In this document: positions 1 to 64,000 of the stretch, piece by piece | Layout of the letters: each line of letters opens with the position of its first letter | Position numbering within the stretch: position 1 is the stretch's first letter | Assembly: GCA_963823665.1 (NCBI GenBank) | Contig: CAWGMQ010000002.1 | Location: 221,753 to 285,752, forward strand | Reading direction: 5' to 3' | Length of the DNA: 64,000 nucleotides | Source of the DNA: an uncultured Planctomycetota bacterium | Lineage (GTDB): Bacteria; Planctomycetota; Planctomycetia; Isosphaerales; Isosphaeraceae | Notes under the pieces: model-generated | Seen by the model: the letters and a program-made list of their open reading frames with translations, nothing else | What the model was told of the DNA's origin: nothing | The model's database searches: none | Program-made: the position numbers and the translations under genes

Positions 1-1212
1 TTCGTCGTCGCTGAATTCAAGTGCCTTGCCGACGATCGCGTCGCAACGACGGTACGCGTCGTCGATGGCGTGCGCGAAGTCAGGCTCCGGCGGCCTACCG
101 CGGAGAGCTGGATGGCCGCTCTGGCGATATCGCCAGAACAGGTGCTGGATCCGGTCCGGCGTATCGAACAAGCAGTAAAAGAACCCCGATCGAAACGAGT
201 CGAGCTCGTGCAGCATCATCGCCTCGCGATCGCGCCAGGCGATCGCGCATTGATCCAGAAACGCCTCCTCCGAGATTCTCTCGTTGTTCAGCCCGGCGTG
301 ATCCTCGACCATCCCGGTCGTGTAATAAAGGCCGATCCGCGCAGCCAGGTCTCCTGCATACTCGGGAGGATCGCTGATCGGAAAAAAAGGTGCATCGGGA
401 TCGAAGTTCACCGGCGAGGCGTAAACCGCCAGATCCGGTTCGATCCGCACCACATGAAACCGAACAATTCCTCGAATGGACTGCAGCAACCCCAGCTTGA
501 ACTTCACCCGAACCCAGTCGCTGAACCCGCCCTGCTTGACGACAAGCTCCCGCGGTGTGCCTTCCGACGAAACGATGATTCGCTGCGCCTCGCGATCCAC
601 TCGAAACGTGATCTCGACGCGCAGATCACCACGCGTCTTGGGATTGCGCGGACCAATCACGTACGTCGAGTAAGTCCCGTCTGCTCCAGGCTCGATCCGG
701 ACAACGTGTTCACTCTCGCGCGGCTGCACTCCTTTGCTCGTCGTATAAAACGTCCCGGTTCCCAGACCGCCTCTCAAATCCGGTACGCCCATTCCGGAGA
801 GCATTCGCCCGCGCGTGGCGTCCGGCGGGAAAGTACACGGACAGCGCAGGATCGTCGAGCCGATGCCCGCTGACTTGAGAAGATCCCAGAGCGGAACTCC
901 GCGGCGCAAGTTCACGGCTTTGGGCGGCAGGAACGCATTCTTCTGCTCGTACCGATTCAAGCCGAAATCCGGCAGATAGGTTCTGGGATCGCGGCGCAGG
1001 AAGTCGAAGATTCCATGTCCTCCCGGGTTGGTCCCTGTTGCGAACGTGGACCAGGCAACCGGGGTCTGGGCCGGGCGAGTGGTGGCAACCCGAGCAAACC
1101 CGCCTCGTTCTTTCAGTCGAGCCAGGTTGGGCAGTTGGCCCGCGTCCAGCAATCCCGTCACGATGCCGGGGTCAAGTCCGTCCATCCCGAGGACGATGAC
1201 CTTCTTGATGAT
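1..1212 (-). CDS. Alkaline phosphatase superfamily / type I phosphodiesterase-nucleotide pyrophosphatase (3' end runs off the window)
   Basis: Absent from the ORF track because it is open to the window edge. Manual translation gives IIKKVIVLGMDGLDP...LPNLARLKERGGF...PAQTPVAWSTFATGTNPGGHGIFDF and later DTPDRIQHLFW...AYRRCDAIVG. The start codon is uncertain (see findings). Confidence 0.85.
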   Translation of the reverse strand, partial: MIKKVIVLGMDGLDPGIVTGLLDAGQLPNLARLKERGGFARVATTRPAQTPVAWSTFATGTNPGGHGIFDFLRRDPRTYLPDFGLNRYEQKNAFLPPKAVNLRRGVPLWDLLKSAGIGSTILRCPCTFPPDATRGRMLSGMGVPDLRGGLGTGTFYTTSKGVQPRESEHVVRIEPGADGTYSTYVIGPRNPKTRGDLRVEITFRVDREAQRIIVSSEGTPRELVVKQGGFSDWVRVKFKLGLLQSIRGIVRFHVVRIEPDLAVYASPVNFDPDAPFFPISDPPEYAGDLAARIGLYYTTGMVEDHAGLNNERISEEAFLDQCAIAWRDREAMMLHELDSFRSGFFYCLFDTPDRIQHLFWRYRQSGHPALRGRPPEPDFAHAIDDAYRRCDAIVGKALEFSDDE

Positions 1213-1335
1213 GGCAACCTCCCTGTTGTATCAATGATCGCGGAATCCCGGGCGCACTCACTCCGTTCCAGATACCAAATAACGCATCGTCTGCCCAGCC
1301 GAGTCAAGCCCTGAATCCGGGTGAAGGAGCCAACC

Positions 1336-2697
1336 ATGGCCATCGCAACGCTGCAGTTGACTCGAGGCCGATATCTAGTCTCGATCTTAGCATCATTGAT
1401 CGGCTGTGGCTCTCTTCAGGCAGGCGAACCCCGTGCGCCAAACATCGTGATCCTGATCGCCGACGACCTCGGTTACGGAGATTTAGGCTGCTTTGGCCAC
1501 CCAACCATCCGCACGCCACACCTCGACCGCATGGCAGCCGAGGGGATCAAGCTCTCTCAGTTTTATGCGGCCCATCTCTGCACGCCAAGCCGAGCTGCCC
1601 TTTTGACGGGTCGGCTACCAATCCGCAGCGGGCTCAATGTCGTTCTTTTCCCGAACTCAACCGGGGGAATACCCGACGGGGAAATCACCCTGGCTGAGGC
1701 ACTGAAGGCACGCGGTTATGCAACGTCTTGTATCGGCAAATGGCATCTCGGCCATCTGCCCGCCTATCTGCCAACGCGGCACGGGTTCGATCACTATTTC
1801 GGCATCCCTTACAGCAACGACATGGTTGCGACGAAGGAGGCGTATCCTCCAATCCCACTCTTCCGCGATGAAGCGATCGTCGAGCAGCCCGCTGTGCAAG
1901 AAACCCTCACGCTACGCTACACGCGCGAGGCAATCTCATTCATCCGGAGCCATTGCGCCACCGCGCGGGCCCAGCCGTTCTTTCTCTACCTGGCCTACAC
2001 CTTCCCGCACATTCCGCTCCATGCCAGCAAGGCTTTCCGCGGAAAGAGCCCGCGGGGGCTCTTCGGCGATACCGTCGAAGAAATCGATTGGAGCGCCGGC
2101 CAGATCCTCGCTGCTCTTCGCGACGAGGGAATAGCCGAGTCAACGCTCGTCGTCTTTACCAGCGACAACGGCCCCTGGCTGAGCCAGAAACTGAACGGAG
2201 GCTCGGCAGGCCTCCTGCGCGAGGGCAAGGGCTCAACCTGGGAAGGCGGCGTCCGCGTGCCATGCCTGGCCTGGTGGCCTGGTACGATCGCATCAGGACG
2301 CACGTCGCTCTACCTCGCCAGCGAGCTCGACCTGTTCACAACCTGCCTGGACTTAGCGGCGCAAAGATTCCTGAAGACCGCTCGATTGACGGAATCTCGC
2401 TGGTCCCGCTTGCTGCGCGGAACGGGCCCAAGCCCACGTAATCATCTTTTTTACTACCACGCGGCCGCCCTTTTCGCCGTGCGCCGCGGCCCATGGAAAA
2501 TCCATCTCAAGACGACCGACCCCGGATCCGGGAATGAAAAGGCGCAAGCCCACGATCCGCCGCTTCTCTTCAATCTGACGACTGACCCATCCGAGCAATT
2601 CAACGTGGCCGACCAGCATCCGGACGTGGTCGAGCAACTTCTCAAGGAGGCCGAGGAGCACTGCCGGACGATAAAACCCGGGCCACCCCAGCGCTGA
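1336..2697 (+). CDS. Arylsulfatase (formylglycine-dependent sulfatase), with a probable pair of compensating frameshifts at about 2355-2412
   Basis: Motifs PNIVILIADDLGYGD, CTPSRAALLTGR (CxPxR), GKWHLG and FTSDNG; signal-peptide-like N-terminus; AAGGAG before ATG 1336. Confidence 0.93.
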   Translation: MAIATLQLTRGRYLVSILASLIGCGSLQAGEPRAPNIVILIADDLGYGDLGCFGHPTIRTPHLDRMAAEGIKLSQFYAAHLCTPSRAALLTGRLPIRSGLNVVLFPNSTGGIPDGEITLAEALKARGYATSCIGKWHLGHLPAYLPTRHGFDHYFGIPYSNDMVATKEAYPPIPLFRDEAIVEQPAVQETLTLRYTREAISFIRSHCATARAQPFFLYLAYTFPHIPLHASKAFRGKSPRGLFGDTVEEIDWSAGQILAALRDEGIAESTLVVFTSDNGPWLSQKLNGGSAGLLREGKGSTWEGGVRVPCLAWWPGTIASGRTSLYLASELDLFTTCLDLAAQRFLKTARLTESRWSRLLRGTGPSPRNHLFYYHAAALFAVRRGPWKIHLKTTDPGSGNEKAQAHDPPLLFNLTTDPSEQFNVADQHPDVVEQLLKEAEEHCRTIKPGPPQR

Positions 2698-2715
2698 TCT
2701 GGAGTGATCCGTTGA

Positions 2716-2737
2716 GTAGGTCAGGCTTTAGCCTGAC
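2716..2737 (+). repeat. GTAG-family REP-like palindrome
   Basis: GTAG followed by GTCAGGCT-TT-AGCCTGAC (perfect 8-bp stem), in the gap between convergent genes. Confidence 0.7.
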
Positions 2738-2750
2738 GATGTCCCGCCCC

Positions 2751-4857
2751 TCACTCACAGAATAGTCGGCGCACAGCTCTCCCTGGCGGGCGAACGCGTA
2801 AACCCGAATCCTTGGACTCTTGCGACTTCTTGTCCGCCTTCTTGTCCGCCTTCAGTTCTTCAAGTTCTTTGAGCACGCGCTCGAGCTTATTCTCAAGCTC
2901 ACGCAGCCGATTCTCGTTTCCACCAAGCCGACCGCCGGGTCCTTGCGGCTGCTCGATGACGGGCCCGCGAGGTGGAGCACCCCCGCGTTGCCGCGCACCG
3001 AACGGGGTTATTCGTTGTGGTTGCTCACCACCACCGGGCGGAGTCACGCCCCTGGAGGTCCCACCGCCGCCGCCGCGTGATGGAGCCTCGTCCTCCGGTG
3101 CTCGATCAGGCGCCACCCGTGCAGCAGGAGGTTCCACTCGCCGACCGCCCGGACCACCAGGGCGCGGCATCATGCGCCTCTGCAATTCCACAAGCCGCCG
3201 GTTTGCCTGCCGCAGTTGCTGTTCGAGTGCACGCACCTCGCTGCGTGCCTTCTCAAGTTCCTCTCGCCCGCGGGCGATCTCGGCGTCGTTGTTCGGCCGA
3301 GCGTCGTCCTCCTTCTCGACTTCTCTTCCACGCCCCTGCTGACGTTGGGCTTCGACCCGCTCTCGCATCGCCGAGCGCATCTCGCCACGAGCACGTGTCC
3401 ATTCTTCTTGCAGGTCGCGCCGCGATTTTTCCATCGACTCGCGCACCTCCTTGTTGATCGTTCCTCCCTTCTCGAAGGCCTTCCGGATCTCGTTGTGCGA
3501 CTTCTCGACCGCCTTTCGCACGTCCTCAGCCGTCAGACCGTCCTTCTTCAGCGTCTCGTGGATCTCGCCGATCGACTTTTCGAGGGTCTTGCGAATGTCC
3601 TCGCCGACTGGGCCCAATTCCTTGGTAAGCTTCTCGACCAGTTCCTTCACGTGTGTTTCAAATCGTTCGGCCGTCGCACGACTCTTTTCCTCCCTTCGGC
3701 CTTCATCCTGCTTGGCTTCCGCATCGCTCTTTTGTCCCCAGCTCGGTGCCAGGGGGAGCAGCAACATGGAGAGACCCAGTACGGCCAGACGGCCGGCCCA
3801 GGACAGGCCCTTCGGAGTTCTCGCACGCAAGATCATCTTGAGCCTCCTTTTCAGGCAGGAAACATGGCCGTTGCCACTGGCGGCCAACGATGCGGCCGGA
3901 GCGGTTCGGGCTCCCGAAACGAATTCAATGGCCGCCAAGAGAGCCGTCGCGTAAGTCTTGGCACCCTGGGGCATCGCCCAGATGACCCAGGCATCACAGC
4001 ACTGTTCCTCGGCTTCGCGCAACAAACGGCGGCCCCACCACACGGCTGGATGCCACCAGTAAAGTCCGACGACGAAGAGCTCGAGCCAGCGCACCCAGTG
4101 ATCGCGACGTTTCAAGTGCGCAAGCTCATGCAACAAAAGCCCGGTTCGCCCTTCCAGACTCGTCTCTGACCAGAGCTCAGACGGCACGAGAAGCCGGGGC
4201 CTGCCGCCGATGGCCCAGAGCATCGGTGGTACCCGGCCGGGCACAAGGCAGAGAGTCGGCGCCTCGGCTAGACCCAACCGATGACCAAGCTCCGCGGTGC
4301 AGCTCTGCCACTCCTCCGATGCAGGCTCGATCTCCTTGATCAATCGCTGGAATCGCATGATCCGAGTCAAAGCGAGTGTCCACCACGCAAGTGCACCGGC
4401 CAGCACCACCGCCAGCACAAGCTGCTCCCAGCTCCACCCAGCCGGTAAGCCAATGCCAATGTTCCAGACGCGAGCGGCAATGGCCGGCTTGTCCTCGGGG
4501 ATTGCCCCCACCCTTGCTTCCGACTGAGTCGTCTCAACGATTTCTGAAATCGCACCGCCTGGTTCATCCCACGGTGCATTCGCAGCAGCAGCAGATCGGC
4601 TCATCTCCGCCGGGGCAATCGACTCCGTGAAGCCTTTGCCAGCCTCGCCGCTTGACCACATCTCAGGCGCATGATTCGAGCCCTACCGGTAACGAGACGG
4701 GCACAAGCGGAGGCGTCACCAGCTTGAGCATCACCACCAGACAGAGAGCATGGATCAAGGCCGGCCGGCGGCAAGCACGGCCGATCATCGCCACCAGCAC
4801 AACCAGGACCGCTACGGCCACCGCATTGCTCAACATGGCATGAACGAGCGATTCCAT
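2751..4857 (-). CDS. M56 family (BlaR1-like) metallopeptidase with coiled-coil/low-complexity C-terminus; frameshift near 4660
   Basis: The N-terminal TM part (RRPALIHALCLVVMLKLVTPP) is in ORF 4663-4857. HELAH, RRDHW, WWHP and EEQCCD are in ORF 2751-4661. Lies directly downstream of a BlaI gene. Confidence 0.9.
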
Positions 4858-4884
4858 GAGAAGAGAGCCTCGTCCCGGTGGATA

Positions 4885-5391
4885 TCAAGAAGAGCGGGAA
4901 GCCCCACCGCGCTTGCCTTTGATCGAGCGCGGACGTGACATTCGCGGCAGTTCCTCGATCGTTTCAGCGACTGCTTCCGGAGCGCCGCTTTCCCGATCAG
5001 AGCCCGGGCCTGCGTCAACCTCTTCCATGATGGCCCGAAGCGCCAGGCGATCGCGTTCGGTCAAATCCGTCGCCCGCGCCAGATGGGTCAAAAGCGGCGT
5101 GAGCGAGCCGTCGCACAACATTTCGGCCAGCGAGCGCAGCCGCCGGCCGATGAGCCCGTCACGGTCCAGCACTGCGCTGAAAACGTGTACATAAAGCGTT
5201 CGATCGCGGCGCACGTAGCCCTTGGCCTCCATCCGGTCGAGAAGCTTCTGGACCGTCGCGTACTGCGCCACCTCGCCGCCCGGATACAAGATATCCGTCA
5301 ACTGGCGAATCGTCGCTGGCCCCCGGTCCCAGAGGATCCGCAAGACCGCAAGCTCCGATTCCGTGATGTCCTGTGCCGGCCGACCCATCAT
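4885..5391 (-). CDS. BlaI/MecI/CopY family transcriptional repressor
   Basis: ITESELAVLRILWDRGPATIRQL...YATVQKLLDRMEAKGYVRR; adjacent to the M56 gene. Confidence 0.92.
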   Translation of the reverse strand: MMGRPAQDITESELAVLRILWDRGPATIRQLTDILYPGGEVAQYATVQKLLDRMEAKGYVRRDRTLYVHVFSAVLDRDGLIGRRLRSLAEMLCDGSLTPLLTHLARATDLTERDRLALRAIMEEVDAGPGSDRESGAPEAVAETIEELPRMSRPRSIKGKRGGASRSS

Positions 5392-5407
5392 CCTGCTCGT
5401 TCGTTCT

Positions 5408-5476
5408 AGTCGTTTTGTCTGAACTTTCAGTCGTTTTGTCTGAGTTCAGATTAGAGCCTCGCGTCGCGGTTGTCAA
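5408..5476 (-). promoter_or_regulatory. Sigma70 promoter and tandem operator repeats for blaI-M56
   Basis: Minus-strand TTGACA (5471-5476), 17 bp, TAATCT (5448-5453). Exact 15-bp direct repeat AGTCGTTTTGTCTGA at 5408-5422 and 5429-5443. Confidence 0.75.
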
Positions 5477-5487
5477 GTAGGGGTTGT

Positions 5488-6922
5488 TTACTGAATGATT
5501 TCCCTGACAACCCGCCCGTGAACGTCGGTCAGCCGGAAGTCACGTCCCGCGTAGCGATACGTGAGCTTCTCGTGGTCGAACCCCAGAAGCTGAAGAATCG
5601 TAGCGTGGAGGTCGTGAACATGCACCTTGTCGGCCGATGCTGCAAAGCCGAGCTCGTCGGTGGCTCCGTGAATGGTGCCGCCGCGCACGCCGCCGCCGGC
5701 AAGCCACATTGAGAATCCATAATGATTATGGTCACGCCCGGAGAGTGCCGGCAGCTCGGCCACCGGCGTGCGTCCAAACTCGCCTCCCCAGATCACCAGC
5801 ACCTGCTCGAGAAGCCCGCGTGCTTTGAGGTCGGTGAGAAATGCGGCAATGGCCTGGTCCCATTCGGCGGCAAGCTGCCGGTGGTGTGAAACGATGTTCT
5901 CGTGGTCGTCCCACGGCTGACCGGCGCCGCTCCATACCTGGATGAATCGCACCCCGCGCTCGAGCAGCCGGCGCGTGATCAAAAGCTGCCGCGCCTGCGT
6001 GCCTGGGCCATACAGAGCACGGATCAACTCCGGCTCGTGGCTGATATCGAAGGCGTCGGCCGCTTCGGCCTGCATCCGGTATGCCAGCTCGAACGACTGG
6101 ATCCGCGCCTCGAGCGCCGGATCGTGCGGTCGAGCGGCTGAATGTCGCTCGTTCAACTCGCGAACCAGATCGAGCTGCCGCCGCTGCTCTTTCGGAGTAG
6201 ACCCACTGTTGCGGATGTTCTCGATCAGCTTCTCGATCTCGGTGTGCTTGGTGTCGATGTACGTGCCCTGATAGGCTCCGGGCAGGAACGCCGACCGCCA
6301 GTTCTGCGTTGCCACGACCGGGTAGCCCCCGGGACACATCGCGATGAAACCCGGCAAATTTTGGTTCTCCGAGCCCAGGCCATACGTGATCCACGACCCC
6401 ATGCTGGGGCGCTGCAGCCGGCCGTCGCCGCAGTTCATCAGCATGAGCGACGGCTCGTGGTTGGGCACGTCCGCATACATCGAACGGATGACGCACAATT
6501 GATCGGCATGACAACTCGCCGTTCTGGCAAAAAGCTCACTGACCTCAATGCCGCTCTCACCGTATTTCTTGAACGCAAACGGCGAGCCCAGGGCCGCGCC
6601 CGTCTTGCGCTCCGTGCGCAGAGTAGGACCGGGCAGCGTCTTACCGTGATACTTCTTGAGCATCGGCTTGGGATCAAACGTGTCGACGTGCGACGGTCCA
6701 CCGTTCATGAAAAGGTGCACAACCTGCTTCGCCTTGCCGGCAAACTGCGGCGGCCGCGGCGCCATTGGATCGAGCGCGCTGCGCCAGTGCAGCGTGTGCG
6801 TCCGAAGCAGGATCTTGGCCGTCCGCCGCGGCCAGAACTCCCGCGAGACCAACCATTCCAAACCCCATGCCCGAGCGGCACAGCAGCTCTCGCCGTGAGA
6901 GTGCAGCGGTTGGATCGTTCAT
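5488..6922 (-). CDS. DUF1501 domain protein (Tat signal); frameshift near 6790
   Basis: SRRELL Tat motif in ORF 6674-6922. AKQVVHLFMNGGPSHVDTFDPKP, WDDH, GEFGRTP, GRDH and GRDFRLTDVHG in ORF 5488-6861. Confidence 0.92.
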
Positions 6923-6923
6923 A

Positions 6924-8039
6924 TTAGACCCGCAAGAAAATCCGGCTCCGGTAAAGGTGGAGCAATAAGAGCCATTCGACGATCAAGGTTCCAATCGCCA
7001 GGAGGGCCGGCCCGAACGAGCCTGAGAGGCGAGCGGCTCCCCCGAAAAGAAACTGCGATATCTCCGGAAATGGAATGATCCGGGAGGCCACGTAGATCGT
7101 GATCGAGTTGACGCCGATCACGACAAAGAAGAAGGCCCATCTGCGCAACCCGATGACGTCGATGATCGTGTAGAACAGGGCGAGCAAGAGGAGGCTGAAG
7201 CCCCCCGCAATCAGCACGTAGGTGCTCGTCCAAAGAATCTTGATCACCGGGAAATACGTACTCCATCCCATTCCCAGCCCCACGCACGCGACCCCACCCA
7301 ATCCCAGGCCCGCGGCCTTGATCCAGCGACCCCGGTTCGAGATCAACCATTCTCCTGCGAGTACACCGAGAAGCGCCGTCGCGACGGCAGGGATCGCTGA
7401 AAGCAGTCCCTCGTTGTCGCCAAAACCATAATAGGATTGATAGATCTTGCCCGGCAGATAATGTCGGTCGATATAGCCTGCCAGGTTCGTCGGCTTGGTC
7501 AAATCGCCTGCGTGCGAATCGGGTGATGGCACGAACATCAAGGTGGCCCAGTACCCGAGCAGGATGGCGACAAAAACGATGATCCGAGTGTAGATCTTGG
7601 TCAGCAGGAAAATCACCGCCGCAATTCCGTAGCAGATCGCAATCCGCTGCAAGACGCCTGCGTAGCGCTGCGACTCAAACCGGAACTGCAGCGCGTTGTT
7701 ATAAACGAGGCCCAACAGGAAGAGCAGAACCACGCGTCGCGCAATGCGCATGAATACCAGACGCTTCGGTTGTTCCTGCGTGTGGTACCCCTTGAGCGAA
7801 AACGGCAGAACAACTCCGACCAGGAAGAGAAACAATGGAAAGATCAGGTCGTAGAACCTGAATCCTTCCCATTCAACATGTTCAAATTGCTCGGCGAAGC
7901 GACGGCTTGCGCTGGTGCCCCACCACGCTCCAATCGCTCGCGCCGCGTCATCGCCACCGACAATCCAGAACATGTCAAAGCCGCGCAGCGCGTCGATTGA
8001 TGTGAGTCGCCGTGCGGGCTTATCCACTACTTCACTCAT
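6924..8039 (-). CDS. HGSNAT-like (DUF5009) membrane acyltransferase
   Basis: RLTSIDALRGFDM, DLIFPLFLFLVG, GVLQRIA, EGLLS and IKILWTS motifs; many TM segments. Confidence 0.88.
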   Translation of the reverse strand: MSEVVDKPARRLTSIDALRGFDMFWIVGGDDAARAIGAWWGTSASRRFAEQFEHVEWEGFRFYDLIFPLFLFLVGVVLPFSLKGYHTQEQPKRLVFMRIARRVVLLFLLGLVYNNALQFRFESQRYAGVLQRIAICYGIAAVIFLLTKIYTRIIVFVAILLGYWATLMFVPSPDSHAGDLTKPTNLAGYIDRHYLPGKIYQSYYGFGDNEGLLSAIPAVATALLGVLAGEWLISNRGRWIKAAGLGLGGVACVGLGMGWSTYFPVIKILWTSTYVLIAGGFSLLLLALFYTIIDVIGLRRWAFFFVVIGVNSITIYVASRIIPFPEISQFLFGGAARLSGSFGPALLAIGTLIVEWLLLLHLYRSRIFLRV

Positions 8040-8059
8040 ATGTTAACCCTGCAGTGCGC

Positions 8060-8077
8060 TCATCATCATCATCATCA
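8060..8077 (-). repeat. (TGA)6 trinucleotide run that begins at the stop codon of the DUF1553 gene
   Basis: The plus strand reads tca six times at 8060-8077. Confidence 0.9.
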
Positions 8078-10936
8078 GTCAACGAACACAAACTCGTTGG
8101 CCATCAGAATCGCCTGGACGACAGACTGCCATTGTCTCTGGTCGGTCGAGGATTGGCCAAGGTATCCGCGAATCATCGTGAGCTCTTCCTCGTTCATCGG
8201 CCGTCCATATGCCAGCCGAAATAGCCGGCCGCCTTTGCCCCGCAAGTCGCTCACGCCCGCGATATCAGCACGAGCCAGCATCGAGCGAGCGACTTCGATC
8301 ATGAACGGGTGGTTCATCAAGAAGAGCGCCTGAGGCGCAACAGTGGTCTGATCGCGGCGCGGACTGGTTGTGCTCGGATCGGGAAAATCAAACGTGCGGT
8401 AAAGTCCAGGCAGGTTCAAGCGATCGACGAAGCCGTAGATCGTCCGCCCTGGCTCAGAACCGGTCAAGCCCATCATGGGCGGGCCGCCGATCCGGCCGCT
8501 TAGCCGGCCGGAGACAGCCAGCAGTGCGTCACGGGTTGCCTCGAAGTCAAGGCGACGACGATTGGCCCGCCAGTACAGAGCGTTCTCGACGTCAATCGCC
8601 GCGGCTGCAGATCGATCCTGGCTTCGTTGCTGATAGGTGCTCGACATCATGATCAGGCGATGCAGCCGTTTGATCGACCAGCCTCCCTGGATGAAGCGCG
8701 ACGCGAGATGATCAAGCAGCTCCGGGTGAGTGGGTGGCTCGCTTCGCTGACCAAAGTCGCCGGGCGTCGCCACCAGCGGCGTGCCGAAATGGTGCATCCA
8801 CACGCGGTTCACGATCGCTCGAGCCGTCAACGGGTTGCTCGGGTCTGTGATGGCCCGGGCCAGGTCGAGCCGGCCTCCGCCATCGTGAAACGGCTCGCGC
8901 TTGGGCCCGGTCAGGATTCCCAGGAACTGCCGCGGCACCGGTTCACCCGGATTGTTGGGGTTGCCCCGTAGAAACACACGCGGCTCAAACGGCGCCGGTG
9001 TATCCTCCAGACTCATCGCCCGGGCCGGCGCACCCGGCCCGGTCGTCAGCCAGTTCTGTACCGCATTCTGAAGTTCCTGGAGCTTCGCCTGCGACGGCCG
9101 GTCAGGCAACAGACCCAAAGCACCGTACGGAAGCATCACGACGCTCGGTGGGCTGTCTGGCCCGTGAAATACCTGACGCAGCGACTCGAGCACCGGATCA
9201 GGGAGAGGCTCTGGCACTCGCCCATCAAGCTCAGCGCGGCAAACTCTTTCCTGCCAGATCTGCTCGACGCCGTTCAGCAACTGCGAATACACCTGTGCTA
9301 CCTCCGACAGCGATCGCGGCGGCCGTTCAGAAAGCGCGCGTAGGACAATCAAGTTGACCGACTGCACCAAATTTGCGCCCGAAGAGATAGAGGTACTCGT
9401 AGCCGCGAACTTGCTGATTAACCGGGCTGCAGCTTGCTCAAACTCTCGCTCCGGCAGCGCAGCGAGCGCATGCCAGGGGGCAAAAACAGGCTCATGGGTC
9501 TTGCGCATCCGCGTGAGATAGACTTGCCACCGGACGAGCATCGTCGGGTTCAGATCGCTCCCATCGGCAAGCAACATGAACTCTTCCGTACTCGGCTGAT
9601 CAAGCGTCTTCTGCGCAGCGAGCATGTACTCCGCCGCCCGTAGCTTCGTTGACTTGACCATTTCCCGGTGTTTGCCCGCGACGAACTCGCTTAACTTCCG
9701 CTGCCGCGATTCAAGTTCTTTGACGAATTTCGCGTAGGCCGGTGTCGGCGCCGGCCGGCTGGCTTCTGGTGGAATCTCCGGCTCGCGGGCACTGGCCAGC
9801 ACGCCGTAGAGTGAGTAGTAGTCCTGTGCGGGAATCGGATCGAATTTGTGGTCGTGACAGCGGGCGCATGTGACCGTGAGGCTCATGAGCCCGCGACAGA
9901 CAACGTCAATCCGATCGTCGATGATGTCATGAACATTCCCCATGAACCGGCCGCCCAGACTGAGGAACCCCAGTGCGACGAGTGGTCTTTCGCCATCCTC
10001 GGCCGGAAGACGATCGGCCGCGATCTGCTCGACCAGGAATCGGTCATAGGGCAAATCTCGATTGAACGAGCGGATAACATAGTCGCGGTATGTATACGCC
10101 CAGTGGAAATTCGCATCCTGGAACAAGATATATCCCTTGGTGTCGGCATAACGCGCCACGTCGAGCCAGTAGCGCCCCCAGCGCTCACCGTATCGTGGCG
10201 AAGCCAGCAGCCGGTCGACCAGACGTAGGAAGGAATCAGGAGCTGCATCAGCCTCGAATGCATCGATCTCATCGGGTGTGGGAGGCAGCCCGGTCAGATC
10301 AAACGACGCGCGGCGGATCAGGGTCCGGCGGTCTGCATGCGCCGAAGGCGTCAGGCCCCGGGCTTCGAGCCTCGCAAGAATAAATCGATCAATGGACGTT
10401 TTGGGCCAAGCCTTTGCTTTCACTTCCGGCGGTGAAGGATCCGAAACCGGCTGAAACGCCCAATGTTGCTTCGCGCCGGCGGCCGCATGGTTTTGACCCG
10501 GGCCTTTGCCTGATCCCCGAAGGTTGCCCGGCCACGGCAGACCCATCCGCACCCAATTGGTGATATCGGCGATCGCCTGTGGATTCAGCTTCGATTTAGG
10601 AGGCATCTTGATCGGCCCGCCATACCCGATCGCTTCGATCAACGGGCTCTCTTCCGGATGCCCTGCTATGACAACCGGACCATTATCGTTTCCACGAAGC
10701 ACACTTTCGCGCGAATCAAGCCGCAGACCCGATTCCTGCTTGCGCGGCCCATGACACTTGAAGCAATGTTCCTCGAGAACCGGACGAATCTTCGCCTCGA
10801 AAAAATCAGCTTGCTGAGCGGTGATGTCTTGCTTGGCGCTGGTCCTGGGCGAGTTCACGTCATCTCCGCCAGAAACGAGCGAACACGCCACGCAGAGCAC
10901 AACAGCAAGAAGGGCGGACCACCTCATCTCGATCAC
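8075..10936 (-). CDS. Planctomycete cytochrome c / DUF1549 / DUF1553 (PSCyt1-PSCyt2-PSD1) protein
   Basis: FFEAKIRPVL..HCFKCH, HWAFQP, YGERWGRYWLDVARYADT, CARCHDHKFDPI, NPLTAR..VNRVW, PTHPELLD and PQALFLMN. Alternative ATG at 10927. Confidence 0.93.
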   Translation of the reverse strand: MIEMRWSALLAVVLCVACSLVSGGDDVNSPRTSAKQDITAQQADFFEAKIRPVLEEHCFKCHGPRKQESGLRLDSRESVLRGNDNGPVVIAGHPEESPLIEAIGYGGPIKMPPKSKLNPQAIADITNWVRMGLPWPGNLRGSGKGPGQNHAAAGAKQHWAFQPVSDPSPPEVKAKAWPKTSIDRFILARLEARGLTPSAHADRRTLIRRASFDLTGLPPTPDEIDAFEADAAPDSFLRLVDRLLASPRYGERWGRYWLDVARYADTKGYILFQDANFHWAYTYRDYVIRSFNRDLPYDRFLVEQIAADRLPAEDGERPLVALGFLSLGGRFMGNVHDIIDDRIDVVCRGLMSLTVTCARCHDHKFDPIPAQDYYSLYGVLASAREPEIPPEASRPAPTPAYAKFVKELESRQRKLSEFVAGKHREMVKSTKLRAAEYMLAAQKTLDQPSTEEFMLLADGSDLNPTMLVRWQVYLTRMRKTHEPVFAPWHALAALPEREFEQAAARLISKFAATSTSISSGANLVQSVNLIVLRALSERPPRSLSEVAQVYSQLLNGVEQIWQERVCRAELDGRVPEPLPDPVLESLRQVFHGPDSPPSVVMLPYGALGLLPDRPSQAKLQELQNAVQNWLTTGPGAPARAMSLEDTPAPFEPRVFLRGNPNNPGEPVPRQFLGILTGPKREPFHDGGGRLDLARAITDPSNPLTARAIVNRVWMHHFGTPLVATPGDFGQRSEPPTHPELLDHLASRFIQGGWSIKRLHRLIMMSSTYQQRSQDRSAAAAIDVENALYWRANRRRLDFEATRDALLAVSGRLSGRIGGPPMMGLTGSEPGRTIYGFVDRLNLPGLYRTFDFPDPSTTSPRRDQTTVAPQALFLMNHPFMIEVARSMLARADIAGVSDLRGKGGRLFRLAYGRPMNEEELTMIRGYLGQSSTDQRQWQSVVQAILMANEFVFVD

Positions 10937-13900
10937 GCTCCTTTCGCGGAAGACCGCGGCAGCTCGTGCGTGAAGATGAGATCACGAGGAAGCTTGCTGC
11001 GTGCCAGGTCGACCAGGTGCTGATGGTGCGTGAAGAAAAGAACCTGGGTCTTGGTCGAAAGCTCCGCCAGCGCATTGAGCGCGGCCGCTGCGCGATCGTC
11101 GTCGAAGCTCAAGAGGATGTCATCCACGATGAACGGAACCGGCTCATGCGACTGGAGCCACGATTCCAGGCTCGCCAGCCGGAGCGCCAGGTAGAGCCCG
11201 TCGTGAGTTCCATCACTCATTCCTTCAACCCCGACCAGAATCCCACCTGGCCTCACTCCCTTGACGACCGAATGACCGCTACCGTCGTCGTCGATTTGCA
11301 GGCCGGTGAACGAGCTGCTCGTCAAGATCGCAAACAGCCTGCTTGCCCGCGCCAGGATCGGACCTTGGTTCTGTTCGCGATAGCGTTCGATCCCACGATG
11401 GAGCACGGCCGCAGCGAGTTTCAATGTGGCAAACCGCGCGACATCACCCTGCAGCCGAGCCATCAGCGTCTGGATATTCTCAGCCGTCTCGGCAGCCAGG
11501 GAACCGCCGCTCATCCTCGACAGTGCTTCGCGAGCCGCGCCGGTGGTTTCCTGCACGGCGCGCTGCTCATTCTCGAGTGAAGCGATTCGGGTTTCCAGCT
11601 CTTTGATCGACGCATCAAGTGCGTCGGTGTCGGCCTGTTCGACCTCTTTGACGAAGCAAGCCGGATCATCCCCCGCAGTCGCAACCAGTAGTTCTTCACC
11701 CACAGCGGCCAGGTCTTTCTCCAGCCTTGCCCCAGCCTGCGACCGTTGCTCAGCTTCGACAAGCTCGCTGCTCTCGCTGCAATTCGCCTCCTGGCAAAGG
11801 CGCTCCAGGCATACCCGGGCTTCCTCGAGCTGAGTTTGACCCGTGCGGAGCCCGCTCTCCTCACGCTTTAGCAGCTGCAAGAGCGCTTCGGCTTGGCGTG
11901 CGTCGGCTTGTGCGACGCGGAGCCGGCTCCCCAGCTCGCGCGCCTGCTCGGCGACGGGATGAGACTCTAGATCCGGGGCCAACTGTGCGGCGAGCGCACG
12001 CACGTCCCCGGCAAACCGCTCGGCATCGCGATCAATACCCTGAATCCGTTTCTGCAGGTCGCGGTGGCTGTCGAGCTCTTGAAACAGTTTACCGATTGCC
12101 GTCAGGATGACTTCGGCCTGGCCCGGCGCAGCACCGGCTTCAAGACCGATCCGCTTCATCTTGAGAGACCAATCCTCGCGCCACACGAGAAGCTCACTCT
12201 CGGCCGACTGAAGTGACAGCCGGGCGCCAGCTTGCTCGGTCCGGGCGGCCGCAAGCGTCGACTCAAGCCGGGCCCGCTTCTGGGCGAGCTCGTCCTGCCG
12301 TTTGATCATCTCCTCGGCCAGATCGAGCGATTCGGCCAGATCGAGGTCATCGATCTTCGGCCGGTAGAGTAGCGGATCTAATGCCCTCTGGACCGTGCCA
12401 CAGACAGAGGCGAATGCTCGTTCGAGCGTCTCCATGCTCTGGCGAACGTCCTCTGCTTTCTCGAGAAGATCGACGACCTCCTCTCGTTGCCGGAGCCATG
12501 CTCGCAATTCAGGAGGCGTCCATCGTTTGGCGTCGATGCCGAGCGAAGCGACCAGTGTCTTCCACTCTTCGTCCAAGCCGATCTGGAAATCATCGAGCAG
12601 TTCGAGTTGATTGTCGAGTTCCGCGCAGTTGGCCCGGTGCCGGTTCAGAGTGGCCTCCAGCTCAACCTTGCGGGCCACGCGGTCAGCGTCTCGGCGCAGG
12701 CGATCAGCCAGCGCGTCGGCGTGCTTGACGCTCTGCGCGTATGCCTCGGCGAGCGTACCGGACGGTGCGAATTCAGCCAGAAAAGCCGCAGGTTCTTCCT
12801 CACCTTTCGCACTGCCAAGCCATGCAGCTAGCACAAGCTGCCAACCATCGTCTCTCCGCCGGCGAGCTGCAAGAACCGCTTCCTCACTGGGCAAATCCTG
12901 CTGAAGCGCCACGGTGTGCAGGCTGCTCTCTCGCTCGCGGATTGATTCCTTTTCGCTCGCTAGCCGCTCGTCCAGCGTTTGCCGGCGTCGCGATAAATCC
13001 AGGAATCGGCTTTCAAATTGATCCAGGGTGGCGTCCAGAGGAATGGCAAGCTGCCGGAGCTCTTCGGCCGTGCCGTGCCATCCTTTGTGCTGAGCCAGGG
13101 CCGCGGCTATATCTTTTTGTGCGCGGACTGACTGATCGCGCGCCTGTGCAAGTTGCGCGTCGAGATCCCCCGCTTTGCGGGCTTGCCGTACCGCGCGGCG
13201 GAGCGCATCCAGGTCAGCCGGTTGTTCCAGCTTGCTCAATTCGCTCTCCCGCGTCCTGGTCTGTTCATCATGACGAGCGATCGTCCTTCGTGCCTCGTCA
13301 GCCTGGCCTCGAAGCTCGGCGAATTTCTGGCCCATCGCGCGGATGATCGCCGGCTCATCGGCTCGAAGCCTCAGTGACTCGGCTTGATCGAGATCAGTCG
13401 GACGGCCCAGCTCGCGAAGCAACCGCCGCGCTGCGTATTCGTTCGTCTGCTGAAGGTTCTCGATGTTGGCTCGATCCAGACTCGCTTTCTCGAAGGCACC
13501 CAGCCGTTCTTGAAGTGCCTCGATCTGGTCGCCGGCATCGAGCAGCGCGCGCGGGGGATCAATCAGCCTCAAGCTCGCTGTGATCTCTAGAATTGCAGCG
13601 TGTGCCCTGGCAATGGCATGCTGGGCAAGGGTCTTTTTATCCTGCGCAGCACGAAATTCCGCGCCGAAGCCGTCACGCAGCCGGATGAAATCACCGAGCT
13701 TTGCCAGCTCACCCGCGAGCTGCTGCCGCCGGGCAATCAAGGGAATGGCCGACTTGATTCGCGTCAACCGGCCATGCTCGACCCGACTCCTTCGGATCTC
13801 CTCCCGAAGCCGTTCCGCATTGCTGAGCGATTCCCGGTAGGCGCCATCGCGCTCTTGCCATTCCTCGATGGTCAACTGCTGCCGTTTCCATTCCTTCTGC

Positions 13901-14477
13901 GCGTCGTCCAGTTCGGTCAGCACCTTGTTGATTCGCGGGTTCTGGGCGCGCGGCTTGAAGAGATCATCGAGCCCTTGCTGCAAGGTCTGCTGAGCGCGGC
14001 GCAGACCCGCCAGCCCGGCGCCGGCCGCGAACAGCAGCTCCCCCAGTACTCCCTTGCCCGTGCGGATTTCCTCACCGGCTTGCGAGAGCCGTTCGTGATC
14101 GATGCCAAAGAGTGACTCGAAGGTCTGCTGGTTCAAGTCGCCGAGGAATCGTCGCCGCCATTCCTCGGGGATGGTCGTGGAGTCATCAGCAGCACGCAGC
14201 GTGTTGCCTCTTCCGCGGCGACGCAGAATCTCCAGCTCGCCGCCATCGCTGTGCCGAAGCGTCGCGCCCACGCGAAGCTGCTCGTTGGGATGAACGAAGT
14301 TATCGGCAGACAGGTGCGGAAAGCCAAAGAGCAAGTGCGAGATGGCCCGCAGCGCCGAGTCTTTCCCGCCTCGTTGGGGCCGTAGATCAGGTGCAGACCG
14401 TGTTGCCCGGCGGAAAGGTCCAGCACGGCACTGCTGAAGGGCCCGACCGCTTTCAAATTCAGCTGGAGCAGCTTCAT
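10933..14477 (-). CDS. yhaN: YhaN-family SMC/SbcC-like ATPase (AAA_27); 1-nt frameshift at the Walker A motif near 14362
   Basis: N-terminus LNLKAVGPF...LIYGPNEAGK in ORF 14133-14477. Long coiled coil and C-terminal MSDGT..LYLALRLA, PFIVDD, FDDDR and FFTHH in ORF 10933-14487. Confidence 0.9.
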
Positions 14478-14483
14478 GACGGA

Positions 14484-15782
14484 TCACGTCTGCTTGATTT
14501 GATCAAGCACCGCCCCAGAGGACCCAGCTTGCGACTTCACCAGCAGATCGAGCAGCAATGGCTGCACGTGCCCCAGCAAGGATTGCAGCCAGTCGGCATC
14601 GCTCAAGCGTGGGCCTTCGGGGTCGTGGATAAGCTCCGAGGGAAGGCGACGCTTCAGCTCGGCAAGCTCCAGAAGAACCGATTCCAGCGACGTTTGATCA
14701 TGCCGCAATTGTTCCACCACTTCCAGCAGCTCGTCGATTGGACCGTCGAGCATTGCCTTGTCGCGCGGCGGCTCAAGTTGCAGCTCGACTTTCTCAACCC
14801 AGATCCGATCACCGCCGCGCTCCGTGGCAACGTTCCGAACTTCCGCGGTTAATCGGTCCGGGTCTGAGAACAAGCGGCCATGGAGTGCCGTTCGACCGCG
14901 CATGATCACTCGCACCGCCAGCAGGCTCTCATGTGTGGACTCCGACGCAATCAGCTCATCGAGCAAATGACCCGTACGACCGAGCACATCGGCCTCGGCT
15001 TCGAGCCCCGAAATATCGACGTGGCTCCGCTCCCACCGCACCTGGTCGAGCCGGTGGAAAACATGCTCAACGCGGTGATCGGAATGAATTGTCGAAACCA
15101 CGCATCCCTTTGCACCCGTCTCGCGGGCGTGCCTGCCTTGCACGTTGCCCGCGAAGACAATCAATGGGTCCTCGCACAAGACTTCGCGGACATGAATATG
15201 ACCAAGCGCCCAGTAGTCATACCGCTTGAAGCGCAGCTCATCGAGCGTACAGGGAGCGTATCGTTCATGCCCCTTCATACCCCCTAAACCCGTGTGCAAC
15301 ATCCCGATGTTGATGCAACCCGACTTTGCAGGGGGATACGCGGCAGCCAGGTTTTCGGTGACCGCAGCCCTTGGAAAACTCTGTCCGTGGATGGCCACGT
15401 CCTTGTCTTTCAACAGCACGGTCTCGGGGCGATCGTGGCTCAAAATGTGCACGTTCTCCGGCAACGCCAGCACGCGCGTCATTTTGTTCGCGGCATCATG
15501 GTTGCCCGCGATGATGAAAGTCGGGATCTTCTCCTCGCGCAGCCGCAGGAGCTGCTTGGTGAGATAGAGCCCCGTGTTGTAATCGCGGCAATCACCGTCA
15601 TAGAGATCGCCGGCAATCAAGACGAAGTCAACCCGTTTCTCGATCGCCAGGTCGATCAGCCGCTCAAAAGCCCGCCGCGTTGCTCGTCGCATCCGCTCCA
15701 CTGGAGCGTTTTCGTATCGCTCGAGCCCCTTGAGCGGGCTGTCGAGATGAATATCAGCCGCGTGCAGAAACGAAATTGCCAT
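14484..15782 (-). CDS. yhaO: YhaO/SbcD/Mre11-like metallophosphoesterase nuclease
   Basis: FLHAADIHLDSP, AGDLYD, GNHD and YWALGHIH motifs; immediately upstream of YhaN. Confidence 0.92.
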   Translation of the reverse strand: MAISFLHAADIHLDSPLKGLERYENAPVERMRRATRRAFERLIDLAIEKRVDFVLIAGDLYDGDCRDYNTGLYLTKQLLRLREEKIPTFIIAGNHDAANKMTRVLALPENVHILSHDRPETVLLKDKDVAIHGQSFPRAAVTENLAAAYPPAKSGCINIGMLHTGLGGMKGHERYAPCTLDELRFKRYDYWALGHIHVREVLCEDPLIVFAGNVQGRHARETGAKGCVVSTIHSDHRVEHVFHRLDQVRWERSHVDISGLEAEADVLGRTGHLLDELIASESTHESLLAVRVIMRGRTALHGRLFSDPDRLTAEVRNVATERGGDRIWVEKVELQLEPPRDKAMLDGPIDELLEVVEQLRHDQTSLESVLLELAELKRRLPSELIHDPEGPRLSDADWLQSLLGHVQPLLLDLLVKSQAGSSGAVLDQIKQT

Positions 15783-15807
15783 CAGGATGATCTTGCCCCG
15801 GTAGAGC

Positions 15808-16407
15808 TCAGCCGGAACGTTTGTCTCGCGTCATGTCGAAAGTGGTGGTCCCTGCCTTCTTCCCACCGGTGTAACCTTCCCACGCGCTCTTCACATGACC
15901 ATCCTTCTCGAACTTGATTCGCAGACCATGAATGTGCATATCTTTCTCTGGGTCAAAATTCGTCCCACCGTCGAAGACAAAGATGAATTCGTCCGCGGTG
16001 GATTTGGCGCGATCAAGCTTCAAATGCGGCTGGTTGCGCGCTGCGCAGTAGTGCGTCATCCGCAGTTCCTTGCGATCGAGATGGTAAACCGAAACCATCT
16101 CATGCGGCATTCCCGGAAACTGCGTCTCGACCAGGGCACTCCCGGCACCGGTCAGCTTGAACGTGACCGAAACCTCCTCGGGCATCGCGTCGTCATGTTC
16201 CTTCTTCGCTTCCTCTTTTTTCTCGTCGTGCGAGGTTTTGCCGGTCCATGACCCGACCAAGGTCTTTAGCTTCTTGAAAGCTGCCTCGGCTTCGATACCG
16301 TCCTTGGTGGGAGTGTCATCCGTAGGGTCGCTGAAGAGCGGCCTGGAGAGACCGGCTAACATAAACACGGCCGCAAGGCACACCACAAGGCCGATTCGCT
16401 TCGTCAT
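15808..16407 (-). CDS. Secreted hypothetical protein (probable beta-barrel)
   Basis: Signal peptide; FKKLKTLVGSW, EMVSVYH and MTHYCAARNQP; AGAGG before the ATG. Confidence 0.75.
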   Translation of the reverse strand: MTKRIGLVVCLAAVFMLAGLSRPLFSDPTDDTPTKDGIEAEAAFKKLKTLVGSWTGKTSHDEKKEEAKKEHDDAMPEEVSVTFKLTGAGSALVETQFPGMPHEMVSVYHLDRKELRMTHYCAARNQPHLKLDRAKSTADEFIFVFDGGTNFDPEKDMHIHGLRIKFEKDGHVKSAWEGYTGGKKAGTTTFDMTRDKRSG

Positions 16408-16546
16408 GGCTTCCTCTCGCGTTTTCCTGTTAAAAGTCCAGCCGAAGACATGATAAACTCACGAACTGACCGAGAAGGCGGCTGGCACCCTGATCGACGA
16501 CGTATCCTTATACATCTTGTCTGTACGTTTGTCAAGATTGCTGGGT

Positions 16547-18766
16547 TCAGGGAGCTTTAGCGGGCTCTGCACCCGCGGCGCTGGAACTCGCCCTGAAATG
16601 CCCGGCAATTTCCTCGCCGTCAAGGGCCCGATCGAAGACGGCAACCTCATCGATCTTGCCCTCGAAGGCCGCCGCGCCATCGTCACGTCCACCGACCAAG
16701 ATAGATGTCAGTCGAAAACTTTCATCCGCCGCAGCCTCGCCCGAGATTCCGGTCACGGGATTGCCGTCGAGATAGATGGCAACCCGCTTTCCCTCGCGCA
16801 CGAGCGCGATGTGATGCCAGGTTTTGAGCGCAATCTTCGTCGGGCTGACTACGATTTTGCTCCCGCTCGAGAGATAGAGCCGGCCCGGGCCGGCGCTTGT
16901 GCCACCGATACCAAGTTCGATCCAGGATGGGCCGTTCGCTTGCGGACTGCCACAAGAGAGAAGAAGACCGGTGATCGGGTGAATGTCCGGCGGCAAACCG
17001 TTCCAGAACCAGAGCTCGACGGTGAAGCTGTCGCCCACGCCGTCAATCGCGGCCTTAAGCTGACCCCCGGCGAGATGAACAGCTCGGTTGATCAATCCGC
17101 CGGTCGAGGCCCGGGCTAGTGTAACCCCGGGCAAGTAAAGCGCAACGCCGCCTTCATAGCGTGCACTGCGGCCGTTCTTGCTCCAATCAACAGCGATCTT
17201 CGCTTCGATATCGTCGAGCCGCCAGTAAGCAAACGGTTCCGACGCAAGAATCGCCATGGAGTAAGAGAACTGGCGCCGGCGATCAGCTCGCCGAGGTTTT
17301 TCCGCAACCTGCTCGAGCAGGCTCACGATGCCGGCAACGATACGCGGCTCCGCCTCGATCTCCAGCCCCGCGGTGCGCGCCGGCCAGGTCGTGTAGCCTC
17401 CCAGCCGATGTTGTTCCGGTGGTGGAATATACCCCTCTGAACCATTGGCCAGCTCGATGTTCATGGTCGTATCGAACGGACTTTGCATCTTGATCTTGAG
17501 ACCCGTGATCGCGAAGACCTCGTTGGGAATCGCCGTGATCCCGAGCTCGCCGATCCGGATTGCCTGAAGCTTCAGCTCTCGCCGCGGCTCGTCGTGAAGA
17601 TAAATGGCTTCCTTGGCGTAGACCTCGGGCTGGTTCCGCGGCGCAGAAGACCCGCCCTTGGCCTCAGCGTCCATGCGGCCGACAATGGTCCTGGCCCACG
17701 CTAATCGTTCCGGGCCGGGCATGCGCCGAGAGAGGACGAGCGTCGACTCGGCCATCGCCAGTGGAACTAGGTCTTGGTAAGTAATCGACTGATACGCTTT
17801 ATGGGCAACCCCGGCCAGCTCCGCGGCATAGGTATCCAGTCCCGGATCCTTCTTGGCCTCGCCGTAGTCCATCCACATCTGATCGCCGCTGGTACCCTGG
17901 GACATGATGGCGACGAACGGCGGCTCAACCGTTTGCGCTCCGATCCTCCCGGTAAGGGCAGCGGCGAACCGGCCGTAGTAATCTGCCGAGATCGGCTCCG
18001 CCCCGTAGTAGTGCATTGAGTAGTTGGCCAGCACGGCGATCGGGCGTCCGCTGCGCGACTGGACGGAGAGAACAGTCAACTCAGGGTCGGTCGGACCCGA
18101 TGGACCAATCACGTCGGGGTTCTGATAACCCGGATGCATATTGGCGCGAACGGTCCGCGCGCCGAACGGGTCGTCGAGCATCTTGTCGGGACGACGAATC
18201 CAGCGGCGGCAGTGCGTGTGCACGTCATCCACGATCGAACGCCATCCGATCTTGGCTGGTTCAAGGTTTCGCACGGCCTGTTCGATCGACTCGGCGATTA
18301 AACCCGGCAGGATCTTCACATAGTTCTCATCGGCCGGGCAGCCTAGTGCCCCCATTGACGCGGGAGCCGAGTGAGTGTGCGTGGCCGAAATCAACATACG
18401 ATCAATTCGTAACCCGGTCTTCTCGTGCGCAAGGGATTTGGCCCGGTCGATCAACTCACGAGGCATCATGCACGTGTCAACCACAACGATTGCCAACCGG
18501 GTCGTTCCATCGTCGAGAACCAGACATTTGGCTCGTATCGGATCCTTGATCTTGGTCGCGTGGCTCTGGAGGAACCCTCCGTTGACCAGGACCGGAAAGT
18601 TTGTTGGTGCAATATCAACCGCATAAGCACCGGCACGAAACGTGAATGTCGGAGCAGACGCTTGCTTCAAGGAAGCTGGCGCCGGCCGGCCAGACGACTG
18701 TGCGTCACCCGAGAGGACTATACTCAACACGAGAATGACGCTCGGACAGCAGATGATTGGTTGCAC
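16547..18766 (-). CDS. Neutral/alkaline ceramidase-like hydrolase with C-terminal LamG/ConA-like domain
   Basis: ISATHTHSAP, ANYSMHY and ELANGSEGYIP motifs. C-terminal AYWRLDD, TVELWF, WHHIALV and FEGKIDEVAVFDRAL. Confidence 0.82.
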   Translation of the reverse strand: MQPIICCPSVILVLSIVLSGDAQSSGRPAPASLKQASAPTFTFRAGAYAVDIAPTNFPVLVNGGFLQSHATKIKDPIRAKCLVLDDGTTRLAIVVVDTCMMPRELIDRAKSLAHEKTGLRIDRMLISATHTHSAPASMGALGCPADENYVKILPGLIAESIEQAVRNLEPAKIGWRSIVDDVHTHCRRWIRRPDKMLDDPFGARTVRANMHPGYQNPDVIGPSGPTDPELTVLSVQSRSGRPIAVLANYSMHYYGAEPISADYYGRFAAALTGRIGAQTVEPPFVAIMSQGTSGDQMWMDYGEAKKDPGLDTYAAELAGVAHKAYQSITYQDLVPLAMAESTLVLSRRMPGPERLAWARTIVGRMDAEAKGGSSAPRNQPEVYAKEAIYLHDEPRRELKLQAIRIGELGITAIPNEVFAITGLKIKMQSPFDTTMNIELANGSEGYIPPPEQHRLGGYTTWPARTAGLEIEAEPRIVAGIVSLLEQVAEKPRRADRRRQFSYSMAILASEPFAYWRLDDIEAKIAVDWSKNGRSARYEGGVALYLPGVTLARASTGGLINRAVHLAGGQLKAAIDGVGDSFTVELWFWNGLPPDIHPITGLLLSCGSPQANGPSWIELGIGGTSAGPGRLYLSSGSKIVVSPTKIALKTWHHIALVREGKRVAIYLDGNPVTGISGEAAADESFRLTSILVGGRDDGAAAFEGKIDEVAVFDRALDGEEIAGHFRASSSAAGAEPAKAP

Positions 18767-18962
18767 GGGGACCTCATACAGGTTTGCGCATTGTTCCGGT
18801 GTGCGTTCGGAGCGATTGGCGGCAGGTGATAAGACGCGAGTTTCTCATGGAGTGACGCACGCCTCAAGATCGGCGTGGTCTTCTTTCCTGAGCGATACGC
18901 ACGACAGGAACTGGACACCGGCACGGCTGCCCGTTAGGGTACGAAGTAACAAGGAGACGACC

Positions 18963-19652
18963 ATGCGTATCTGCCCGCAATTGCCCGCCGTGATGATGAT
19001 GTTGGCTGCTTCGAGCCCTACAATCGCCGAAGATAAGCCAAGCGCGCTCGAGCATGATCCAACCGGCTGGACCGACCTGCTTGCCCAGGCTGGGTCCAAG
19101 CTCGAAGGCTGGACACGGGGGCCTATTCCCGCGCGCGGTAAGCTCAACTCCGAGTCTCAGTGGTCACTCGACTCAAGCACCGGCTATCTGGTCTGCGGAG
19201 GTGACCGCGGCCATGAGTGGCTGAGGTGGGATAAAGAGCTGGGCGATTTCATCTACCACGTCGAGTGGCGATTCACGGTTGTTCCGGGAAAGAAAGGCTA
19301 CAATTCGGGGATCTACGCTCGCAACTCGGCGGATGCGACGGTCTGGCACCAGGCCCAGACCGGTGATGGGGCAGGGGGCTATCTCTTCGGCAGCACAACG
19401 GCCGGTGGGAAAACCAAGGGGCTCAACCTTTCCAAGCAGCAATCATCAAGCCGCGTCAAGCCGGCCGGAGAATGGAATGTGTTCGAGATCACCTGCAAAG
19501 GGAAAGAAATGACACTCTGGGTCAATGGAGATCTCACCAATCGCTGGCTCGAGTGCGAGGTGCCCAAGGGCTACGTCGGGCTCGAAGCTGAAGGGTATCG
19601 CATCGAGTTCCGCAACGTGAAACTGAAACCGCTCGAGGGAGTACAGAAGTGA
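18963..19652 (+). CDS. DUF1080 (3-keto-disaccharide hydrolase-like) protein
   Basis: AAGGAG before ATG 18963; GDF..HVEWR, NSGIY, KPAGEWN and GYVGLEAEG..IEFRNVKLK. Confidence 0.88.
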   Translation: MRICPQLPAVMMMLAASSPTIAEDKPSALEHDPTGWTDLLAQAGSKLEGWTRGPIPARGKLNSESQWSLDSSTGYLVCGGDRGHEWLRWDKELGDFIYHVEWRFTVVPGKKGYNSGIYARNSADATVWHQAQTGDGAGGYLFGSTTAGGKTKGLNLSKQQSSSRVKPAGEWNVFEITCKGKEMTLWVNGDLTNRWLECEVPKGYVGLEAEGYRIEFRNVKLKPLEGVQK

Positions 19653-20959
19653 TCACAAAATCCCTGGCCAGGCACGTTGCCAGTCTGTTTGTCGTGGGCT
19701 TATCCTGCGCCGCGATTGGGAAAGCACCCGCTCGAGCCGGTGAGCTTCAAGTCGGTGCCGCGATGCGTGTCATCACGCCCAATCCGCTTCTACCGGTCTC
19801 GGGTGGAATGGGCGCGCCGAACCCAAGTCGTGAAAAGAAAGGCGACCTGACGGCTCGTGCCGTCGTCTTTCGAAGCGGCGATGTGTCCGTGGCTGTGGTT
19901 TCTCTGGACGTGATCGGATTTCCATCCGCGCTCGGAGATCGCATCCGCGCGCAGGTGAGCCGGATTCCGGCTGATCACATCTTGATTGGATCAACCCATA
20001 CGCACAGCGCTCCCGATTGCTACGCGTTTCCCGACGGCAAGGGGGGCCATACGGGTGATCTCAAGTATATGGATTTCGTCTGCAATCAAGCCGCCCTTGC
20101 ATTAAATGAAGCGATCGACCGCCTCGAACCCGCCTCGATCAAGATCGCCACCGGCGAAGCCCAGGGGAAGATCGCCTACAACTATTATGCTCCAGACCTC
20201 TACGACAAGCGCATGAGCGTGATCCAGGCCACCGGCGCCACAGGCAAGATAATCGCAACCCTTGTCAACTACGCGATTCACCCCGAAGTCCTCGGAAACG
20301 ACGTGGGCATTCTCAGCCCGGATCTGGTCGGGCCTCTGTGCGAGAAGCTCGAAGCCACGGCCGGCGGTACAGCCATCTTCATGAACAGTGCACAAGGGGG
20401 CATGGTCACCGCCGACAACCGAAATCTGAACGAGCCGAAGGATCCTCTCCGCGGCTACTGGAACGATTCACGATCATGGGAGGAATGCCTGCGGATCGGC
20501 CATCTCATGGCAACCGAGGTGCTGCGCATCATCAAAGACGCTCCGGAGCAAAAAGCTCCGACGCTCTTCTGCGACTCGCTCACTGTGCGGTTCCCGGTCG
20601 AATCGGCAGCGATGTGGGCGGTCGTCACCAACTCGCCGCTCAAGTATCCCCATAACGACGACCAGTCGATCAACGCCCGAATCAATCTCGTCAACCTCGG
20701 GGATGCCCAGATCTTGACCATCCCCGGTGAAGCCCTGCCCAACATCGGCTTCTATCTCAAGCGCAAGATGCACGGGAAGCACAATCTGCTCTTCGGACTG
20801 ACAAACGAGGCATTCGGCTACATCCTCACGAAAGTCGATTTCCATAGTTTCCCGCGCTATGACTATGTCTCGCGCACCTCGCTCGGTGAGATGACCGGCG
20901 AGATCCTGATCGAGAAGTCACTCGAGCTCGTCAACAAGTCGCCGAAGCCCGGTCAATGA
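19649..20959 (+). CDS. Neutral/alkaline ceramidase-like secreted hydrolase
   Basis: IGSTHTHSAPD, NYAIHPE and TIPGEALP motifs; GTGA overlap with the DUF1080 stop. Confidence 0.8.
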   Translation: MITKSLARHVASLFVVGLSCAAIGKAPARAGELQVGAAMRVITPNPLLPVSGGMGAPNPSREKKGDLTARAVVFRSGDVSVAVVSLDVIGFPSALGDRIRAQVSRIPADHILIGSTHTHSAPDCYAFPDGKGGHTGDLKYMDFVCNQAALALNEAIDRLEPASIKIATGEAQGKIAYNYYAPDLYDKRMSVIQATGATGKIIATLVNYAIHPEVLGNDVGILSPDLVGPLCEKLEATAGGTAIFMNSAQGGMVTADNRNLNEPKDPLRGYWNDSRSWEECLRIGHLMATEVLRIIKDAPEQKAPTLFCDSLTVRFPVESAAMWAVVTNSPLKYPHNDDQSINARINLVNLGDAQILTIPGEALPNIGFYLKRKMHGKHNLLFGLTNEAFGYILTKVDFHSFPRYDYVSRTSLGEMTGEILIEKSLELVNKSPKPGQ

Positions 20960-20968
20960 CGAAGAGGC

Positions 20969-22831
20969 TCAGGACATCTCGACTGGAATCAGCTCCTCCG
21001 AAAGCGCTCTTTCTCGCGGGCGCCTGACCTTCACTCGTTCCGGCATGCGGCCGAGACAGCGGTCGAAGGACTTGCTTGTAAGCCAGAACAACAGCCCGGC
21101 AATACTCGCTTTGATCAGGCTTACTGAACCGAGATCGAGCCAGAATGGCCAGCGCGGCCGGAACTCGCACTGCTCGAGCAGTCTGAGCGCGTTCATTGGT
21201 CCGGCGAGCGGGCTGAGCGAAGTCAGAAAGTCCTGCAACAATCGATTTCGTTCGTACGCTCCCGGTAGTTGCGCACGTATGATCGGTGAAAACAGCAATT
21301 CAATCAAGATCGGCCAACCCATACCAAATAACAGGAAGGCAATCACACTCCCCGCAATCGCTCGGCTCAGGCGCGGCACCCATGTCGCCAGGGCAAGACC
21401 CCAGCTCACAATCAGTGCACCCGAAGCGAGGAAATCAAAAACACATAAGGTTGCTCCGATAACGCGATCCGCTCCGGTCAAGCGCACGGGAGTCTCGGCG
21501 AATTTTATGCCGAATGCATAAATCGGGATATCGGGCACCGTGGCGGCAATAAAAAAACTCCCATAGAGCGGGACCATTGCCAGCAAGAGAACTCTGCGAA
21601 ACATGCCCCACCACTTTGCGGCGACGATTGATCTGGTTGAAAGCGGTGTCGAAAGCAGGACATCGAGGCTTCCGAGCACTCGCTCCTCAGCCAGCGCCGT
21701 GGGCGCAGTTGCGCTCAGCATCAGCAAACCGAACATGACCAGCATCATGAAGCCGAAGCCAAATACACCCGGGCTTGTGCCTTCGAGAATGGATTGATAC
21801 GTACCCCACGCCATGCTGCCCCAGATGACAACGAAGAGTACCGCCCAGAGTCGTCGCGCGAATCTGGACGGCCGGCTGCGCGTCCACTCTCGCCAGAGAA
21901 CCGGGTTACCATCGAGCTGGGGAGCAGGCCAGGATGGGAAGAATCGCTTTAGCTCCCCCAACCGGGATCGTCGTTCCTCTACCTGGCGGCCGGAGTGCGC
22001 GATCACGACCTTGCGTATTCTTGCGATCGAGAGCAGCGATAGTGCCGCGGTGAGGGCAAATGCGATACCCACAAATACGGCGAAGTCAGCAATGTCAACG
22101 AACCCTGGTTTGGCGTAAGGTGCGAGCACCAGCACGTATGGATTGGTTTTTGCAAACCAATTCGGTGGGCCCGGGATCTTGCCACCGCTGGCTAGCTCTT
22201 CCCAGATCGGTAGCGACATGAGCCAGAATCCGAAAATCATGTAGACGGCCATGAGCACTTCGTGTGTCTTCGGTGCCCAGACCGAGATAGTCAGCGCCAG
22301 TGCACACCCCAGCACAGCCAGGCAAACCGAAACGACGAAGCACCCGGCGATCGCTTCAAACTCCACACCGCCGAGTAGAGCTGTCAGGCAGGCTACAGGC
22401 ACTGCGCATGCAATGAGCCCAAAGACCGGTGCAAGCCGCGAGCCAAGCTTTCCCAGCACGATTTCCCGGTCCGAAAGATCGGTGACCAGCATGTGCATGA
22501 TCGTTCCGCGCGCCCGATCCATACAAACCGAGCTCGCCGCGGCTGCCGGCGCTAAAAGCATCACCAGTGATAACTGGGTTCCCGCCACGGCATAAAAGAA
22601 CCACTCGCCGAGCTTGGCCATCTCCTTGTAGGTCGGCTGGACACTGCGGCCGGGGGGCGGGGCAGGACCGAACGGGGGAGCCGCCGCTTGATCTCTGATG
22701 AGCCACACGACCATCATCCCGATCAGCATGACCAGAACGAAGAGCGAGCGCCCCGCATAGACCTGCCAGCGGCGAGCGTTCAAAAGTGACTCATAAGCAA
22801 AGACCGGCCCTACGCCCCATCGCTTCCACAT
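20969..22831 (-). CDS. ABC-2 type transporter permease (two membrane domains), paralog 1
   Basis: GPVFAYE, DRARGT..HMLVTDLS..EIVLGKL, NPVLWREW and EERVLGSLDVLLSTPLS. Confidence 0.85.
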   Translation of the reverse strand: MWKRWGVGPVFAYESLLNARRWQVYAGRSLFVLVMLIGMMVVWLIRDQAAAPPFGPAPPPGRSVQPTYKEMAKLGEWFFYAVAGTQLSLVMLLAPAAAASSVCMDRARGTIMHMLVTDLSDREIVLGKLGSRLAPVFGLIACAVPVACLTALLGGVEFEAIAGCFVVSVCLAVLGCALALTISVWAPKTHEVLMAVYMIFGFWLMSLPIWEELASGGKIPGPPNWFAKTNPYVLVLAPYAKPGFVDIADFAVFVGIAFALTAALSLLSIARIRKVVIAHSGRQVEERRSRLGELKRFFPSWPAPQLDGNPVLWREWTRSRPSRFARRLWAVLFVVIWGSMAWGTYQSILEGTSPGVFGFGFMMLVMFGLLMLSATAPTALAEERVLGSLDVLLSTPLSTRSIVAAKWWGMFRRVLLLAMVPLYGSFFIAATVPDIPIYAFGIKFAETPVRLTGADRVIGATLCVFDFLASGALIVSWGLALATWVPRLSRAIAGSVIAFLLFGMGWPILIELLFSPIIRAQLPGAYERNRLLQDFLTSLSPLAGPMNALRLLEQCEFRPRWPFWLDLGSVSLIKASIAGLLFWLTSKSFDRCLGRMPERVKVRRPRERALSEELIPVEMS

Positions 22832-22921
22832 CGCGGCCCCCAACGAGTCTCGGCTTTCTGTGAGCTCAAGCGCGGAATGCAAACCCTCGGCGATCCTTGC
22901 CAAATGCCATTCGTCGACACG

Positions 22922-24757
22922 TCACGTCATAGTCGGCACCAGTTCCACAGGAGCCGCCGACACATCGATACGTCGCGGAACGCTCAACTCAGAAACGCGA
23001 CCCATGCAGCGGTCAAATGTCTTGATCGTCAACCAGAGCAACAACGCGGTGACGGCTGTCTTGGCCAGGATCACAACCCCGACACTCGTCCAGACCGGCA
23101 CGCGGCTTTGCTCCCAGTACATTTCGAGGACGTGGATTGGGTTAGCCGGCCCAAGCACCGGGCTCAAGGACATGACGCAGGTTTGCAGCCAACGGTATTG
23201 GTTGATCGTTTCACCCGGCAGGTTTTGGAAATATGCTCGGAAAAGGAGATCGACGAGGAAAAGCCAGCCGATTCCTGTCAAGAAAAACACAAGCACACTG
23301 AGCGCAACGGCACGCCCGAACCTGGGCACCCACGTCGCAATCGCCAGACCGGCACTGACAAGAAATGCGCATGAAGCCAAGAAATCAAGCCCACAGAATA
23401 AGACTGCGAGCATGCGGTCCCAGATCGTCAGCGGCTCGACGAATGACTGTGGGAAGCGGCTCACCCAGGTTGGTATGGCGGGCGTTGAGCTTGCCAGAAA
23501 AATCGCGGTGTACAGTGGCAGGAGCGACAAAACCATCACGCTGCGACATGCCCCCAACCACTTGCCCAGGACAATGGACCTGGTCGAGAGCGGCGTGCTC
23601 AAGAGCACGTCGAGGCTGCCGCGCACTCGCTCTTCAGCCAGCACGGTTGGCGCCGTGGCCGCGAGAATCAGCATGCCGAAGAAGAGCTGCAGCCACATTC
23701 CCAGACCCAGATATCGGTCACCCGGATCAGAGCCCTCATGAATCAACTCATAGGTCCCCCAGGCGGCCAGAATCCAACTGAGTGCAAGAACCATCACCCA
23801 CATCACGCGTGCCAATCTTGACGGCTGATTCCTGTGCCACTCGCGCCAGAGGACTGGATTGCCGTCGAGCGACGGGCCTGCCCAGGAGGGAAAGAGACGT
23901 TTCAATCGCGGCAAGCGCAAGCCGGGTTTCTGACCATGACCGGACTGCTCGACAACGACACGGCGAAGCTTCAAAACCGAGAGCAGAGCCAGTGCCGCCG
24001 AGATCGTGAGGACGATTGAGATAAAGACCACGGTGTCGGTCATCCCGACGAAGCCGGGCTGATGGAACGGCGACAGGATCAGTACGTATGGGTTTGCTTT
24101 CTGAAACCAGTCAGGCGGGGGCGCGAATCCGCCGTTCGTGGCAATGCTCGTCCAGAGCGGCAGCGCAAGCAACCACAGGCCCTCGATAATGTACAGCGCT
24201 ATCAGCACATCGTGCGTCTTCGTCGCCCAGACCGAGATTGCGATGGCCAAACAGCATCCTAGCACGGCGAGACAGACAGAAATGCCGAACAAGCCTGCAA
24301 TCGCGCCAAACTCAATTCCGCCGAGCAAGGCAATGATCGCCACAACCGGTACGGCACAGGCAATAATGCCGATCACCGGCGCCAGCCGGGCACCGAGTTT
24401 TCCCAGGACGATCTCCGGATCGCTGAGATCCGTCATCAGCATGTGCACGAGCGTTCCCCGCGCTCGATCGATGCAAATCGATCCCGCCGTGGCTGCCGGC
24501 GCCACGAGCATTACAAGTGAGATCTGAATGCCGGCCAACGTGTAAAAAAACAACTCGCCGAGCTTGGCCATCTGCTGGTAAGTCGAAGCCCGGCCACCCG
24601 TTCCGAGATTGGTGGTCTCATTGTTGAACCAGACGGCGATCAATCCGACGAGCACGATCAGCACAAAGAACGAACGCACCTCGTAGACTTGCCGCCGGCG
24701 AGCGTTCAGCGAAGTTTCCAGCGCGAAGACCGGGCCCAAAGCCCATCGCGTCCACAT
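22922..24757 (-). CDS. ABC-2 type transporter permease (two membrane domains), paralog 2
   Basis: Collinear with paralog 1: GPVFALE, DRARGTLVHMLMTDLS, DGNPVLWREW and EERVRGSLDVLLSTPLS. Confidence 0.85.
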   Translation of the reverse strand: MWTRWALGPVFALETSLNARRRQVYEVRSFFVLIVLVGLIAVWFNNETTNLGTGGRASTYQQMAKLGELFFYTLAGIQISLVMLVAPAATAGSICIDRARGTLVHMLMTDLSDPEIVLGKLGARLAPVIGIIACAVPVVAIIALLGGIEFGAIAGLFGISVCLAVLGCCLAIAISVWATKTHDVLIALYIIEGLWLLALPLWTSIATNGGFAPPPDWFQKANPYVLILSPFHQPGFVGMTDTVVFISIVLTISAALALLSVLKLRRVVVEQSGHGQKPGLRLPRLKRLFPSWAGPSLDGNPVLWREWHRNQPSRLARVMWVMVLALSWILAAWGTYELIHEGSDPGDRYLGLGMWLQLFFGMLILAATAPTVLAEERVRGSLDVLLSTPLSTRSIVLGKWLGACRSVMVLSLLPLYTAIFLASSTPAIPTWVSRFPQSFVEPLTIWDRMLAVLFCGLDFLASCAFLVSAGLAIATWVPRFGRAVALSVLVFFLTGIGWLFLVDLLFRAYFQNLPGETINQYRWLQTCVMSLSPVLGPANPIHVLEMYWEQSRVPVWTSVGVVILAKTAVTALLLWLTIKTFDRCMGRVSELSVPRRIDVSAAPVELVPTMT

Positions 24758-24952
24758 GCGGAGTCTCGGCTGACAAAGTTGAACCCGGTCCTGATTCAGT
24801 ACGCTTCTTCCAGCGCTCGATCATACGCCGGAGAGCCGGAGACGCACAGTCCCAGCCTCTGACATTTGACCGATAGCATCCCAACTGGTATTCGGGGTAG
24901 CTGGCGCTTTATTCAACGTCAGAGCGCCGAAAGCCATTGAGTGGTTTCGGGA

Positions 24953-26272
24953 TCACGAAAGCCCCGTCAAGACTCCGCCGCCGCACAGGTTGGGATTGCC
25001 GAACTTTTCGATGTGGTGGCCCATGCCGTTGGCCAGCGCCAGCCAGAGCCGGTTGTGAGGAACGCTCTTGTACTTGAGCGAACGGCCCATCTTGAAATCC
25101 AGGCCGTTGCCGGCGAGCACGAATGGAATGTCGTTGAGCGTGTGTGAGTTTCCTTTGCCGAGCTCGTTGGTCCAGATCACCAGCGTGTTGTCGAGCAGGC
25201 TGCCGCCACCACCGGGCTCCGGCGTTTCTGCCAGCCGCTTGACCAGGTACGCCATCTGCTCGCAGTACCATTTGTTGATCTTGATCAACTTTTCCTGCGA
25301 TTTCTTGTCACTGTCGGGGTTGTGTGACAGCTCATGGTGGCCCTCGGTGACACCCAGCCAGCGCATCCTGGCGTCGCCGACCGAGTTGGTGAATTGCAAG
25401 GTCGCAACCCGCGCGAAGTCCGCTGCAAAACTGTTGACCATCAAGTCGATCTGCATCGTGCTGAGCTTGGGAATATTGGCGGCTTCGTGCTTCACGCCCC
25501 GCTCGAGCTTCGGAACGGCATGCCCGACGTCGCGGCTCCGGCTATCTTGCAGCTCCTGCTCCATTTCGCGCACGAACGTAGTGTGCTCGTCGAGAAGCTG
25601 ACGGTCTTCCGAGCTCACGACCGAGCTGACCTTCTTCAGGTCTTCCTTCAGCTCGTCCATGATGCTCTTCAGGCTTTCCTGGTCTTTCATTCGGCCGTAG
25701 AGCTTGCCGAACATCTGGTAGGGATCGTCGATGGGAGCAATAGGCTTGTTCGGTCCGGCGTAGACCATGCGAGTCCAGGTGTCCGCACGATCGGGCACCA
25801 GCACGCCGAACTCGAGCGATCCGTGCCGGGTGCGGGTCTCGGACCGGCTTTGCAAGAAGTTCTTGATCTCTTGATCGATCGAGATCCCCTTGGCCCAGCC
25901 GGCTGGCGTATCGGAGCCCCCCTGGATATTGCCTGGAAACAACTCGATGCCGGTGAGCAAACAGCCCATTCCACGCATGTGATTGTCGCCATCACCGCGC
26001 AGCTTGTCACAAACCCCGTGCAGAACCAGTGTGCGATCACGGAATGGCTCGAGCGGCTTCAGAATCTCCTTGAACTGGAACGACGGGCCTTCCTCGGCGG
26101 GCCAGAATGCCGAAGGAATGACGCCGTTTGGACTGAACATCACCACCAGCCTCTGCTTGCGCCGCTGCTGATTCGCAAATCCCAGACTCGGCAGATTCAG
26201 GACGAACGGCAACGCCGCTGCGCCCAATCCCAGATCGCGGATGAATTCGCGTCGGTTGCTTCGGTGGGACAT
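24953..26272 (-). CDS. DUF1552 domain protein (Tat signal)
   Basis: NRREFIR, FSPNG, SIDQ, HHELSH, SLLDNT and GNSH motifs. Confidence 0.9.
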
Positions 26273-26388
26273 ATCTTCCTCCGGCGTGCATCAAGCAAAA
26301 GGCAGTGCGTCAGGCGGGATAATCGATCAGGCTGGCTGGAAGGTAAGGCGCACGCCTGGAGAGCCGGCGAGGCCCATTGCAAACGATT

Positions 26389-28782
26389 CTACAGCTTCTC
26401 CCGGCGGGGAGTCAAAGCCGACGAGGCCATGATCTCGATTGTGAGCTTCCGAATATTGAAATCGTGGGCTGTGAAGAATCGCCTTAGCTCGGGCAGTTCC
26501 TGGGGACCAAATGCGCCGATCGGCTGCTTGATCAGGTAATGGAACAATTGCTGTACAAAGGCCGAGTGAGCCTCGCCGCTCGAGGCAAGATACGCCGCCA
26601 GATCAAGAGAGCCGGTGAATTTCACGGCCTGCCCACCTGTGCGCGTCTCATATGACCCTGTCGCATCGATCGGCTTGCCTTTTTCTTCCTTCCGGTATCG
26701 GCCCAGTGCGTCGAAATGCTCCAGGGTAAATCCCAGGGGATTGATCATGCCATGACAAGACAAACACGACTCAGGCTGAGTCTGAATTGTCACGCGCTCG
26801 CGGGTTGTCAGGTCGGGATGAAGGTCGGGAGCCAGGGGAGCGACGGCCTCCGGCGGCGGACGAAGCACCCGCCCCAGCACACTGCGAACAATGAAAACAC
26901 CGCGATGGATCGGCGAGCTCGTGGCTGTATACGCAAAGCTTGCCATCAAGTACGGATGCGTAAGCAGCCCACTACGCTGCTGTTGCTCGAGTACAACCTT
27001 TTGGAACGGCGCATCCGCGGCGAGCTTGGCCCCATACAGCGGCGCCAACCGGCCGTTCAAGTAAACGTAATTCGCCCGTAAGAGCTGGCGATAGTCCGAC
27101 GCTTCCGAGCCGATCACGTCTTCGAGAAACAGATCGAGAGAAGTCCGCAGGTCGGAAACCACCGTCTCGTTGAACTCCGGGAAGCGCTTGGGGTCCTTGA
27201 CGATGTCGCGAGCTTGATCGATCTTCAGCCACTGGAGCAGAAAACCCTCGAGCTTGACGTGGGAACGCTGATCGTTCGCCATTCGCTCAGCCTGACGCGC
27301 CACCTGGTCACGTTTGACCAACTGGCCTTGCGCGGCCGCATCGAAGAGCTGCTGGTCGGGAAGCGAGTCCCACAACCCGAATGAAAGCCGCGAAGCGACG
27401 TCGAAGCCATCAGGGGGACCGCTACCTGTCTCGCGGTAGAGAAATCGAGGTGACTTGAGCACCAGGAGGACCACCCGTTTGACGGCTGTCTCCAGATCCA
27501 GGGCATCCTTGAACTGGCGATCGATGAACAGCTTCTTCTGGTCGTCGCCCAGCGGGCGGCGAAAAGCCCGCTCGGCAAACTTGCGGCAGAATTCTCGAAG
27601 TTTCGCCTCGCGGTCGGAGGCGTTGTCACTGGCGCCGGAGAATTCTGTCAGGTGAGCCACGACGTAGCCGGCAACCTCAATTGCCGCATCGGTCGTGGCC
27701 GTATCCCATGCCTTCGAAACCGAGGTCCCGCGTTCGTAACCAACGCTGCGATCGTCGGGCGGGAATGGCGTCGTGAGAACGAACGCCTCCGGCAGCGACG
27801 CCGGGACAAGGTTCCTCTGTGGAATCACCTCGAAGCCCCGTCGCGGCACTTTCCACTCAAGCACGATCGACGAGGTCATCTCCTTGGTCCGTGAAAACTC
27901 GAGGCGGATCGGATAGGCCCGCCCGCCGAGCAGATAGACCGAACCCTGGTATTCTGTGTCGCTTCCCGACTTCACCAGAGCGTCGATCAACGGCCGGCGC
28001 AGGTCGTTGATGGATAACTTGGTGGCGTTCTCGGTCTTGACGCGGAATTCATACTCACCCGTCTCGGGGGCGAGCAACGACCCCTGCCACGTCACCCGGA
28101 ACTCTTGCGAGAATGGCCTGAATAACCTGAGCGGAACGAGCAGCATCGGTGCTCGCTGCCATTTCTTCGCGACGTCCTTGAGCTCATCCTGCTCGGGAAT
28201 CGGGCTGCTCGTCCCGAACTGGAAGTTGATCTCCTGATCGACTCGATTCAACGAGCCGCCGCCACCGCTATTGTCGCGCCGACGTCTGTTCCTGCTGGTG
28301 TATTCACCCTTGAGTCCCCGCTCATCGCCCCAGCGGCCGGCGCTGCGAAAGCTCCCGATCAAGTCGGTGACCGAGTTGCGATACTGGCGTACGGTGAGCC
28401 GCGAGAGCTCGATCCGAGGAGGGCGGAATTTACTACGCCCTGGGGCATCCTTCGAGTAGAACGTCTCGTAGATGTAGGCAGCAACGTGCTGGGCATCCTC
28501 ACCGACGCACTCTCCGGGAGCATCTTCGGGCATCGTCTTGGCGATCAAACTTGCCAGCGACTTGACCGGACGCTCACCGATCAGCGGTCGTGGATAATGA
28601 TCCTCGGTCCCCTCGCCCGAAGCCCCATGACACGAGGCACATTTCTGTCGGTAAATCTGCTGACCGGTAGGACCTGGGCCATCCGGATAAGCGGCAGTTG
28701 AACCCAGCAATGACGCGAGTGCCGCGAGATATGTCGCATTGCGACAGGATCGCTTCAAGTACTTGCGTTCTCTGATCAGCAT
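26389..28782 (-). CDS. Cytochrome c / DUF1587 / PA14 / DUF1595 / DUF1592 / DUF1588 / DUF1585 protein
   Basis: CASCH, RLTVRQYRNSV, a PA14-like segment (LLAPETGEYEF), FAERAFRRP, SPRFLYR, SPIHRG and CLSCH..INPLGF. Confidence 0.9.
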   Translation of the reverse strand: MLIRERKYLKRSCRNATYLAALASLLGSTAAYPDGPGPTGQQIYRQKCASCHGASGEGTEDHYPRPLIGERPVKSLASLIAKTMPEDAPGECVGEDAQHVAAYIYETFYSKDAPGRSKFRPPRIELSRLTVRQYRNSVTDLIGSFRSAGRWGDERGLKGEYTSRNRRRRDNSGGGGSLNRVDQEINFQFGTSSPIPEQDELKDVAKKWQRAPMLLVPLRLFRPFSQEFRVTWQGSLLAPETGEYEFRVKTENATKLSINDLRRPLIDALVKSGSDTEYQGSVYLLGGRAYPIRLEFSRTKEMTSSIVLEWKVPRRGFEVIPQRNLVPASLPEAFVLTTPFPPDDRSVGYERGTSVSKAWDTATTDAAIEVAGYVVAHLTEFSGASDNASDREAKLREFCRKFAERAFRRPLGDDQKKLFIDRQFKDALDLETAVKRVVLLVLKSPRFLYRETGSGPPDGFDVASRLSFGLWDSLPDQQLFDAAAQGQLVKRDQVARQAERMANDQRSHVKLEGFLLQWLKIDQARDIVKDPKRFPEFNETVVSDLRTSLDLFLEDVIGSEASDYRQLLRANYVYLNGRLAPLYGAKLAADAPFQKVVLEQQQRSGLLTHPYLMASFAYTATSSPIHRGVFIVRSVLGRVLRPPPEAVAPLAPDLHPDLTTRERVTIQTQPESCLSCHGMINPLGFTLEHFDALGRYRKEEKGKPIDATGSYETRTGGQAVKFTGSLDLAAYLASSGEAHSAFVQQLFHYLIKQPIGAFGPQELPELRRFFTAHDFNIRKLTIEIMASSALTPRREKL

Positions 28783-28814
28783 AAACAAGTAGCTGGCTAG
28801 TACGGATCGAACGA

Positions 28815-29309
28815 TCAGGTTGGATCGGTCACCCAGAGGAGATAAGGACTGAACGGTCCCGCGTTAAGCGATTCGTAAAATACCTGATCAGCGGTGACGA
28901 GCCGGCAGTTCAGTGTTTTGGCCAAAACCAAATAATAGCTGTCGTAGACTGTCGGCCGTGCGGCGCTCATTGCAAGATCAAACGCGGCCTTTAACAACTG
29001 AGCCATCGCGTGAACCGTAAGAGCAACCCCCTCGAGTAGTTCCAGGATAGCGCGCCCCTCGGCTTCACTGATCTCCGGTGTTTTGAGAAGGCGAGCTTTC
29101 TTCCAAATAATATTGCCGAACTCCGGGAAGAACAGTTCTGGTACATGCAAGGTAAAGACTGGGCTCAGGAACCGCTTGGCATCGGCTTCATGAACCTCCG
29201 GTACATACCACTTGACCGCGACCCCAGCGTCAACAACGAAATTCGTCGGATTTACCGACGACCCTTCAGAGAGATCAAGCGCGGCAACCGTCACTGGCGC
29301 CGGACTCAT
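28815..29309 (-). CDS. vapC: Type II toxin, VapC/PIN domain
   Basis: VVDAGVAVKW, E..N..WK, TVYDSYY and LVTAD motifs; ATGA overlap with the antitoxin stop. Confidence 0.9.
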   Translation of the reverse strand: MSPAPVTVAALDLSEGSSVNPTNFVVDAGVAVKWYVPEVHEADAKRFLSPVFTLHVPELFFPEFGNIIWKKARLLKTPEISEAEGRAILELLEGVALTVHAMAQLLKAAFDLAMSAARPTVYDSYYLVLAKTLNCRLVTADQVFYESLNAGPFSPYLLWVTDPT

Positions 29310-29539
29310 CGAAGGCGGTCCTCCCGCAGCAGTTGAGCGCTGTCGGTGTGCGACCGATCAGAAAGTCGATGCGTCATCTGTTCTGCCATTTCGCGAGCCT
29401 TAGCCATGTTGCACTGACGTGCGGCTTGCTCCAGAATCAATTTCAATTCCATCCCCAGCGAGCGGCCGTTGCCGCTGGCGCGGTCTTTAAGCTGGGCTAG
29501 TGTGGCTTCATCCAAATCGCGGACCAAGACGTCAGGCAT
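29306..29539 (-). CDS. FitA-like ribbon-helix-helix antitoxin
   Basis: MPDVLVRDLDE...LKDRA..NGRSL..ELK.IL and C-terminal DSAQLLREDR; GAGGAGG RBS. Confidence 0.9.
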   Translation of the reverse strand: MPDVLVRDLDEATLAQLKDRASGNGRSLGMELKLILEQAARQCNMAKAREMAEQMTHRLSDRSHTDSAQLLREDRLR

Positions 29540-29566
29540 CCTTCACCCTCCTCCTCTCGTGCGTGA

Positions 29567-29583
29567 GATATCAAAATGATATC
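29567..29583. promoter_or_regulatory. Inverted repeat, probable TA autoregulatory operator
   Basis: GATATCA-AAA-TGATATC perfect palindrome about 28 bp upstream of the antitoxin start. Confidence 0.7.
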
Positions 29584-29630
29584 GCCTGCCCGGGACAAAG
29601 TCCAGGCTAGTCTAATTGGGATCGATCACC

Positions 29631-30461
29631 TCACCGCTTCGCCTTCTCGGGATGACAGTAAGACTCATCCATGACGATGCGATCGGGCTTGTCGCCGGCA
29701 TAGACCCAGATCATGGCCATTGGATCGAGAGTCAAGTTGATGAAGTAATGGCAGAGGCCCTGTGGTACGAGCGCGGTTGCATTACGCGAAAGTTCGTGGC
29801 GCCGGCCTTCAACGATGCAAGTGGCCGTTCCCTGAACAATGGTGATCGACTCGTCGAACTCATGGCGATGGCACGGTAGTCGAGCACCTGGGTCGAATGC
29901 GCCGAAGCCGCCGCAGATGCCCTGGGCAGGCGTCTCACCGTTGAACAGGTCCTGGAACAAGGCTCGAGGGGCGAGCTCGAACCGGTTTGCGGGATTATTG
30001 CGACCGACTCGTTCAGCCCCTGGAAGGCCGGTCGAACCAGAACGTTGCTCGACCGGACTGAAGCGGCCATTGACCCAGGTTTGCGCGGGACCAGTCGCTG
30101 CCAGAGAAACATGCAGCAGGGCTGTGCGGTTGGTAGAGAGGTTCACCACCCGTCGCGGCAAGCCGGCGGGAATTGTCACCGCATCGATCATCCCCAGTCG
30201 ATAGCGTCGATCCTCGACGTCGAGGGCCACTTCACCCCCGAGCAGGACGACTGCTTCAGTACACGGTCGGGTATAAAGCGGATATGTGGCTCTGGGCGCC
30301 AGCGTCAAGACCCCGGTGAACAGGTCCCGTGCACCGTTATGCTCGCCCACAAGCGGAATCAGCTCGATTCCCGGGACGATTACCTGGACCCTGGCGCTTG
30401 CAACTTCCTGGATCACCTCAGTTCGGTCGGAAGCCCAGGCTGACGGCCGCTGCGTTGTCAT
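29631..30461 (-). CDS. Bicupin domain protein
   Basis: Two cupin repeats. The second retains PCHRH.FDE...HYF; the first has LYTRPCTE and lacks the histidines. Confidence 0.82.
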   Translation of the reverse strand: MTTQRPSAWASDRTEVIQEVASARVQVIVPGIELIPLVGEHNGARDLFTGVLTLAPRATYPLYTRPCTEAVVLLGGEVALDVEDRRYRLGMIDAVTIPAGLPRRVVNLSTNRTALLHVSLAATGPAQTWVNGRFSPVEQRSGSTGLPGAERVGRNNPANRFELAPRALFQDLFNGETPAQGICGGFGAFDPGARLPCHRHEFDESITIVQGTATCIVEGRRHELSRNATALVPQGLCHYFINLTLDPMAMIWVYAGDKPDRIVMDESYCHPEKAKR

Positions 30462-30472
30462 GGGCGAAACTC

Positions 30473-31369
30473 CTATGCCGGCCGTTTGTAGGACGTGAAG
30501 ATCGCGGAGCGCAACTCGGTCTTCGCTTCGAGTGCGCGCATCGTGGGCTCTTCGAAGTGCTCGAACATCCGGGCGTTGTGGGCGTTTTCGTCGACTTCCT
30601 GCGGGCTCGCGCAGCCGATGACGACGGTCGAAACACCGGGAAGGGAGAGTACATACCCCATCGCTTCGGCTGATGTAAGCGAGTGCGCGCCGGCCCGCAG
30701 AAGAACGCCGGCTGCATACACCTTCATGCCGATGACTCCCATGCCGCGCCGGGTTGCTTCCTCGAGCACCGTTTTGGCAAATGGCAGACGGTGTGTGTCG
30801 GCTGCATTCAGGGCAACCAGCACGGTATCGAAATCGAACCGCCGCATGGCTTCAAGCAGGATCGACGGGTCGTGATGGCCCGTCAATCCGAGGTATTTCA
30901 CAAGCCCCTGCTCACGTGCTTCGATGAGCGCCTCGAGCGCCCCTCCGGGGCTGAAGATTGCCTGCAAGTCTCGCGCAGTGCGCAGGTCGTGGAGCTGCCA
31001 TAGATCGAGGTGGTCGGTGCGCGCTCGCGTGAGGCTTTCCTCGAGAAGGCGAAGTGATCCATCGCGGCTGCGATCGTGGGTCTTCGAGGCCAAGAAAACC
31101 TGGCTGCGACGCTCGCCCAAGGCGGCGCCGTAATAATCAAGGCTGCCGGAATAGGCCGGTGCCGTGTCGCAATAGCTCACGCCCTGGTCTAAGGCGCGGT
31201 GGATCACCGCAACCGCCTCGTGGGCGCGGCCGTACGTGCGGAGCACCCCTTCGCCACCGAGGGCAAACTGGGTCACCTCCTGACCGGTGCGCCCCAGGAG
31301 ACGTCGTGGAATCGGCCCCGCGGAAATCCCGCCGTCACTAGAGTGAGTATTCTGTTCTCTTGTGGTCAT
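30473..31369 (-). CDS. Aldo/keto reductase
   Basis: RRLLGRTG, DTAPAY, FLASKT, DLWQLH and GVIGMK motifs; start uncertain. Confidence 0.92.
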   Translation of the reverse strand: MTTREQNTHSSDGGISAGPIPRRLLGRTGQEVTQFALGGEGVLRTYGRAHEAVAVIHRALDQGVSYCDTAPAYSGSLDYYGAALGERRSQVFLASKTHDRSRDGSLRLLEESLTRARTDHLDLWQLHDLRTARDLQAIFSPGGALEALIEAREQGLVKYLGLTGHHDPSILLEAMRRFDFDTVLVALNAADTHRLPFAKTVLEEATRRGMGVIGMKVYAAGVLLRAGAHSLTSAEAMGYVLSLPGVSTVVIGCASPQEVDENAHNARMFEHFEEPTMRALEAKTELRSAIFTSYKRPA

Positions 31370-31430
31370 GAAGGAGGTCTTCTCCGCAGGCAAAGCGGGC
31401 TTGGAAAGGCCAGGGCGCCGGGAAGGAAGT

Positions 31431-32632
31431 TCACATGAATTTCAGCTCGACGATCGAGCAGTCGTCAATGAACTCCTCGCGGCCCTGGATCTCTCGATCA
31501 TACGCAATCAGTCGGTCCATCTTGGAGTCGTTCTCGGCGTCGTGCGGGCCGCGTCTCATGTAGTCGATGAACTCACTGAACGGCCAGATGGATTTGTCGA
31601 TCCGCTCGATTTCGTACACACCATCGCTATAGAGACACAGTTTGGCAAATTTGCCCAGAGACGTGCTCGCTGTCGCGAACTCGAGATCAGGAACCGCGCC
31701 GATCATGGGGCCGCTTGCCTCAAGGATCTCGAGCGTGGCTTCCTCGGCCGATGAGCCACTGTAGAGCAGTGCCGGCGGATGGCCCCCGCCACAATACTGA
31801 ATCTGCCGCGAGGGTTTGTGGTAGACGCCGTACCAGATCGTGAAGAAGAGCCCGTTTTGCTGCTCCATCTGGAACGCGTTATTGAGCGCGCCCAGCACCT
31901 GCCCCGGCACACGGAAGTCGGTCTGGGGAAGGGCCTGAGAGCGCAGAGCGTTCATGGCCGAGACAGAGAGCAAAGCCGAGCCGACTCCGTGACCACTCAC
32001 ATCCAGCAGATAAAAGGCGAAATGGTCGTCATCCAGCCAGTGGTAGCCGAATGAATCGCCGCCGAGCTCAGCCGATGGGATGAATCGCCAATCGGTGCGC
32101 ACGTCTCCCTTCTTGAGCTTCTCGGGCAGCAGGGATTGCACATAATGTGCAGCCTGCTTCATCTCGCTGGCCAGCCGGTGCTGGCTTTCGAGAAGCGCCT
32201 GGTAGGCTTCGTTGCGCTGGAGCAGAGCGATGTAGCCCTTGGAGTGATAGCGGATTCGCGCCAGGAGCTCGAGGCGGTCCGGAAGCTTGACGATGTAGTC
32301 GTTGGCTCCCAGCGCGAATGCCTCGGCTTTGACCGCTGGCTCCTCCTTGGTCGAGAGCACAATCAGCGGAGTCTCACGGGTAGGCTCATGGCGCGGAACT
32401 TCTTCACCAGCGTGAGGCCGTCGATCTCGGGCATGACCAGATCTTGAAGGATCACGGTGGGCTTGACCCGATCGGCTTCATCCAGCGCTCTGGCAGCGTC
32501 GCGGTTGTAATGGAAGTCGATGTCGGCCTCGCTGGCAATCATACGGCGAACGGCCTCGCCGATCATCGGCTGGTCGTCGACGAGCAAGACCACCACCTTG
32601 TGCTGGGTCAAAACGGGATCACTGCTCATCAC
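31431..32632 (-). CDS. WspR-type receiver + coiled coil + SpoIIE/PP2C phosphatase; 1-nt frameshift near 32388
   Basis: VLLVDDQPMIGEAVRR, KPTVILQDLVMP and ARIRYHS...LQRNEAY, then LGGDSF, DVSGHG, GHPP, YSDG and DD. Confidence 0.9.
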
Positions 32633-32700
32633 GCGGGCTCCTGGCGCCTCGAATCCACTACAAGTCGATCTTAGACCAAGAGCCCGTCAAATACGATATT

Positions 32701-33768
32701 TCAATCTGCCGGTCGATCCACGGACGAGCGTGGCAAGAGTCTCACAATGGCCTCGGCGATCTGAGGAAGAGGCACGACTTCCTCCGCCGCCCCGATCTCA
32801 ACCGCTGCTTTGGGCATCCCCCAAACGACGCTCGAAGATCGGTCTTGAGCAATCGTTCTCCAACCAAGCCGGCGCAGGTTGAGTAGCCCCTCGGCACCGT
32901 CGCGGAGCATTCCGGTCAAGAGAACGGCAACGCCGGGCCTGGGCCAGTTGCGAGCCGCGCTATTGAAGAAAACATCGACCGACGGGCGATAGGAGGTTTC
33001 TCTCGGCTCAACCGAATAATGCAAGCGGCGATCCTCGCCGATCACCAAGTGGTCGTCGGTCCCCGAAAGCAGGATCTCGCCCACAACGGGCTGATGTTCT
33101 TCGGTTGCCAGCATCACGCGGCGGCCTGCTTGCTCGGAAAGCCACTGGCCGAGACCTGGAGCAAACGCGGCGTCGACATGCTGGACGATGACGATTCCGC
33201 CCGTAAGCGTAGCAGGCAGTCGCGAAAGTATCTCCGCGAGCGCCTGAGGGCCACCAGTCGAGGCTCCCAGGAGCACGAGGGGATCAAGCGCCTTCTCAAC
33301 CAGAGAAGTCCAGGTGATCGAGGACGACTCACGCACCGCCTGAGCTGGCCGTTCAGCCAGCTTCCCCACTGGCTTCCCCAGAAGCTTGCCGATGAGCTCG
33401 ATCTTGTGCAAGAGCACCGCCGCACCGCTGATTTCGCCGCGCGACCCCAGGATGGGTGTATCAATGGCGTCGAGCGCTCCGTAGCCCATGGCTTGGTAGA
33501 CCTTGTTGAGATGTCCGGTGACCGTAGCGGTGACGACCAGAATCGCGCAGGGAGATTCACCCATGATCCTGCGCGTTGCCTCGACGCCGTCTGTTCCAGG
33601 CATGAGCAGATCCATCAAAATCAAGTCGGGCACGTCGGCACGCGCAAGAGCAACCGCCTCGGCACCGTCCTTCGCCATCCAGCTCACTTCATTCGTCCCC
33701 GACGACAGCACAACCCGGCGCAGCGCCTCGCGAGCCAGACCCATATCGTTGGCGATCCCGATTCTCAT
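32701..33768 (-). CDS. cheB: Chemotaxis response regulator-methylesterase CheB (WspF-like)
   Basis: MRIGIAND..DLILMD receiver; GASTGG, VQH, YRPSVD and LLTGMLRDG. Confidence 0.93.
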   Translation of the reverse strand: MRIGIANDMGLAREALRRVVLSSGTNEVSWMAKDGAEAVALARADVPDLILMDLLMPGTDGVEATRRIMGESPCAILVVTATVTGHLNKVYQAMGYGALDAIDTPILGSRGEISGAAVLLHKIELIGKLLGKPVGKLAERPAQAVRESSSITWTSLVEKALDPLVLLGASTGGPQALAEILSRLPATLTGGIVIVQHVDAAFAPGLGQWLSEQAGRRVMLATEEHQPVVGEILLSGTDDHLVIGEDRRLHYSVEPRETSYRPSVDVFFNSAARNWPRPGVAVLLTGMLRDGAEGLLNLRRLGWRTIAQDRSSSVVWGMPKAAVEIGAAEEVVPLPQIAEAIVRLLPRSSVDRPAD

Positions 33769-33868
33769 GCTTGGTTGTTTCGAGCTCTCATGAGGTCCGA
33801 AATGCGCCTCGGCCAATGCAAATGCCAACACAGTCGAGCAATCTCGAAAGGCACAAGCATCTCTCCCC

Positions 33869-34351
33869 TCAGCTCCACGGAGCAGCGGGCTTCTGCTTCC
33901 ACAACCAGATGATCCAATCCACATTCTGGGGCTGACCGTCAAAATCCCTGAGCCGGGTCATGCACTGCCCACGGTGATGTTGGGAGTGCATTGCCACCTG
34001 AACGAGTGCTTCGGAGACCGTGATGACGCACGGTGGATCAGGGAACCACGGAATTCGCACCGTCTGCGAAAGGTGATCCTCGTTCAGGGCTGCGGTGAAT
34101 TCGCGGAGCCCGGCGTGCGTGGTCACTGCCCGGCTCTTGATATCATCAAAACCCGGTGGTGCTCCGGTTGGTGGGCTTCCCGGGGTCTCGCCGCGCAGGA
34201 TCGAGAGAAAGCCATGCTGAACTCCCACGATGTGGCCAACCCGTCGCCGCATCTCTTCCAGGTCACGGCAAGGAGAATCGCCCCACGCCTTGAAAAAAAC
34301 GGCATTTGCCCATTCGGCATGAGCCATCAGATCGCAGAGAAAGCTGGTCAT
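33869..34351 (-). CDS. DinB/YfiT family protein
   Basis: HAEWAN, GHIVG and MHSQHHRGQ metal-binding histidines; GGAGG RBS. Confidence 0.88.
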   Translation of the reverse strand: MTSFLCDLMAHAEWANAVFFKAWGDSPCRDLEEMRRRVGHIVGVQHGFLSILRGETPGSPPTGAPPGFDDIKSRAVTTHAGLREFTAALNEDHLSQTVRIPWFPDPPCVITVSEALVQVAMHSQHHRGQCMTRLRDFDGQPQNVDWIIWLWKQKPAAPWS

Positions 34352-34372
34352 CGGAAAACCTCCGCACGGTGG

Positions 34373-36790
34373 TCATTCTCGGGGGTCACCAATCAAGTCG
34401 GCCACCGTGGTCAAGAATGTCTGGTCATGGAAGCTACTCTTGGTCAGATAGGAATTGGCGCCGGCGTCCAGACCCCGGATACGGTCTTCTTCCCGATCTT
34501 TATACGAGACAATGACCACCGGGATTGCCTTCAGCCGCGAGTCATCCTTGATGTGCCGCACGAGCTGGATACCGTCCATCCTGGGCATATCGACATCACT
34601 CACCACCAGATCATAATGGGCAGTGCGCACAGCATTCCAGCCGTCGACGCCGTCAACCGCGACATCGACCGAATATCCGCGGTTTTCCAGCAACTGCCGT
34701 TCGAGCTCCCGGACCGTGATCGAATCGTCGACGACCAGAACCCGCTTCACCGCACTGGTTCTCCTGGGAGGGGTTCGGGCAGCAAGCTTGCCGAATCTGC
34801 GGCCGGATAGCATATTGTCGATCGAGCGGATCAGGTCTTCGACATCGATGATCAAGACCGGCCAACCATTCTCGAGCACCGACGAGCTATTGATATTTGG
34901 AACCTTGCCGAGCCGGGCATCCAGCGGCGACACCCGCAGGTCGCGCTCGCCCAGGAAACGGTCGACAATCACGCCGAAGTGATGACTGCGATCGCTGGCA
35001 ACCACGACCGGCAACCGCTCGAGCCTGTCATGTTCGTCCTTGGCGGGCAGTTCGAGCACGGCTGACGCTTCGACCAGTCCAATCGGCTGATCGTCGAGCA
35101 TCACGTGCGGCTTGCCCTCAAGCTCCCGCACGTTCTGCCGGTCGAGCATGAAGATGCGGTCGATGCGGCTCAGTGGGAACGCGTACGGCTCGCCGGCAAT
35201 TTCTACCAGCAGCGCACGGATGACCGAGACGGTGATCGGCAACTGAAGTACGAACCGAGCTCCTGTGCCCAGCCGTGTGTTGACTCGGATCAGGCCGCCA
35301 ACCGCTCGCACCATGTTGTGAACGACGTCGAGCCCGACACCCCGGCCGGAAACCTCTGTCACGTTTTCCTTGGTCGAAAAGCCTGGCAGGAACAGAAACT
35401 CGAGCAATTCCGCCTCACTGAGCTGAGCGGCGATCGCAGCCGTGGTCAGCTCTCGCTCGACCACCTTGGCCCGTAACCTCTCCAGGTCGATGCCGCGCCC
35501 ATCATCGCCCAGAATGATCTGAAGCATACCCGCACGATGGCGAGCTTCGAGCTTGATTGCGCCCATCGCCTTCTTCCCGGCCGCCCGGCGCTCCTCCGGT
35601 AGCTCGAGGCCGTGGTCCACCGCGTTGCGAATAAGATGGTTAAGGGGTGATTCAAGACGGTCGAGGATGTCGCTGTCGACACCCGTGTTCTCGCCCACCA
35701 CCTCGAATCGAGCTTGCTTACCGAGCTCTTTGCCCAGGTCGCGAACGAGCCGTGGGAAGCCACGGATCGCATCGGCCAGCGGCCGCATCCGGCTGGCAAG
35801 AACCTCCTGATGCAGGCGGCTCGAAAGATCCTCACTCCGGCGAGCGAATTCCTCGATCGCCTCGACCGTCTCTCCAAGTGTCTGCAAGCACTGCGCAGCC
35901 TGTGCTTTGACCACGGCCAGTCGCTCTCGGTCCGCGGCGCCCAACCGATTCTCTTGATCATTCAGGATGTGGTCCTCGAAGACATGGAGCGACTCTAGCA
36001 ATCCGGTTTCTTTCCCTTTAAGCCGCCACAGCGAGTCCACCAGTGGCGGGAACCGGTGCGATTGCACCAGCGCCTCGCCGGCAAGACCCAGCAGTCGTGT
36101 CAGGCTCTCGGCCGTGACCCGCACCACACGGTCACGACTTCGGTCAGCAGACGAGGCTGGGCCGCTCTGTGCAACCCGGGGTTCCACCTGAGTCTGCTCT
36201 GAGAGCAGGGTGGGTGGCGCTGGCGGCACGACTACAGGGCCGATGATCACCGCGCTCGATTGACCAGCGCTTGCCGCACCAGTATTCGCCTGGCTCTCGT
36301 TGATCGCCGGCGAAGGGAGCGGCGCGAGGATGGGCTCGCGTATTTGCGCGGATGGAGGTGGTGGCCCGGAACGCAGCGGTAATCGACCTTCCCTGGCAGC
36401 GTGTAACTCGGTCACGAGCGAATCGATTTCATCGGCACGCTCGGTTTGCCATGCCTCGATTTCCACTTCACCGAGCTGTGCCACCCGAGCAAGCATGTCC
36501 ACGCCTCGAAGGAGGAGATCAACATGCTCGGAGCGAAGCGTGAGTTTTCCTTTCTGCGCGTCGACAAAACAGTCTTCCATCGCATGAGCGATCCGAACAA
36601 TCGCATCGAGCCCGACGATCCGGGCGGCACCCTTGAGGGAATGGGCCGCTCGCATGAGCGGCTCGATCACTTCGGGTGTCGCGGAAGTTTCCTCGACTGA
36701 AACCAGACCTGCCGAAAGTGTGGCGGTGTGGCTCTCGGCCTCCATCCGAAAAAGCTCGATCAACGAGAAACCGCTGAGATCGCCGCTCAC
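34373..36790 (-). CDS. cheA: Hybrid CheA (Hpt-HATPase-CheW-REC), WspE-like
   Basis: MRAAHSLKGAA, HLIRNAVDHG, DDGRG, PGFST, SGRGVGLD, a CheW domain and C-terminal VLVVDDS...DVDMP. GTG at 36790 overlaps the upstream stop. Confidence 0.94.
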   Translation of the reverse strand: MSGDLSGFSLIELFRMEAESHTATLSAGLVSVEETSATPEVIEPLMRAAHSLKGAARIVGLDAIVRIAHAMEDCFVDAQKGKLTLRSEHVDLLLRGVDMLARVAQLGEVEIEAWQTERADEIDSLVTELHAAREGRLPLRSGPPPPSAQIREPILAPLPSPAINESQANTGAASAGQSSAVIIGPVVVPPAPPTLLSEQTQVEPRVAQSGPASSADRSRDRVVRVTAESLTRLLGLAGEALVQSHRFPPLVDSLWRLKGKETGLLESLHVFEDHILNDQENRLGAADRERLAVVKAQAAQCLQTLGETVEAIEEFARRSEDLSSRLHQEVLASRMRPLADAIRGFPRLVRDLGKELGKQARFEVVGENTGVDSDILDRLESPLNHLIRNAVDHGLELPEERRAAGKKAMGAIKLEARHRAGMLQIILGDDGRGIDLERLRAKVVERELTTAAIAAQLSEAELLEFLFLPGFSTKENVTEVSGRGVGLDVVHNMVRAVGGLIRVNTRLGTGARFVLQLPITVSVIRALLVEIAGEPYAFPLSRIDRIFMLDRQNVRELEGKPHVMLDDQPIGLVEASAVLELPAKDEHDRLERLPVVVASDRSHHFGVIVDRFLGERDLRVSPLDARLGKVPNINSSSVLENGWPVLIIDVEDLIRSIDNMLSGRRFGKLAARTPPRRTSAVKRVLVVDDSITVRELERQLLENRGYSVDVAVDGVDGWNAVRTAHYDLVVSDVDMPRMDGIQLVRHIKDDSRLKAIPVVIVSYKDREEDRIRGLDAGANSYLTKSSFHDQTFLTTVADLIGDPRE

Positions 36791-37530
36791 GGCCGGAGAC
36801 TCCGAATCACTCCAAAGACTCGTTGTTCGTCGAGCAGGCCGACACTCCGCTCGTTCCAGGACAGAACAGCCTGGCTGAAACCGACCGCCGGATTGATCAA
36901 AGTCGAAGGAACATTGCGCCACTGGCTGCGCGGTATCCGCCGAACGCCCACGACCTCGTCTGCGGCAAATACCCAGGTCTCCGCTCGCTCTGTATCCCGA
37001 AGCACAACTAGCCGGGAAGACGGTCCCGGGGCAGCCGTCGCTCCCAGCACCCCGTGCAGCGATACACAAAGTTGAACCTGGCCTTGCAGACTGACAATGC
37101 CAGCAAAGACCGCGTTCGAGCGGTGAGGAATGCGATGGACGGGCCTGAGTAAAGTCACTTCAACGATCGTTTGAGTGCGGAACGCCAGCCATTCTCCACC
37201 GAGACGGAAGACCAGAACACTGACTGCATCACTTCGCGACAGAAGGCCGTCCCCCTTCGCCTCAGATCGATCGCCGTGCGCGCCGAAGGCCGCTGGCTCG
37301 GCCAGCCAGCGCGACCAATCCGCGAGATAACCCTCTGGCGCACGGCGGTCAAAAAAGCTGCGCGCCGCTCCAGCAAAGACCGGACAATTACGACAATGAA
37401 CGTGCGTGCTTAGCTCCGGGCAACTCCGGTCACCTGATATCCCGATCGTATTCCAGCAATCGCCCAGGCCGGGTCCGCGGCCCTGGAGGCCGATTCGGGA
37501 GGATTCGTCGACAGGCGCATCGCTGTCCAT
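36787..37530 (-). CDS. cheW: CheW, WspD-like with Cys-rich N-terminus
   Basis: DCWNTIGISGDRSCPEL..HVHCRNCPVF, VFRLGGEW and HRIPHR. Confidence 0.92.
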   Translation of the reverse strand: MDSDAPVDESSRIGLQGRGPGLGDCWNTIGISGDRSCPELSTHVHCRNCPVFAGAARSFFDRRAPEGYLADWSRWLAEPAAFGAHGDRSEAKGDGLLSRSDAVSVLVFRLGGEWLAFRTQTIVEVTLLRPVHRIPHRSNAVFAGIVSLQGQVQLCVSLHGVLGATAAPGPSSRLVVLRDTERAETWVFAADEVVGVRRIPRSQWRNVPSTLINPAVGFSQAVLSWNERSVGLLDEQRVFGVIRSLRP

Positions 37531-37531
37531 T

Positions 37532-38845
37532 TCAATTCACTCGCTTCCAGGCCAAACTCGCCGTTCGTTCAGCGCGGCGGCGGAACCCAGCCGCCGTGCG
37601 CTCATCACCGCGGCGCTCCGCCAGCAGGGCCAGAGCCAGCAGTGCCTCATCATGGTTGGGGTCGAGATAGACCGCCTTCCGGAAACAATCCTCCGCACGC
37701 TCGCGGTCGCCGCCGGCCTGGCAGATCATTCCCATCAAACAATAGGCGGTCGCGGTGAGACCCGCTTCCTGAAGGTGCTGCTGACAAAGGGAGATCGCAT
37801 CACTAAAACGACCGTGATTGGCCAGCTCAGATGCTTGCCTCAGTAAAAGTGACGGTTCGTCCACTTGCCGAACCAGGTTATCGGAACTTGTCAAGGTTGT
37901 GGACTGGGCGCCACCTCCTGTCGTTTCAGGAGGGCTTGCTGCTTGGATTGCATGAACAGGATTCGCCACGACCGAGATCGGGATGGACGCTGACGATTGA
38001 AGCGGATCCGGGCCCGCAGGCCCAGGAGGTTTGTTGCCTGTCGTCCAGCGGTAGGTGAAGCAACCGGGATCATCTGTTGGTGCAAATCCCCTTCCCGCTC
38101 CGGTCGACTCCAGCCGGTCGGCGTGGCCGATCAGCAGAACTCCGTCGGGGGCAAGAATTCGATTCACTAATGCCAGCAATGCTTCCCGAGCGGACGGAAT
38201 GAGGTAGATCAGGAGATTCCGGCAAAGGACCAAGTCGTACGATTGTACGTTTTTGAGGAGTTGGGGATCCAGGATGCTTCCCTGTGTGAAGTAGATACTT
38301 GCCCGTAGCGTGGGATCGATTTCATAGCCTTCGGGATGGTCTCGAAAGCAGCGAGACCGATACGGGAGAACCGGCCCGCGGAACGCATTCTTTGAGTAGA
38401 CTCCGCGGTGCGCAATTGCCAGTCGGCGCTCGCTCGCATCAATCGCGTCAATCCGGTATCTGGAGGCTGGAAACCCTTCTTCCGCGAGCACAATTGCGAT
38501 GGAGTACGGTTCCTCACCCGCCGCGCAAGGCATGCTAAGGATTCGCAGCGGAAGCTGCGCCTTTGCGCTCTCTAGCCGCTGCCGAACATAGCCTCGTAGC
38601 CACTCAAAAGGGCGCTCGTCGCGGAAGAACCAGCTCTCGGCGACGACAACCTCTTCGACCAGCTCCTGAAGCTCCTTCAGCGAGCTTTTGACCTCACGCT
38701 CGTATGCAGCCAGGTCGGTCACTTCCCGTTGTCGCATTCGCTCTCGGACCGCGCGCAGGATGAGCTGGGGGCCGACCGAGCTCGGGTCCAGCCCGATCTT
38801 GCTCTTTAGAAGCTCCTCGATTGCGGGCAGCGCACCAGCCATCAT
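37532..38845 (-). CDS. cheR: CheR methyltransferase with TPR, WspC-like
   Basis: ESWFFRD, SMPCAAGEEPYS and CRNLLIY; C-terminal FRKAVYLDPNH.EAL TPR. Start uncertain (38842-38854). Confidence 0.93.
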   Translation of the reverse strand: MMAGALPAIEELLKSKIGLDPSSVGPQLILRAVRERMRQREVTDLAAYEREVKSSLKELQELVEEVVVAESWFFRDERPFEWLRGYVRQRLESAKAQLPLRILSMPCAAGEEPYSIAIVLAEEGFPASRYRIDAIDASERRLAIAHRGVYSKNAFRGPVLPYRSRCFRDHPEGYEIDPTLRASIYFTQGSILDPQLLKNVQSYDLVLCRNLLIYLIPSAREALLALVNRILAPDGVLLIGHADRLESTGAGRGFAPTDDPGCFTYRWTTGNKPPGPAGPDPLQSSASIPISVVANPVHAIQAASPPETTGGGAQSTTLTSSDNLVRQVDEPSLLLRQASELANHGRFSDAISLCQQHLQEAGLTATAYCLMGMICQAGGDRERAEDCFRKAVYLDPNHDEALLALALLAERRGDERTAAGFRRRAERTASLAWKRVN

Positions 38846-38863
38846 GACTCCCATCCCGGATTT

Positions 38864-39460
38864 TCAATCGTGCGTTTTCGAATCCTCAAGTGCAGGCAGC
38901 CCAGCCTTTGCTTTTGAGGGATCAGGACTCCAGTCGGTTCCCTGGTCCAGGATACCGTCCTTCAAGAAGCTTTCCCGAATCCGATCCACCGCGATCAACT
39001 GGATGATTCCCGCGTCGGTCTGAACAATAGCGTCGAGGAAAGGTGCCTGGGAAAGCTGGATCGGGGCTGGGACAACCTGGTCCGACCGCACTTCGACCAG
39101 GTCGCTGACTTCTTCGCCGATCAATCCCAGAAGACGCGGTTCACTCGCATGGTCCCCTGTCGAAGGTCCGATGTTTTCATCCGATGAGCCGCCCGCTCGG
39201 TCGATCCCTCGATTTTGATCACCAGGCGAGTCGTTGACCAGGATGATTCGCGTACTGAGGCAATCGCGGCATGAGGCTCCGCTCAAGAGCAGCCCGAGAT
39301 CGATGACCGGGATCACCTTGCCGCGATAGTTGAGCAGCCCGCTCAGAAAAGAAGGCGCATGCGGGATGGCGCGGAGCTCGACCCTGGGCACCAGCTCGAT
39401 GACCCGCACGATGTCAATCGCATACCGATTTGCGCCGGCCTTCAGAATCAGGAGCAGCAT
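38864..39460 (-). CDS. cheW: CheW, WspB-like
   Basis: RYAI...IELVP.V.L..IPHAP...GLLNYRG.VIPVIDL and STRIILV. Confidence 0.9.
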   Translation of the reverse strand: MLLLILKAGANRYAIDIVRVIELVPRVELRAIPHAPSFLSGLLNYRGKVIPVIDLGLLLSGASCRDCLSTRIILVNDSPGDQNRGIDRAGGSSDENIGPSTGDHASEPRLLGLIGEEVSDLVEVRSDQVVPAPIQLSQAPFLDAIVQTDAGIIQLIAVDRIRESFLKDGILDQGTDWSPDPSKAKAGLPALEDSKTHD

Positions 39461-39470
39461 TGTTCATCGA

Positions 39471-41568
39471 TCAAGACGTTGTAGAGGATACAGGAGGATG
39501 GGGGCCCAGAAGCGCGACGGGGGCAAGTTCAATCGTGCCCAGTGTGAAGCGAGATACCTCATCTTTCAGGCCACCAACGGCTTCTCGCAGGCTTTCGGTC
39601 GCCTTGTTGAATTCACGAAGCGCAGTTGACGTTTGATTGGCGGCCTCGCTCAGCCGGGTCATCGCTTCCCGGATCTGCTCAGCCCCCTGCGACTGGACGC
39701 GCATCCCTTCGGTGACCTGGTCGAACTGCCGATGCAAGCCCTGAGCACCGGCGATGATCTGACCCAGTTGGCCCCCAATCTGGCCGACCTCGCCGACGAC
39801 CTTGCGAACCTGTTCGCTGAACTTATCCATCTCCATGACGCCGGCCGAGACGCTGTACTGCATTTCCTTCACCATTCTCTCGATGTCGAGCGTGGCCACG
39901 GCCGTCATGTCGGCGAGCCGGCGGATTTCGCGGGCTACAACTAGGAAGCCAAGGCCGTACTCGCCGGCTTTCTCGGCTTCGATCGCCGCGTTGATGGACA
40001 GCAGGTTGGTCTGGTCGGCCACCTTGGTGATTGTGGTCACGACCATGTTGATGTTGGCAGCGCGCTCGCTGATGACGGAAAGCTTGGAGCTGATCGAGCC
40101 GGTCGACTCCGCAAGCTGCCTCATGGTCAGGTCCATACTGGCCAGGCTCTGCTGGCCCGTTGAAGCCATGCGGGCGGTCTGGTTGGCGACCTGATTAACG
40201 TCGTTCATCGTCTTGAGCAGCTCATGGCTGGTCGCCGAGATCTCGTTGACGGCAGCCGCGGCCTGGTTGGTCGAAGCGCTGTAGTCATAGACAGCCTGTT
40301 CCTGCTGCCGGGAAGTCGCAGCAATCTCGGTCGCCGTCGAAAGCAGAGTGATGCTCGAGCGCTGGATCTTACCAATCAACGAGCGAAGGTCATGGATCAT
40401 CTTGCGGATGGCCTGGAGCAACGTTCCGACCTCGCCGGGGGCTTTGGCCTCGCACGAGACACTCAAGTCACCAGAGGCAACGCGCTCCGAGATAAAAGCA
40501 GCATCACGAATCGGCCTGGTGATCGTGCGCGCTAGCCAGATCGCACCGGCTGTCACGACGAGGAACGTCGTGCCGAGCAGTACTCCCACAACGAATATTT
40601 GCCGGTAGATCAAGTTGAACGCTTCTCTTTCATCCTGCTTGACCACCATTCCCCAGCGGTATGACGGAAGATAGGACCACGCCGCAACGACCAAGTTGCC
40701 GTGGTAGTCAATCGCTGGGCCATATCCGCGTTGCCCCTGGACAGCCTCTTGCATCGCCGTCCCGTGGGTATCGCCTATCTTACCCCGTTGCTTGAGTGCT
40801 GTCTCTGCACTGTACCGCGGCGGCGCGACATAGACGAACGCGTCCTTGCCGCGGCGCATGGCCACCATGGCCTCGCCGGTCTCGCCCAACCCACTATAGT
40901 CCTTGATGACACGAAAGACCTGATCATTACTGAGTTCGAGGGCCATGAACCCGACGACCCTCCCTTCGGCATGGAACAGGGGACACGCAATGAATGCTGC
41001 CGGCTCGCTTCGCCCGGGGTACATCTCGTAGTCCGAGACCTCTGTTTGCAAGAGCGTGCGCACCCGATCAAAAACTTCGGCCAGCTCACTATTCTTGAGC
41101 GGACCGGAGAGGAGATTCGATCCCAGCTCCAGGTCTGGCTTGAGCTGGAAGAGCAGCAATCCCTCGGCATCGAAGATAAAGGCATTCGAGTAGCCAAACG
41201 AGTCGGCAAAATTTGCGACATATGGACGGAACTTCCGGGTCAACTCGGTGTAGACGGGTGAATCGACAGGTTCCTTCCGTCGCACCTCGGCCATCTTGGG
41301 CACGGAATCGGCAATATGGGTGTACCGGCTTACCATATTCAGGTCGGCCCGACGCTCGCGAATAAAGGTTCTCGAGCTGTGTCGCCTTGGCATCGGCGAT
41401 TGCAAGAAGCCCTTGCCGTACTGTCCTCCTCAGCGATCGGTTGGCGCTGTATGAGATGATGCCGGTGAGCACGGCGCAGGGGATCAGCGAGATGATCAAG
41501 AACCAGACCAGCAACTGGGTGGTGATGGTAACGCGTGCCAGTGCTGCCACAGCTTGTCGCAAAGTCAT
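39471..41568 (-). CDS. Methyl-accepting chemotaxis protein (TM1, Cache-like sensor, TM2, HAMP, MA); 1-nt frameshift near 41370
   Basis: TM1 is in ORF 41089-41568. The periplasmic region has PAAFIA.P, LGETGE and DYHG..V.AAW..WGMVVKQD. Signalling domain ADQTNLLSINAAIEAEKAGEYGLGFLVVAREIRRLA. Confidence 0.92.
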
Positions 41569-41613
41569 GTCTGGTTACACCTGAACGATGTGGAAATCGA
41601 TTCGCATAGCCTT

Positions 41614-42987
41614 TCAGCGCACCGTCTCGGTATGGGGATCATTCACCGTGGAACGCGTCTCCTCGATATGGGAATGCGATGAGGGATCGTTGCGGCCACC
41701 TCCCGGCGCCCCGGGCCCAGTTCCTGGATTCGCCCACCCACCCCAGCTTCGGTGCAGATTCTCGAGAAACGAATCCCACTCTGCGTGGGTTCGCGATCTC
41801 GGATACGGGATCGGACGAATCGGTTTCTCCGAACTCCAGACAATATCAAACTGGCCGTCAGTTCGAATTCGTCCGATGTACACGGGGCGCCACGTGTGCT
41901 GAGTTTCCTCGTCTACCGTCACGACTCCCTCGGGTGCGTTCAAGCTCTGGCGCCGCATTGCTCGGATCACGTCGCCGACCTCTTCGGATCCGGCTTCGGA
42001 GACGGCCTGCGCCCAGAGCCAGACACTGTTGTATGCGGCCTCGATCACGTCACTGGTGACGCGGTCGGTGCCGTCGGCCGAGTCGGCGGGATACCTTTTC
42101 CGGAACCGCTCCACGAACTTCTGGTTTTCGGTCCGTTCGATCGACTGGAAGTAGTCCCATGCTGCGTAGTCGCCCACCATGGCTGAAAGCGGAAGCTTGC
42201 GCAGCTCGTCTTCGGCGATGCTGAACGACACAACCGGAGTTCGCTCAGGAAGAATCCCGGCTGTTTGCAGCTTCTGATAGAAAGGACCGTTGCTATCGCC
42301 CACAACCGTGCTGATGATCACGTCCGGATTCGCCTTCTGGATTGCTTCCACGGAAGGGGCCGCGTTTGCACTTCCGAAGAGAATGTAGGATTCACCGACG
42401 CACTCGGCTCCCAGAGCCTTGAGCTGATCCTTGGCGATTTCGTTTACGCAATGGGGCCATACGTAATCCGAGCCGACCAGAAAGAATTTCCGCGCCTTCA
42501 GGCGCTCGTAACACCAGCTCAAGGCGGGGATGACTTGCTGGTTGGGCGCCGCACCCGTGTAGATGATGTTAGGCGACTGCTCCAGACCCTCGTACGCCAT
42601 CGGATAAACCAGCAGGTGGTTCTTGTGCTCGACAACGGGCTTGACGCTTTTACGACTGGCGGAGGTCCAGCACCCGAAGATGACGCACACCTTCTTCTCG
42701 TCGATTAACCGCCGGGCCTCCTGGGCAAACGTCGGCCAGTCAGATCGCCCGTCGGCAACAACGCACTCGATCTGCCGGCTCAGGAAGCCGCGCTCGTTGA
42801 TCTCCTCGATGGCCAGCTTCTCGGCATCGATCATCGACTTCTCGCTGATCGCCATCGGACCGGTTTCCGAGTGAAGAATACCAACCCGGATCGGCGGCAG
42901 CACGTGATTCGATAACCAGACAGTCGCGCCGACCGCCGCACCACTCAGGATCAGCACGATGACGAGTACGATCTGCCAGCGCCTCAT
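41614..42987 (-). CDS. UrtA/AmiC/FmdD-type urea/amide-binding periplasmic protein with N-terminal anchor
   Basis: VGILHS.TG.MAISE, FGCWTSASRK, YEGLE.SPNI, GAAPNQQ and VGSDYVWP motifs; AAAGGTGGAG RBS. Confidence 0.92.
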   Translation of the reverse strand: MRRWQIVLVIVLILSGAAVGATVWLSNHVLPPIRVGILHSETGPMAISEKSMIDAEKLAIEEINERGFLSRQIECVVADGRSDWPTFAQEARRLIDEKKVCVIFGCWTSASRKSVKPVVEHKNHLLVYPMAYEGLEQSPNIIYTGAAPNQQVIPALSWCYERLKARKFFLVGSDYVWPHCVNEIAKDQLKALGAECVGESYILFGSANAAPSVEAIQKANPDVIISTVVGDSNGPFYQKLQTAGILPERTPVVSFSIAEDELRKLPLSAMVGDYAAWDYFQSIERTENQKFVERFRKRYPADSADGTDRVTSDVIEAAYNSVWLWAQAVSEAGSEEVGDVIRAMRRQSLNAPEGVVTVDEETQHTWRPVYIGRIRTDGQFDIVWSSEKPIRPIPYPRSRTHAEWDSFLENLHRSWGGWANPGTGPGAPGGGRNDPSSHSHIEETRSTVNDPHTETVR

Positions 42988-43119
42988 GACTCCACCTTTC
43001 AATCGCGGCTGATTCGTGGTGCAGGAGCTGGGCCTATGCCTCTCGTGAGCAGGCGGAGAACCCTCTCGCGGACCGAAACATCTCTTTGTTGAATGTTAAA
43101 ATAGATACGATCCGTAAAG

Positions 43120-43125
43120 ATTATA
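43120..43125 (-). promoter_or_regulatory. Possible -10 element of the chemosensory operon
   Basis: Perfect TATAAT on the minus strand followed by an AT-rich tract; no recognisable -35. Confidence 0.35.
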
Positions 43126-43281
43126 GCCGACGGGGACTCGGCGCACGGAAACAGACCCGTCAGCGAACCGCCATTTATTCGGCAGAACCGTTGTTTCTCA
43201 ACCTGCCAACGGGTCCAGCCGAACGGAGACCGGCCATGGTCTCCCCGTTTTGCTTACCTGGCCGTTATATGAGCGTCTGCT

Positions 43282-45051
43282 TTATCGAGCTTTATCGTCT
43301 GTGGCCTCGCGCGGCTCGAGCAAACCGGAGAGCCAGTGCATGATGTTTAGTGCGAACTGGCGATTATCCAGGCCTGGCACATTCATTCCGAGTTTCTCAC
43401 CCGCGAATACCTGGGCTGAGAGATGAACCGCCTCCGCGAGCACGACAACGCGACCCTTCCCGATGCGGAAGGCTACTACTTGCGCACGCCCGGCGGCTGG
43501 AACCAATTTGCCGTTCTCGCTGGATACGTCAACGGCCGTATCCGGCAGCTTGAGAATTTGTATGCTTCCAGGCGGTCCGATAAGCGAGGATCCGCCGAAA
43601 GTTTGAATGCGGTTCACACGCTCGGATTCATCGCGGCTAGTGGTGATCGAGTGGTCACCAAGGAGCCGATTCTGCCGCGTGAACAACAAGCGCGTGTTGC
43701 CCCCTTCCGTTGACTGGCGGTCTGATGTTGCCCCAGGGCTGATCGTCACACCGAGGCGCTTTGTGAGGCGTTCGGCCGCAATCACCGGCGGCCCTGGGCC
43801 AGTGACCAAGAGCAACGAGCCACCGGCAGTGATCCAGTCGCGCACCGCGTCGCACTCCACTTCGCTGAATGCAGGGGCTGAGGCTCCAGCTTGGCCCATC
43901 AGTTCAGCGCCTCTCGCATTCACGATGATCAAAACATCGCCTTTCTCCAGAACCTTGCGCGAGAACTGTGCGCGGTTGGAAATCATCTCGTAACCGTCGC
44001 TGGTGATGAGGTCGGCGAATGGCTTGTACAATCCGTTCGCCGTGAGAATACCTAGGTGAGCTTCATCAAACAGGACTCGCACACGCTTTGCCGCGTCGGC
44101 ATATGCCGGATGGGCCACTTTCGTGCTGAAGTTGGTATCCACTTCCGGTCTGCCTTGGTCCAAACCGAGTAAATCCGCCAGAAGCATACGATCAAGTTTC
44201 GCTGCGCCGGCCCCAGCCCTACCGATCCGGAGCTTGGAAAAGTCGAAGGGCTCGCCGACTAGACAGCGATAAGCCAAGCGCTACTCGTCGCTGAGAATCT
44301 CCTCAATCCGGCGAACGACTGCCGCAGTTGCCTCTCTGCCGGCCTTGGCGGCTTGATCTTTTTCGGCCTGGAATTGCGGGCTTTCGACCAATCTGCGGAT
44401 CGCTTCCGCGGTTGGTTGGCCATTTGCGGAGGCTAGGACAATCGGGAAGCTTGCAGCCTTCTCAATCTGCTTCGCTGATTCCTGGAAGATGGCTCGTGCT
44501 CGTCGGGTTTGCTCCTCAGTCAGTTCGAGCCGTTCGGAGAGCGGGGGTTCGACGAGCCCAACGGTGTCTTTACCCTGCGCGGCAAACGCGAGGGGCCCCT
44601 GGGCTTGTAGCTGAATTTGATCGAGTCGCTTCCGCTGTTGCGCTGTGAGTGTCGCTACGATCGCCCCGTCCTCTAGTTTGTTGAGGGCGAGGCGTGTCTC
44701 TCTCGCCTTTGCAACGTTAGGAGCCTGCCGCTGCCCTGCTTTGACGGATTCTTGGGCAAATCGCCTCTCAATGCTTGCGTGCTCTGTCTTCTGAGCGTCG
44801 GTGATCTTCAGTTCCTTCTGGATGGCGTCGTTCTTGAGGAGCACGCGTTGGTGCGCCGATCTTGGCACGGCTCCAAAATCTCGTACAACGAAAGCGGGTG
44901 ACTGCAAACAACTCGCCAGTAAGTTTGTAGACGCCATCAAGCCGAGCAGCGCCAACCCAAACCCAATTGACAGCGCTCCCCTCGCCTTGTCGTTTGTGAG
45001 CTTCGTCATAGATTTCCCCTCGCGGTCAGCGACAGCTTCCTGAGGCGACAT
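43282..45051 (-). pseudogene. Secreted protein with LTxxQ-like repeats and a C-terminal DUF4350/class I glutamine amidotransferase-like domain, interrupted by an in-frame TAG at 44281-44283
   Basis: ORFs 44281-45051 and 43282-44277 share a frame: ILSDE*RLAYRCLVGEPFDF. C-terminal RVLFDEAH, GGSLLL, GKGRVVV and DNRQFALNIMHWL. Confidence 0.7.
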
Positions 45052-45120
45052 GAGATCTTTATGGATTAACCGACTCGCTGGGGCGAGAGGTGACCTGACT
45101 CGCCCTGGAAGGCCCGGTCC

Positions 45121-46086
45121 TCACTTCTTCAGGGGCTGGAGCTCGACGCTCGTCTCGATGTTCAGATCCAGCTTGCTCGGCACTTCTTGACCTTTGGCGG
45201 AGTAGGTAACGTCTCCCTTGATCCGGATCCGTTCTGTGCCGCTGACCACGTGACCGGCCTCCCGGTCAAAGAAGATTGTTCCACCCGAAGACTCGACTTT
45301 CAGGTCGCTCTTGACGGGGCTCAAGGGCAGATTGCTGCCTGGATCAACGATGTACTTGACCTCGAGTAACTTGCTGCTGATCTTCTCGAGTGTTTCGTTT
45401 TGCCTCTTTTCTGTTCCCACGTACTCGAACCTCTTGCGGAAAGTAATCGCCAGGCCGGCACCGAGGTCGATTACTTGGGCACGCTCCCAGGGCTCGCCGG
45501 GGCGAGCCAGCACATCGGGCAGGATTTGGAATTCTTGCTCGAAAACACGCTTGAGCTTTTCGCTCTCAAACCGTTTGCTCATCTGTTCCCGCGCCTCTGG
45601 CCCGAGCTTCTCAACTTTTCCTTGCAACTCTTCGGCACCCTCGACCGCCGTCACCTTGTTGTTTTTGTCCAGCACGATGGTAAGGGCCATGTGGCCCTCC
45701 AGGTCGAACATGTCGTTCAGGAAGGAAAGGCCCGGGGTATCGATCTTGGCTTTCGGATCGCGCGTGTCAAAGACCAGCTTCTCACCGGGAAGTGCCATCT
45801 CGACGCGCAGCGATTCCACCCGCCACCCAACGGGTATCAAATCACCGCGATGCTTGCCTGTATTGAACGACGTGACTTCGGATCGCTCCTCCTCGCGCTC
45901 GATGTCCATCCCCATGAGCGTCAGCTTCTGTTGGATCTTGGAGGTTCTCTTGTACGTCAGCTTCTTTCCCTCAGGGAATTTATATTCGAGCTTGACCTGT
46001 CCAAAAACCCCATGCGGCCATACCAGTACGAAAAACACGACAGCCAGAAATGCCACTCCGCCTTTACGGCTACTGCAACCCTGCAT
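45121..46086 (-). CDS. Secreted protein, DUF6263-like
   Basis: Signal peptide; VKLEYKF..G..L.Y, LP....PGE.W and GTIFFDREAG. Confidence 0.7.
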   Translation of the reverse strand: MQGCSSRKGGVAFLAVVFFVLVWPHGVFGQVKLEYKFPEGKKLTYKRTSKIQQKLTLMGMDIEREEERSEVTSFNTGKHRGDLIPVGWRVESLRVEMALPGEKLVFDTRDPKAKIDTPGLSFLNDMFDLEGHMALTIVLDKNNKVTAVEGAEELQGKVEKLGPEAREQMSKRFESEKLKRVFEQEFQILPDVLARPGEPWERAQVIDLGAGLAITFRKRFEYVGTEKRQNETLEKISSKLLEVKYIVDPGSNLPLSPVKSDLKVESSGGTIFFDREAGHVVSGTERIRIKGDVTYSAKGQEVPSKLDLNIETSVELQPLKK

Positions 46087-46295
46087 CGCCAATCCTCTCC
46101 CCTCTGGATCGCCGGACCCTGGATCAATAGAACGGCAACGACCTCCACGGGAACGCTTCTCAAGGCTACTGCCTGACTCACCACCGAGTCTATCTCCCCT
46201 TGATAAATCGCCGATGACCCTCTATTCTCCAATGAAAGTTAAACATTTTTCCCGCCACCCGGCGATCAGCAGCGCTGGCGGGGAAAGGGGGGTCT

Positions 46296-47774
46296 ATGCG
46301 ACCCGTGCACGAACCAGCAGAGATGCAGGCCCGGCAGCCGACGATGAGCCGTCGCCAGTTGCTGCGCGTCGGCGGGTTGGGCTCATTTGGTTTGACTTTG
46401 CCCGCGCTGCTCCGTGCCGAGGCTCTCGGGGCATCTCCGAAAGAAGGGAAGAGTGTCCCGGCTGCCCTTCGCCCCATTCGCTCGTGCATCTTGGTTTTTT
46501 ATTACGGCGGACCGAGCCACATCGATACTTACGACATGAAGCCGAATGCCCCGGCCGAGATCCGTGGTCAGTTCGGCTCGATCGCAACGTCGGTGCCAGG
46601 AATCCGGGTGTGCGAACTTCTCCGTGAAACGGCACGCGTGCTGGACCGCCTTGCGATCGTGCGCAGCATGCACCATCCGATGACCAACCATAATGCGGCG
46701 GCATTCACCGCCCTCTGTGGCCGTGATCCGCTCAAGGGTGATCTCGAGCTATTGAGCAACGATCGCAATGATCCACCGTGCTATGGCGCGATCCTGAGCG
46801 CGATGATGCGCCAGCGCCCCGGGTTGCCGACCTACGTCGCATTGCCCCACGTGATGTACAACGTCGTCCAGCTTCCCGGCCAGGTTCCGGGCTTCCTCGG
46901 TTCGGCACATGGCCCTTTTCAGGTCAACGCCGATCCCAGCGCTCCTGATTTTCAGATGGGTGAGCTCGAGTTACCTGGCGATTTATCGCTCGATCGGCTC
47001 GACCATCGCGCATCGCTCCTGAGCATGCTTGACAAACAGCGTTCCCGAAGCTTGAGCCATGTCGAAGCTATGATGAAGGCGGGACCGAGCTCTCCCGCAG
47101 GTGGCAGCACGGCGCCGGGCACCAGCACGGCGAGGGACCTCGACCCGTGCGATGTTTACACCGAGAAGGCTTTGCGGCTCTTGCACTCGCCAGCCGTCCG
47201 GCGAGCGTTCGACCTGGGGTTAGAAGACCCAAAACTCCGAGACCGCTACGGTCGGCATAAGCTCGGGCAAAGTGTCCTCCTGGCCCGGCGCCTGGTCGAG
47301 GCTGGCGTGCGTTTCATCACCGTTTACGATGGTCAATATAACGGCCAAACAGCCAACTGGGATTCGCACGAAAACGTCTTCGGCCGGATGAAGAACGATC
47401 TGGCGCCTCCGGCCGACCAGTCGTTCGCGGCTTTGATCACCGATCTTACCAGTCGAGGTCTGCTCGAGGAGACCCTGGTCATCGGCATGGGTGAATTCGG
47501 CAGAACGCCCAAGATCAATGCCAATGCGGGCCGCGACCACTGGCCCAACTGCTACAGCATTGTCCTGGCCGGCGGTGGCGTAAAGTGCGGGATTACATTC
47601 GGCTCAAGTGATAAGTTAGGCGCGTATCCTGACAGCGATGGCGTCAGCCCTGGCGACCTGGCCGCAACTCTCTTCTGGCGGTTCGGCCTCAACCCCGCGC
47701 AAGATATTGTTGACCTGACCGGTCGGCCGTACACGCTGGCCATCGGGCGGCCGATCTCCACGCTCTTTGGATGA
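46296..47774 (+). CDS. DUF1501 domain protein (Tat signal)
   Basis: SRRQLL, GGPSHIDTYDMKP, ARRLVEAGV, WDSH, GEFGRTP and GRDHW. Confidence 0.93.
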   Translation: MRPVHEPAEMQARQPTMSRRQLLRVGGLGSFGLTLPALLRAEALGASPKEGKSVPAALRPIRSCILVFYYGGPSHIDTYDMKPNAPAEIRGQFGSIATSVPGIRVCELLRETARVLDRLAIVRSMHHPMTNHNAAAFTALCGRDPLKGDLELLSNDRNDPPCYGAILSAMMRQRPGLPTYVALPHVMYNVVQLPGQVPGFLGSAHGPFQVNADPSAPDFQMGELELPGDLSLDRLDHRASLLSMLDKQRSRSLSHVEAMMKAGPSSPAGGSTAPGTSTARDLDPCDVYTEKALRLLHSPAVRRAFDLGLEDPKLRDRYGRHKLGQSVLLARRLVEAGVRFITVYDGQYNGQTANWDSHENVFGRMKNDLAPPADQSFAALITDLTSRGLLEETLVIGMGEFGRTPKINANAGRDHWPNCYSIVLAGGGVKCGITFGSSDKLGAYPDSDGVSPGDLAATLFWRFGLNPAQDIVDLTGRPYTLAIGRPISTLFG

Positions 47775-48154
47775 TGCCGTCTATTTGCGCGAATGAGAGT
47801 GCCGTGCCCGCACGTATCGGTGCTTTTGTTTAGTCGAAGACATGACCTTGTGTTTTTCCCCGCGATCAAGTATTCTCGCCGCGCAATGCGAGTGGCATCA
47901 GTCACACTCCATTCATAACTCATTTCTGTTTATACCCTTGCATCGTGTCGGCTTTCATCATCCTGTCCGTCCCGGCCGAATGTGTTAAAAAGAATCGATG
48001 TTTTCTCGAATCGAGTGGTGTAATCTGCCGATCGAGAAGAATTGTGAAGGCGTCGGTCGAGAAATGACGCTATTGCGGATGATGGAGTCCGCTTGGATGG
48101 TTTGACAGCCATTACTGATCGGTCCGGCGCTGTCTCACGAGGCGGAGTCACGGC

Positions 48155-49777
48155 ATGAAGTCGATTACCTTTCTGCGCGCTCGCACGGCTCCGCTTTCCA
48201 GATACAGGGAAGGGACGCCTCGACGGCGAGCATGGTCCGTTCCGCTGGACTCGACTGTCTCTCTGGAGCCACGGCAGTTGCTCAGCACCGCTTCAACTGG
48301 GGCGCCGGCAATCCAGATGATCTCCGCGACCACGACCGATTCGAAAAGTGTCACGGTCGAGTACAACATCAGCCAGGCTGCCGACGCGGCCACTCCTCTT
48401 CAGTTCGGCATCTATCGCTCGAGTGACGGCACGTTCAATTCAAGTGACTCACTTGTCGGCACGTTCACGCCGGTTGCTCCCGGTGGATCGACGGCCGTCA
48501 CACTCGACCAGGGCGGCCAGGCGGCTACATCAGTGGGCACCCATCAGCTCACCATTCCCTTGCCTCAAGGTTTGCCCCCATTTCCTGAAAAGCCGTATGT
48601 CGTTGTTGTCGCTGATCCGGGCCTGCCATCCGCGACCACAAACCCTGCCCAAACAGCGTCGTTCCGCACGTACACCATTGGCATCGTGACCCACGGAGGT
48701 ATTCAGGATACCAGTTGGAAGCACGGTCCGCCCTGGGAGCTTCAAATGGCCCTCGACATGAAGCAGGAGGGCTATGATTCCGTCATCGCCTACAACTGGG
48801 TGGCTGTGAGCAACGACCCCGGCTCGGCGATCAAGCAGTCACCGCGGTTGGCACGCGCGATCCTTCACGCTGCCAGTAACTTCCCGGCTCAAGCTCCGGT
48901 CGATCTCGACTTCATCGGCCACAGCGAGGGCAACGTAATAAATACATACGCAATAGTAAATATGAAAAATATGATGACGCCGGGAATGAAAGCCGGTTAT
49001 ATCACGGACACGCTACTCGATCCTCATGCCGCGAACAACAATGTACCCGGCCAGCAGCTCAGCATTGCCAGTGGTGTTCTGGCTCCGCTGGCCCGGTCAA
49101 TCATCACGAATTACCAGGCAGAAGCCGACGATCCACCCGTATTTATTCCATCCGTGGTCGACCAGGCACAGGTCTTCTTCGAGCACACCGCGGCCAAGGG
49201 CAGCGAGCTGTACAACCTCTGGGGCCAGGTGCCCGTCAAGAGTAACGGGCCTGTCGTCCATTATTACAACTTGACGCCCAGCGGAGTCACTCATTCGGGC
49301 AAGACCGGGATTGAATTCTGGTACCGCAACTTCATCGTTCCCACGCTGGGAGATCAGGCACCGCTCGTGCAGACCCTCCAGCTCGACGGTCAAATTGATC
49401 AAGCCGAGGTTGTCTCGTCGGCGCCCTCCAACTCGACATCCGCGGTGAGCCAGGCCGCCGCGGCGCGTGAAGATCGCGTCTATGGACCGGCGCAGGTGGT
49501 CCAGACCAGCCAACCTGAATTTTCCGGTACGGCTGCACCGGGATCCGTTATCAAACTCTCGCTCGGTCCCGCGGCTACACCGTCGGAGCACTACCTGGCC
49601 GGCACGACACAAGCTGACGCCACAGGGCATTGGTCACTCACAACGGCTTCTCCGCTCTCGAACGGGCAGTATCGTGTCGTTGTATCTGCCTTCTCGCGGG
49701 CGCTGCGCACGCGGCCGGGGTTGACGGTGGTTCCGATGGAACCGCTGGGGCGAATGGTCGTTGATACGGCAGGGTGA
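48155..49777 (+). CDS. Planctomycete extracellular protein with alpha/beta-hydrolase-like core and C-terminal Ig-like domain
   Basis: LEPRQLLS motif; VTHG, FIGHSEG (GxSxG), LLDPH and THS; C-terminal QPEFSGTAAPGS...ADATGHWS...LSNGQY. Confidence 0.75.
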   Translation: MKSITFLRARTAPLSRYREGTPRRRAWSVPLDSTVSLEPRQLLSTASTGAPAIQMISATTTDSKSVTVEYNISQAADAATPLQFGIYRSSDGTFNSSDSLVGTFTPVAPGGSTAVTLDQGGQAATSVGTHQLTIPLPQGLPPFPEKPYVVVVADPGLPSATTNPAQTASFRTYTIGIVTHGGIQDTSWKHGPPWELQMALDMKQEGYDSVIAYNWVAVSNDPGSAIKQSPRLARAILHAASNFPAQAPVDLDFIGHSEGNVINTYAIVNMKNMMTPGMKAGYITDTLLDPHAANNNVPGQQLSIASGVLAPLARSIITNYQAEADDPPVFIPSVVDQAQVFFEHTAAKGSELYNLWGQVPVKSNGPVVHYYNLTPSGVTHSGKTGIEFWYRNFIVPTLGDQAPLVQTLQLDGQIDQAEVVSSAPSNSTSAVSQAAAAREDRVYGPAQVVQTSQPEFSGTAAPGSVIKLSLGPAATPSEHYLAGTTQADATGHWSLTTASPLSNGQYRVVVSAFSRALRTRPGLTVVPMEPLGRMVVDTAG

Positions 49778-49785
49778 CTCACGGC

Positions 49786-51102
49786 TCATGGCTCTCGATA
49801 GAGCACACCGTCCTTCATCACCAGTTTGACCTGGCGCAGTGTTTTGATGTCCTGGGTTGGATCACCCTGGACACAGATCAGGTCGGCGCGAAGGCCCGGT
49901 TTGACGGCACCTAAACGATCGTCGAGCCGCAGGACCTTGGCGGCAACGGAGGTTGATGCCCATAGTGCATCAACGGGCTTCATGCCGAACTCGACGAGCA
50001 ATTCGAGTTCACGCGCACCTTCGCCGTGTGCAAAAACGCCCATGTCGCTGCCGTTGGCGATCTTGACACCCGCCTCGAGGGCCAGCTTGAACGTTGCTCT
50101 CGCGCGTTTGAGGCGGGCGGGCTCGGGGTCTGTGCCCGGGCGATAGCCTGCGTATCGCGCTGATGATTCAAACGCGGTCAGTGTTGGGCAAAGAGCTACT
50201 CCTCGCTCGGTCATCAGCTTGAATACTTCCGCGTCGCCGCCGTCTCCGTGCTCGATGGTCGCAACGCCTGCGAGTGCTGCGCGGCGCATGCCTTCCTTGG
50301 AGGTTGCATGAACCGCCACGGGAACTCCCACAGACCCTGCCGTCTCGACGATTCGCGTGAGCTCCTCAAGAGAAAACGATGGGCGGACAGATGCACCGCC
50401 CATCGCCGTGTCGGCATAAACTTTGATCCAATCGGCACCTTTGCCGATCTGGTCGCGGACAACCCGGATCAAGGAATCGACGCCATCGGCCTCTTCAGCC
50501 CCTTGAGGGATCTCAAACTCCGGTGCAAAGCCCTTGGGCGCATAACTTCCCGTCGCAACAATGGCTCGCGTGACGACCAGCATTCGCGGACCGGGGATGA
50601 TCCCCTGCGCAACGGCCTGTTTGAGACCGACATCCGCATATCCGGCTCCTTCGGTGCCCAGATCGCGAATCGTCGTGAACCCGGAAAGAAGCGTGCTGCG
50701 CAGGTGGTTCGTGGCGCGGCAGACGCGCAGCGCCAGGGCTTCCTTGAGCACCTGATCGTTCCACAGTGCTTCGTCATACGGATGCAGCAAGACATGCGTG
50801 TGGGCGTCGATCAGACCGGGAATGAGCGTTGTACCTGCTAGCTCGATCGTGCGAGCACCCTCCGGAATCTTCACCTCCCTCGCCGGCCCGGCTGCCTCAA
50901 TCTTTGACCCGCGGGTCACGACGACCCAGCCGGCATGAGTCTCAGCCGAAAGCCCATCCCATACGCGTTCCGGCTTCAGAACAAGCGGGTTTGTTGCAAC
51001 CGGACGAGGCCGCTGGCCAGAGCGCCTGCCAGGTTGCTGAGCAAAGGCACAATCGGCGGCGATCCAGAGTGGCAGTAGAGCGATCAGCAAGCGCCGCACC
51101 AT
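49786..51102 (-). CDS. Metal-dependent amidohydrolase (Xaa-Pro dipeptidase-like)
   Basis: PGLIDAHTH, GFTTIRDLG, GADWIK, VAVHA, TIEHG, GSD and ADLI. Confidence 0.92.
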   Translation of the reverse strand: MVRRLLIALLPLWIAADCAFAQQPGRRSGQRPRPVATNPLVLKPERVWDGLSAETHAGWVVVTRGSKIEAAGPAREVKIPEGARTIELAGTTLIPGLIDAHTHVLLHPYDEALWNDQVLKEALALRVCRATNHLRSTLLSGFTTIRDLGTEGAGYADVGLKQAVAQGIIPGPRMLVVTRAIVATGSYAPKGFAPEFEIPQGAEEADGVDSLIRVVRDQIGKGADWIKVYADTAMGGASVRPSFSLEELTRIVETAGSVGVPVAVHATSKEGMRRAALAGVATIEHGDGGDAEVFKLMTERGVALCPTLTAFESSARYAGYRPGTDPEPARLKRARATFKLALEAGVKIANGSDMGVFAHGEGARELELLVEFGMKPVDALWASTSVAAKVLRLDDRLGAVKPGLRADLICVQGDPTQDIKTLRQVKLVMKDGVLYREP

Positions 51103-51305
51103 GATGATGAGTGCTCCTATACAAATAAACTTAACTAATATTGTTGGTTATATAGAAACTGTTCCTTCGCAGCGAGGGACGCCATACGCTGCAAAACAAG
51201 CACGGATTATTACCTCCCTTAGGGTTGCACGATACCTCGTAACGGCAAAATCGAGTAAAAACCCGGCCGTTACTTGACGAATCTCAGTCGGTTGTGCGAT
51301 GTTAG

Positions 51306-51317
51306 TTGAACGATCAA
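51306..51317. promoter_or_regulatory. Imperfect palindrome, candidate TetR operator
   Basis: TTGAACGATCAA (5 of 6 pairs) 13 bp upstream of the TetR start; TTGACG at 51274-51279. Confidence 0.55.
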
Positions 51318-51330
51318 TAAAGTCGGGGGC

Positions 51331-52005
51331 GTGATGAAGAACTCGACGCGTGAGCGGCTGGTGGAAGCGGCGAGGGTTTTGTTCTGGAAACACGGGTATT
51401 CGAGCACGGGGATCGCCCAGATCTTGAAAGAGGCCGATGCCGGTAGTGGCAGCCTCTACTATTTTTTCCCGACCAAGGAAGATCTTCTGCTGGCTGTTCT
51501 GGAGTGGTATCGAGAAAACCTGTGGTCCCAGGTTGTTCAGCCGGTGTTTGATCGAGTCACTGATCCAATCGAGCGGATTTTCGGCATCCTCGACGGGTAC
51601 CGGCGTGGTCTTCTGCTGACGAACTTTCAGCACGGCTGTCCCATCGGCAACCTGGCGCTTGAGCTATCCGACAGCCATCCGGCCGTGCGCGAGCTCCTGG
51701 CTGTCAACTTCACGGGCTGGCGTAAGGTGATCGAACAGTGTCTTGCCGAGAGCGCCGGCTGCCTGCCCGAAACTCTTGATCGCGATCAGCTCGCACTCTT
51801 CGTGCTCACCACCATGGAAGGTTCGGTGATGCTGGCCCGTTCCTACCAGGATATTGCACCTTACGATGCCGCCGTTACTCAGCTTCGCGATTATTTTGAG
51901 CGTCTCCGCCGCGACGGAACGGACTGGTCGGTGCTACGACCTCAGGAGGCCGACGATCGCCCGGCCCGATCAAAACCGAAACGTCGATCCCGATCGAGTA
52001 AATGA
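51331..52005 (+). CDS. TetR/AcrR family regulator (LmrA/YxaF/NemR-like C-terminus)
   Basis: TRERLVEAA..LF...GY, GSLYYFFPTKEDL and GCPIGNLALE. Confidence 0.93.
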   Translation: MMKNSTRERLVEAARVLFWKHGYSSTGIAQILKEADAGSGSLYYFFPTKEDLLLAVLEWYRENLWSQVVQPVFDRVTDPIERIFGILDGYRRGLLLTNFQHGCPIGNLALELSDSHPAVRELLAVNFTGWRKVIEQCLAESAGCLPETLDRDQLALFVLTTMEGSVMLARSYQDIAPYDAAVTQLRDYFERLRRDGTDWSVLRPQEADDRPARSKPKRRSRSSK

Positions 52006-52056
52006 ACGCCTACTGACAGAGAGATTCCACCATTTTTCCAAAAAGAGGAGGTTGTC

Positions 52057-53067
52057 GTGAAACCGCTCAAGATCACACTCCTTGCCTGTTGTCTGGCTGT
52101 GTGCGGGCCGACTTCATCAACCCGGTCTGCCGATGAGCCAACGACCAAAACCGGCGATGGCAATGCCGAGAAGACCATGGCCAAGCTGGCCGAGCTGGTT
52201 GGCGGCACGTGGATCAATTCGGACCCGAAATTCGTTGTCGAGAATCACTTCGAGTGGGCGTTTGGCAACAAGGTCATTCGCGGTGTCAACTTCACAGACA
52301 AAGGCGGCCCGCATGAAACCCGGATTGAAGCTTATCTCGGCCGCGATCCCGAGAACAACACTGTCTACTACCTGGATTGCCACGGGGGAACCAGTGTGTT
52401 CAAGGGAACCGTCAAGCTCGAAGGCGAAGACGTGATCTTCGAATTCGCGACGATTATCGGTAAACCGGCCACCTGGCGCGAAGTGCTGCGGTTTACGGAC
52501 AAGGACACGATGCAATTCACGATCTTCGGCCGGAAAGGTGAAGAGTGGATTCCCGTGGTCAAACAGACGTCCTCGCGCAAACAGCCTCGCTCGAGCGCAT
52601 CCGAGCAAGTTACTGAAGGCATGGTTACCGCGCCGGTTGATTCAGTGTGGGCGGCACTCGCCACCAACGAGGGTCAGGAATCATGGAACGTTGCCCATGC
52701 TGACATCGATCTCAAGATCGGGGGCAAGATGCGTACTCACTACGATCCTGCCGGTCGGATCGGTGATCCCAATACGATCGAGAACATCATACTCGCGTTC
52801 GAGCCCCGGCGGCTGCTCGTTCTCCAGGTGCAAAACCCACCTGAGAAATTCCCATACAAAACCGCGATCAAGAAGATGTGGACCGTGATCTATTTCGAGG
52901 AGGCAGGACCATCACTCACGAAGCTGCGTCTTGTCGGCACTGGCTACGGTGACGACGAAGAGTCGCAAAAGCTCCGCAGCTTCTTCGAAAAAGGAAACGC
53001 GTACACACTGAAGAAACTTCAAGAGAAATTTGCCGCGAAGGACTCGCGAGCTGCAAAGGCTAGTTGA
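52057..53067 (+). CDS. Secreted two-domain protein with C-terminal SRPBCC domain
   Basis: GAGGAGG RBS and signal peptide. N-domain LAELVGGTW; C-domain APVDSVWAAL...W..AHA.IDLKIGG...ILAFEP.RLL. Confidence 0.8.
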   Translation: MKPLKITLLACCLAVCGPTSSTRSADEPTTKTGDGNAEKTMAKLAELVGGTWINSDPKFVVENHFEWAFGNKVIRGVNFTDKGGPHETRIEAYLGRDPENNTVYYLDCHGGTSVFKGTVKLEGEDVIFEFATIIGKPATWREVLRFTDKDTMQFTIFGRKGEEWIPVVKQTSSRKQPRSSASEQVTEGMVTAPVDSVWAALATNEGQESWNVAHADIDLKIGGKMRTHYDPAGRIGDPNTIENIILAFEPRRLLVLQVQNPPEKFPYKTAIKKMWTVIYFEEAGPSLTKLRLVGTGYGDDEESQKLRSFFEKGNAYTLKKLQEKFAAKDSRAAKAS

Positions 53068-53205
53068 CACATTCCGAAATTCGCGCTGACTCGCCCGCTG
53101 GGCGTGCCTGGCAACTTCGGCAGCAGTCCGCTCTAATCAGGGAAAATCACGCGATGGCCATTCTGTTCTCCGCGTGATCGATCCATTGATCGGAGCGGAC
53201 ACTTC

Positions 53206-55782
53206 ATGAATGCCGAGCAGCAGCGGCAACTCGAGCAAGACACCGCGCTCATGGACTCGATCGCCCTCGAGGCCCTGAGTTCGAAGCCTGCTGTCCCGGC
53301 TAAGTCTGGTATGGGGCTCGACGAAGCTCACAGCGTGCTCGGCTCAAGCGAGGTTCAGTTCGGCGGCTTGAACCTAGACGACGAGGCGGAAGCAGACCTT
53401 GCTGATACCGAAGATGAGCGAATAGACGACTACTGCGACCGGCACCGGCTTGATGTGCGCAGCCGGATCGAGTTGTTTATCCAGGTTTGCAGGGCCGTTC
53501 ATGTCGCTCACCAGCACGCAATCATCCACGGCAGTTTAATGCCGGATTTTATCCTGATCACGTCCAACGGCGTGCCCAGGCTCCTTCATTTCGGCAAAGC
53601 AAATCCGGAACTTGGCTCCTTCGCGAACGATCCCAAGGGCGGAGCGCCAGCAAGCCTGGCGCCACTCGAAGAGCCCGTACTCACGCCCGAGTACACCGCT
53701 CCCGAGCAAGTGACCGGCGAAACGGTAACAACGGCCAGTGATGTCTACGCGCTGGGTGTGATCTTCTACAGGCTCATGACCGGGCGCCGGCCATACCATT
53801 TCAAGACACGAAACGTTTCAGAGGTGCTGCAAGCGATCTGTGAACAGGCACCGGAGAAGCCCAGCGCGTCCGTGGTTCGACCGATTGATTGCCGTGCGAT
53901 TCCGTTTGACCAGCTTTCTGTTACGACAGTGCCGCGGTCAGAATCAACGACTGAATCACCACCGAGCTCACTCGTGAGTCTGCTGTGCTCGAGTGCCCAG
54001 GAGCTCGCTGTCGCACGCGGATGTTCTGCCGAGCGGCTGAAACGAATCCTGCGTGGCGACCTGGACGCGATCATTCTGACAGCAATGCGCAAAGAGCCCG
54101 AGAGACGGTATGCCTCGGCCGATCAGTTTGCTCTCGACCTGACCTGTTATCTCAAGGGATTGCCTGTCAGTGCCGTGCGCCACTCGGTGACGTATTGTAC
54201 CCTCAAGTTCGTGCGGCGCAATGTAGCGGCGGTCGTTGCAAGCACTCTGGTCGCCGGGCTTCTTGTTGCCGGCATCGTGGGAATTGCGGTGGGTCTCAAC
54301 ATGGCCCGCCGTGATCGCGATCGGGCCCAGAGGTCTTTCTACCAGTCACTCAAAACCGTCAATCAGTTCTTCACGCAGGTTACTGAGGAGCGGCTTCTCA
54401 CCGAGCCTGGACTGGATCCACTTCGCAAGGCACTGCTTGAAGACACAGGGCGGTCCTATGAAGATCTCCTTGCCGGCCGAGGCGGTGACCGCTCTCTTCA
54501 ACCTGAATTAGCGGCAGCTCGCACCAATCTGGCGCAGATTTCCAGTGTGATCGGATCCACGACGAAGGCCGTCACGGACTTCGAGCTGGCTGTGACGCTC
54601 TGGGACGATCTTGTCGCAGCAGAGCCACTGAATTCCGCATATCGCGAATCGCTGGCACGCACTCTGATCAAGCAGGGCAGCCTGATGGCGCGTCTTCCGG
54701 GCCGGTGTGATGAAGCGCATCGCACCTTCCGCCGTGCTTGTGAGTTGCTCGAACCGCTTGTTGCCAACCCTCATCTCGCGACGGCGGAACACGCGCTCAG
54801 CGTGGCCCTGGAGCACATTGCGGAGATCGAGTACGAGCGAGGTCGAGCAAAGGAAGCGATCGAGAATGTAGAGAGGTCGCTCGTCATTGAATCGAAGCTT
54901 GCCGACGCCGACTCTCGTGCCGTCGATCCTCTGATCTCGATGGCCAAGGGTCACGCCCTCCTGGGCCGGATACTCGCCACGCAACCTGACGGCACCGAGT
55001 GGGCGATTGCGGAATTCCAGCAAGCCGTCGAACGACTCGAGAAGGTCAATCGCGAGCACCCCGAGTTTTCCGACCAAACTTGTGAGCTTGGGCGCTGCCT
55101 CGGGGATCTAAGCAACCTTGAGCAGACCGCCGGCAGGCTTGACTCGGCGCTGGCCAGTGCCGGTAAGGCCGTGGAAAACCTTGAACGCCTCGAACGCCAG
55201 TATCCCGCTGTTCTCAGTTACCAGCACGTTCTCGCCAGCACTTATCACTCGCTGAGCGAGCTGCACCGCTATCGACGCGAGCCAGCCGATGCCATCACCT
55301 CTGCTCAGAAGGCAAAAACACTGCTCGAGAAATTGATCGCGCAGCCCGACAATGTCTTGTTCCGGATCGATCTGGCAAAGAGCCAGAACACCCTTGGCCG
55401 GCTCTTTCAGCAAACGGGAGAGCCTGTGGAGGCACTACGATCGTTTCAACGCGCCGTTGATGTTTACGAGAGCATACCCAAGCTTGATGCTCGCAACCGC
55501 TACAACCTGGCTTGCAATGTCGCCCTGAGTATCCCGTTGATCGGAGCGAAGAATGGTTCCGTTGACGCGGTAGATTTCTCAAAACTGAGCAAGGCCGACC
55601 AGCTCCGCCGCCAGCGATATGGGGACCGGGCCATTGAACTGCTGCACGAAGCGTCTCTGGAAGGCTTCCCTGATCTCGATGTTCTCCGGTCCGATACCGA
55701 TCTTGACCCACTTCGCGATCGGCCCGACTTTCAGACTCTGATCAACGAAGTTGAGAAGAAGTCGTCCGGGCAAAGCGGTTAG
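53206..55782 (+). CDS. Degenerate Ser/Thr kinase (pseudokinase) with TM and TPR repeats
   Basis: C-lobe motifs TPEYTAPEQ, ASDVYALG, GDLDAI and KEPERRY are intact. HRDLKPxN reads HGSLMPDF and DFG reads HFG; there is no N-lobe. TM, TPRs and YNLAC follow. Confidence 0.85.
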   Translation: MNAEQQRQLEQDTALMDSIALEALSSKPAVPAKSGMGLDEAHSVLGSSEVQFGGLNLDDEAEADLADTEDERIDDYCDRHRLDVRSRIELFIQVCRAVHVAHQHAIIHGSLMPDFILITSNGVPRLLHFGKANPELGSFANDPKGGAPASLAPLEEPVLTPEYTAPEQVTGETVTTASDVYALGVIFYRLMTGRRPYHFKTRNVSEVLQAICEQAPEKPSASVVRPIDCRAIPFDQLSVTTVPRSESTTESPPSSLVSLLCSSAQELAVARGCSAERLKRILRGDLDAIILTAMRKEPERRYASADQFALDLTCYLKGLPVSAVRHSVTYCTLKFVRRNVAAVVASTLVAGLLVAGIVGIAVGLNMARRDRDRAQRSFYQSLKTVNQFFTQVTEERLLTEPGLDPLRKALLEDTGRSYEDLLAGRGGDRSLQPELAAARTNLAQISSVIGSTTKAVTDFELAVTLWDDLVAAEPLNSAYRESLARTLIKQGSLMARLPGRCDEAHRTFRRACELLEPLVANPHLATAEHALSVALEHIAEIEYERGRAKEAIENVERSLVIESKLADADSRAVDPLISMAKGHALLGRILATQPDGTEWAIAEFQQAVERLEKVNREHPEFSDQTCELGRCLGDLSNLEQTAGRLDSALASAGKAVENLERLERQYPAVLSYQHVLASTYHSLSELHRYRREPADAITSAQKAKTLLEKLIAQPDNVLFRIDLAKSQNTLGRLFQQTGEPVEALRSFQRAVDVYESIPKLDARNRYNLACNVALSIPLIGAKNGSVDAVDFSKLSKADQLRRQRYGDRAIELLHEASLEGFPDLDVLRSDTDLDPLRDRPDFQTLINEVEKKSSGQSG

Positions 55783-55803
55783 AATCCCCTGATCGACCGC
55801 CGC

Positions 55804-55833
55804 TTGACACTCTGCCGCGTGTCGGGCCAAACT
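55804..55833 (+). promoter_or_regulatory. Possible sigma70 promoter
   Basis: TTGACA, 18 bp, CAAACT upstream of the 55907 ORF. Confidence 0.4.
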
Positions 55834-55906
55834 CAAGCAGACGGATCGACACCGGTCTCGATCGATTGTTTCGAAACCGATGTTCGGACCTCCGAGGCCC
55901 GTGATC

Positions 55907-56461
55907 ATGAGCGCTCATCGACCAGATTCTTCTCCACAGGCTCCTGAGGAGACCGACCCTCGATTCCCCTCCGGACCCTGGCAGGGTTTTTTCTTGATGG
56001 CCCACTGGCCAGGCCGGCACACGATGGAACTCCACCTGACCTTTCGGCAGGGAGTCATGACCGGCGAAGGCCGCGACATGATCGGCGAGTTCCTTATCCG
56101 CGGCAAATACAGCATCGATGACGGAAAATGCCACTGGTCCAAGCGGTACATCGACAAACATGATGTCGCTTACCAGGGCTATAACGAGGGAAAGGGGATC
56201 TGGGGGATCTGGGAAATTCCGCCGACCTGGCGTGGAGGATTTCACATCTGGCCGACAGCGATGGGAGACCCAACATTTCCGAAGCTCGCGGAAGCAATCG
56301 ATGAGCCGATTGAATTTCGGAGCGTCCAGGAGTTCGAGGACCAGGAAATCGAAGAGTTGCAGCCAGCCGGGGCTGGGGCCGATCTGTCATCGTCCCAATC
56401 GGGCCCAGCGGCGACCGCGGCGGCAAGCCAGAGGGGCTTCGCCTCGGAGCCAGGATCGTAG
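55907..56461 (+). CDS. Hypothetical protein (Trp/Gly-rich beta-barrel-like core)
   Basis: ETDPRFPSGPWQGFF...GEGRDMIGEF...W.KRY...GIWGIW...GGFHIWP, then an acidic tail. Confidence 0.75.
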   Translation: MSAHRPDSSPQAPEETDPRFPSGPWQGFFLMAHWPGRHTMELHLTFRQGVMTGEGRDMIGEFLIRGKYSIDDGKCHWSKRYIDKHDVAYQGYNEGKGIWGIWEIPPTWRGGFHIWPTAMGDPTFPKLAEAIDEPIEFRSVQEFEDQEIEELQPAGAGADLSSSQSGPAATAAASQRGFASEPGS

Positions 56462-57754
56462 ATCCTTGGCAAAATCCCCACAGGTTGAATAGCGGTGCTC
56501 GGGTTTCTTCGCGAGGGCCTTTTGACAGATTGCGGCCAGCGCGCGGGGAACCCTCGGGGCAATGGTGTGAAGTGCGGGCGGGTCGTGATGGATCGTGTGG
56601 AAGAGAACGTACGAAGGAGGCCCAGTGAACGGGGGTTGACCACTTAGCAGCTCATAGAAGACCGCGCCCAAGCTATACTGGTCACTTGCTGGTAGCACAT
56701 CGGTCTGTCCCCCTTGGGCCTGCTCGGGAGCAACATAAGCCGGCGTACCAAGAATCACGCCGGGAGGAAGCGGCATTTCGCCCGAGTCAGGACGGTAGGC
56801 AATACTGAAATCCATTACAAAAACGACACCTTGGCCATCGAGACGAATGTTGGCCGGCTTGACGTCGCGATGAACGACTCCCTGACTATGAGCGTATCCG
56901 AGCGCCTCCGCAAGCTCAGCGACGATTTCCGCAGCACGCTGGACTTCGAATGGGCGTTCCGCCATCTGCTGAGCGAGGCTGGAGCCTTGGATGAGTGCCA
57001 TGGCCATGTAATGCCGGCCGCCGGCGCAGCCGGCTTCATATACAGGTACGATCTGAGGATGCCGCAGCCGCGCCAGAGCTTTGGCCTCGCCCAAAAACCT
57101 TTCCAGCCCCTTGGCCGACCTGATCACACCCTGACGTGGCACCTTGAGTGCCACATCGCGTTCCAGAACCGGATCGTAGGCACAATAGACTGTAGCATGT
57201 TGACCTTCACCCAGAATCTCTCCAATCCGAAAGCGTCCTAAGGTTCCGGACTTTGGCAGTCTCTGGTCCGTGCTGGCTATGGCGGTCTCGCTTCGGACCG
57301 AGGGCGCCATCGAGGCGGATGATTTTACGGCCGTGCTGTAACGGGAAAGTGAACGACTATCCGATACAAAGGCCTCGAGGACAACCTCACTACTTTCATC
57401 GGAGTCGAGCCCCAAGCATGAGCTCTGGTGATTCTCTCGATCAAAATCGACTGCGTCGATCAAGACTTCACCGCTTTCAAGGCCCATCAAACTCCGCGCC
57501 GGGAATTCTTGCGCTGTTGACGGCGACGCCTCATTGCATCGCCTGGAAGTCGCCAATCTGAAGTTTGAACCAACGAGTGAAGGGCGCGGGGGGCCCAGAA
57601 CCGCTGTCCACCGCGCGTCACCTGCTGTCGATGGGGCAGTTGGTAATTTGGTCAGGCAGCGTGGACATCGGAAGATGCGACCGAGGGGATCAACGCCCAG
57701 ATGGGAAACCCGACCACATGCCGCGTTCGGGCAATGCACGATCAGTGTCGTCAT
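56387..57754 (-). CDS. Ser/Thr protein kinase with N-terminal zinc ribbon
   Basis: CPNAAC...CPRC; GEGQHATVY, VALK, HRDVKPAN, DFS, GTPAYVAPEQ and SDQYSLG; AGGAG RBS. Confidence 0.9.
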   Translation of the reverse strand: MTTLIVHCPNAACGRVSHLGVDPLGRIFRCPRCLTKLPTAPSTAGDARWTAVLGPPRPSLVGSNFRLATSRRCNEASPSTAQEFPARSLMGLESGEVLIDAVDFDRENHQSSCLGLDSDESSEVVLEAFVSDSRSLSRYSTAVKSSASMAPSVRSETAIASTDQRLPKSGTLGRFRIGEILGEGQHATVYCAYDPVLERDVALKVPRQGVIRSAKGLERFLGEAKALARLRHPQIVPVYEAGCAGGRHYMAMALIQGSSLAQQMAERPFEVQRAAEIVAELAEALGYAHSQGVVHRDVKPANIRLDGQGVVFVMDFSIAYRPDSGEMPLPPGVILGTPAYVAPEQAQGGQTDVLPASDQYSLGAVFYELLSGQPPFTGPPSYVLFHTIHHDPPALHTIAPRVPRALAAICQKALAKKPEHRYSTCGDFAKDLRSWLRGEAPLACRRGRRWARLGR

Positions 57755-58188
57755 GATGTTCTCTCCTGCGTCCTTGCCACTGATTTTGCCGAACTGATGC
57801 TGCACGACTCTTGAGGCTGAAGGCAGATACTCGAGAAGGAGATCCCCGCCTTAACAAAGACGCCTCACGCTTGACCAAGCAAACGCAATCGAAAGCGGGC
57901 TACTTCCAAGCGACCCGTCGACCATGCGTGAACGATGCCATGATGGATTTCAAGACCAAGTTCACATTGCTGCACAAACACAGACATTCTTCACTGCTAC
58001 ACCTATAACGCGTCGAGCAGATTTCGCAAACCTCGATCTTCGAAAGATTCTGGTAAATCGATCTGAGAAACCGTTCCTCACGGAATCTCCGATAGAAGTT
58101 TCCCCTGCGCCATAAAGTCCGATTGATTCTCTTGCTTCCCTCATCGACCCACTCGTCGCATCTGAGGATCGTGGGTTAGATTAAAACG

Positions 58189-58986
58189 ATGACCATTCTC
58201 GATAAAATCGTGGGCTCGAAGCGTGAAGAGGTGGCCGTAGCCCGGAAAGTGCAACCGCTCGAAGTGCTCGAGCAGCGTGCTCTGGCGGCACCAGCGCCTC
58301 GCAACTTTCGAGGAGCACTAGCCCGTTCCGGTGCGATCCATCTCATCGCCGAGATCAAGAAAGCGAGCCCCTCAGCCAACGTTATCCGGGCTGATTTTGT
58401 GCCAACCGACATCGCGCGTACTTACGAGAAGCATGGGGCTTCATGTCTGAGCGTGTTGACCGACGCGCCCTATTTCCAGGGGCACCTGACGCATCTGACG
58501 CAGGTTCGAGCCGTCGCTCAGATTCCGGTATTACGCAAAGACTTCGTGATCGATGAATATCAGGTCGTCGAAGCACGCGCAGCCGGAGCCGACGCCATTC
58601 TTCTGATCGCAGAAATTCTCGACGACCGACAGCTTGCCCAGCTTCTGGGACAGGCCAAACACTGGAAAATGGCCGCCCTGGTCGAGTTTCACGACGCAGT
58701 CCATCTGGACCGGGTGCTTGCCTCGGGTGCTGATTTGATCGGGATCAATAACCGCGATCTCCATAGCTTCCACACCGATCTTGAACACACCTTGCGGCTT
58801 CGCGACCGGATTCCTGCCGGTGTTGTGCTCGTCAGCGAAAGCGGTATCCACGCAAGAGCGGACGTTGAACGACTCGAAGCTGCTGGAATCAGAGCGATGC
58901 TGGTCGGCGAATCGCTGATGCGAGCTCCTGATATTGGTCTCGCAGTCGATCACTTGCTGGGCCGATTTCCGGCGAGCGCACGGTAA
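58189..58986 (+). CDS. trpC: Indole-3-glycerol phosphate synthase
   Basis: IAEIKKASPS, SVLTD..YFQG, LRKDF, GADAILLI, GINNRDL, SESGI and LVGE. Confidence 0.97.
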   Translation: MTILDKIVGSKREEVAVARKVQPLEVLEQRALAAPAPRNFRGALARSGAIHLIAEIKKASPSANVIRADFVPTDIARTYEKHGASCLSVLTDAPYFQGHLTHLTQVRAVAQIPVLRKDFVIDEYQVVEARAAGADAILLIAEILDDRQLAQLLGQAKHWKMAALVEFHDAVHLDRVLASGADLIGINNRDLHSFHTDLEHTLRLRDRIPAGVVLVSESGIHARADVERLEAAGIRAMLVGESLMRAPDIGLAVDHLLGRFPASAR

Positions 58987-59251
58987 GCCTCTTTCTCGCC
59001 TTGTTCACCAGCATCAGGTTGCGCACGTAGACGAAGAGACCCATTGTCTGACCGGTGATGATCACCGGGTCACGGCGAAAAACTGCATACGACAGGAGCG
59101 CGAGCCCACCAAGAAGACTGAGCCACCAGAACGCAACAGGGACGATCGACTCGCGCTTTCGTTCGGAGGCCAGCCATTGCACCAGAAACCGCGCGGTGAA
59201 GAACGCCTGACCCAGAAATCCCACCGTTAACCAGACGATCAGGTTCGACAC
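58889..59251 (-). CDS. Lipid-A-disaccharide synthase N-terminal (LAB_N) domain membrane protein
   Basis: GFLGQAFF.ARFLVQW.ASE....S.VP.AFWW.SL.GG...Y...R.DPV.I.GQ..G..VY.RNL. Confidence 0.9.
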   Translation of the reverse strand: MSNLIVWLTVGFLGQAFFTARFLVQWLASERKRESIVPVAFWWLSLLGGLALLSYAVFRRDPVIITGQTMGLFVYVRNLMLVNKARKRLTVRSPEIGPASDRLRDQYQELASAIRRPASL

Positions 59252-59254
59252 AGC

Positions 59255-60193
59255 TCAGCCCTCGTCGTGTCTGCGGTTATCGGCCAGGACCGTGTTTTCT
59301 GCATGCGCACGAACAACTGCGGTTCCCCATCGCCGCCCCGAGATGATTTGATAGCGCACCGGCCGTCGCATGAGCCACAAAACCCCGAGCAGGTCAATCA
59401 ACACAGATAGTGAACGATTCCAGAGATTGTAGTGTGTGCGACCGCTTGTGCGAGGCCGGTGGTTAACCGGTATCTGGATCAGCTTGCAACCCTGGCGCAA
59501 CAACAAGGGACCAATGAAGCGGTGCACTCCGCGGAATAGCGGCAGCCGCAGAGCGGCCACACGGGAAAAGATCCGAACCGAGCATCCCGTATCCCGAATC
59601 GATTGTCCGAGCACCACGTTTCGGACCCAGTTTGCCCCGATGCTGATCAGGCGTTTGGATCGAACATCGTGCCGGATTATCCGCCAACCGAGCGCAGCAT
59701 CGTGGCCGGGCAGGGCATTCCACAGACGAATGAGATCCGCCGGGTCGTTCTGCAGGTCAGCATCCAGCGTGGCAATCCAATCCCCTCGGGCAGCAAGAAT
59801 GCCTGCTGCGGTTGCGGCCGACTGGCCCGCCGTCGCGGCCAGAGTCAGCCAGCATAGCTCAGGATAGGAGCCACTCAGTTGCAGCAGAATTTGCTCGGTT
59901 TCGTCGGTTGAACCGTCATCAACGAGCACGATCTCGAATTCTCCCAATCCAGAAGCAGCGCATTGACACACAGGCCGCAGAGCTCGGGCAATCTCCTCGA
60001 CGAGCTGCGGAAGGCTGGGAGCCTCGTTCTTCGCCGCCACCACAACGGACAAAAACGACCCCTCGAGTCGAGCGGCTTTCAGTTCTGTAAGTCGATCTTC
60101 CCATGCAGCGTGCGCAGCGTCGCCGCGCCGAATTCGGTGCCAAGACCCGAGCGGCTGGGCGTGCTGGGGTGGATCGTATCGCCGGGTGGACAT
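59255..60193 (-). CDS. Glycosyltransferase family 2 (polyprenol-phosphate, ArnC/DPM-like)
   Basis: LSVVV.AKNE, VDDGSTD, GQSAA, TLDADLQNDP, DTGC, HRF and VNHRPR. Confidence 0.92.
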   Translation of the reverse strand: MSTRRYDPPQHAQPLGSWHRIRRGDAAHAAWEDRLTELKAARLEGSFLSVVVAAKNEAPSLPQLVEEIARALRPVCQCAASGLGEFEIVLVDDGSTDETEQILLQLSGSYPELCWLTLAATAGQSAATAAGILAARGDWIATLDADLQNDPADLIRLWNALPGHDAALGWRIIRHDVRSKRLISIGANWVRNVVLGQSIRDTGCSVRIFSRVAALRLPLFRGVHRFIGPLLLRQGCKLIQIPVNHRPRTSGRTHYNLWNRSLSVLIDLLGVLWLMRRPVRYQIISGRRWGTAVVRAHAENTVLADNRRHDEG

Positions 60194-60473
60194 AGGGTCT
60201 CCTGGCTCCGTCCGGACCGCTGGATCTCACGAACGATCTGACCGATCAATCAAAAGCAAGAAATGAGACGCACATTTTGCCCGGATCCGCAGCCCCGTCC
60301 ATCCCAAAACCCAGTTACTAAAGACGGTAGACCCGGCTGCCTGTCGAGAACTGTAACCGCGGGAAAACGATCCGTTAAAACCCGCTGGACGAGTTCCAGC
60401 ATCTTTGCTAGCCTGCCCAACCTCAACTCCGGTTTACTTCCTCAAGACCGCTCTGGACAAGGATGTCCCTGGC

Positions 60474-62036
60474 ATGCGTGTGACTGCAAACAAGGATGTA
60501 CCCGCCACGCTCGTTTTTCCGGATCGAGACCTCGGTTCGCGCGTTGTTGCGATGGATCCGACTCGGCTCAGTCCGAGCACGTTCAGCCGATCGATTTATG
60601 GTGACCCCGTTGCCGAGATAGACGACCTCTTGCAGAGCATCCGGGACCATGGAATTCTCGTTCCACTCGTCATCGCGCGCAGAACGGATGCTGAAGCCTG
60701 GCAGGTTATCTCCGGACACCGGCGTTTGGCCTGCGCCCTTGCTCTGAACCTCAGAACTGTTCCATGCGAGATTCGCATCTTTTCGGGTGAGCCGTCACGT
60801 CACCTCGCGGTCTTGGAATATAACCGTCAGCGACAAAAGAACTTCAGTCAAATGATGCGCGAAGCTGATGCGCTCGAGGAGATATGGACAATCCGGGCAA
60901 AATCACGTCGGCTAGCGAATTTGCGAAGACGTCAATTTGAACAGCCGGATAGTCCAACGCTCGCCGATGGTCGTAATTCCGACGATCGGTCGGTTTCGGA
61001 TGAGTCGCATCCCTCCGGCCACAATCAGCCGGTTTCGGATGAGTGGCATGCCTTTGGCCACGATCGGAGCATTGGAGAGTCAACGGACGAAGGGCGCACG
61101 GATCTCCGAGTAGCTCGCAGGATCGGGCTTGGCGGCAAGGACATCTATCGCCAGGCCCGCACGGTGTGGAAGTCAGCCCGGTCAGGTGATATTCGGGCTC
61201 AGAGTGGTGTCACCCAGCTCGATGCGGGCACGAAGACGATACACGCAGCCTACAAGGACCTGCGCCGGCGTGGCCGATTCAGCGCTGATTTTCGGCCGAC
61301 TCCATACGACATCTGGTCGTTCCGGCATGATCGGGCTTTCGGTGTTCCCCATGCGGGTTCGATTCCAGCCGCGATCGTTGCGCATGCCCTCTATTACTAC
61401 ACCCAACCTGGTGCGCTCGTCGTCGATCCGTTCGCCGGTGGTGGTACAACACTTGACGTTTGCCAATCGATGGGACGTCGTTGTCTGGCATATGACATCG
61501 AGCCCGTTCGGCCGGAAATCACCGCACATGACATACGCCATGGGTTTCCCGGCGAAGCGGCCCGCTGCGAGCTGATCTTCTGCGATCCTCCGTACCACAC
61601 CATGCTGGCTAGCCGATACTCGGCTGACGGGATCGCCGCTGCGCCACTATCAGACTGGATCCAGTTCCTCGACGAGCTAGCCCGGAACGCCTTTGCAACG
61701 CTTACCCCCGGCGGATACCTCGCATTGCTGCTCGGAGCACAAACCGAGAAGGATCTTCCGGCTGGATTCGGCTATCTCGATCACGCGTTTTTAGGCTACT
61801 CCGCAGCCCTTCGAGCAGGCTTTCAGCCAGAGCGACGAATCAGTTGCCCGATGCCCGGAGCGTATACCCCTCAGCAGGTGCGCCAAGCCCGCCGAGACGG
61901 ACGCTTACTTGGGCAGGTGCGTGACCTTATCGTTGCGAGAAAACCAACCCAGACCCGGGAATTCGATCTGTCGTTATTCTGTATGTGCAAAAACGGATTG
62001 CTTGCACTTGGGCAAACGGGGACAAGGTCATCATGA
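60474..62036 (+). CDS. ParB/Srx-like N-terminal domain fused to an amino-methyltransferase (N6A/N4C-type)
   Basis: SIRDHGILVPLVI...VISGHRRL; VVDPFAGGGTT (motif I) followed by IFCDPPY (motif IV). Start uncertain (60474 or 60552). Confidence 0.85.
   Translation: MRVTANKDVPATLVFPDRDLGSRVVAMDPTRLSPSTFSRSIYGDPVAEIDDLLQSIRDHGILVPLVIARRTDAEAWQVISGHRRLACALALNLRTVPCEIRIFSGEPSRHLAVLEYNRQRQKNFSQMMREADALEEIWTIRAKSRRLANLRRRQFEQPDSPTLADGRNSDDRSVSDESHPSGHNQPVSDEWHAFGHDRSIGESTDEGRTDLRVARRIGLGGKDIYRQARTVWKSARSGDIRAQSGVTQLDAGTKTIHAAYKDLRRRGRFSADFRPTPYDIWSFRHDRAFGVPHAGSIPAAIVAHALYYYTQPGALVVDPFAGGGTTLDVCQSMGRRCLAYDIEPVRPEITAHDIRHGFPGEAARCELIFCDPPYHTMLASRYSADGIAAAPLSDWIQFLDELARNAFATLTPGGYLALLLGAQTEKDLPAGFGYLDHAFLGYSAALRAGFQPERRISCPMPGAYTPQQVRQARRDGRLLGQVRDLIVARKPTQTREFDLSLFCMCKNGLLALGQTGTRSS
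60981..61067 (+). repeat. 39-bp imperfect tandem duplication in the ParB-MTase linker
   Basis: gacgatcggtcggtttcggatgagtcgcatccctccggc / cacaatcagccggtttcggatgagtggcatgcctttggc / cacgatcgg. Confidence 0.8.
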
Positions 62037-62129
62037 GATCATGCACCGCTGGATGGATTCAGGACCGTTCAACAATAAGGCCGGACGGACGGCAGACCGC
62101 AGGCAACAGCGTCTCGATTACGTCGTCTT

Positions 62130-63164
62130 TTAAGGCTCGCCACACGCTAGCTCATAGACTTTGACTCGCACGAATGGATTGGAGAGCGTCGGGTTGCGCT
62201 TGACGATGGGCAGAGGAAGTGCTTCAAGAGCCAGTTTTAGTAAGCGGCTAAGCTCGTCGGGATCAAGTCGATCAAGGACATAGTTGATTGCCGCTTGTTC
62301 ATCGGCTTGTTTGCGTGATTCCGTCGCCCGTTCCTCTTTAATCTCCAGGCTTTGAATTCGATTCTCCAGCTCGCGGCGCCGGATTTCGAGCCGGCTTGCC
62401 ACCTGCGGTAGCAACTCATATCCATCTTCGATACCGGCTCTGATGTATCCAGGACCGTTCTGAAGTTTGCCCTGGCTCTCGAGATAGAGCGCGTTTAACA
62501 ATACTTTGGCAACCGCTTCCGGGTCCTTTTGCGCGGTGAGCCGCGTGGCAAGGTTTTCAGGAATTCCCTGGTTCGTGAGGAGTTCCTGCAAATCAACAGC
62601 AACTTGCAGGCGCCCTTCAGCCGTTAGACGAAAAGGCGTTCCCGGAATCGGGATCGATGTTGTGTCCTGTTTCGATGCTTCTTCTTGTTTGGGCCTAGCT
62701 GTATGGCCAGTAAGGCCGAGGGCCTTGGCCGGAGCTGGGTCAGATTCTGGACCACCTCGCCAGCTTCCATCTAAAGAATCTAGACCACTTATAGGGCCAT
62801 CCTCTAAAGAAAATAGACCGGTTGGCGGGAGTTCTTTGGCGACTTTAGGGTTTCGATTTCGGGACTGGGAAGGCCGGCTGGGTGCTTGGCGGATGATGCG
62901 GTAGGCCGTGGAGCGGCCCTTGGACTTGTTGGTCGCGAGGATGCCCAGTTGGGTAAGTTGCGCGATAGCCGTGATCACGGTCTGGCGGCTCAGACCGGCC
63001 TGGGTAGCGATGGTGCGAATGCTGGGGTAGGCCCAGTCGGTTCCGAAGTCGGAGTAGAGGCCGATCACGAGATAGACCTTGATCGCCGAGCCTCCCAGGG
63101 TTTTGAAAGCTTCGGACCGAAGAAGGTCGTGCTCGACGCGGAAGAAATACGAACTGGAGGTCAT
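62130..63164 (-). CDS. Winged-helix (HTH_36-like) protein, probable replication initiator
   Basis: AIKVYL...WAYPSIRTIA...GLSRQTV..AI..L...G...Y, a low-complexity linker, and a C-terminal helical domain with KLQNGPGYIRAGIEDGY. Confidence 0.7.
   Translation of the reverse strand: MTSSSYFFRVEHDLLRSEAFKTLGGSAIKVYLVIGLYSDFGTDWAYPSIRTIATQAGLSRQTVITAIAQLTQLGILATNKSKGRSTAYRIIRQAPSRPSQSRNRNPKVAKELPPTGLFSLEDGPISGLDSLDGSWRGGPESDPAPAKALGLTGHTARPKQEEASKQDTTSIPIPGTPFRLTAEGRLQVAVDLQELLTNQGIPENLATRLTAQKDPEAVAKVLLNALYLESQGKLQNGPGYIRAGIEDGYELLPQVASRLEIRRRELENRIQSLEIKEERATESRKQADEQAAINYVLDRLDPDELSRLLKLALEALPLPIVKRNPTLSNPFVRVKVYELACGEP
62737..62819. repeat. Three 33-bp-spaced imperfect 17-bp repeats inside the wHTH gene (iteron-like)
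   Basis: GGGTCAGATTCTGGACC (62737), TCTAAAGAATCTAGACC (62770) and TCTAAAGAAAATAGACC (62803). Confidence 0.65.
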
Positions 63165-63246
63165 GGCAGTCCGTTACGTGGAGAGTGATCGGGAGGCGAA
63201 TTCCAGGTTTTCGTTTTGACCGCCGAACGCAAATCGCCGCTCTTGT

Positions 63247-63555
63247 TCATGCTGCGGGAGGGTCGGACACGTAGTAGGTTTTGACTTTGCCTCGCTGGCG
63301 GGTTGTGGAAACCACGAGACCGAGGTTTTCGAGCCGGGACAAGCTCTCGATGACGGTAGGGCACGAGAGCAAGGTGCGCTGCATGAGCAGTCTCAAGCTG
63401 ATCGTGACGCTACGGTCGGGAACACCACCGCAGGCCTCGATGATGGCCAGGTAGACTTTGATTGCGTCACCGGGGATCCGGGACAGGTATCCGCGGTCGA
63501 ACAGAACGGTTTTTACCCAGTCGTCCTGAGTGGGTTCGGGCCTGGCGACTGGCAT
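63247..63555 (-). CDS. Stand-alone winged-helix protein, paralogous to the N-domain of the downstream gene
   Basis: AIKVYLAI...TISLR.L...T.LSCPTVIESL..LE.LGLV...GKVKTYYV. Start uncertain; the ORF is open to 63756. Confidence 0.75.
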   Translation of the reverse strand: MPVARPEPTQDDWVKTVLFDRGYLSRIPGDAIKVYLAIIEACGGVPDRSVTISLRLLMQRTLLSCPTVIESLSRLENLGLVVSTTRQRGKVKTYYVSDPPAA

Positions 63556-63805
63556 ATTCGGGCGACCTATTTCAAGGGATTCACCAGCCTCGCAGTCGAG
63601 CTCGAGCCGTTTCGGCGTGCGGCAGAATGCCGACTGTTTCGCGAAGGTGTTTTGCTTGTGGGTGGCTCCTGGCCAACGCTTCGCCTCCTGGCGGTGTAGC
63701 TCACGATAGGATAGCTCAAACGACACCACGACATTATCGACGAGACCGAATCTCAACTCCAGAGCCGAGTGGTATGTGAAATCCGAGAAAATCTTGAGAG
63801 GGGTG

Positions 63806-63833
63806 TTGACCTCGGGATTTTTTGAGTTAGTAT
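63806..63833 (+). promoter_or_regulatory. Sigma70-like promoter, divergent from the wHTH genes
   Basis: TTGACC, 16 bp, TAGTAT in an AT-rich tract. Confidence 0.6.
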
Positions 63834-63839
63834 TGCAAT

Positions 63840-64000
63840 TGCCTCGCTAATAACCCAGCGCAAACGACGGCCGGCGTAACTTGCCGCAAGGTAAGGTTGC
63901 ACCGGCCGATGGTGTCGGTGGAAGAAGAGCGACGCAGAACCGCCTCCTACTGGCTGATCCAGCCATTCGTGCGAATCAATCTGAATGAAGCGGTTTTCGG
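63840..64000 (+). ncRNA. Structured RNA candidate (ncRNA or 5' leader), family not identified
   Basis: Long hairpin at 63868-63908 with a GCAA tetraloop and G-U pairs; further stems at 63938-63995; no ORF called here. Confidence 0.45.

Follow-up and report, generated by a model that had tools for sequence, protein, structure and literature searches.

We analysed a window of 64,000 nucleotides from an uncultured member of the Isosphaeraceae. The end of this window, position 64000, is also the point at which contig C2 of the assembly terminates, and the following features lie in front of it.

58189-58986, + strand: trpC, a context gene recognised by Pfam
58889-59251, - strand: LAB_N membrane protein, a context gene recognised by Pfam
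59255-60193, - strand: GT2 glycosyltransferase, a context gene recognised by Pfam
60549-62036, + strand: ParB_N (CTPase-fold) and amino-DNA-methyltransferase fusion, from its probable start (Pfam, PDB profile search, motifs)
62130-63164, - strand: wHTH1, 344 aa (Pfam HTH_36, PHROGs, alignment of 21 orthologs, AlphaFold)
63247-63555, - strand: wHTH2, stand-alone winged helix of 102 aa from its predicted start (BLASTP against wHTH1, PHROG, ortholog alignment)
63556-63805, no strand: divergent intergenic region from the wHTH2 start to the rrn promoter, alignable only among the closest genera
63806-63833, + strand: rrn promoter, -35 TTGACC, 16-nt spacer, -10 TAGTAT (consensus scan, alignment of nine genera)
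63840-64000, + strand: rrn 5' leader, cut by the contig end (fold z, covariation, relatives' loci)

The fusion gene, wHTH1 and wHTH2 are the three core genes of what we call the unit, while trpC, LAB_N and GT2 are ordinary chromosomal genes that travel with it. All the elements named in an earlier, sequence-only reading of this DNA are present, i.e., the ParB-methyltransferase fusion, the wHTH gene on which it converges, a second wHTH paralog, a divergent promoter and a folded leader. Its remark that integrase, phage structural, transfer and ParA genes are missing also holds for the 40 predicted proteins of the window.

The longest open reading frame of the fusion gene (60405-62036, + strand) opens at TTG 60405. 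Because the orthologs measure about 490-510 aa, the start is probably ATG 60549, which would give a protein of 495 aa. Pfam assigns to it a ParB_N domain (PF02195, E 8.9e-10) and an N6_N4_Mtase domain (PF01555, E 8.9e-16). In PDB profile searches the first part matches the N-domains of Noc/Spo0J (E 7e-10 to 1e-8), and the second the C-terminal halves of beta-class DNA methyltransferases such as M.RsrI (E 1e-7). Box II, a GxxRxxA-type arginine motif that reads GHRRLAC (SGHRRLAC with the preceding S), is invariant in all 12 orthologs compared, as are motif I (DPxAGGGT) and motif IV (DPPY) of the methyltransferase. The alignment to PF01555 takes in profile positions 134-215 of 221 only, i.e., the C-terminal third. 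Since motif I (DPFAGGGT here) precedes DPPY, by about 50 residues, the motif order is permuted with respect to that of the beta class in PF01555, where DPPY comes before FxGxG.

Two known systems resemble this protein in part. In ParABS systems (Spo0J/ParB, Noc) the CTP-binding domain is like the N-domain of the fusion; unlike them, the fusion has neither a central parS-binding HTH nor a C-terminal dimerisation domain by Pfam search, and it has no ParA neighbour. A scan covering 2.76 Mb found no parS; this genome has its parS-like sites on other contigs, among them C4, which carries ParB-like ORFs as well. Other fusions of a ParB-CTPase domain to an N6_N4-methyltransferase likewise combine ParB_N and its box II arginine pair with an amino-methyltransferase bearing motif I and DPPY. 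According to a preprint, phages and prophages are enriched in such fusions (bioRxiv 10.1101/2025.10.10.680097), whereas here the fusion belongs to the core chromosomal genes of a bacterial family, differing further in its permuted motif order and in being always convergent with a wHTH pair.

wHTH1 begins with an HTH_36 winged helix (PF13730, E 2.2e-13, about residues 10-92). According to the AlphaFold model and the alignment, there follow a disordered linker (residues 95-166) and a conserved C-terminal domain (residues 167-344) that includes a helix of 47 residues. Among PHROGs, wHTH1 matches best the families replication initiation O-like, DnaD-like helicase loader and replication initiation protein (each at E about 1e-9); the Pfam match to DnaD_N is weak (E 0.012). 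Searches with residues 165-344 of 15 orthologs gave no match to a Pfam or PHROG family with a known function, and the domain matched no solved fold either (top structural Z 4.7). The mechanical open reading frame of wHTH2 spans 63247-63756 (- strand), and its orthologs can be aligned from MPVARP onward. Because conservation begins there, the predicted start is ATG 63555 and the predicted length 102 aa. wHTH2 is a paralog of the N-terminal domain of wHTH1 (32% identity over 68 aa, BLASTP E 1e-5), matches the replication initiation O-like PHROG (E 6e-9) and stands upstream of wHTH1 on the same strand in all 80 loci.

The N-terminal PF13730 winged helix is thus shared with the HTH_36 initiators (lambda O-like, DnaD-like, RepC/RepA_N). 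In contrast to these phage and plasmid proteins, wHTH1 is encoded once, on the chromosome, and is inherited vertically. A stand-alone paralog of the wHTH domain accompanies it, and the C-terminal domain of wHTH1 was matched to no described family or solved fold. Unlike the loci of these initiators, that of wHTH1 has no adjacent iterons (62000-64000) and no helicase or loader genes beside the wHTH pair.

Such proteins could also be ordinary regulators, acting on themselves or on the divergent rrn operon, with the ParB-methyltransferase an unrelated orphan and all three genes kept together and near rrn by descent alone; we see this as possible but somewhat unlikely. Fold comparison can be read in its favour, since regulators rank highest (Z 9-11 for CRP, MarR and RbkR against 8.5 for plasmid RepA_N initiators). 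So can the PDB profile search, in which the sole match is the GntR-type YvoA (E 0.003). The top rows of Foldseek are RepA_N initiators (4pql, E 3.6e-3; 4pt7, E 8.5e-3), and taken together the fold searches are neutral and do not separate the domain from ordinary regulators. However, the top family matches are to replication initiators and not to regulators.

The divergent side of the locus bears on the same question. The sigma-70-like site at 63806-63833 is the only promoter-like site found by consensus scan in 60000-64000; the predicted promoter of wHTH2/wHTH1 should lie within 63556-63805. The TTGA and TAnnAT columns of the site at 63806-63833 do not vary among 9/9 genera, in which it lies 107-246 nt 5' of a boxA-like box. 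The 161-nt leader behind it has a folding energy of -66.7 kcal/mol (z = -4.28), a stability that none of 200 shuffles reaches. It forms a long stem-loop domain (63840-63936) with a core hairpin at about 63867-63910, and four base pairs of the consensus structure show compensatory changes among 4 genera. The promoter is found in all nine genera and a boxA-like CTTTGACAAT in the leader of 8/8 relatives. In a same-genus relative the boxA-like CTCTTTGACAAT comes 170 nt after the -10, equivalent here to ~4 nt beyond 64000, and 16S-23S-5S genes follow downstream in eight of the ten relatives' loci. The promoter and folded leader at 63806-64000 belong to an rRNA operon. The structured RNA of the earlier reading is indeed folded, and it is the rrn leader.

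In the E. coli rrn leader, the antitermination signals are a boxB-like hairpin and, after it, boxA. The relatives show the same order, with promoter, hairpin domain, then CTCTTTGACAAT and 16S. Compared with the E. coli leader, the window holds the promoter and hairpin part only, and its sequence is lineage-specific; an antitermination role is putative. The 16S gene is absent from the assembly, the contig end falls just short of the rrn boxA, and the break at 64000 is explained by the unassembled rRNA operon. What is missing past 64000 is an rRNA operon, and no parA, integrase or att site.

This arrangement also suits a regulatory role of the wHTH pair, since a regulator divergent from its operon is a classic layout and the wHTH2 start lies 171-330 nt from the rrn -35 in 8/9 genera (1013 nt in the other). 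However, relatives carry as many as 8 rrn copies and yet one unit per genome, and in G342 and G345 the rrn operon instead adjoins the methyltransferase side of the unit. Both observations speak against the pair as ordinary regulators.

The 16.46-Mb assembly has one copy each of wHTH1 and the fusion gene. In 80/80 Isosphaeraceae species loci the three core genes are linked, and in every one of these the fusion gene is convergent with the wHTH pair. This convergent linkage, like the position opposite dnaA described below, is left unexplained if the genes are regulators beside an orphan enzyme. Of 10 genera, most have the block trpC, LAB_N, GT2, ParB-methyltransferase, wHTH1, wHTH2 in collinear order; 3/10 loci lack part of the trpC/LAB_N/GT2 side. 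wHTH1 is present in 21/24 family genomes (the other three are 76, 92 and 81% complete), in 0/16 genomes from other families of the same class and, at E <= 1e-8, in 0/300 other Planctomycetota genomes. The identities to the relative G022 are similar for wHTH1 (67.5%), wHTH2 (75.5%) and trpC (68.8%), and the unit is therefore conserved at housekeeping level. In the relatives it sits inside chromosomes of 7-10.8 Mb. The unit is a single-copy, vertically inherited chromosomal feature of the Isosphaeraceae. Because trpC, LAB_N and GT2 are equally collinear, the linkage may be plain descent, which would again agree with ordinary regulators. The refuting condition named in the earlier reading, regulator folds together with unlinked genes, gave a split outcome: the tight linkage counts in favour of that reading, while the fold searches leave initiator and regulator level.

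Two other options of the sequence-only reading, a secondary-replicon origin and an integrated-element edge, are refuted. We rejected both on the single-copy genes, the 80/80 linkage, the ordinary chromosomal flanks, the multi-megabase chromosomes of relatives and the rRNA operon, rather than an integrase or att sites, past 64000. More broadly, it is extremely improbable that the unit serves a plasmid or secondary replicon as its origin or partition module, or that it forms the edge of a phage or island that has integrated. Though the gene types are typical of such elements and the contig ends here, the flanks are collinear across most genera tested, the GC content across the unit (0.54-0.60) is not deviant, the contig end reflects the missing rRNA operon, and no integrase, transfer, structural or parA gene is among the 40 window proteins.

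Ancestry is a separate matter, and judged from sequence a domesticated phage- or plasmid-type module is likely the best fit for the unit. A relative of the fusion at full length (31% identical over 93%) adjoins DNA polymerase genes in a podovirus record, and distant full-length relatives of wHTH1 match Phage_rep_O (P0336) and the RepC N-domain RP-C (P0305). No relative of wHTH1 was found among 50,697 phage records or, in a scan by two peptide patterns only, in IMG/VR; a search of 72,556 plasmids gave one match, restricted to the wHTH part. Because the phage and plasmid searches gave only this match, the case for mobile ancestry rests on family-level similarity. Thus, of the proposed domesticated phage-type initiator with a methyltransferase, the ancestry is the best supported part, whereas initiator activity is a candidate role.

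An active chromosomal origin at the unit, either a second one opposite the dnaA-linked origin or the main one in some lineages, is in our judgement unlikely. In that case wHTH1 would act as the initiator, of lambda-O/DnaD-like type, with wHTH2 as partner or antagonist and methylation as a means of control. In support of it, the three gene types are all of origin-associated kinds. However, the usual hallmarks are missing from the DNA searched. The DnaA-box consensus is TTATCCACA-like. The window has no cluster of such boxes, with 4 sites at <=1 mismatch against 5.3 expected, though the family's own consensus may differ. By this consensus there are none in 56-64 kb, in the three genes or in 63556-63805, and the nearest lies at 55930; the 10 relatives' loci have 0-2 scattered sites each and no cluster. 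Iterons or multi-copy direct repeats are likewise absent from 62000-64000 and from the same-genus locus, though degenerate sites could escape detection; the search was limited to assembled DNA, and part of the intergenic DNA lies past the contig end. The lack of parS in the 2.76 Mb scanned also argues against an origin.

Chromosomal position and strand composition give a mixed picture. Seven of the eight long assemblies place the unit at 43-49% of the chromosome from dnaA (31-49% across all 8), which would suit a second origin. In this genome dnaA is on a different contig from the unit, and the nearness to dnaA, dnaN or parS that is usual for an oriC is not seen. In the same-genus G001 dnaA is just 612 kb away, which speaks against a second origin. 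The GC-skew check proposed earlier gave a clear origin-type change in G022, where the sign turns from minus to plus within one 10-kb bin of the unit. The gene-strand-corrected skew there goes from -0.028 to +0.024 and stays positive on to 2.3 Mb. The arms are negative for 160 kb on one side and positive for about 2 Mb on the other, with a plus-to-minus change near 2.35 Mb, and the sign change at the unit persists in both gene-strand-corrected and third-codon-position skew. The agreement is one-sided elsewhere: the skew sign matches on the wHTH side only in G000 (this genome, 285 kb), G001 (about 570 kb) and G008 (50 kb). On the 285-kb contig of this genome 27/28 bins match, but the rrn-side flank in this genome keeps the expected sign for only 20 kb and shows the reverse over the following 100 kb or so, and G014 is flat. 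Also weighing against an origin, the skew change could stem from a rearrangement with its breakpoint at an rrn copy, or the rrn operon could itself produce it locally.

The orientation of rRNA genes is divided in the same way. The rrn operon adjoining the unit is always directed away from it, and in G341, G345 and G346 (3/8 chromosomes) so are all 16S genes, as would be expected of an origin. In contrast, every 16S gene of G337, G338, G339 and G342 (4/8) is directed away from the dnaA-containing arc; one chromosome is ambiguous. Among the 38 16S genes in total, 28 fit an origin on the dnaA side and 20 one on the unit side.

The same position could instead reflect a terminus-region function, with a winged-helix pair that arrests forks or organises the chromosome, but this is quite improbable. 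In Bacillus, the gene for RTP, a small winged-helix terminator protein, lies near the Ter sites of that protein. The place opposite dnaA in 7/8 assemblies would agree with such a role, and so would G339 and G342, where the interval of 16S convergence ends at the unit-adjacent rrn. Against it, the rrn convergence interval in G337 and G338 does not touch the unit, a Pfam search gave no RTP or Tus family match, and the skew change at the unit is of origin type in sign, not of terminus type. On evidence that is mixed, the unit may today mark a replication pole of the chromosome.

We suggest, with about an even chance of being right, that the conserved unit beside rrn is a domesticated mobile-element replication-type module with proteins that would bind the chromosome and methylate it instead of running a replicon of their own. 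wHTH1, possibly with wHTH2, would bind specific DNA through its initiator-type HTH_36 domain, and the conserved C-terminal domain with its long helix would assemble or recruit partners. The fusion enzyme would be an active amino-methyltransferase for DNA, which a presumably nucleotide-gated ParB domain may deliver to DNA or keep there. We give less weight to a further step, in which the place of the unit opposite dnaA at a GC-skew change would reflect a role in replication polarity. Such a role could be that of an auxiliary or alternative initiation site or, alternatively, control of the adjoining rrn relative to replication.

In archaeal multi-origin chromosomes, extra origins lie beside captured winged-helix initiator genes, for example WhiP at Sulfolobus oriC3. 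To our knowledge, no bacterium has a natural chromosome with several origins of this kind. If the boldest explanation were true, with putative origin firing at the unit, the Isosphaeraceae locus would resemble this archaeal layout, in that an initiator-like wHTH gene of mobile ancestry would stand beside a replication-polarity switch far from the canonical initiator gene.

The fusion gene, wHTH1 and wHTH2 form a unit that we regard as an established core chromosomal feature of Isosphaeraceae. The genes and the adjacent promoter are as follows.

60405-62036, + strand: open reading frame of the fusion gene, ParB N-terminal domain (PF02195) and amino-methyltransferase (PF01555), by Pfam
62130-63164, - strand: wHTH1, 344 aa, HTH_36 by Pfam, converging on the fusion gene
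63247-63555, - strand: wHTH2, 102 aa, upstream of wHTH1 on the same strand
63806-63833, + strand: promoter, TTGACC and TAGTAT separated by 16 nt, directed away from wHTH2

Orthologs of the fusion protein are about 490-510 aa long, so translation probably begins at the ATG at 60549. wHTH2 and the N-domain of wHTH1 are paralogs (32% identity over 68 aa, E 1e-5). The top phage-family matches of wHTH1 are replication initiation O-like, DnaD-like helicase loader and replication initiation protein (each E ~1e-9), and the 161 nt downstream of the promoter have an unusually strong fold (z = -4.28). The sequence-only reading was thus right about the parts, namely a ParB-methyltransferase fusion converging on an initiator-like gene, a second winged-helix paralog, and a divergent promoter with a structured leader. 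It was also right that integrase, transfer, structural and parA genes are absent, which holds among the 40 window proteins scanned. The remaining window genes are typical of planctomycete chromosomes, including a sulfatase, DUF1501/PSCyt proteins, a chemotaxis cluster and kinases. The window also holds an SbcCD-like pair (AAA_27 and metallophosphoesterase; 10933-15782) and a PIN-domain gene (28815-29309), and the chemotaxis cluster (32701-41405) comprises cheB, cheA, cheR and cheW genes with an MCP gene. As mechanically called open reading frames, trpC (+) and the LAB_N gene (-) overlap by 98 nt at their 3' ends (58889-58986), and the matched stretches overlap similarly in G001, a relative of the same genus.

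The 16.46-Mb assembly has one copy each of wHTH1 and the fusion gene. wHTH1 is found in 21 of 24 Isosphaeraceae genomes, the three genomes without it being 76, 92 and 81% complete. It is absent from all 16 genomes of other families in the class and from 300 further Planctomycetota genomes (E <= 1e-8). The order trpC, LAB_N, GT2, fusion gene, wHTH1, wHTH2 is retained in most of 10 genera, with part of the trpC/LAB_N/GT2 side missing from three of the 10 loci. Identity to the relative G022 is 67.5% for wHTH1, 75.5% for wHTH2, 68.8% for trpC and 60.5% for GT2. All 80 species loci from a genome collection have wHTH2 upstream of wHTH1 and on its strand, with the fusion gene downstream and convergent. 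These loci are titled as Isosphaeraceae (Singulisphaera, Tundrisphaera, Aquisphaera, Tautonia, Paludisphaera and many MAGs), except for a few whose recorded titles differ (one MAG of Candidatus Kuenenia stuttgartiensis, two Planctomycetaceae). Since the unit is chromosomal, single-copy and syntenic with typical gene neighbours, we reject two of the proposals made for this locus, that it is the origin of a secondary replicon or that it borders an integrated element: the flanks are collinear in most genera, and integrase, transfer, structural and parA genes are missing from the scanned proteins. It is therefore extremely unlikely that the unit is a plasmid or island.

Several local variations were seen. 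The wHTH1 frame is broken by 1-3 TGA/TAG stops in G008 (C28), G003 (C14) and G012 (C41), whose assemblies are 60-61% complete; these are probably sequencing errors, not pseudogenes or recoding. In two MAG lineages (G342, L192; G345, L195), the GT2/LAB_N/trpC side appears to have given way to an rRNA operon that diverges from the fusion gene, as judged from the position of the nearest 16S gene. The unit adjoins an rRNA operon, on either side, in most genomes checked. In G021, the convergent gap that separates the 3' ends of the fusion gene and wHTH1 is enlarged and has an Rfam match to Acido-Lenti-1 RNA (41.2 bits, gathering threshold 37; L025:11183-11229); an Rfam scan of five stretches gave no such match in the other nine relatives' loci or at the window end.

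The structured RNA had been read as part of a replication/partition module, and this part of the proposal falls. The window is the final 64 kb of a contig, C2, of 285,752 bases, and relatives show what follows it. In G001, a complete 16S-23S-5S operon lies past wHTH2 and is transcribed away from it. An rRNA operon is found at this position in 8 of 10 relatives' loci; of the two exceptions, one stops at that point and one has no rRNA gene. The promoter is kept in all nine genera compared, a boxA-like sequence (CTCTTTGACAAT) lies 107-246 nt downstream of it in 8 relatives, and the leader hairpin retains four compensatory pairs across four genera. With the promoter-to-boxA distance of G001 (170 nt), the boxA would lie about 4 nt past window position 64000. 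There is no 16S gene anywhere in the 12 contigs of the assembly, and contig C5 (end 1967747) stops 216 nt past a sequence that in G001 lies next to the 5S gene. We therefore consider two points settled: the structured RNA represents the 5' leader of an unplaced rRNA operon, and the contig end is an assembly artefact. By G001 synteny, the ends of C5 and C2 (285752) abut the two sides of one missing operon. A sequence of about 30 nt just past the 5S gene (G001 L023:3238-3273) occurs at about 40 places on contigs C3-C12 of the genome under study, with 89-100% identity, mostly 97-100%, and looks like a small dispersed repeat or a shared terminator. In two closed Isosphaeraceae genomes, a 16S gene lies off the main chromosome (G341 C2:70308-71818, G340 C3:111446-112953), which suggests rRNA operons on plasmids or chromids.

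Known origin signals were sought at the unit. By the DnaA-box consensus of other bacteria, which may not be that of Isosphaeraceae, neither the window nor the loci of 10 relatives have a cluster of such boxes, and a search for iterons and inverted repeats gave no iterons at the unit. Similarly, the parS consensus of other bacteria, open to the same reservation, has no match within 2.76 Mb of scanned sequence; parS-like sites of the genome under study lie beside a ParB-like gene on C4 and, in one case, 30 kb from dnaA on C8. Seven DnaA-box-like sites 4 kb from dnaA in G022 (L064:4390-5274) were discarded as an artefact of a 114-bp tandem repeat. The repeat has 7.8 copies within an 898-aa reading frame, its unit is TPR-like by eye, and such evenly spaced sites are a trap for origin finders. 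A full-text literature search found no paper on Isosphaeraceae replication origins; the portions of PMC5352709 that it returned name a 'replication initiator protein A' of a plasmid and refer to figures with rings of GC skew, and contain no statement on origins.

The GC skew gives a partial signal. In G022, the cumulative skew over 400 kb has its minimum, of the type expected at an origin, exactly at the boundary between the rRNA operon and wHTH2. The change persists after gene-strand correction (-0.028 versus +0.024) and at third codon positions alone, and the positive arm extends to about 2.3 Mb before turning negative. On the wHTH side, the matching sign is seen across all 285 kb of C2 (27 of 28 bins), about 570 kb of G001 and 50 kb of G008. 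The rRNA side is weaker, with the expected sign over 160 kb in G022 but only about 20 kb in the genome under study, followed by about 100 kb of opposite sign, and the profile of G014 is flat. The rRNA operon itself has a strong local skew (-0.08 to -0.12), and gene-strand bias is weak and mixed, the gene calls used here being crude picks based on GC3. A mundane alternative for the change in G022 is a rearrangement breakpoint at the rRNA copy. The genome under study also carries two sets of reading frames with weak Bac_DnaA matches and identical scores within each set, in 5 and 6 copies (340 aa on C3, C5, C7 and C10; 325 aa on C4, C5, C6, C8 and C10), which are probably IS21-type IstB ATPases. 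If so, they would point to a large active mobilome, which could be a cause of the patchy skew.

The position of the unit relative to dnaA was obtained from the record coordinates of both.

Distance between the unit and dnaA as a share of the chromosome
S. acidiphila: 48.2%
Singulisphaera sp. Ch08: 49.3%
T. lichenicola P12: 45.2%
Singulisphaera sp. PoT: 43.5%
Tundrisphaera sp. TA3: 30.9%
G342: 47.1%
G345: 42.9% (one 7.6-Mb contig, assumed circular)
G346: ~44.8% (incomplete assembly)

The unit is close to the pole opposite dnaA in seven of the eight genomes, which counts as one pattern and not as eight independent observations because the genomes are related. Genes tend to retain their distance from the origin through evolution. 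G001 differs, with dnaA and the unit 612 kb apart on the same contig. 16S genes are normally co-directional with replication. All of them are directed away from the dnaA-bearing arc in G337, G338, G339 and G342, and away from the unit in G341, G345 and G346; neither model fits G340. Out of 38 16S genes in total, 28 are consistent with an origin on the dnaA side and 20 with one on the unit side. In G339 and G342, the operon adjacent to the unit marks one end of the interval over which rRNA operons converge. In G342 and G345 the neighbouring operon is on the methyltransferase side, not the wHTH2 side, and is still directed away from the unit. Two further 16S genes of G022 would be head-on to any forks from the unit, and in its 2-Mb arm skew and rRNA orientation conflict. 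That the unit is an active second or alternative origin agrees with the skew minimum and with the three genomes oriented away from it; set against the box and iteron searches, the G001 spacing and the larger count for a dnaA-side origin, we judge it unlikely. A terminus-region function agrees with the position opposite dnaA and with the convergence intervals, and the origin-type sign of the skew change speaks against it; it is very unlikely.

The model of wHTH1 has three parts: a winged helix (residues ~10-92), a disordered and poorly conserved linker (95-166), and a well-predicted C-terminal domain (167-344) that combines a small sheet with a helical bundle and a helix of 47 residues. In fold searches, matches are confined to the winged helix, with regulators at Z 9-11 and plasmid RepA_N initiators at Z 8.5, and RepA_N initiators fill the top Foldseek rows (E 3.6e-3). 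Structure comparison, by which the winged-helix proteins might have proved to be ordinary regulators, thus matches both classes, and searches with the modelled fold cannot separate them. The C-terminal domain modelled alone with AlphaFold (pLDDT 81.5) has no Foldseek match in the PDB at E <= 0.001 and a best Z of 4.7 against solved folds in a wide VIA-align search; across 15 orthologs its Pfam and PHROG matches were weak, and no family of known function was among them. An Atlas feature search returned only unnamed clusters at 0.92 and an L_lactis_RepB_C cluster at 0.85, the latter being a lead only. A profile search of 1.84 billion representatives recovered more remote relatives that share both domains over the full length, of which one matches Phage_rep_O and one the RepC N-domain; one cluster member is named as of Planctomycetota MAG origin. 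It is possible, if doubtful, that the winged-helix pair are ordinary regulators and the fusion an unrelated orphan methyltransferase: the regulator matches agree with this, and the phage initiator-family matches and the linkage in all 80 loci weigh on the other side.

In the fusion enzyme, ParB box II (SGHRRLAC), the SAM motif DPxAGGGT and the catalytic DPPY are invariant in 12 of 12 orthologs. Motif I lies about 50 residues ahead of DPPY, and the order is therefore permuted relative to beta-class enzymes such as M.RsrI, DpnA and CcrM, which the enzyme resembles around motif I. Initiator-type winged-helix genes and ParB-methyltransferase fusions are usually taken to indicate a phage, a plasmid or an island. 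Beside the DNA polymerase genes of a podovirus record lies a full-length relative of the fusion enzyme (31% identity over 93%), and a preprint reports such fusions to be enriched in phages and prophages (10.1101/2025.10.10.680097). Given this relative and this enrichment, mobile-element ancestry is reasonable, and the unit likely descends from a mobile replication-type module, as judged from sequence. The earlier suggestion of a domesticated phage-type initiator is therefore likely as to mobile ancestry, but wHTH1 itself lacks such relatives: it was found neither in phage records nor, with two peptide patterns, in IMG/VR viral contigs, and plasmid records gave one match, to the winged-helix part only.

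We favor, at about an even chance, the reading that the unit is a chromosomal module of initiator ancestry which binds and methylates DNA and may be tied to a pole of replication. A bolder proposal, which we also hold to be improbable, is that the 7-16-Mb chromosomes of Isosphaeraceae have a second origin, independent of DnaA boxes, opposite the dnaA-linked one. It would be fired by wHTH1, as a domesticated lambda-O/DnaD-like initiator, with wHTH2, and gated by the ParB-fused methyltransferase, and the dominant pole would vary between lineages. To our knowledge there is no natural multi-origin bacterial chromosome, the rule being one origin each. If true, this would be the first, would overturn that rule, and would parallel, in bacteria, the captured origins known from archaea.

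Initiator-type winged-helix and ParB-methyltransferase genes are here core, housekeeping-level chromosomal genes of a whole family, so that annotation pipelines and tools for finding islands would give the locus a wrong label. If the winged-helix proteins are a regulator pair for the rRNA operon, they would provide lineage-specific control of ribosome synthesis. The chromosomes of Isosphaeraceae are very large and rearranged, and replication in these budding planctomycetes is poorly known. Cultured strains with closed genomes include Singulisphaera acidiphila and Tundrisphaera. Lying opposite dnaA and at a switch in strand composition, the unit offers a testable handle on how planctomycete replication starts, is oriented or ends.
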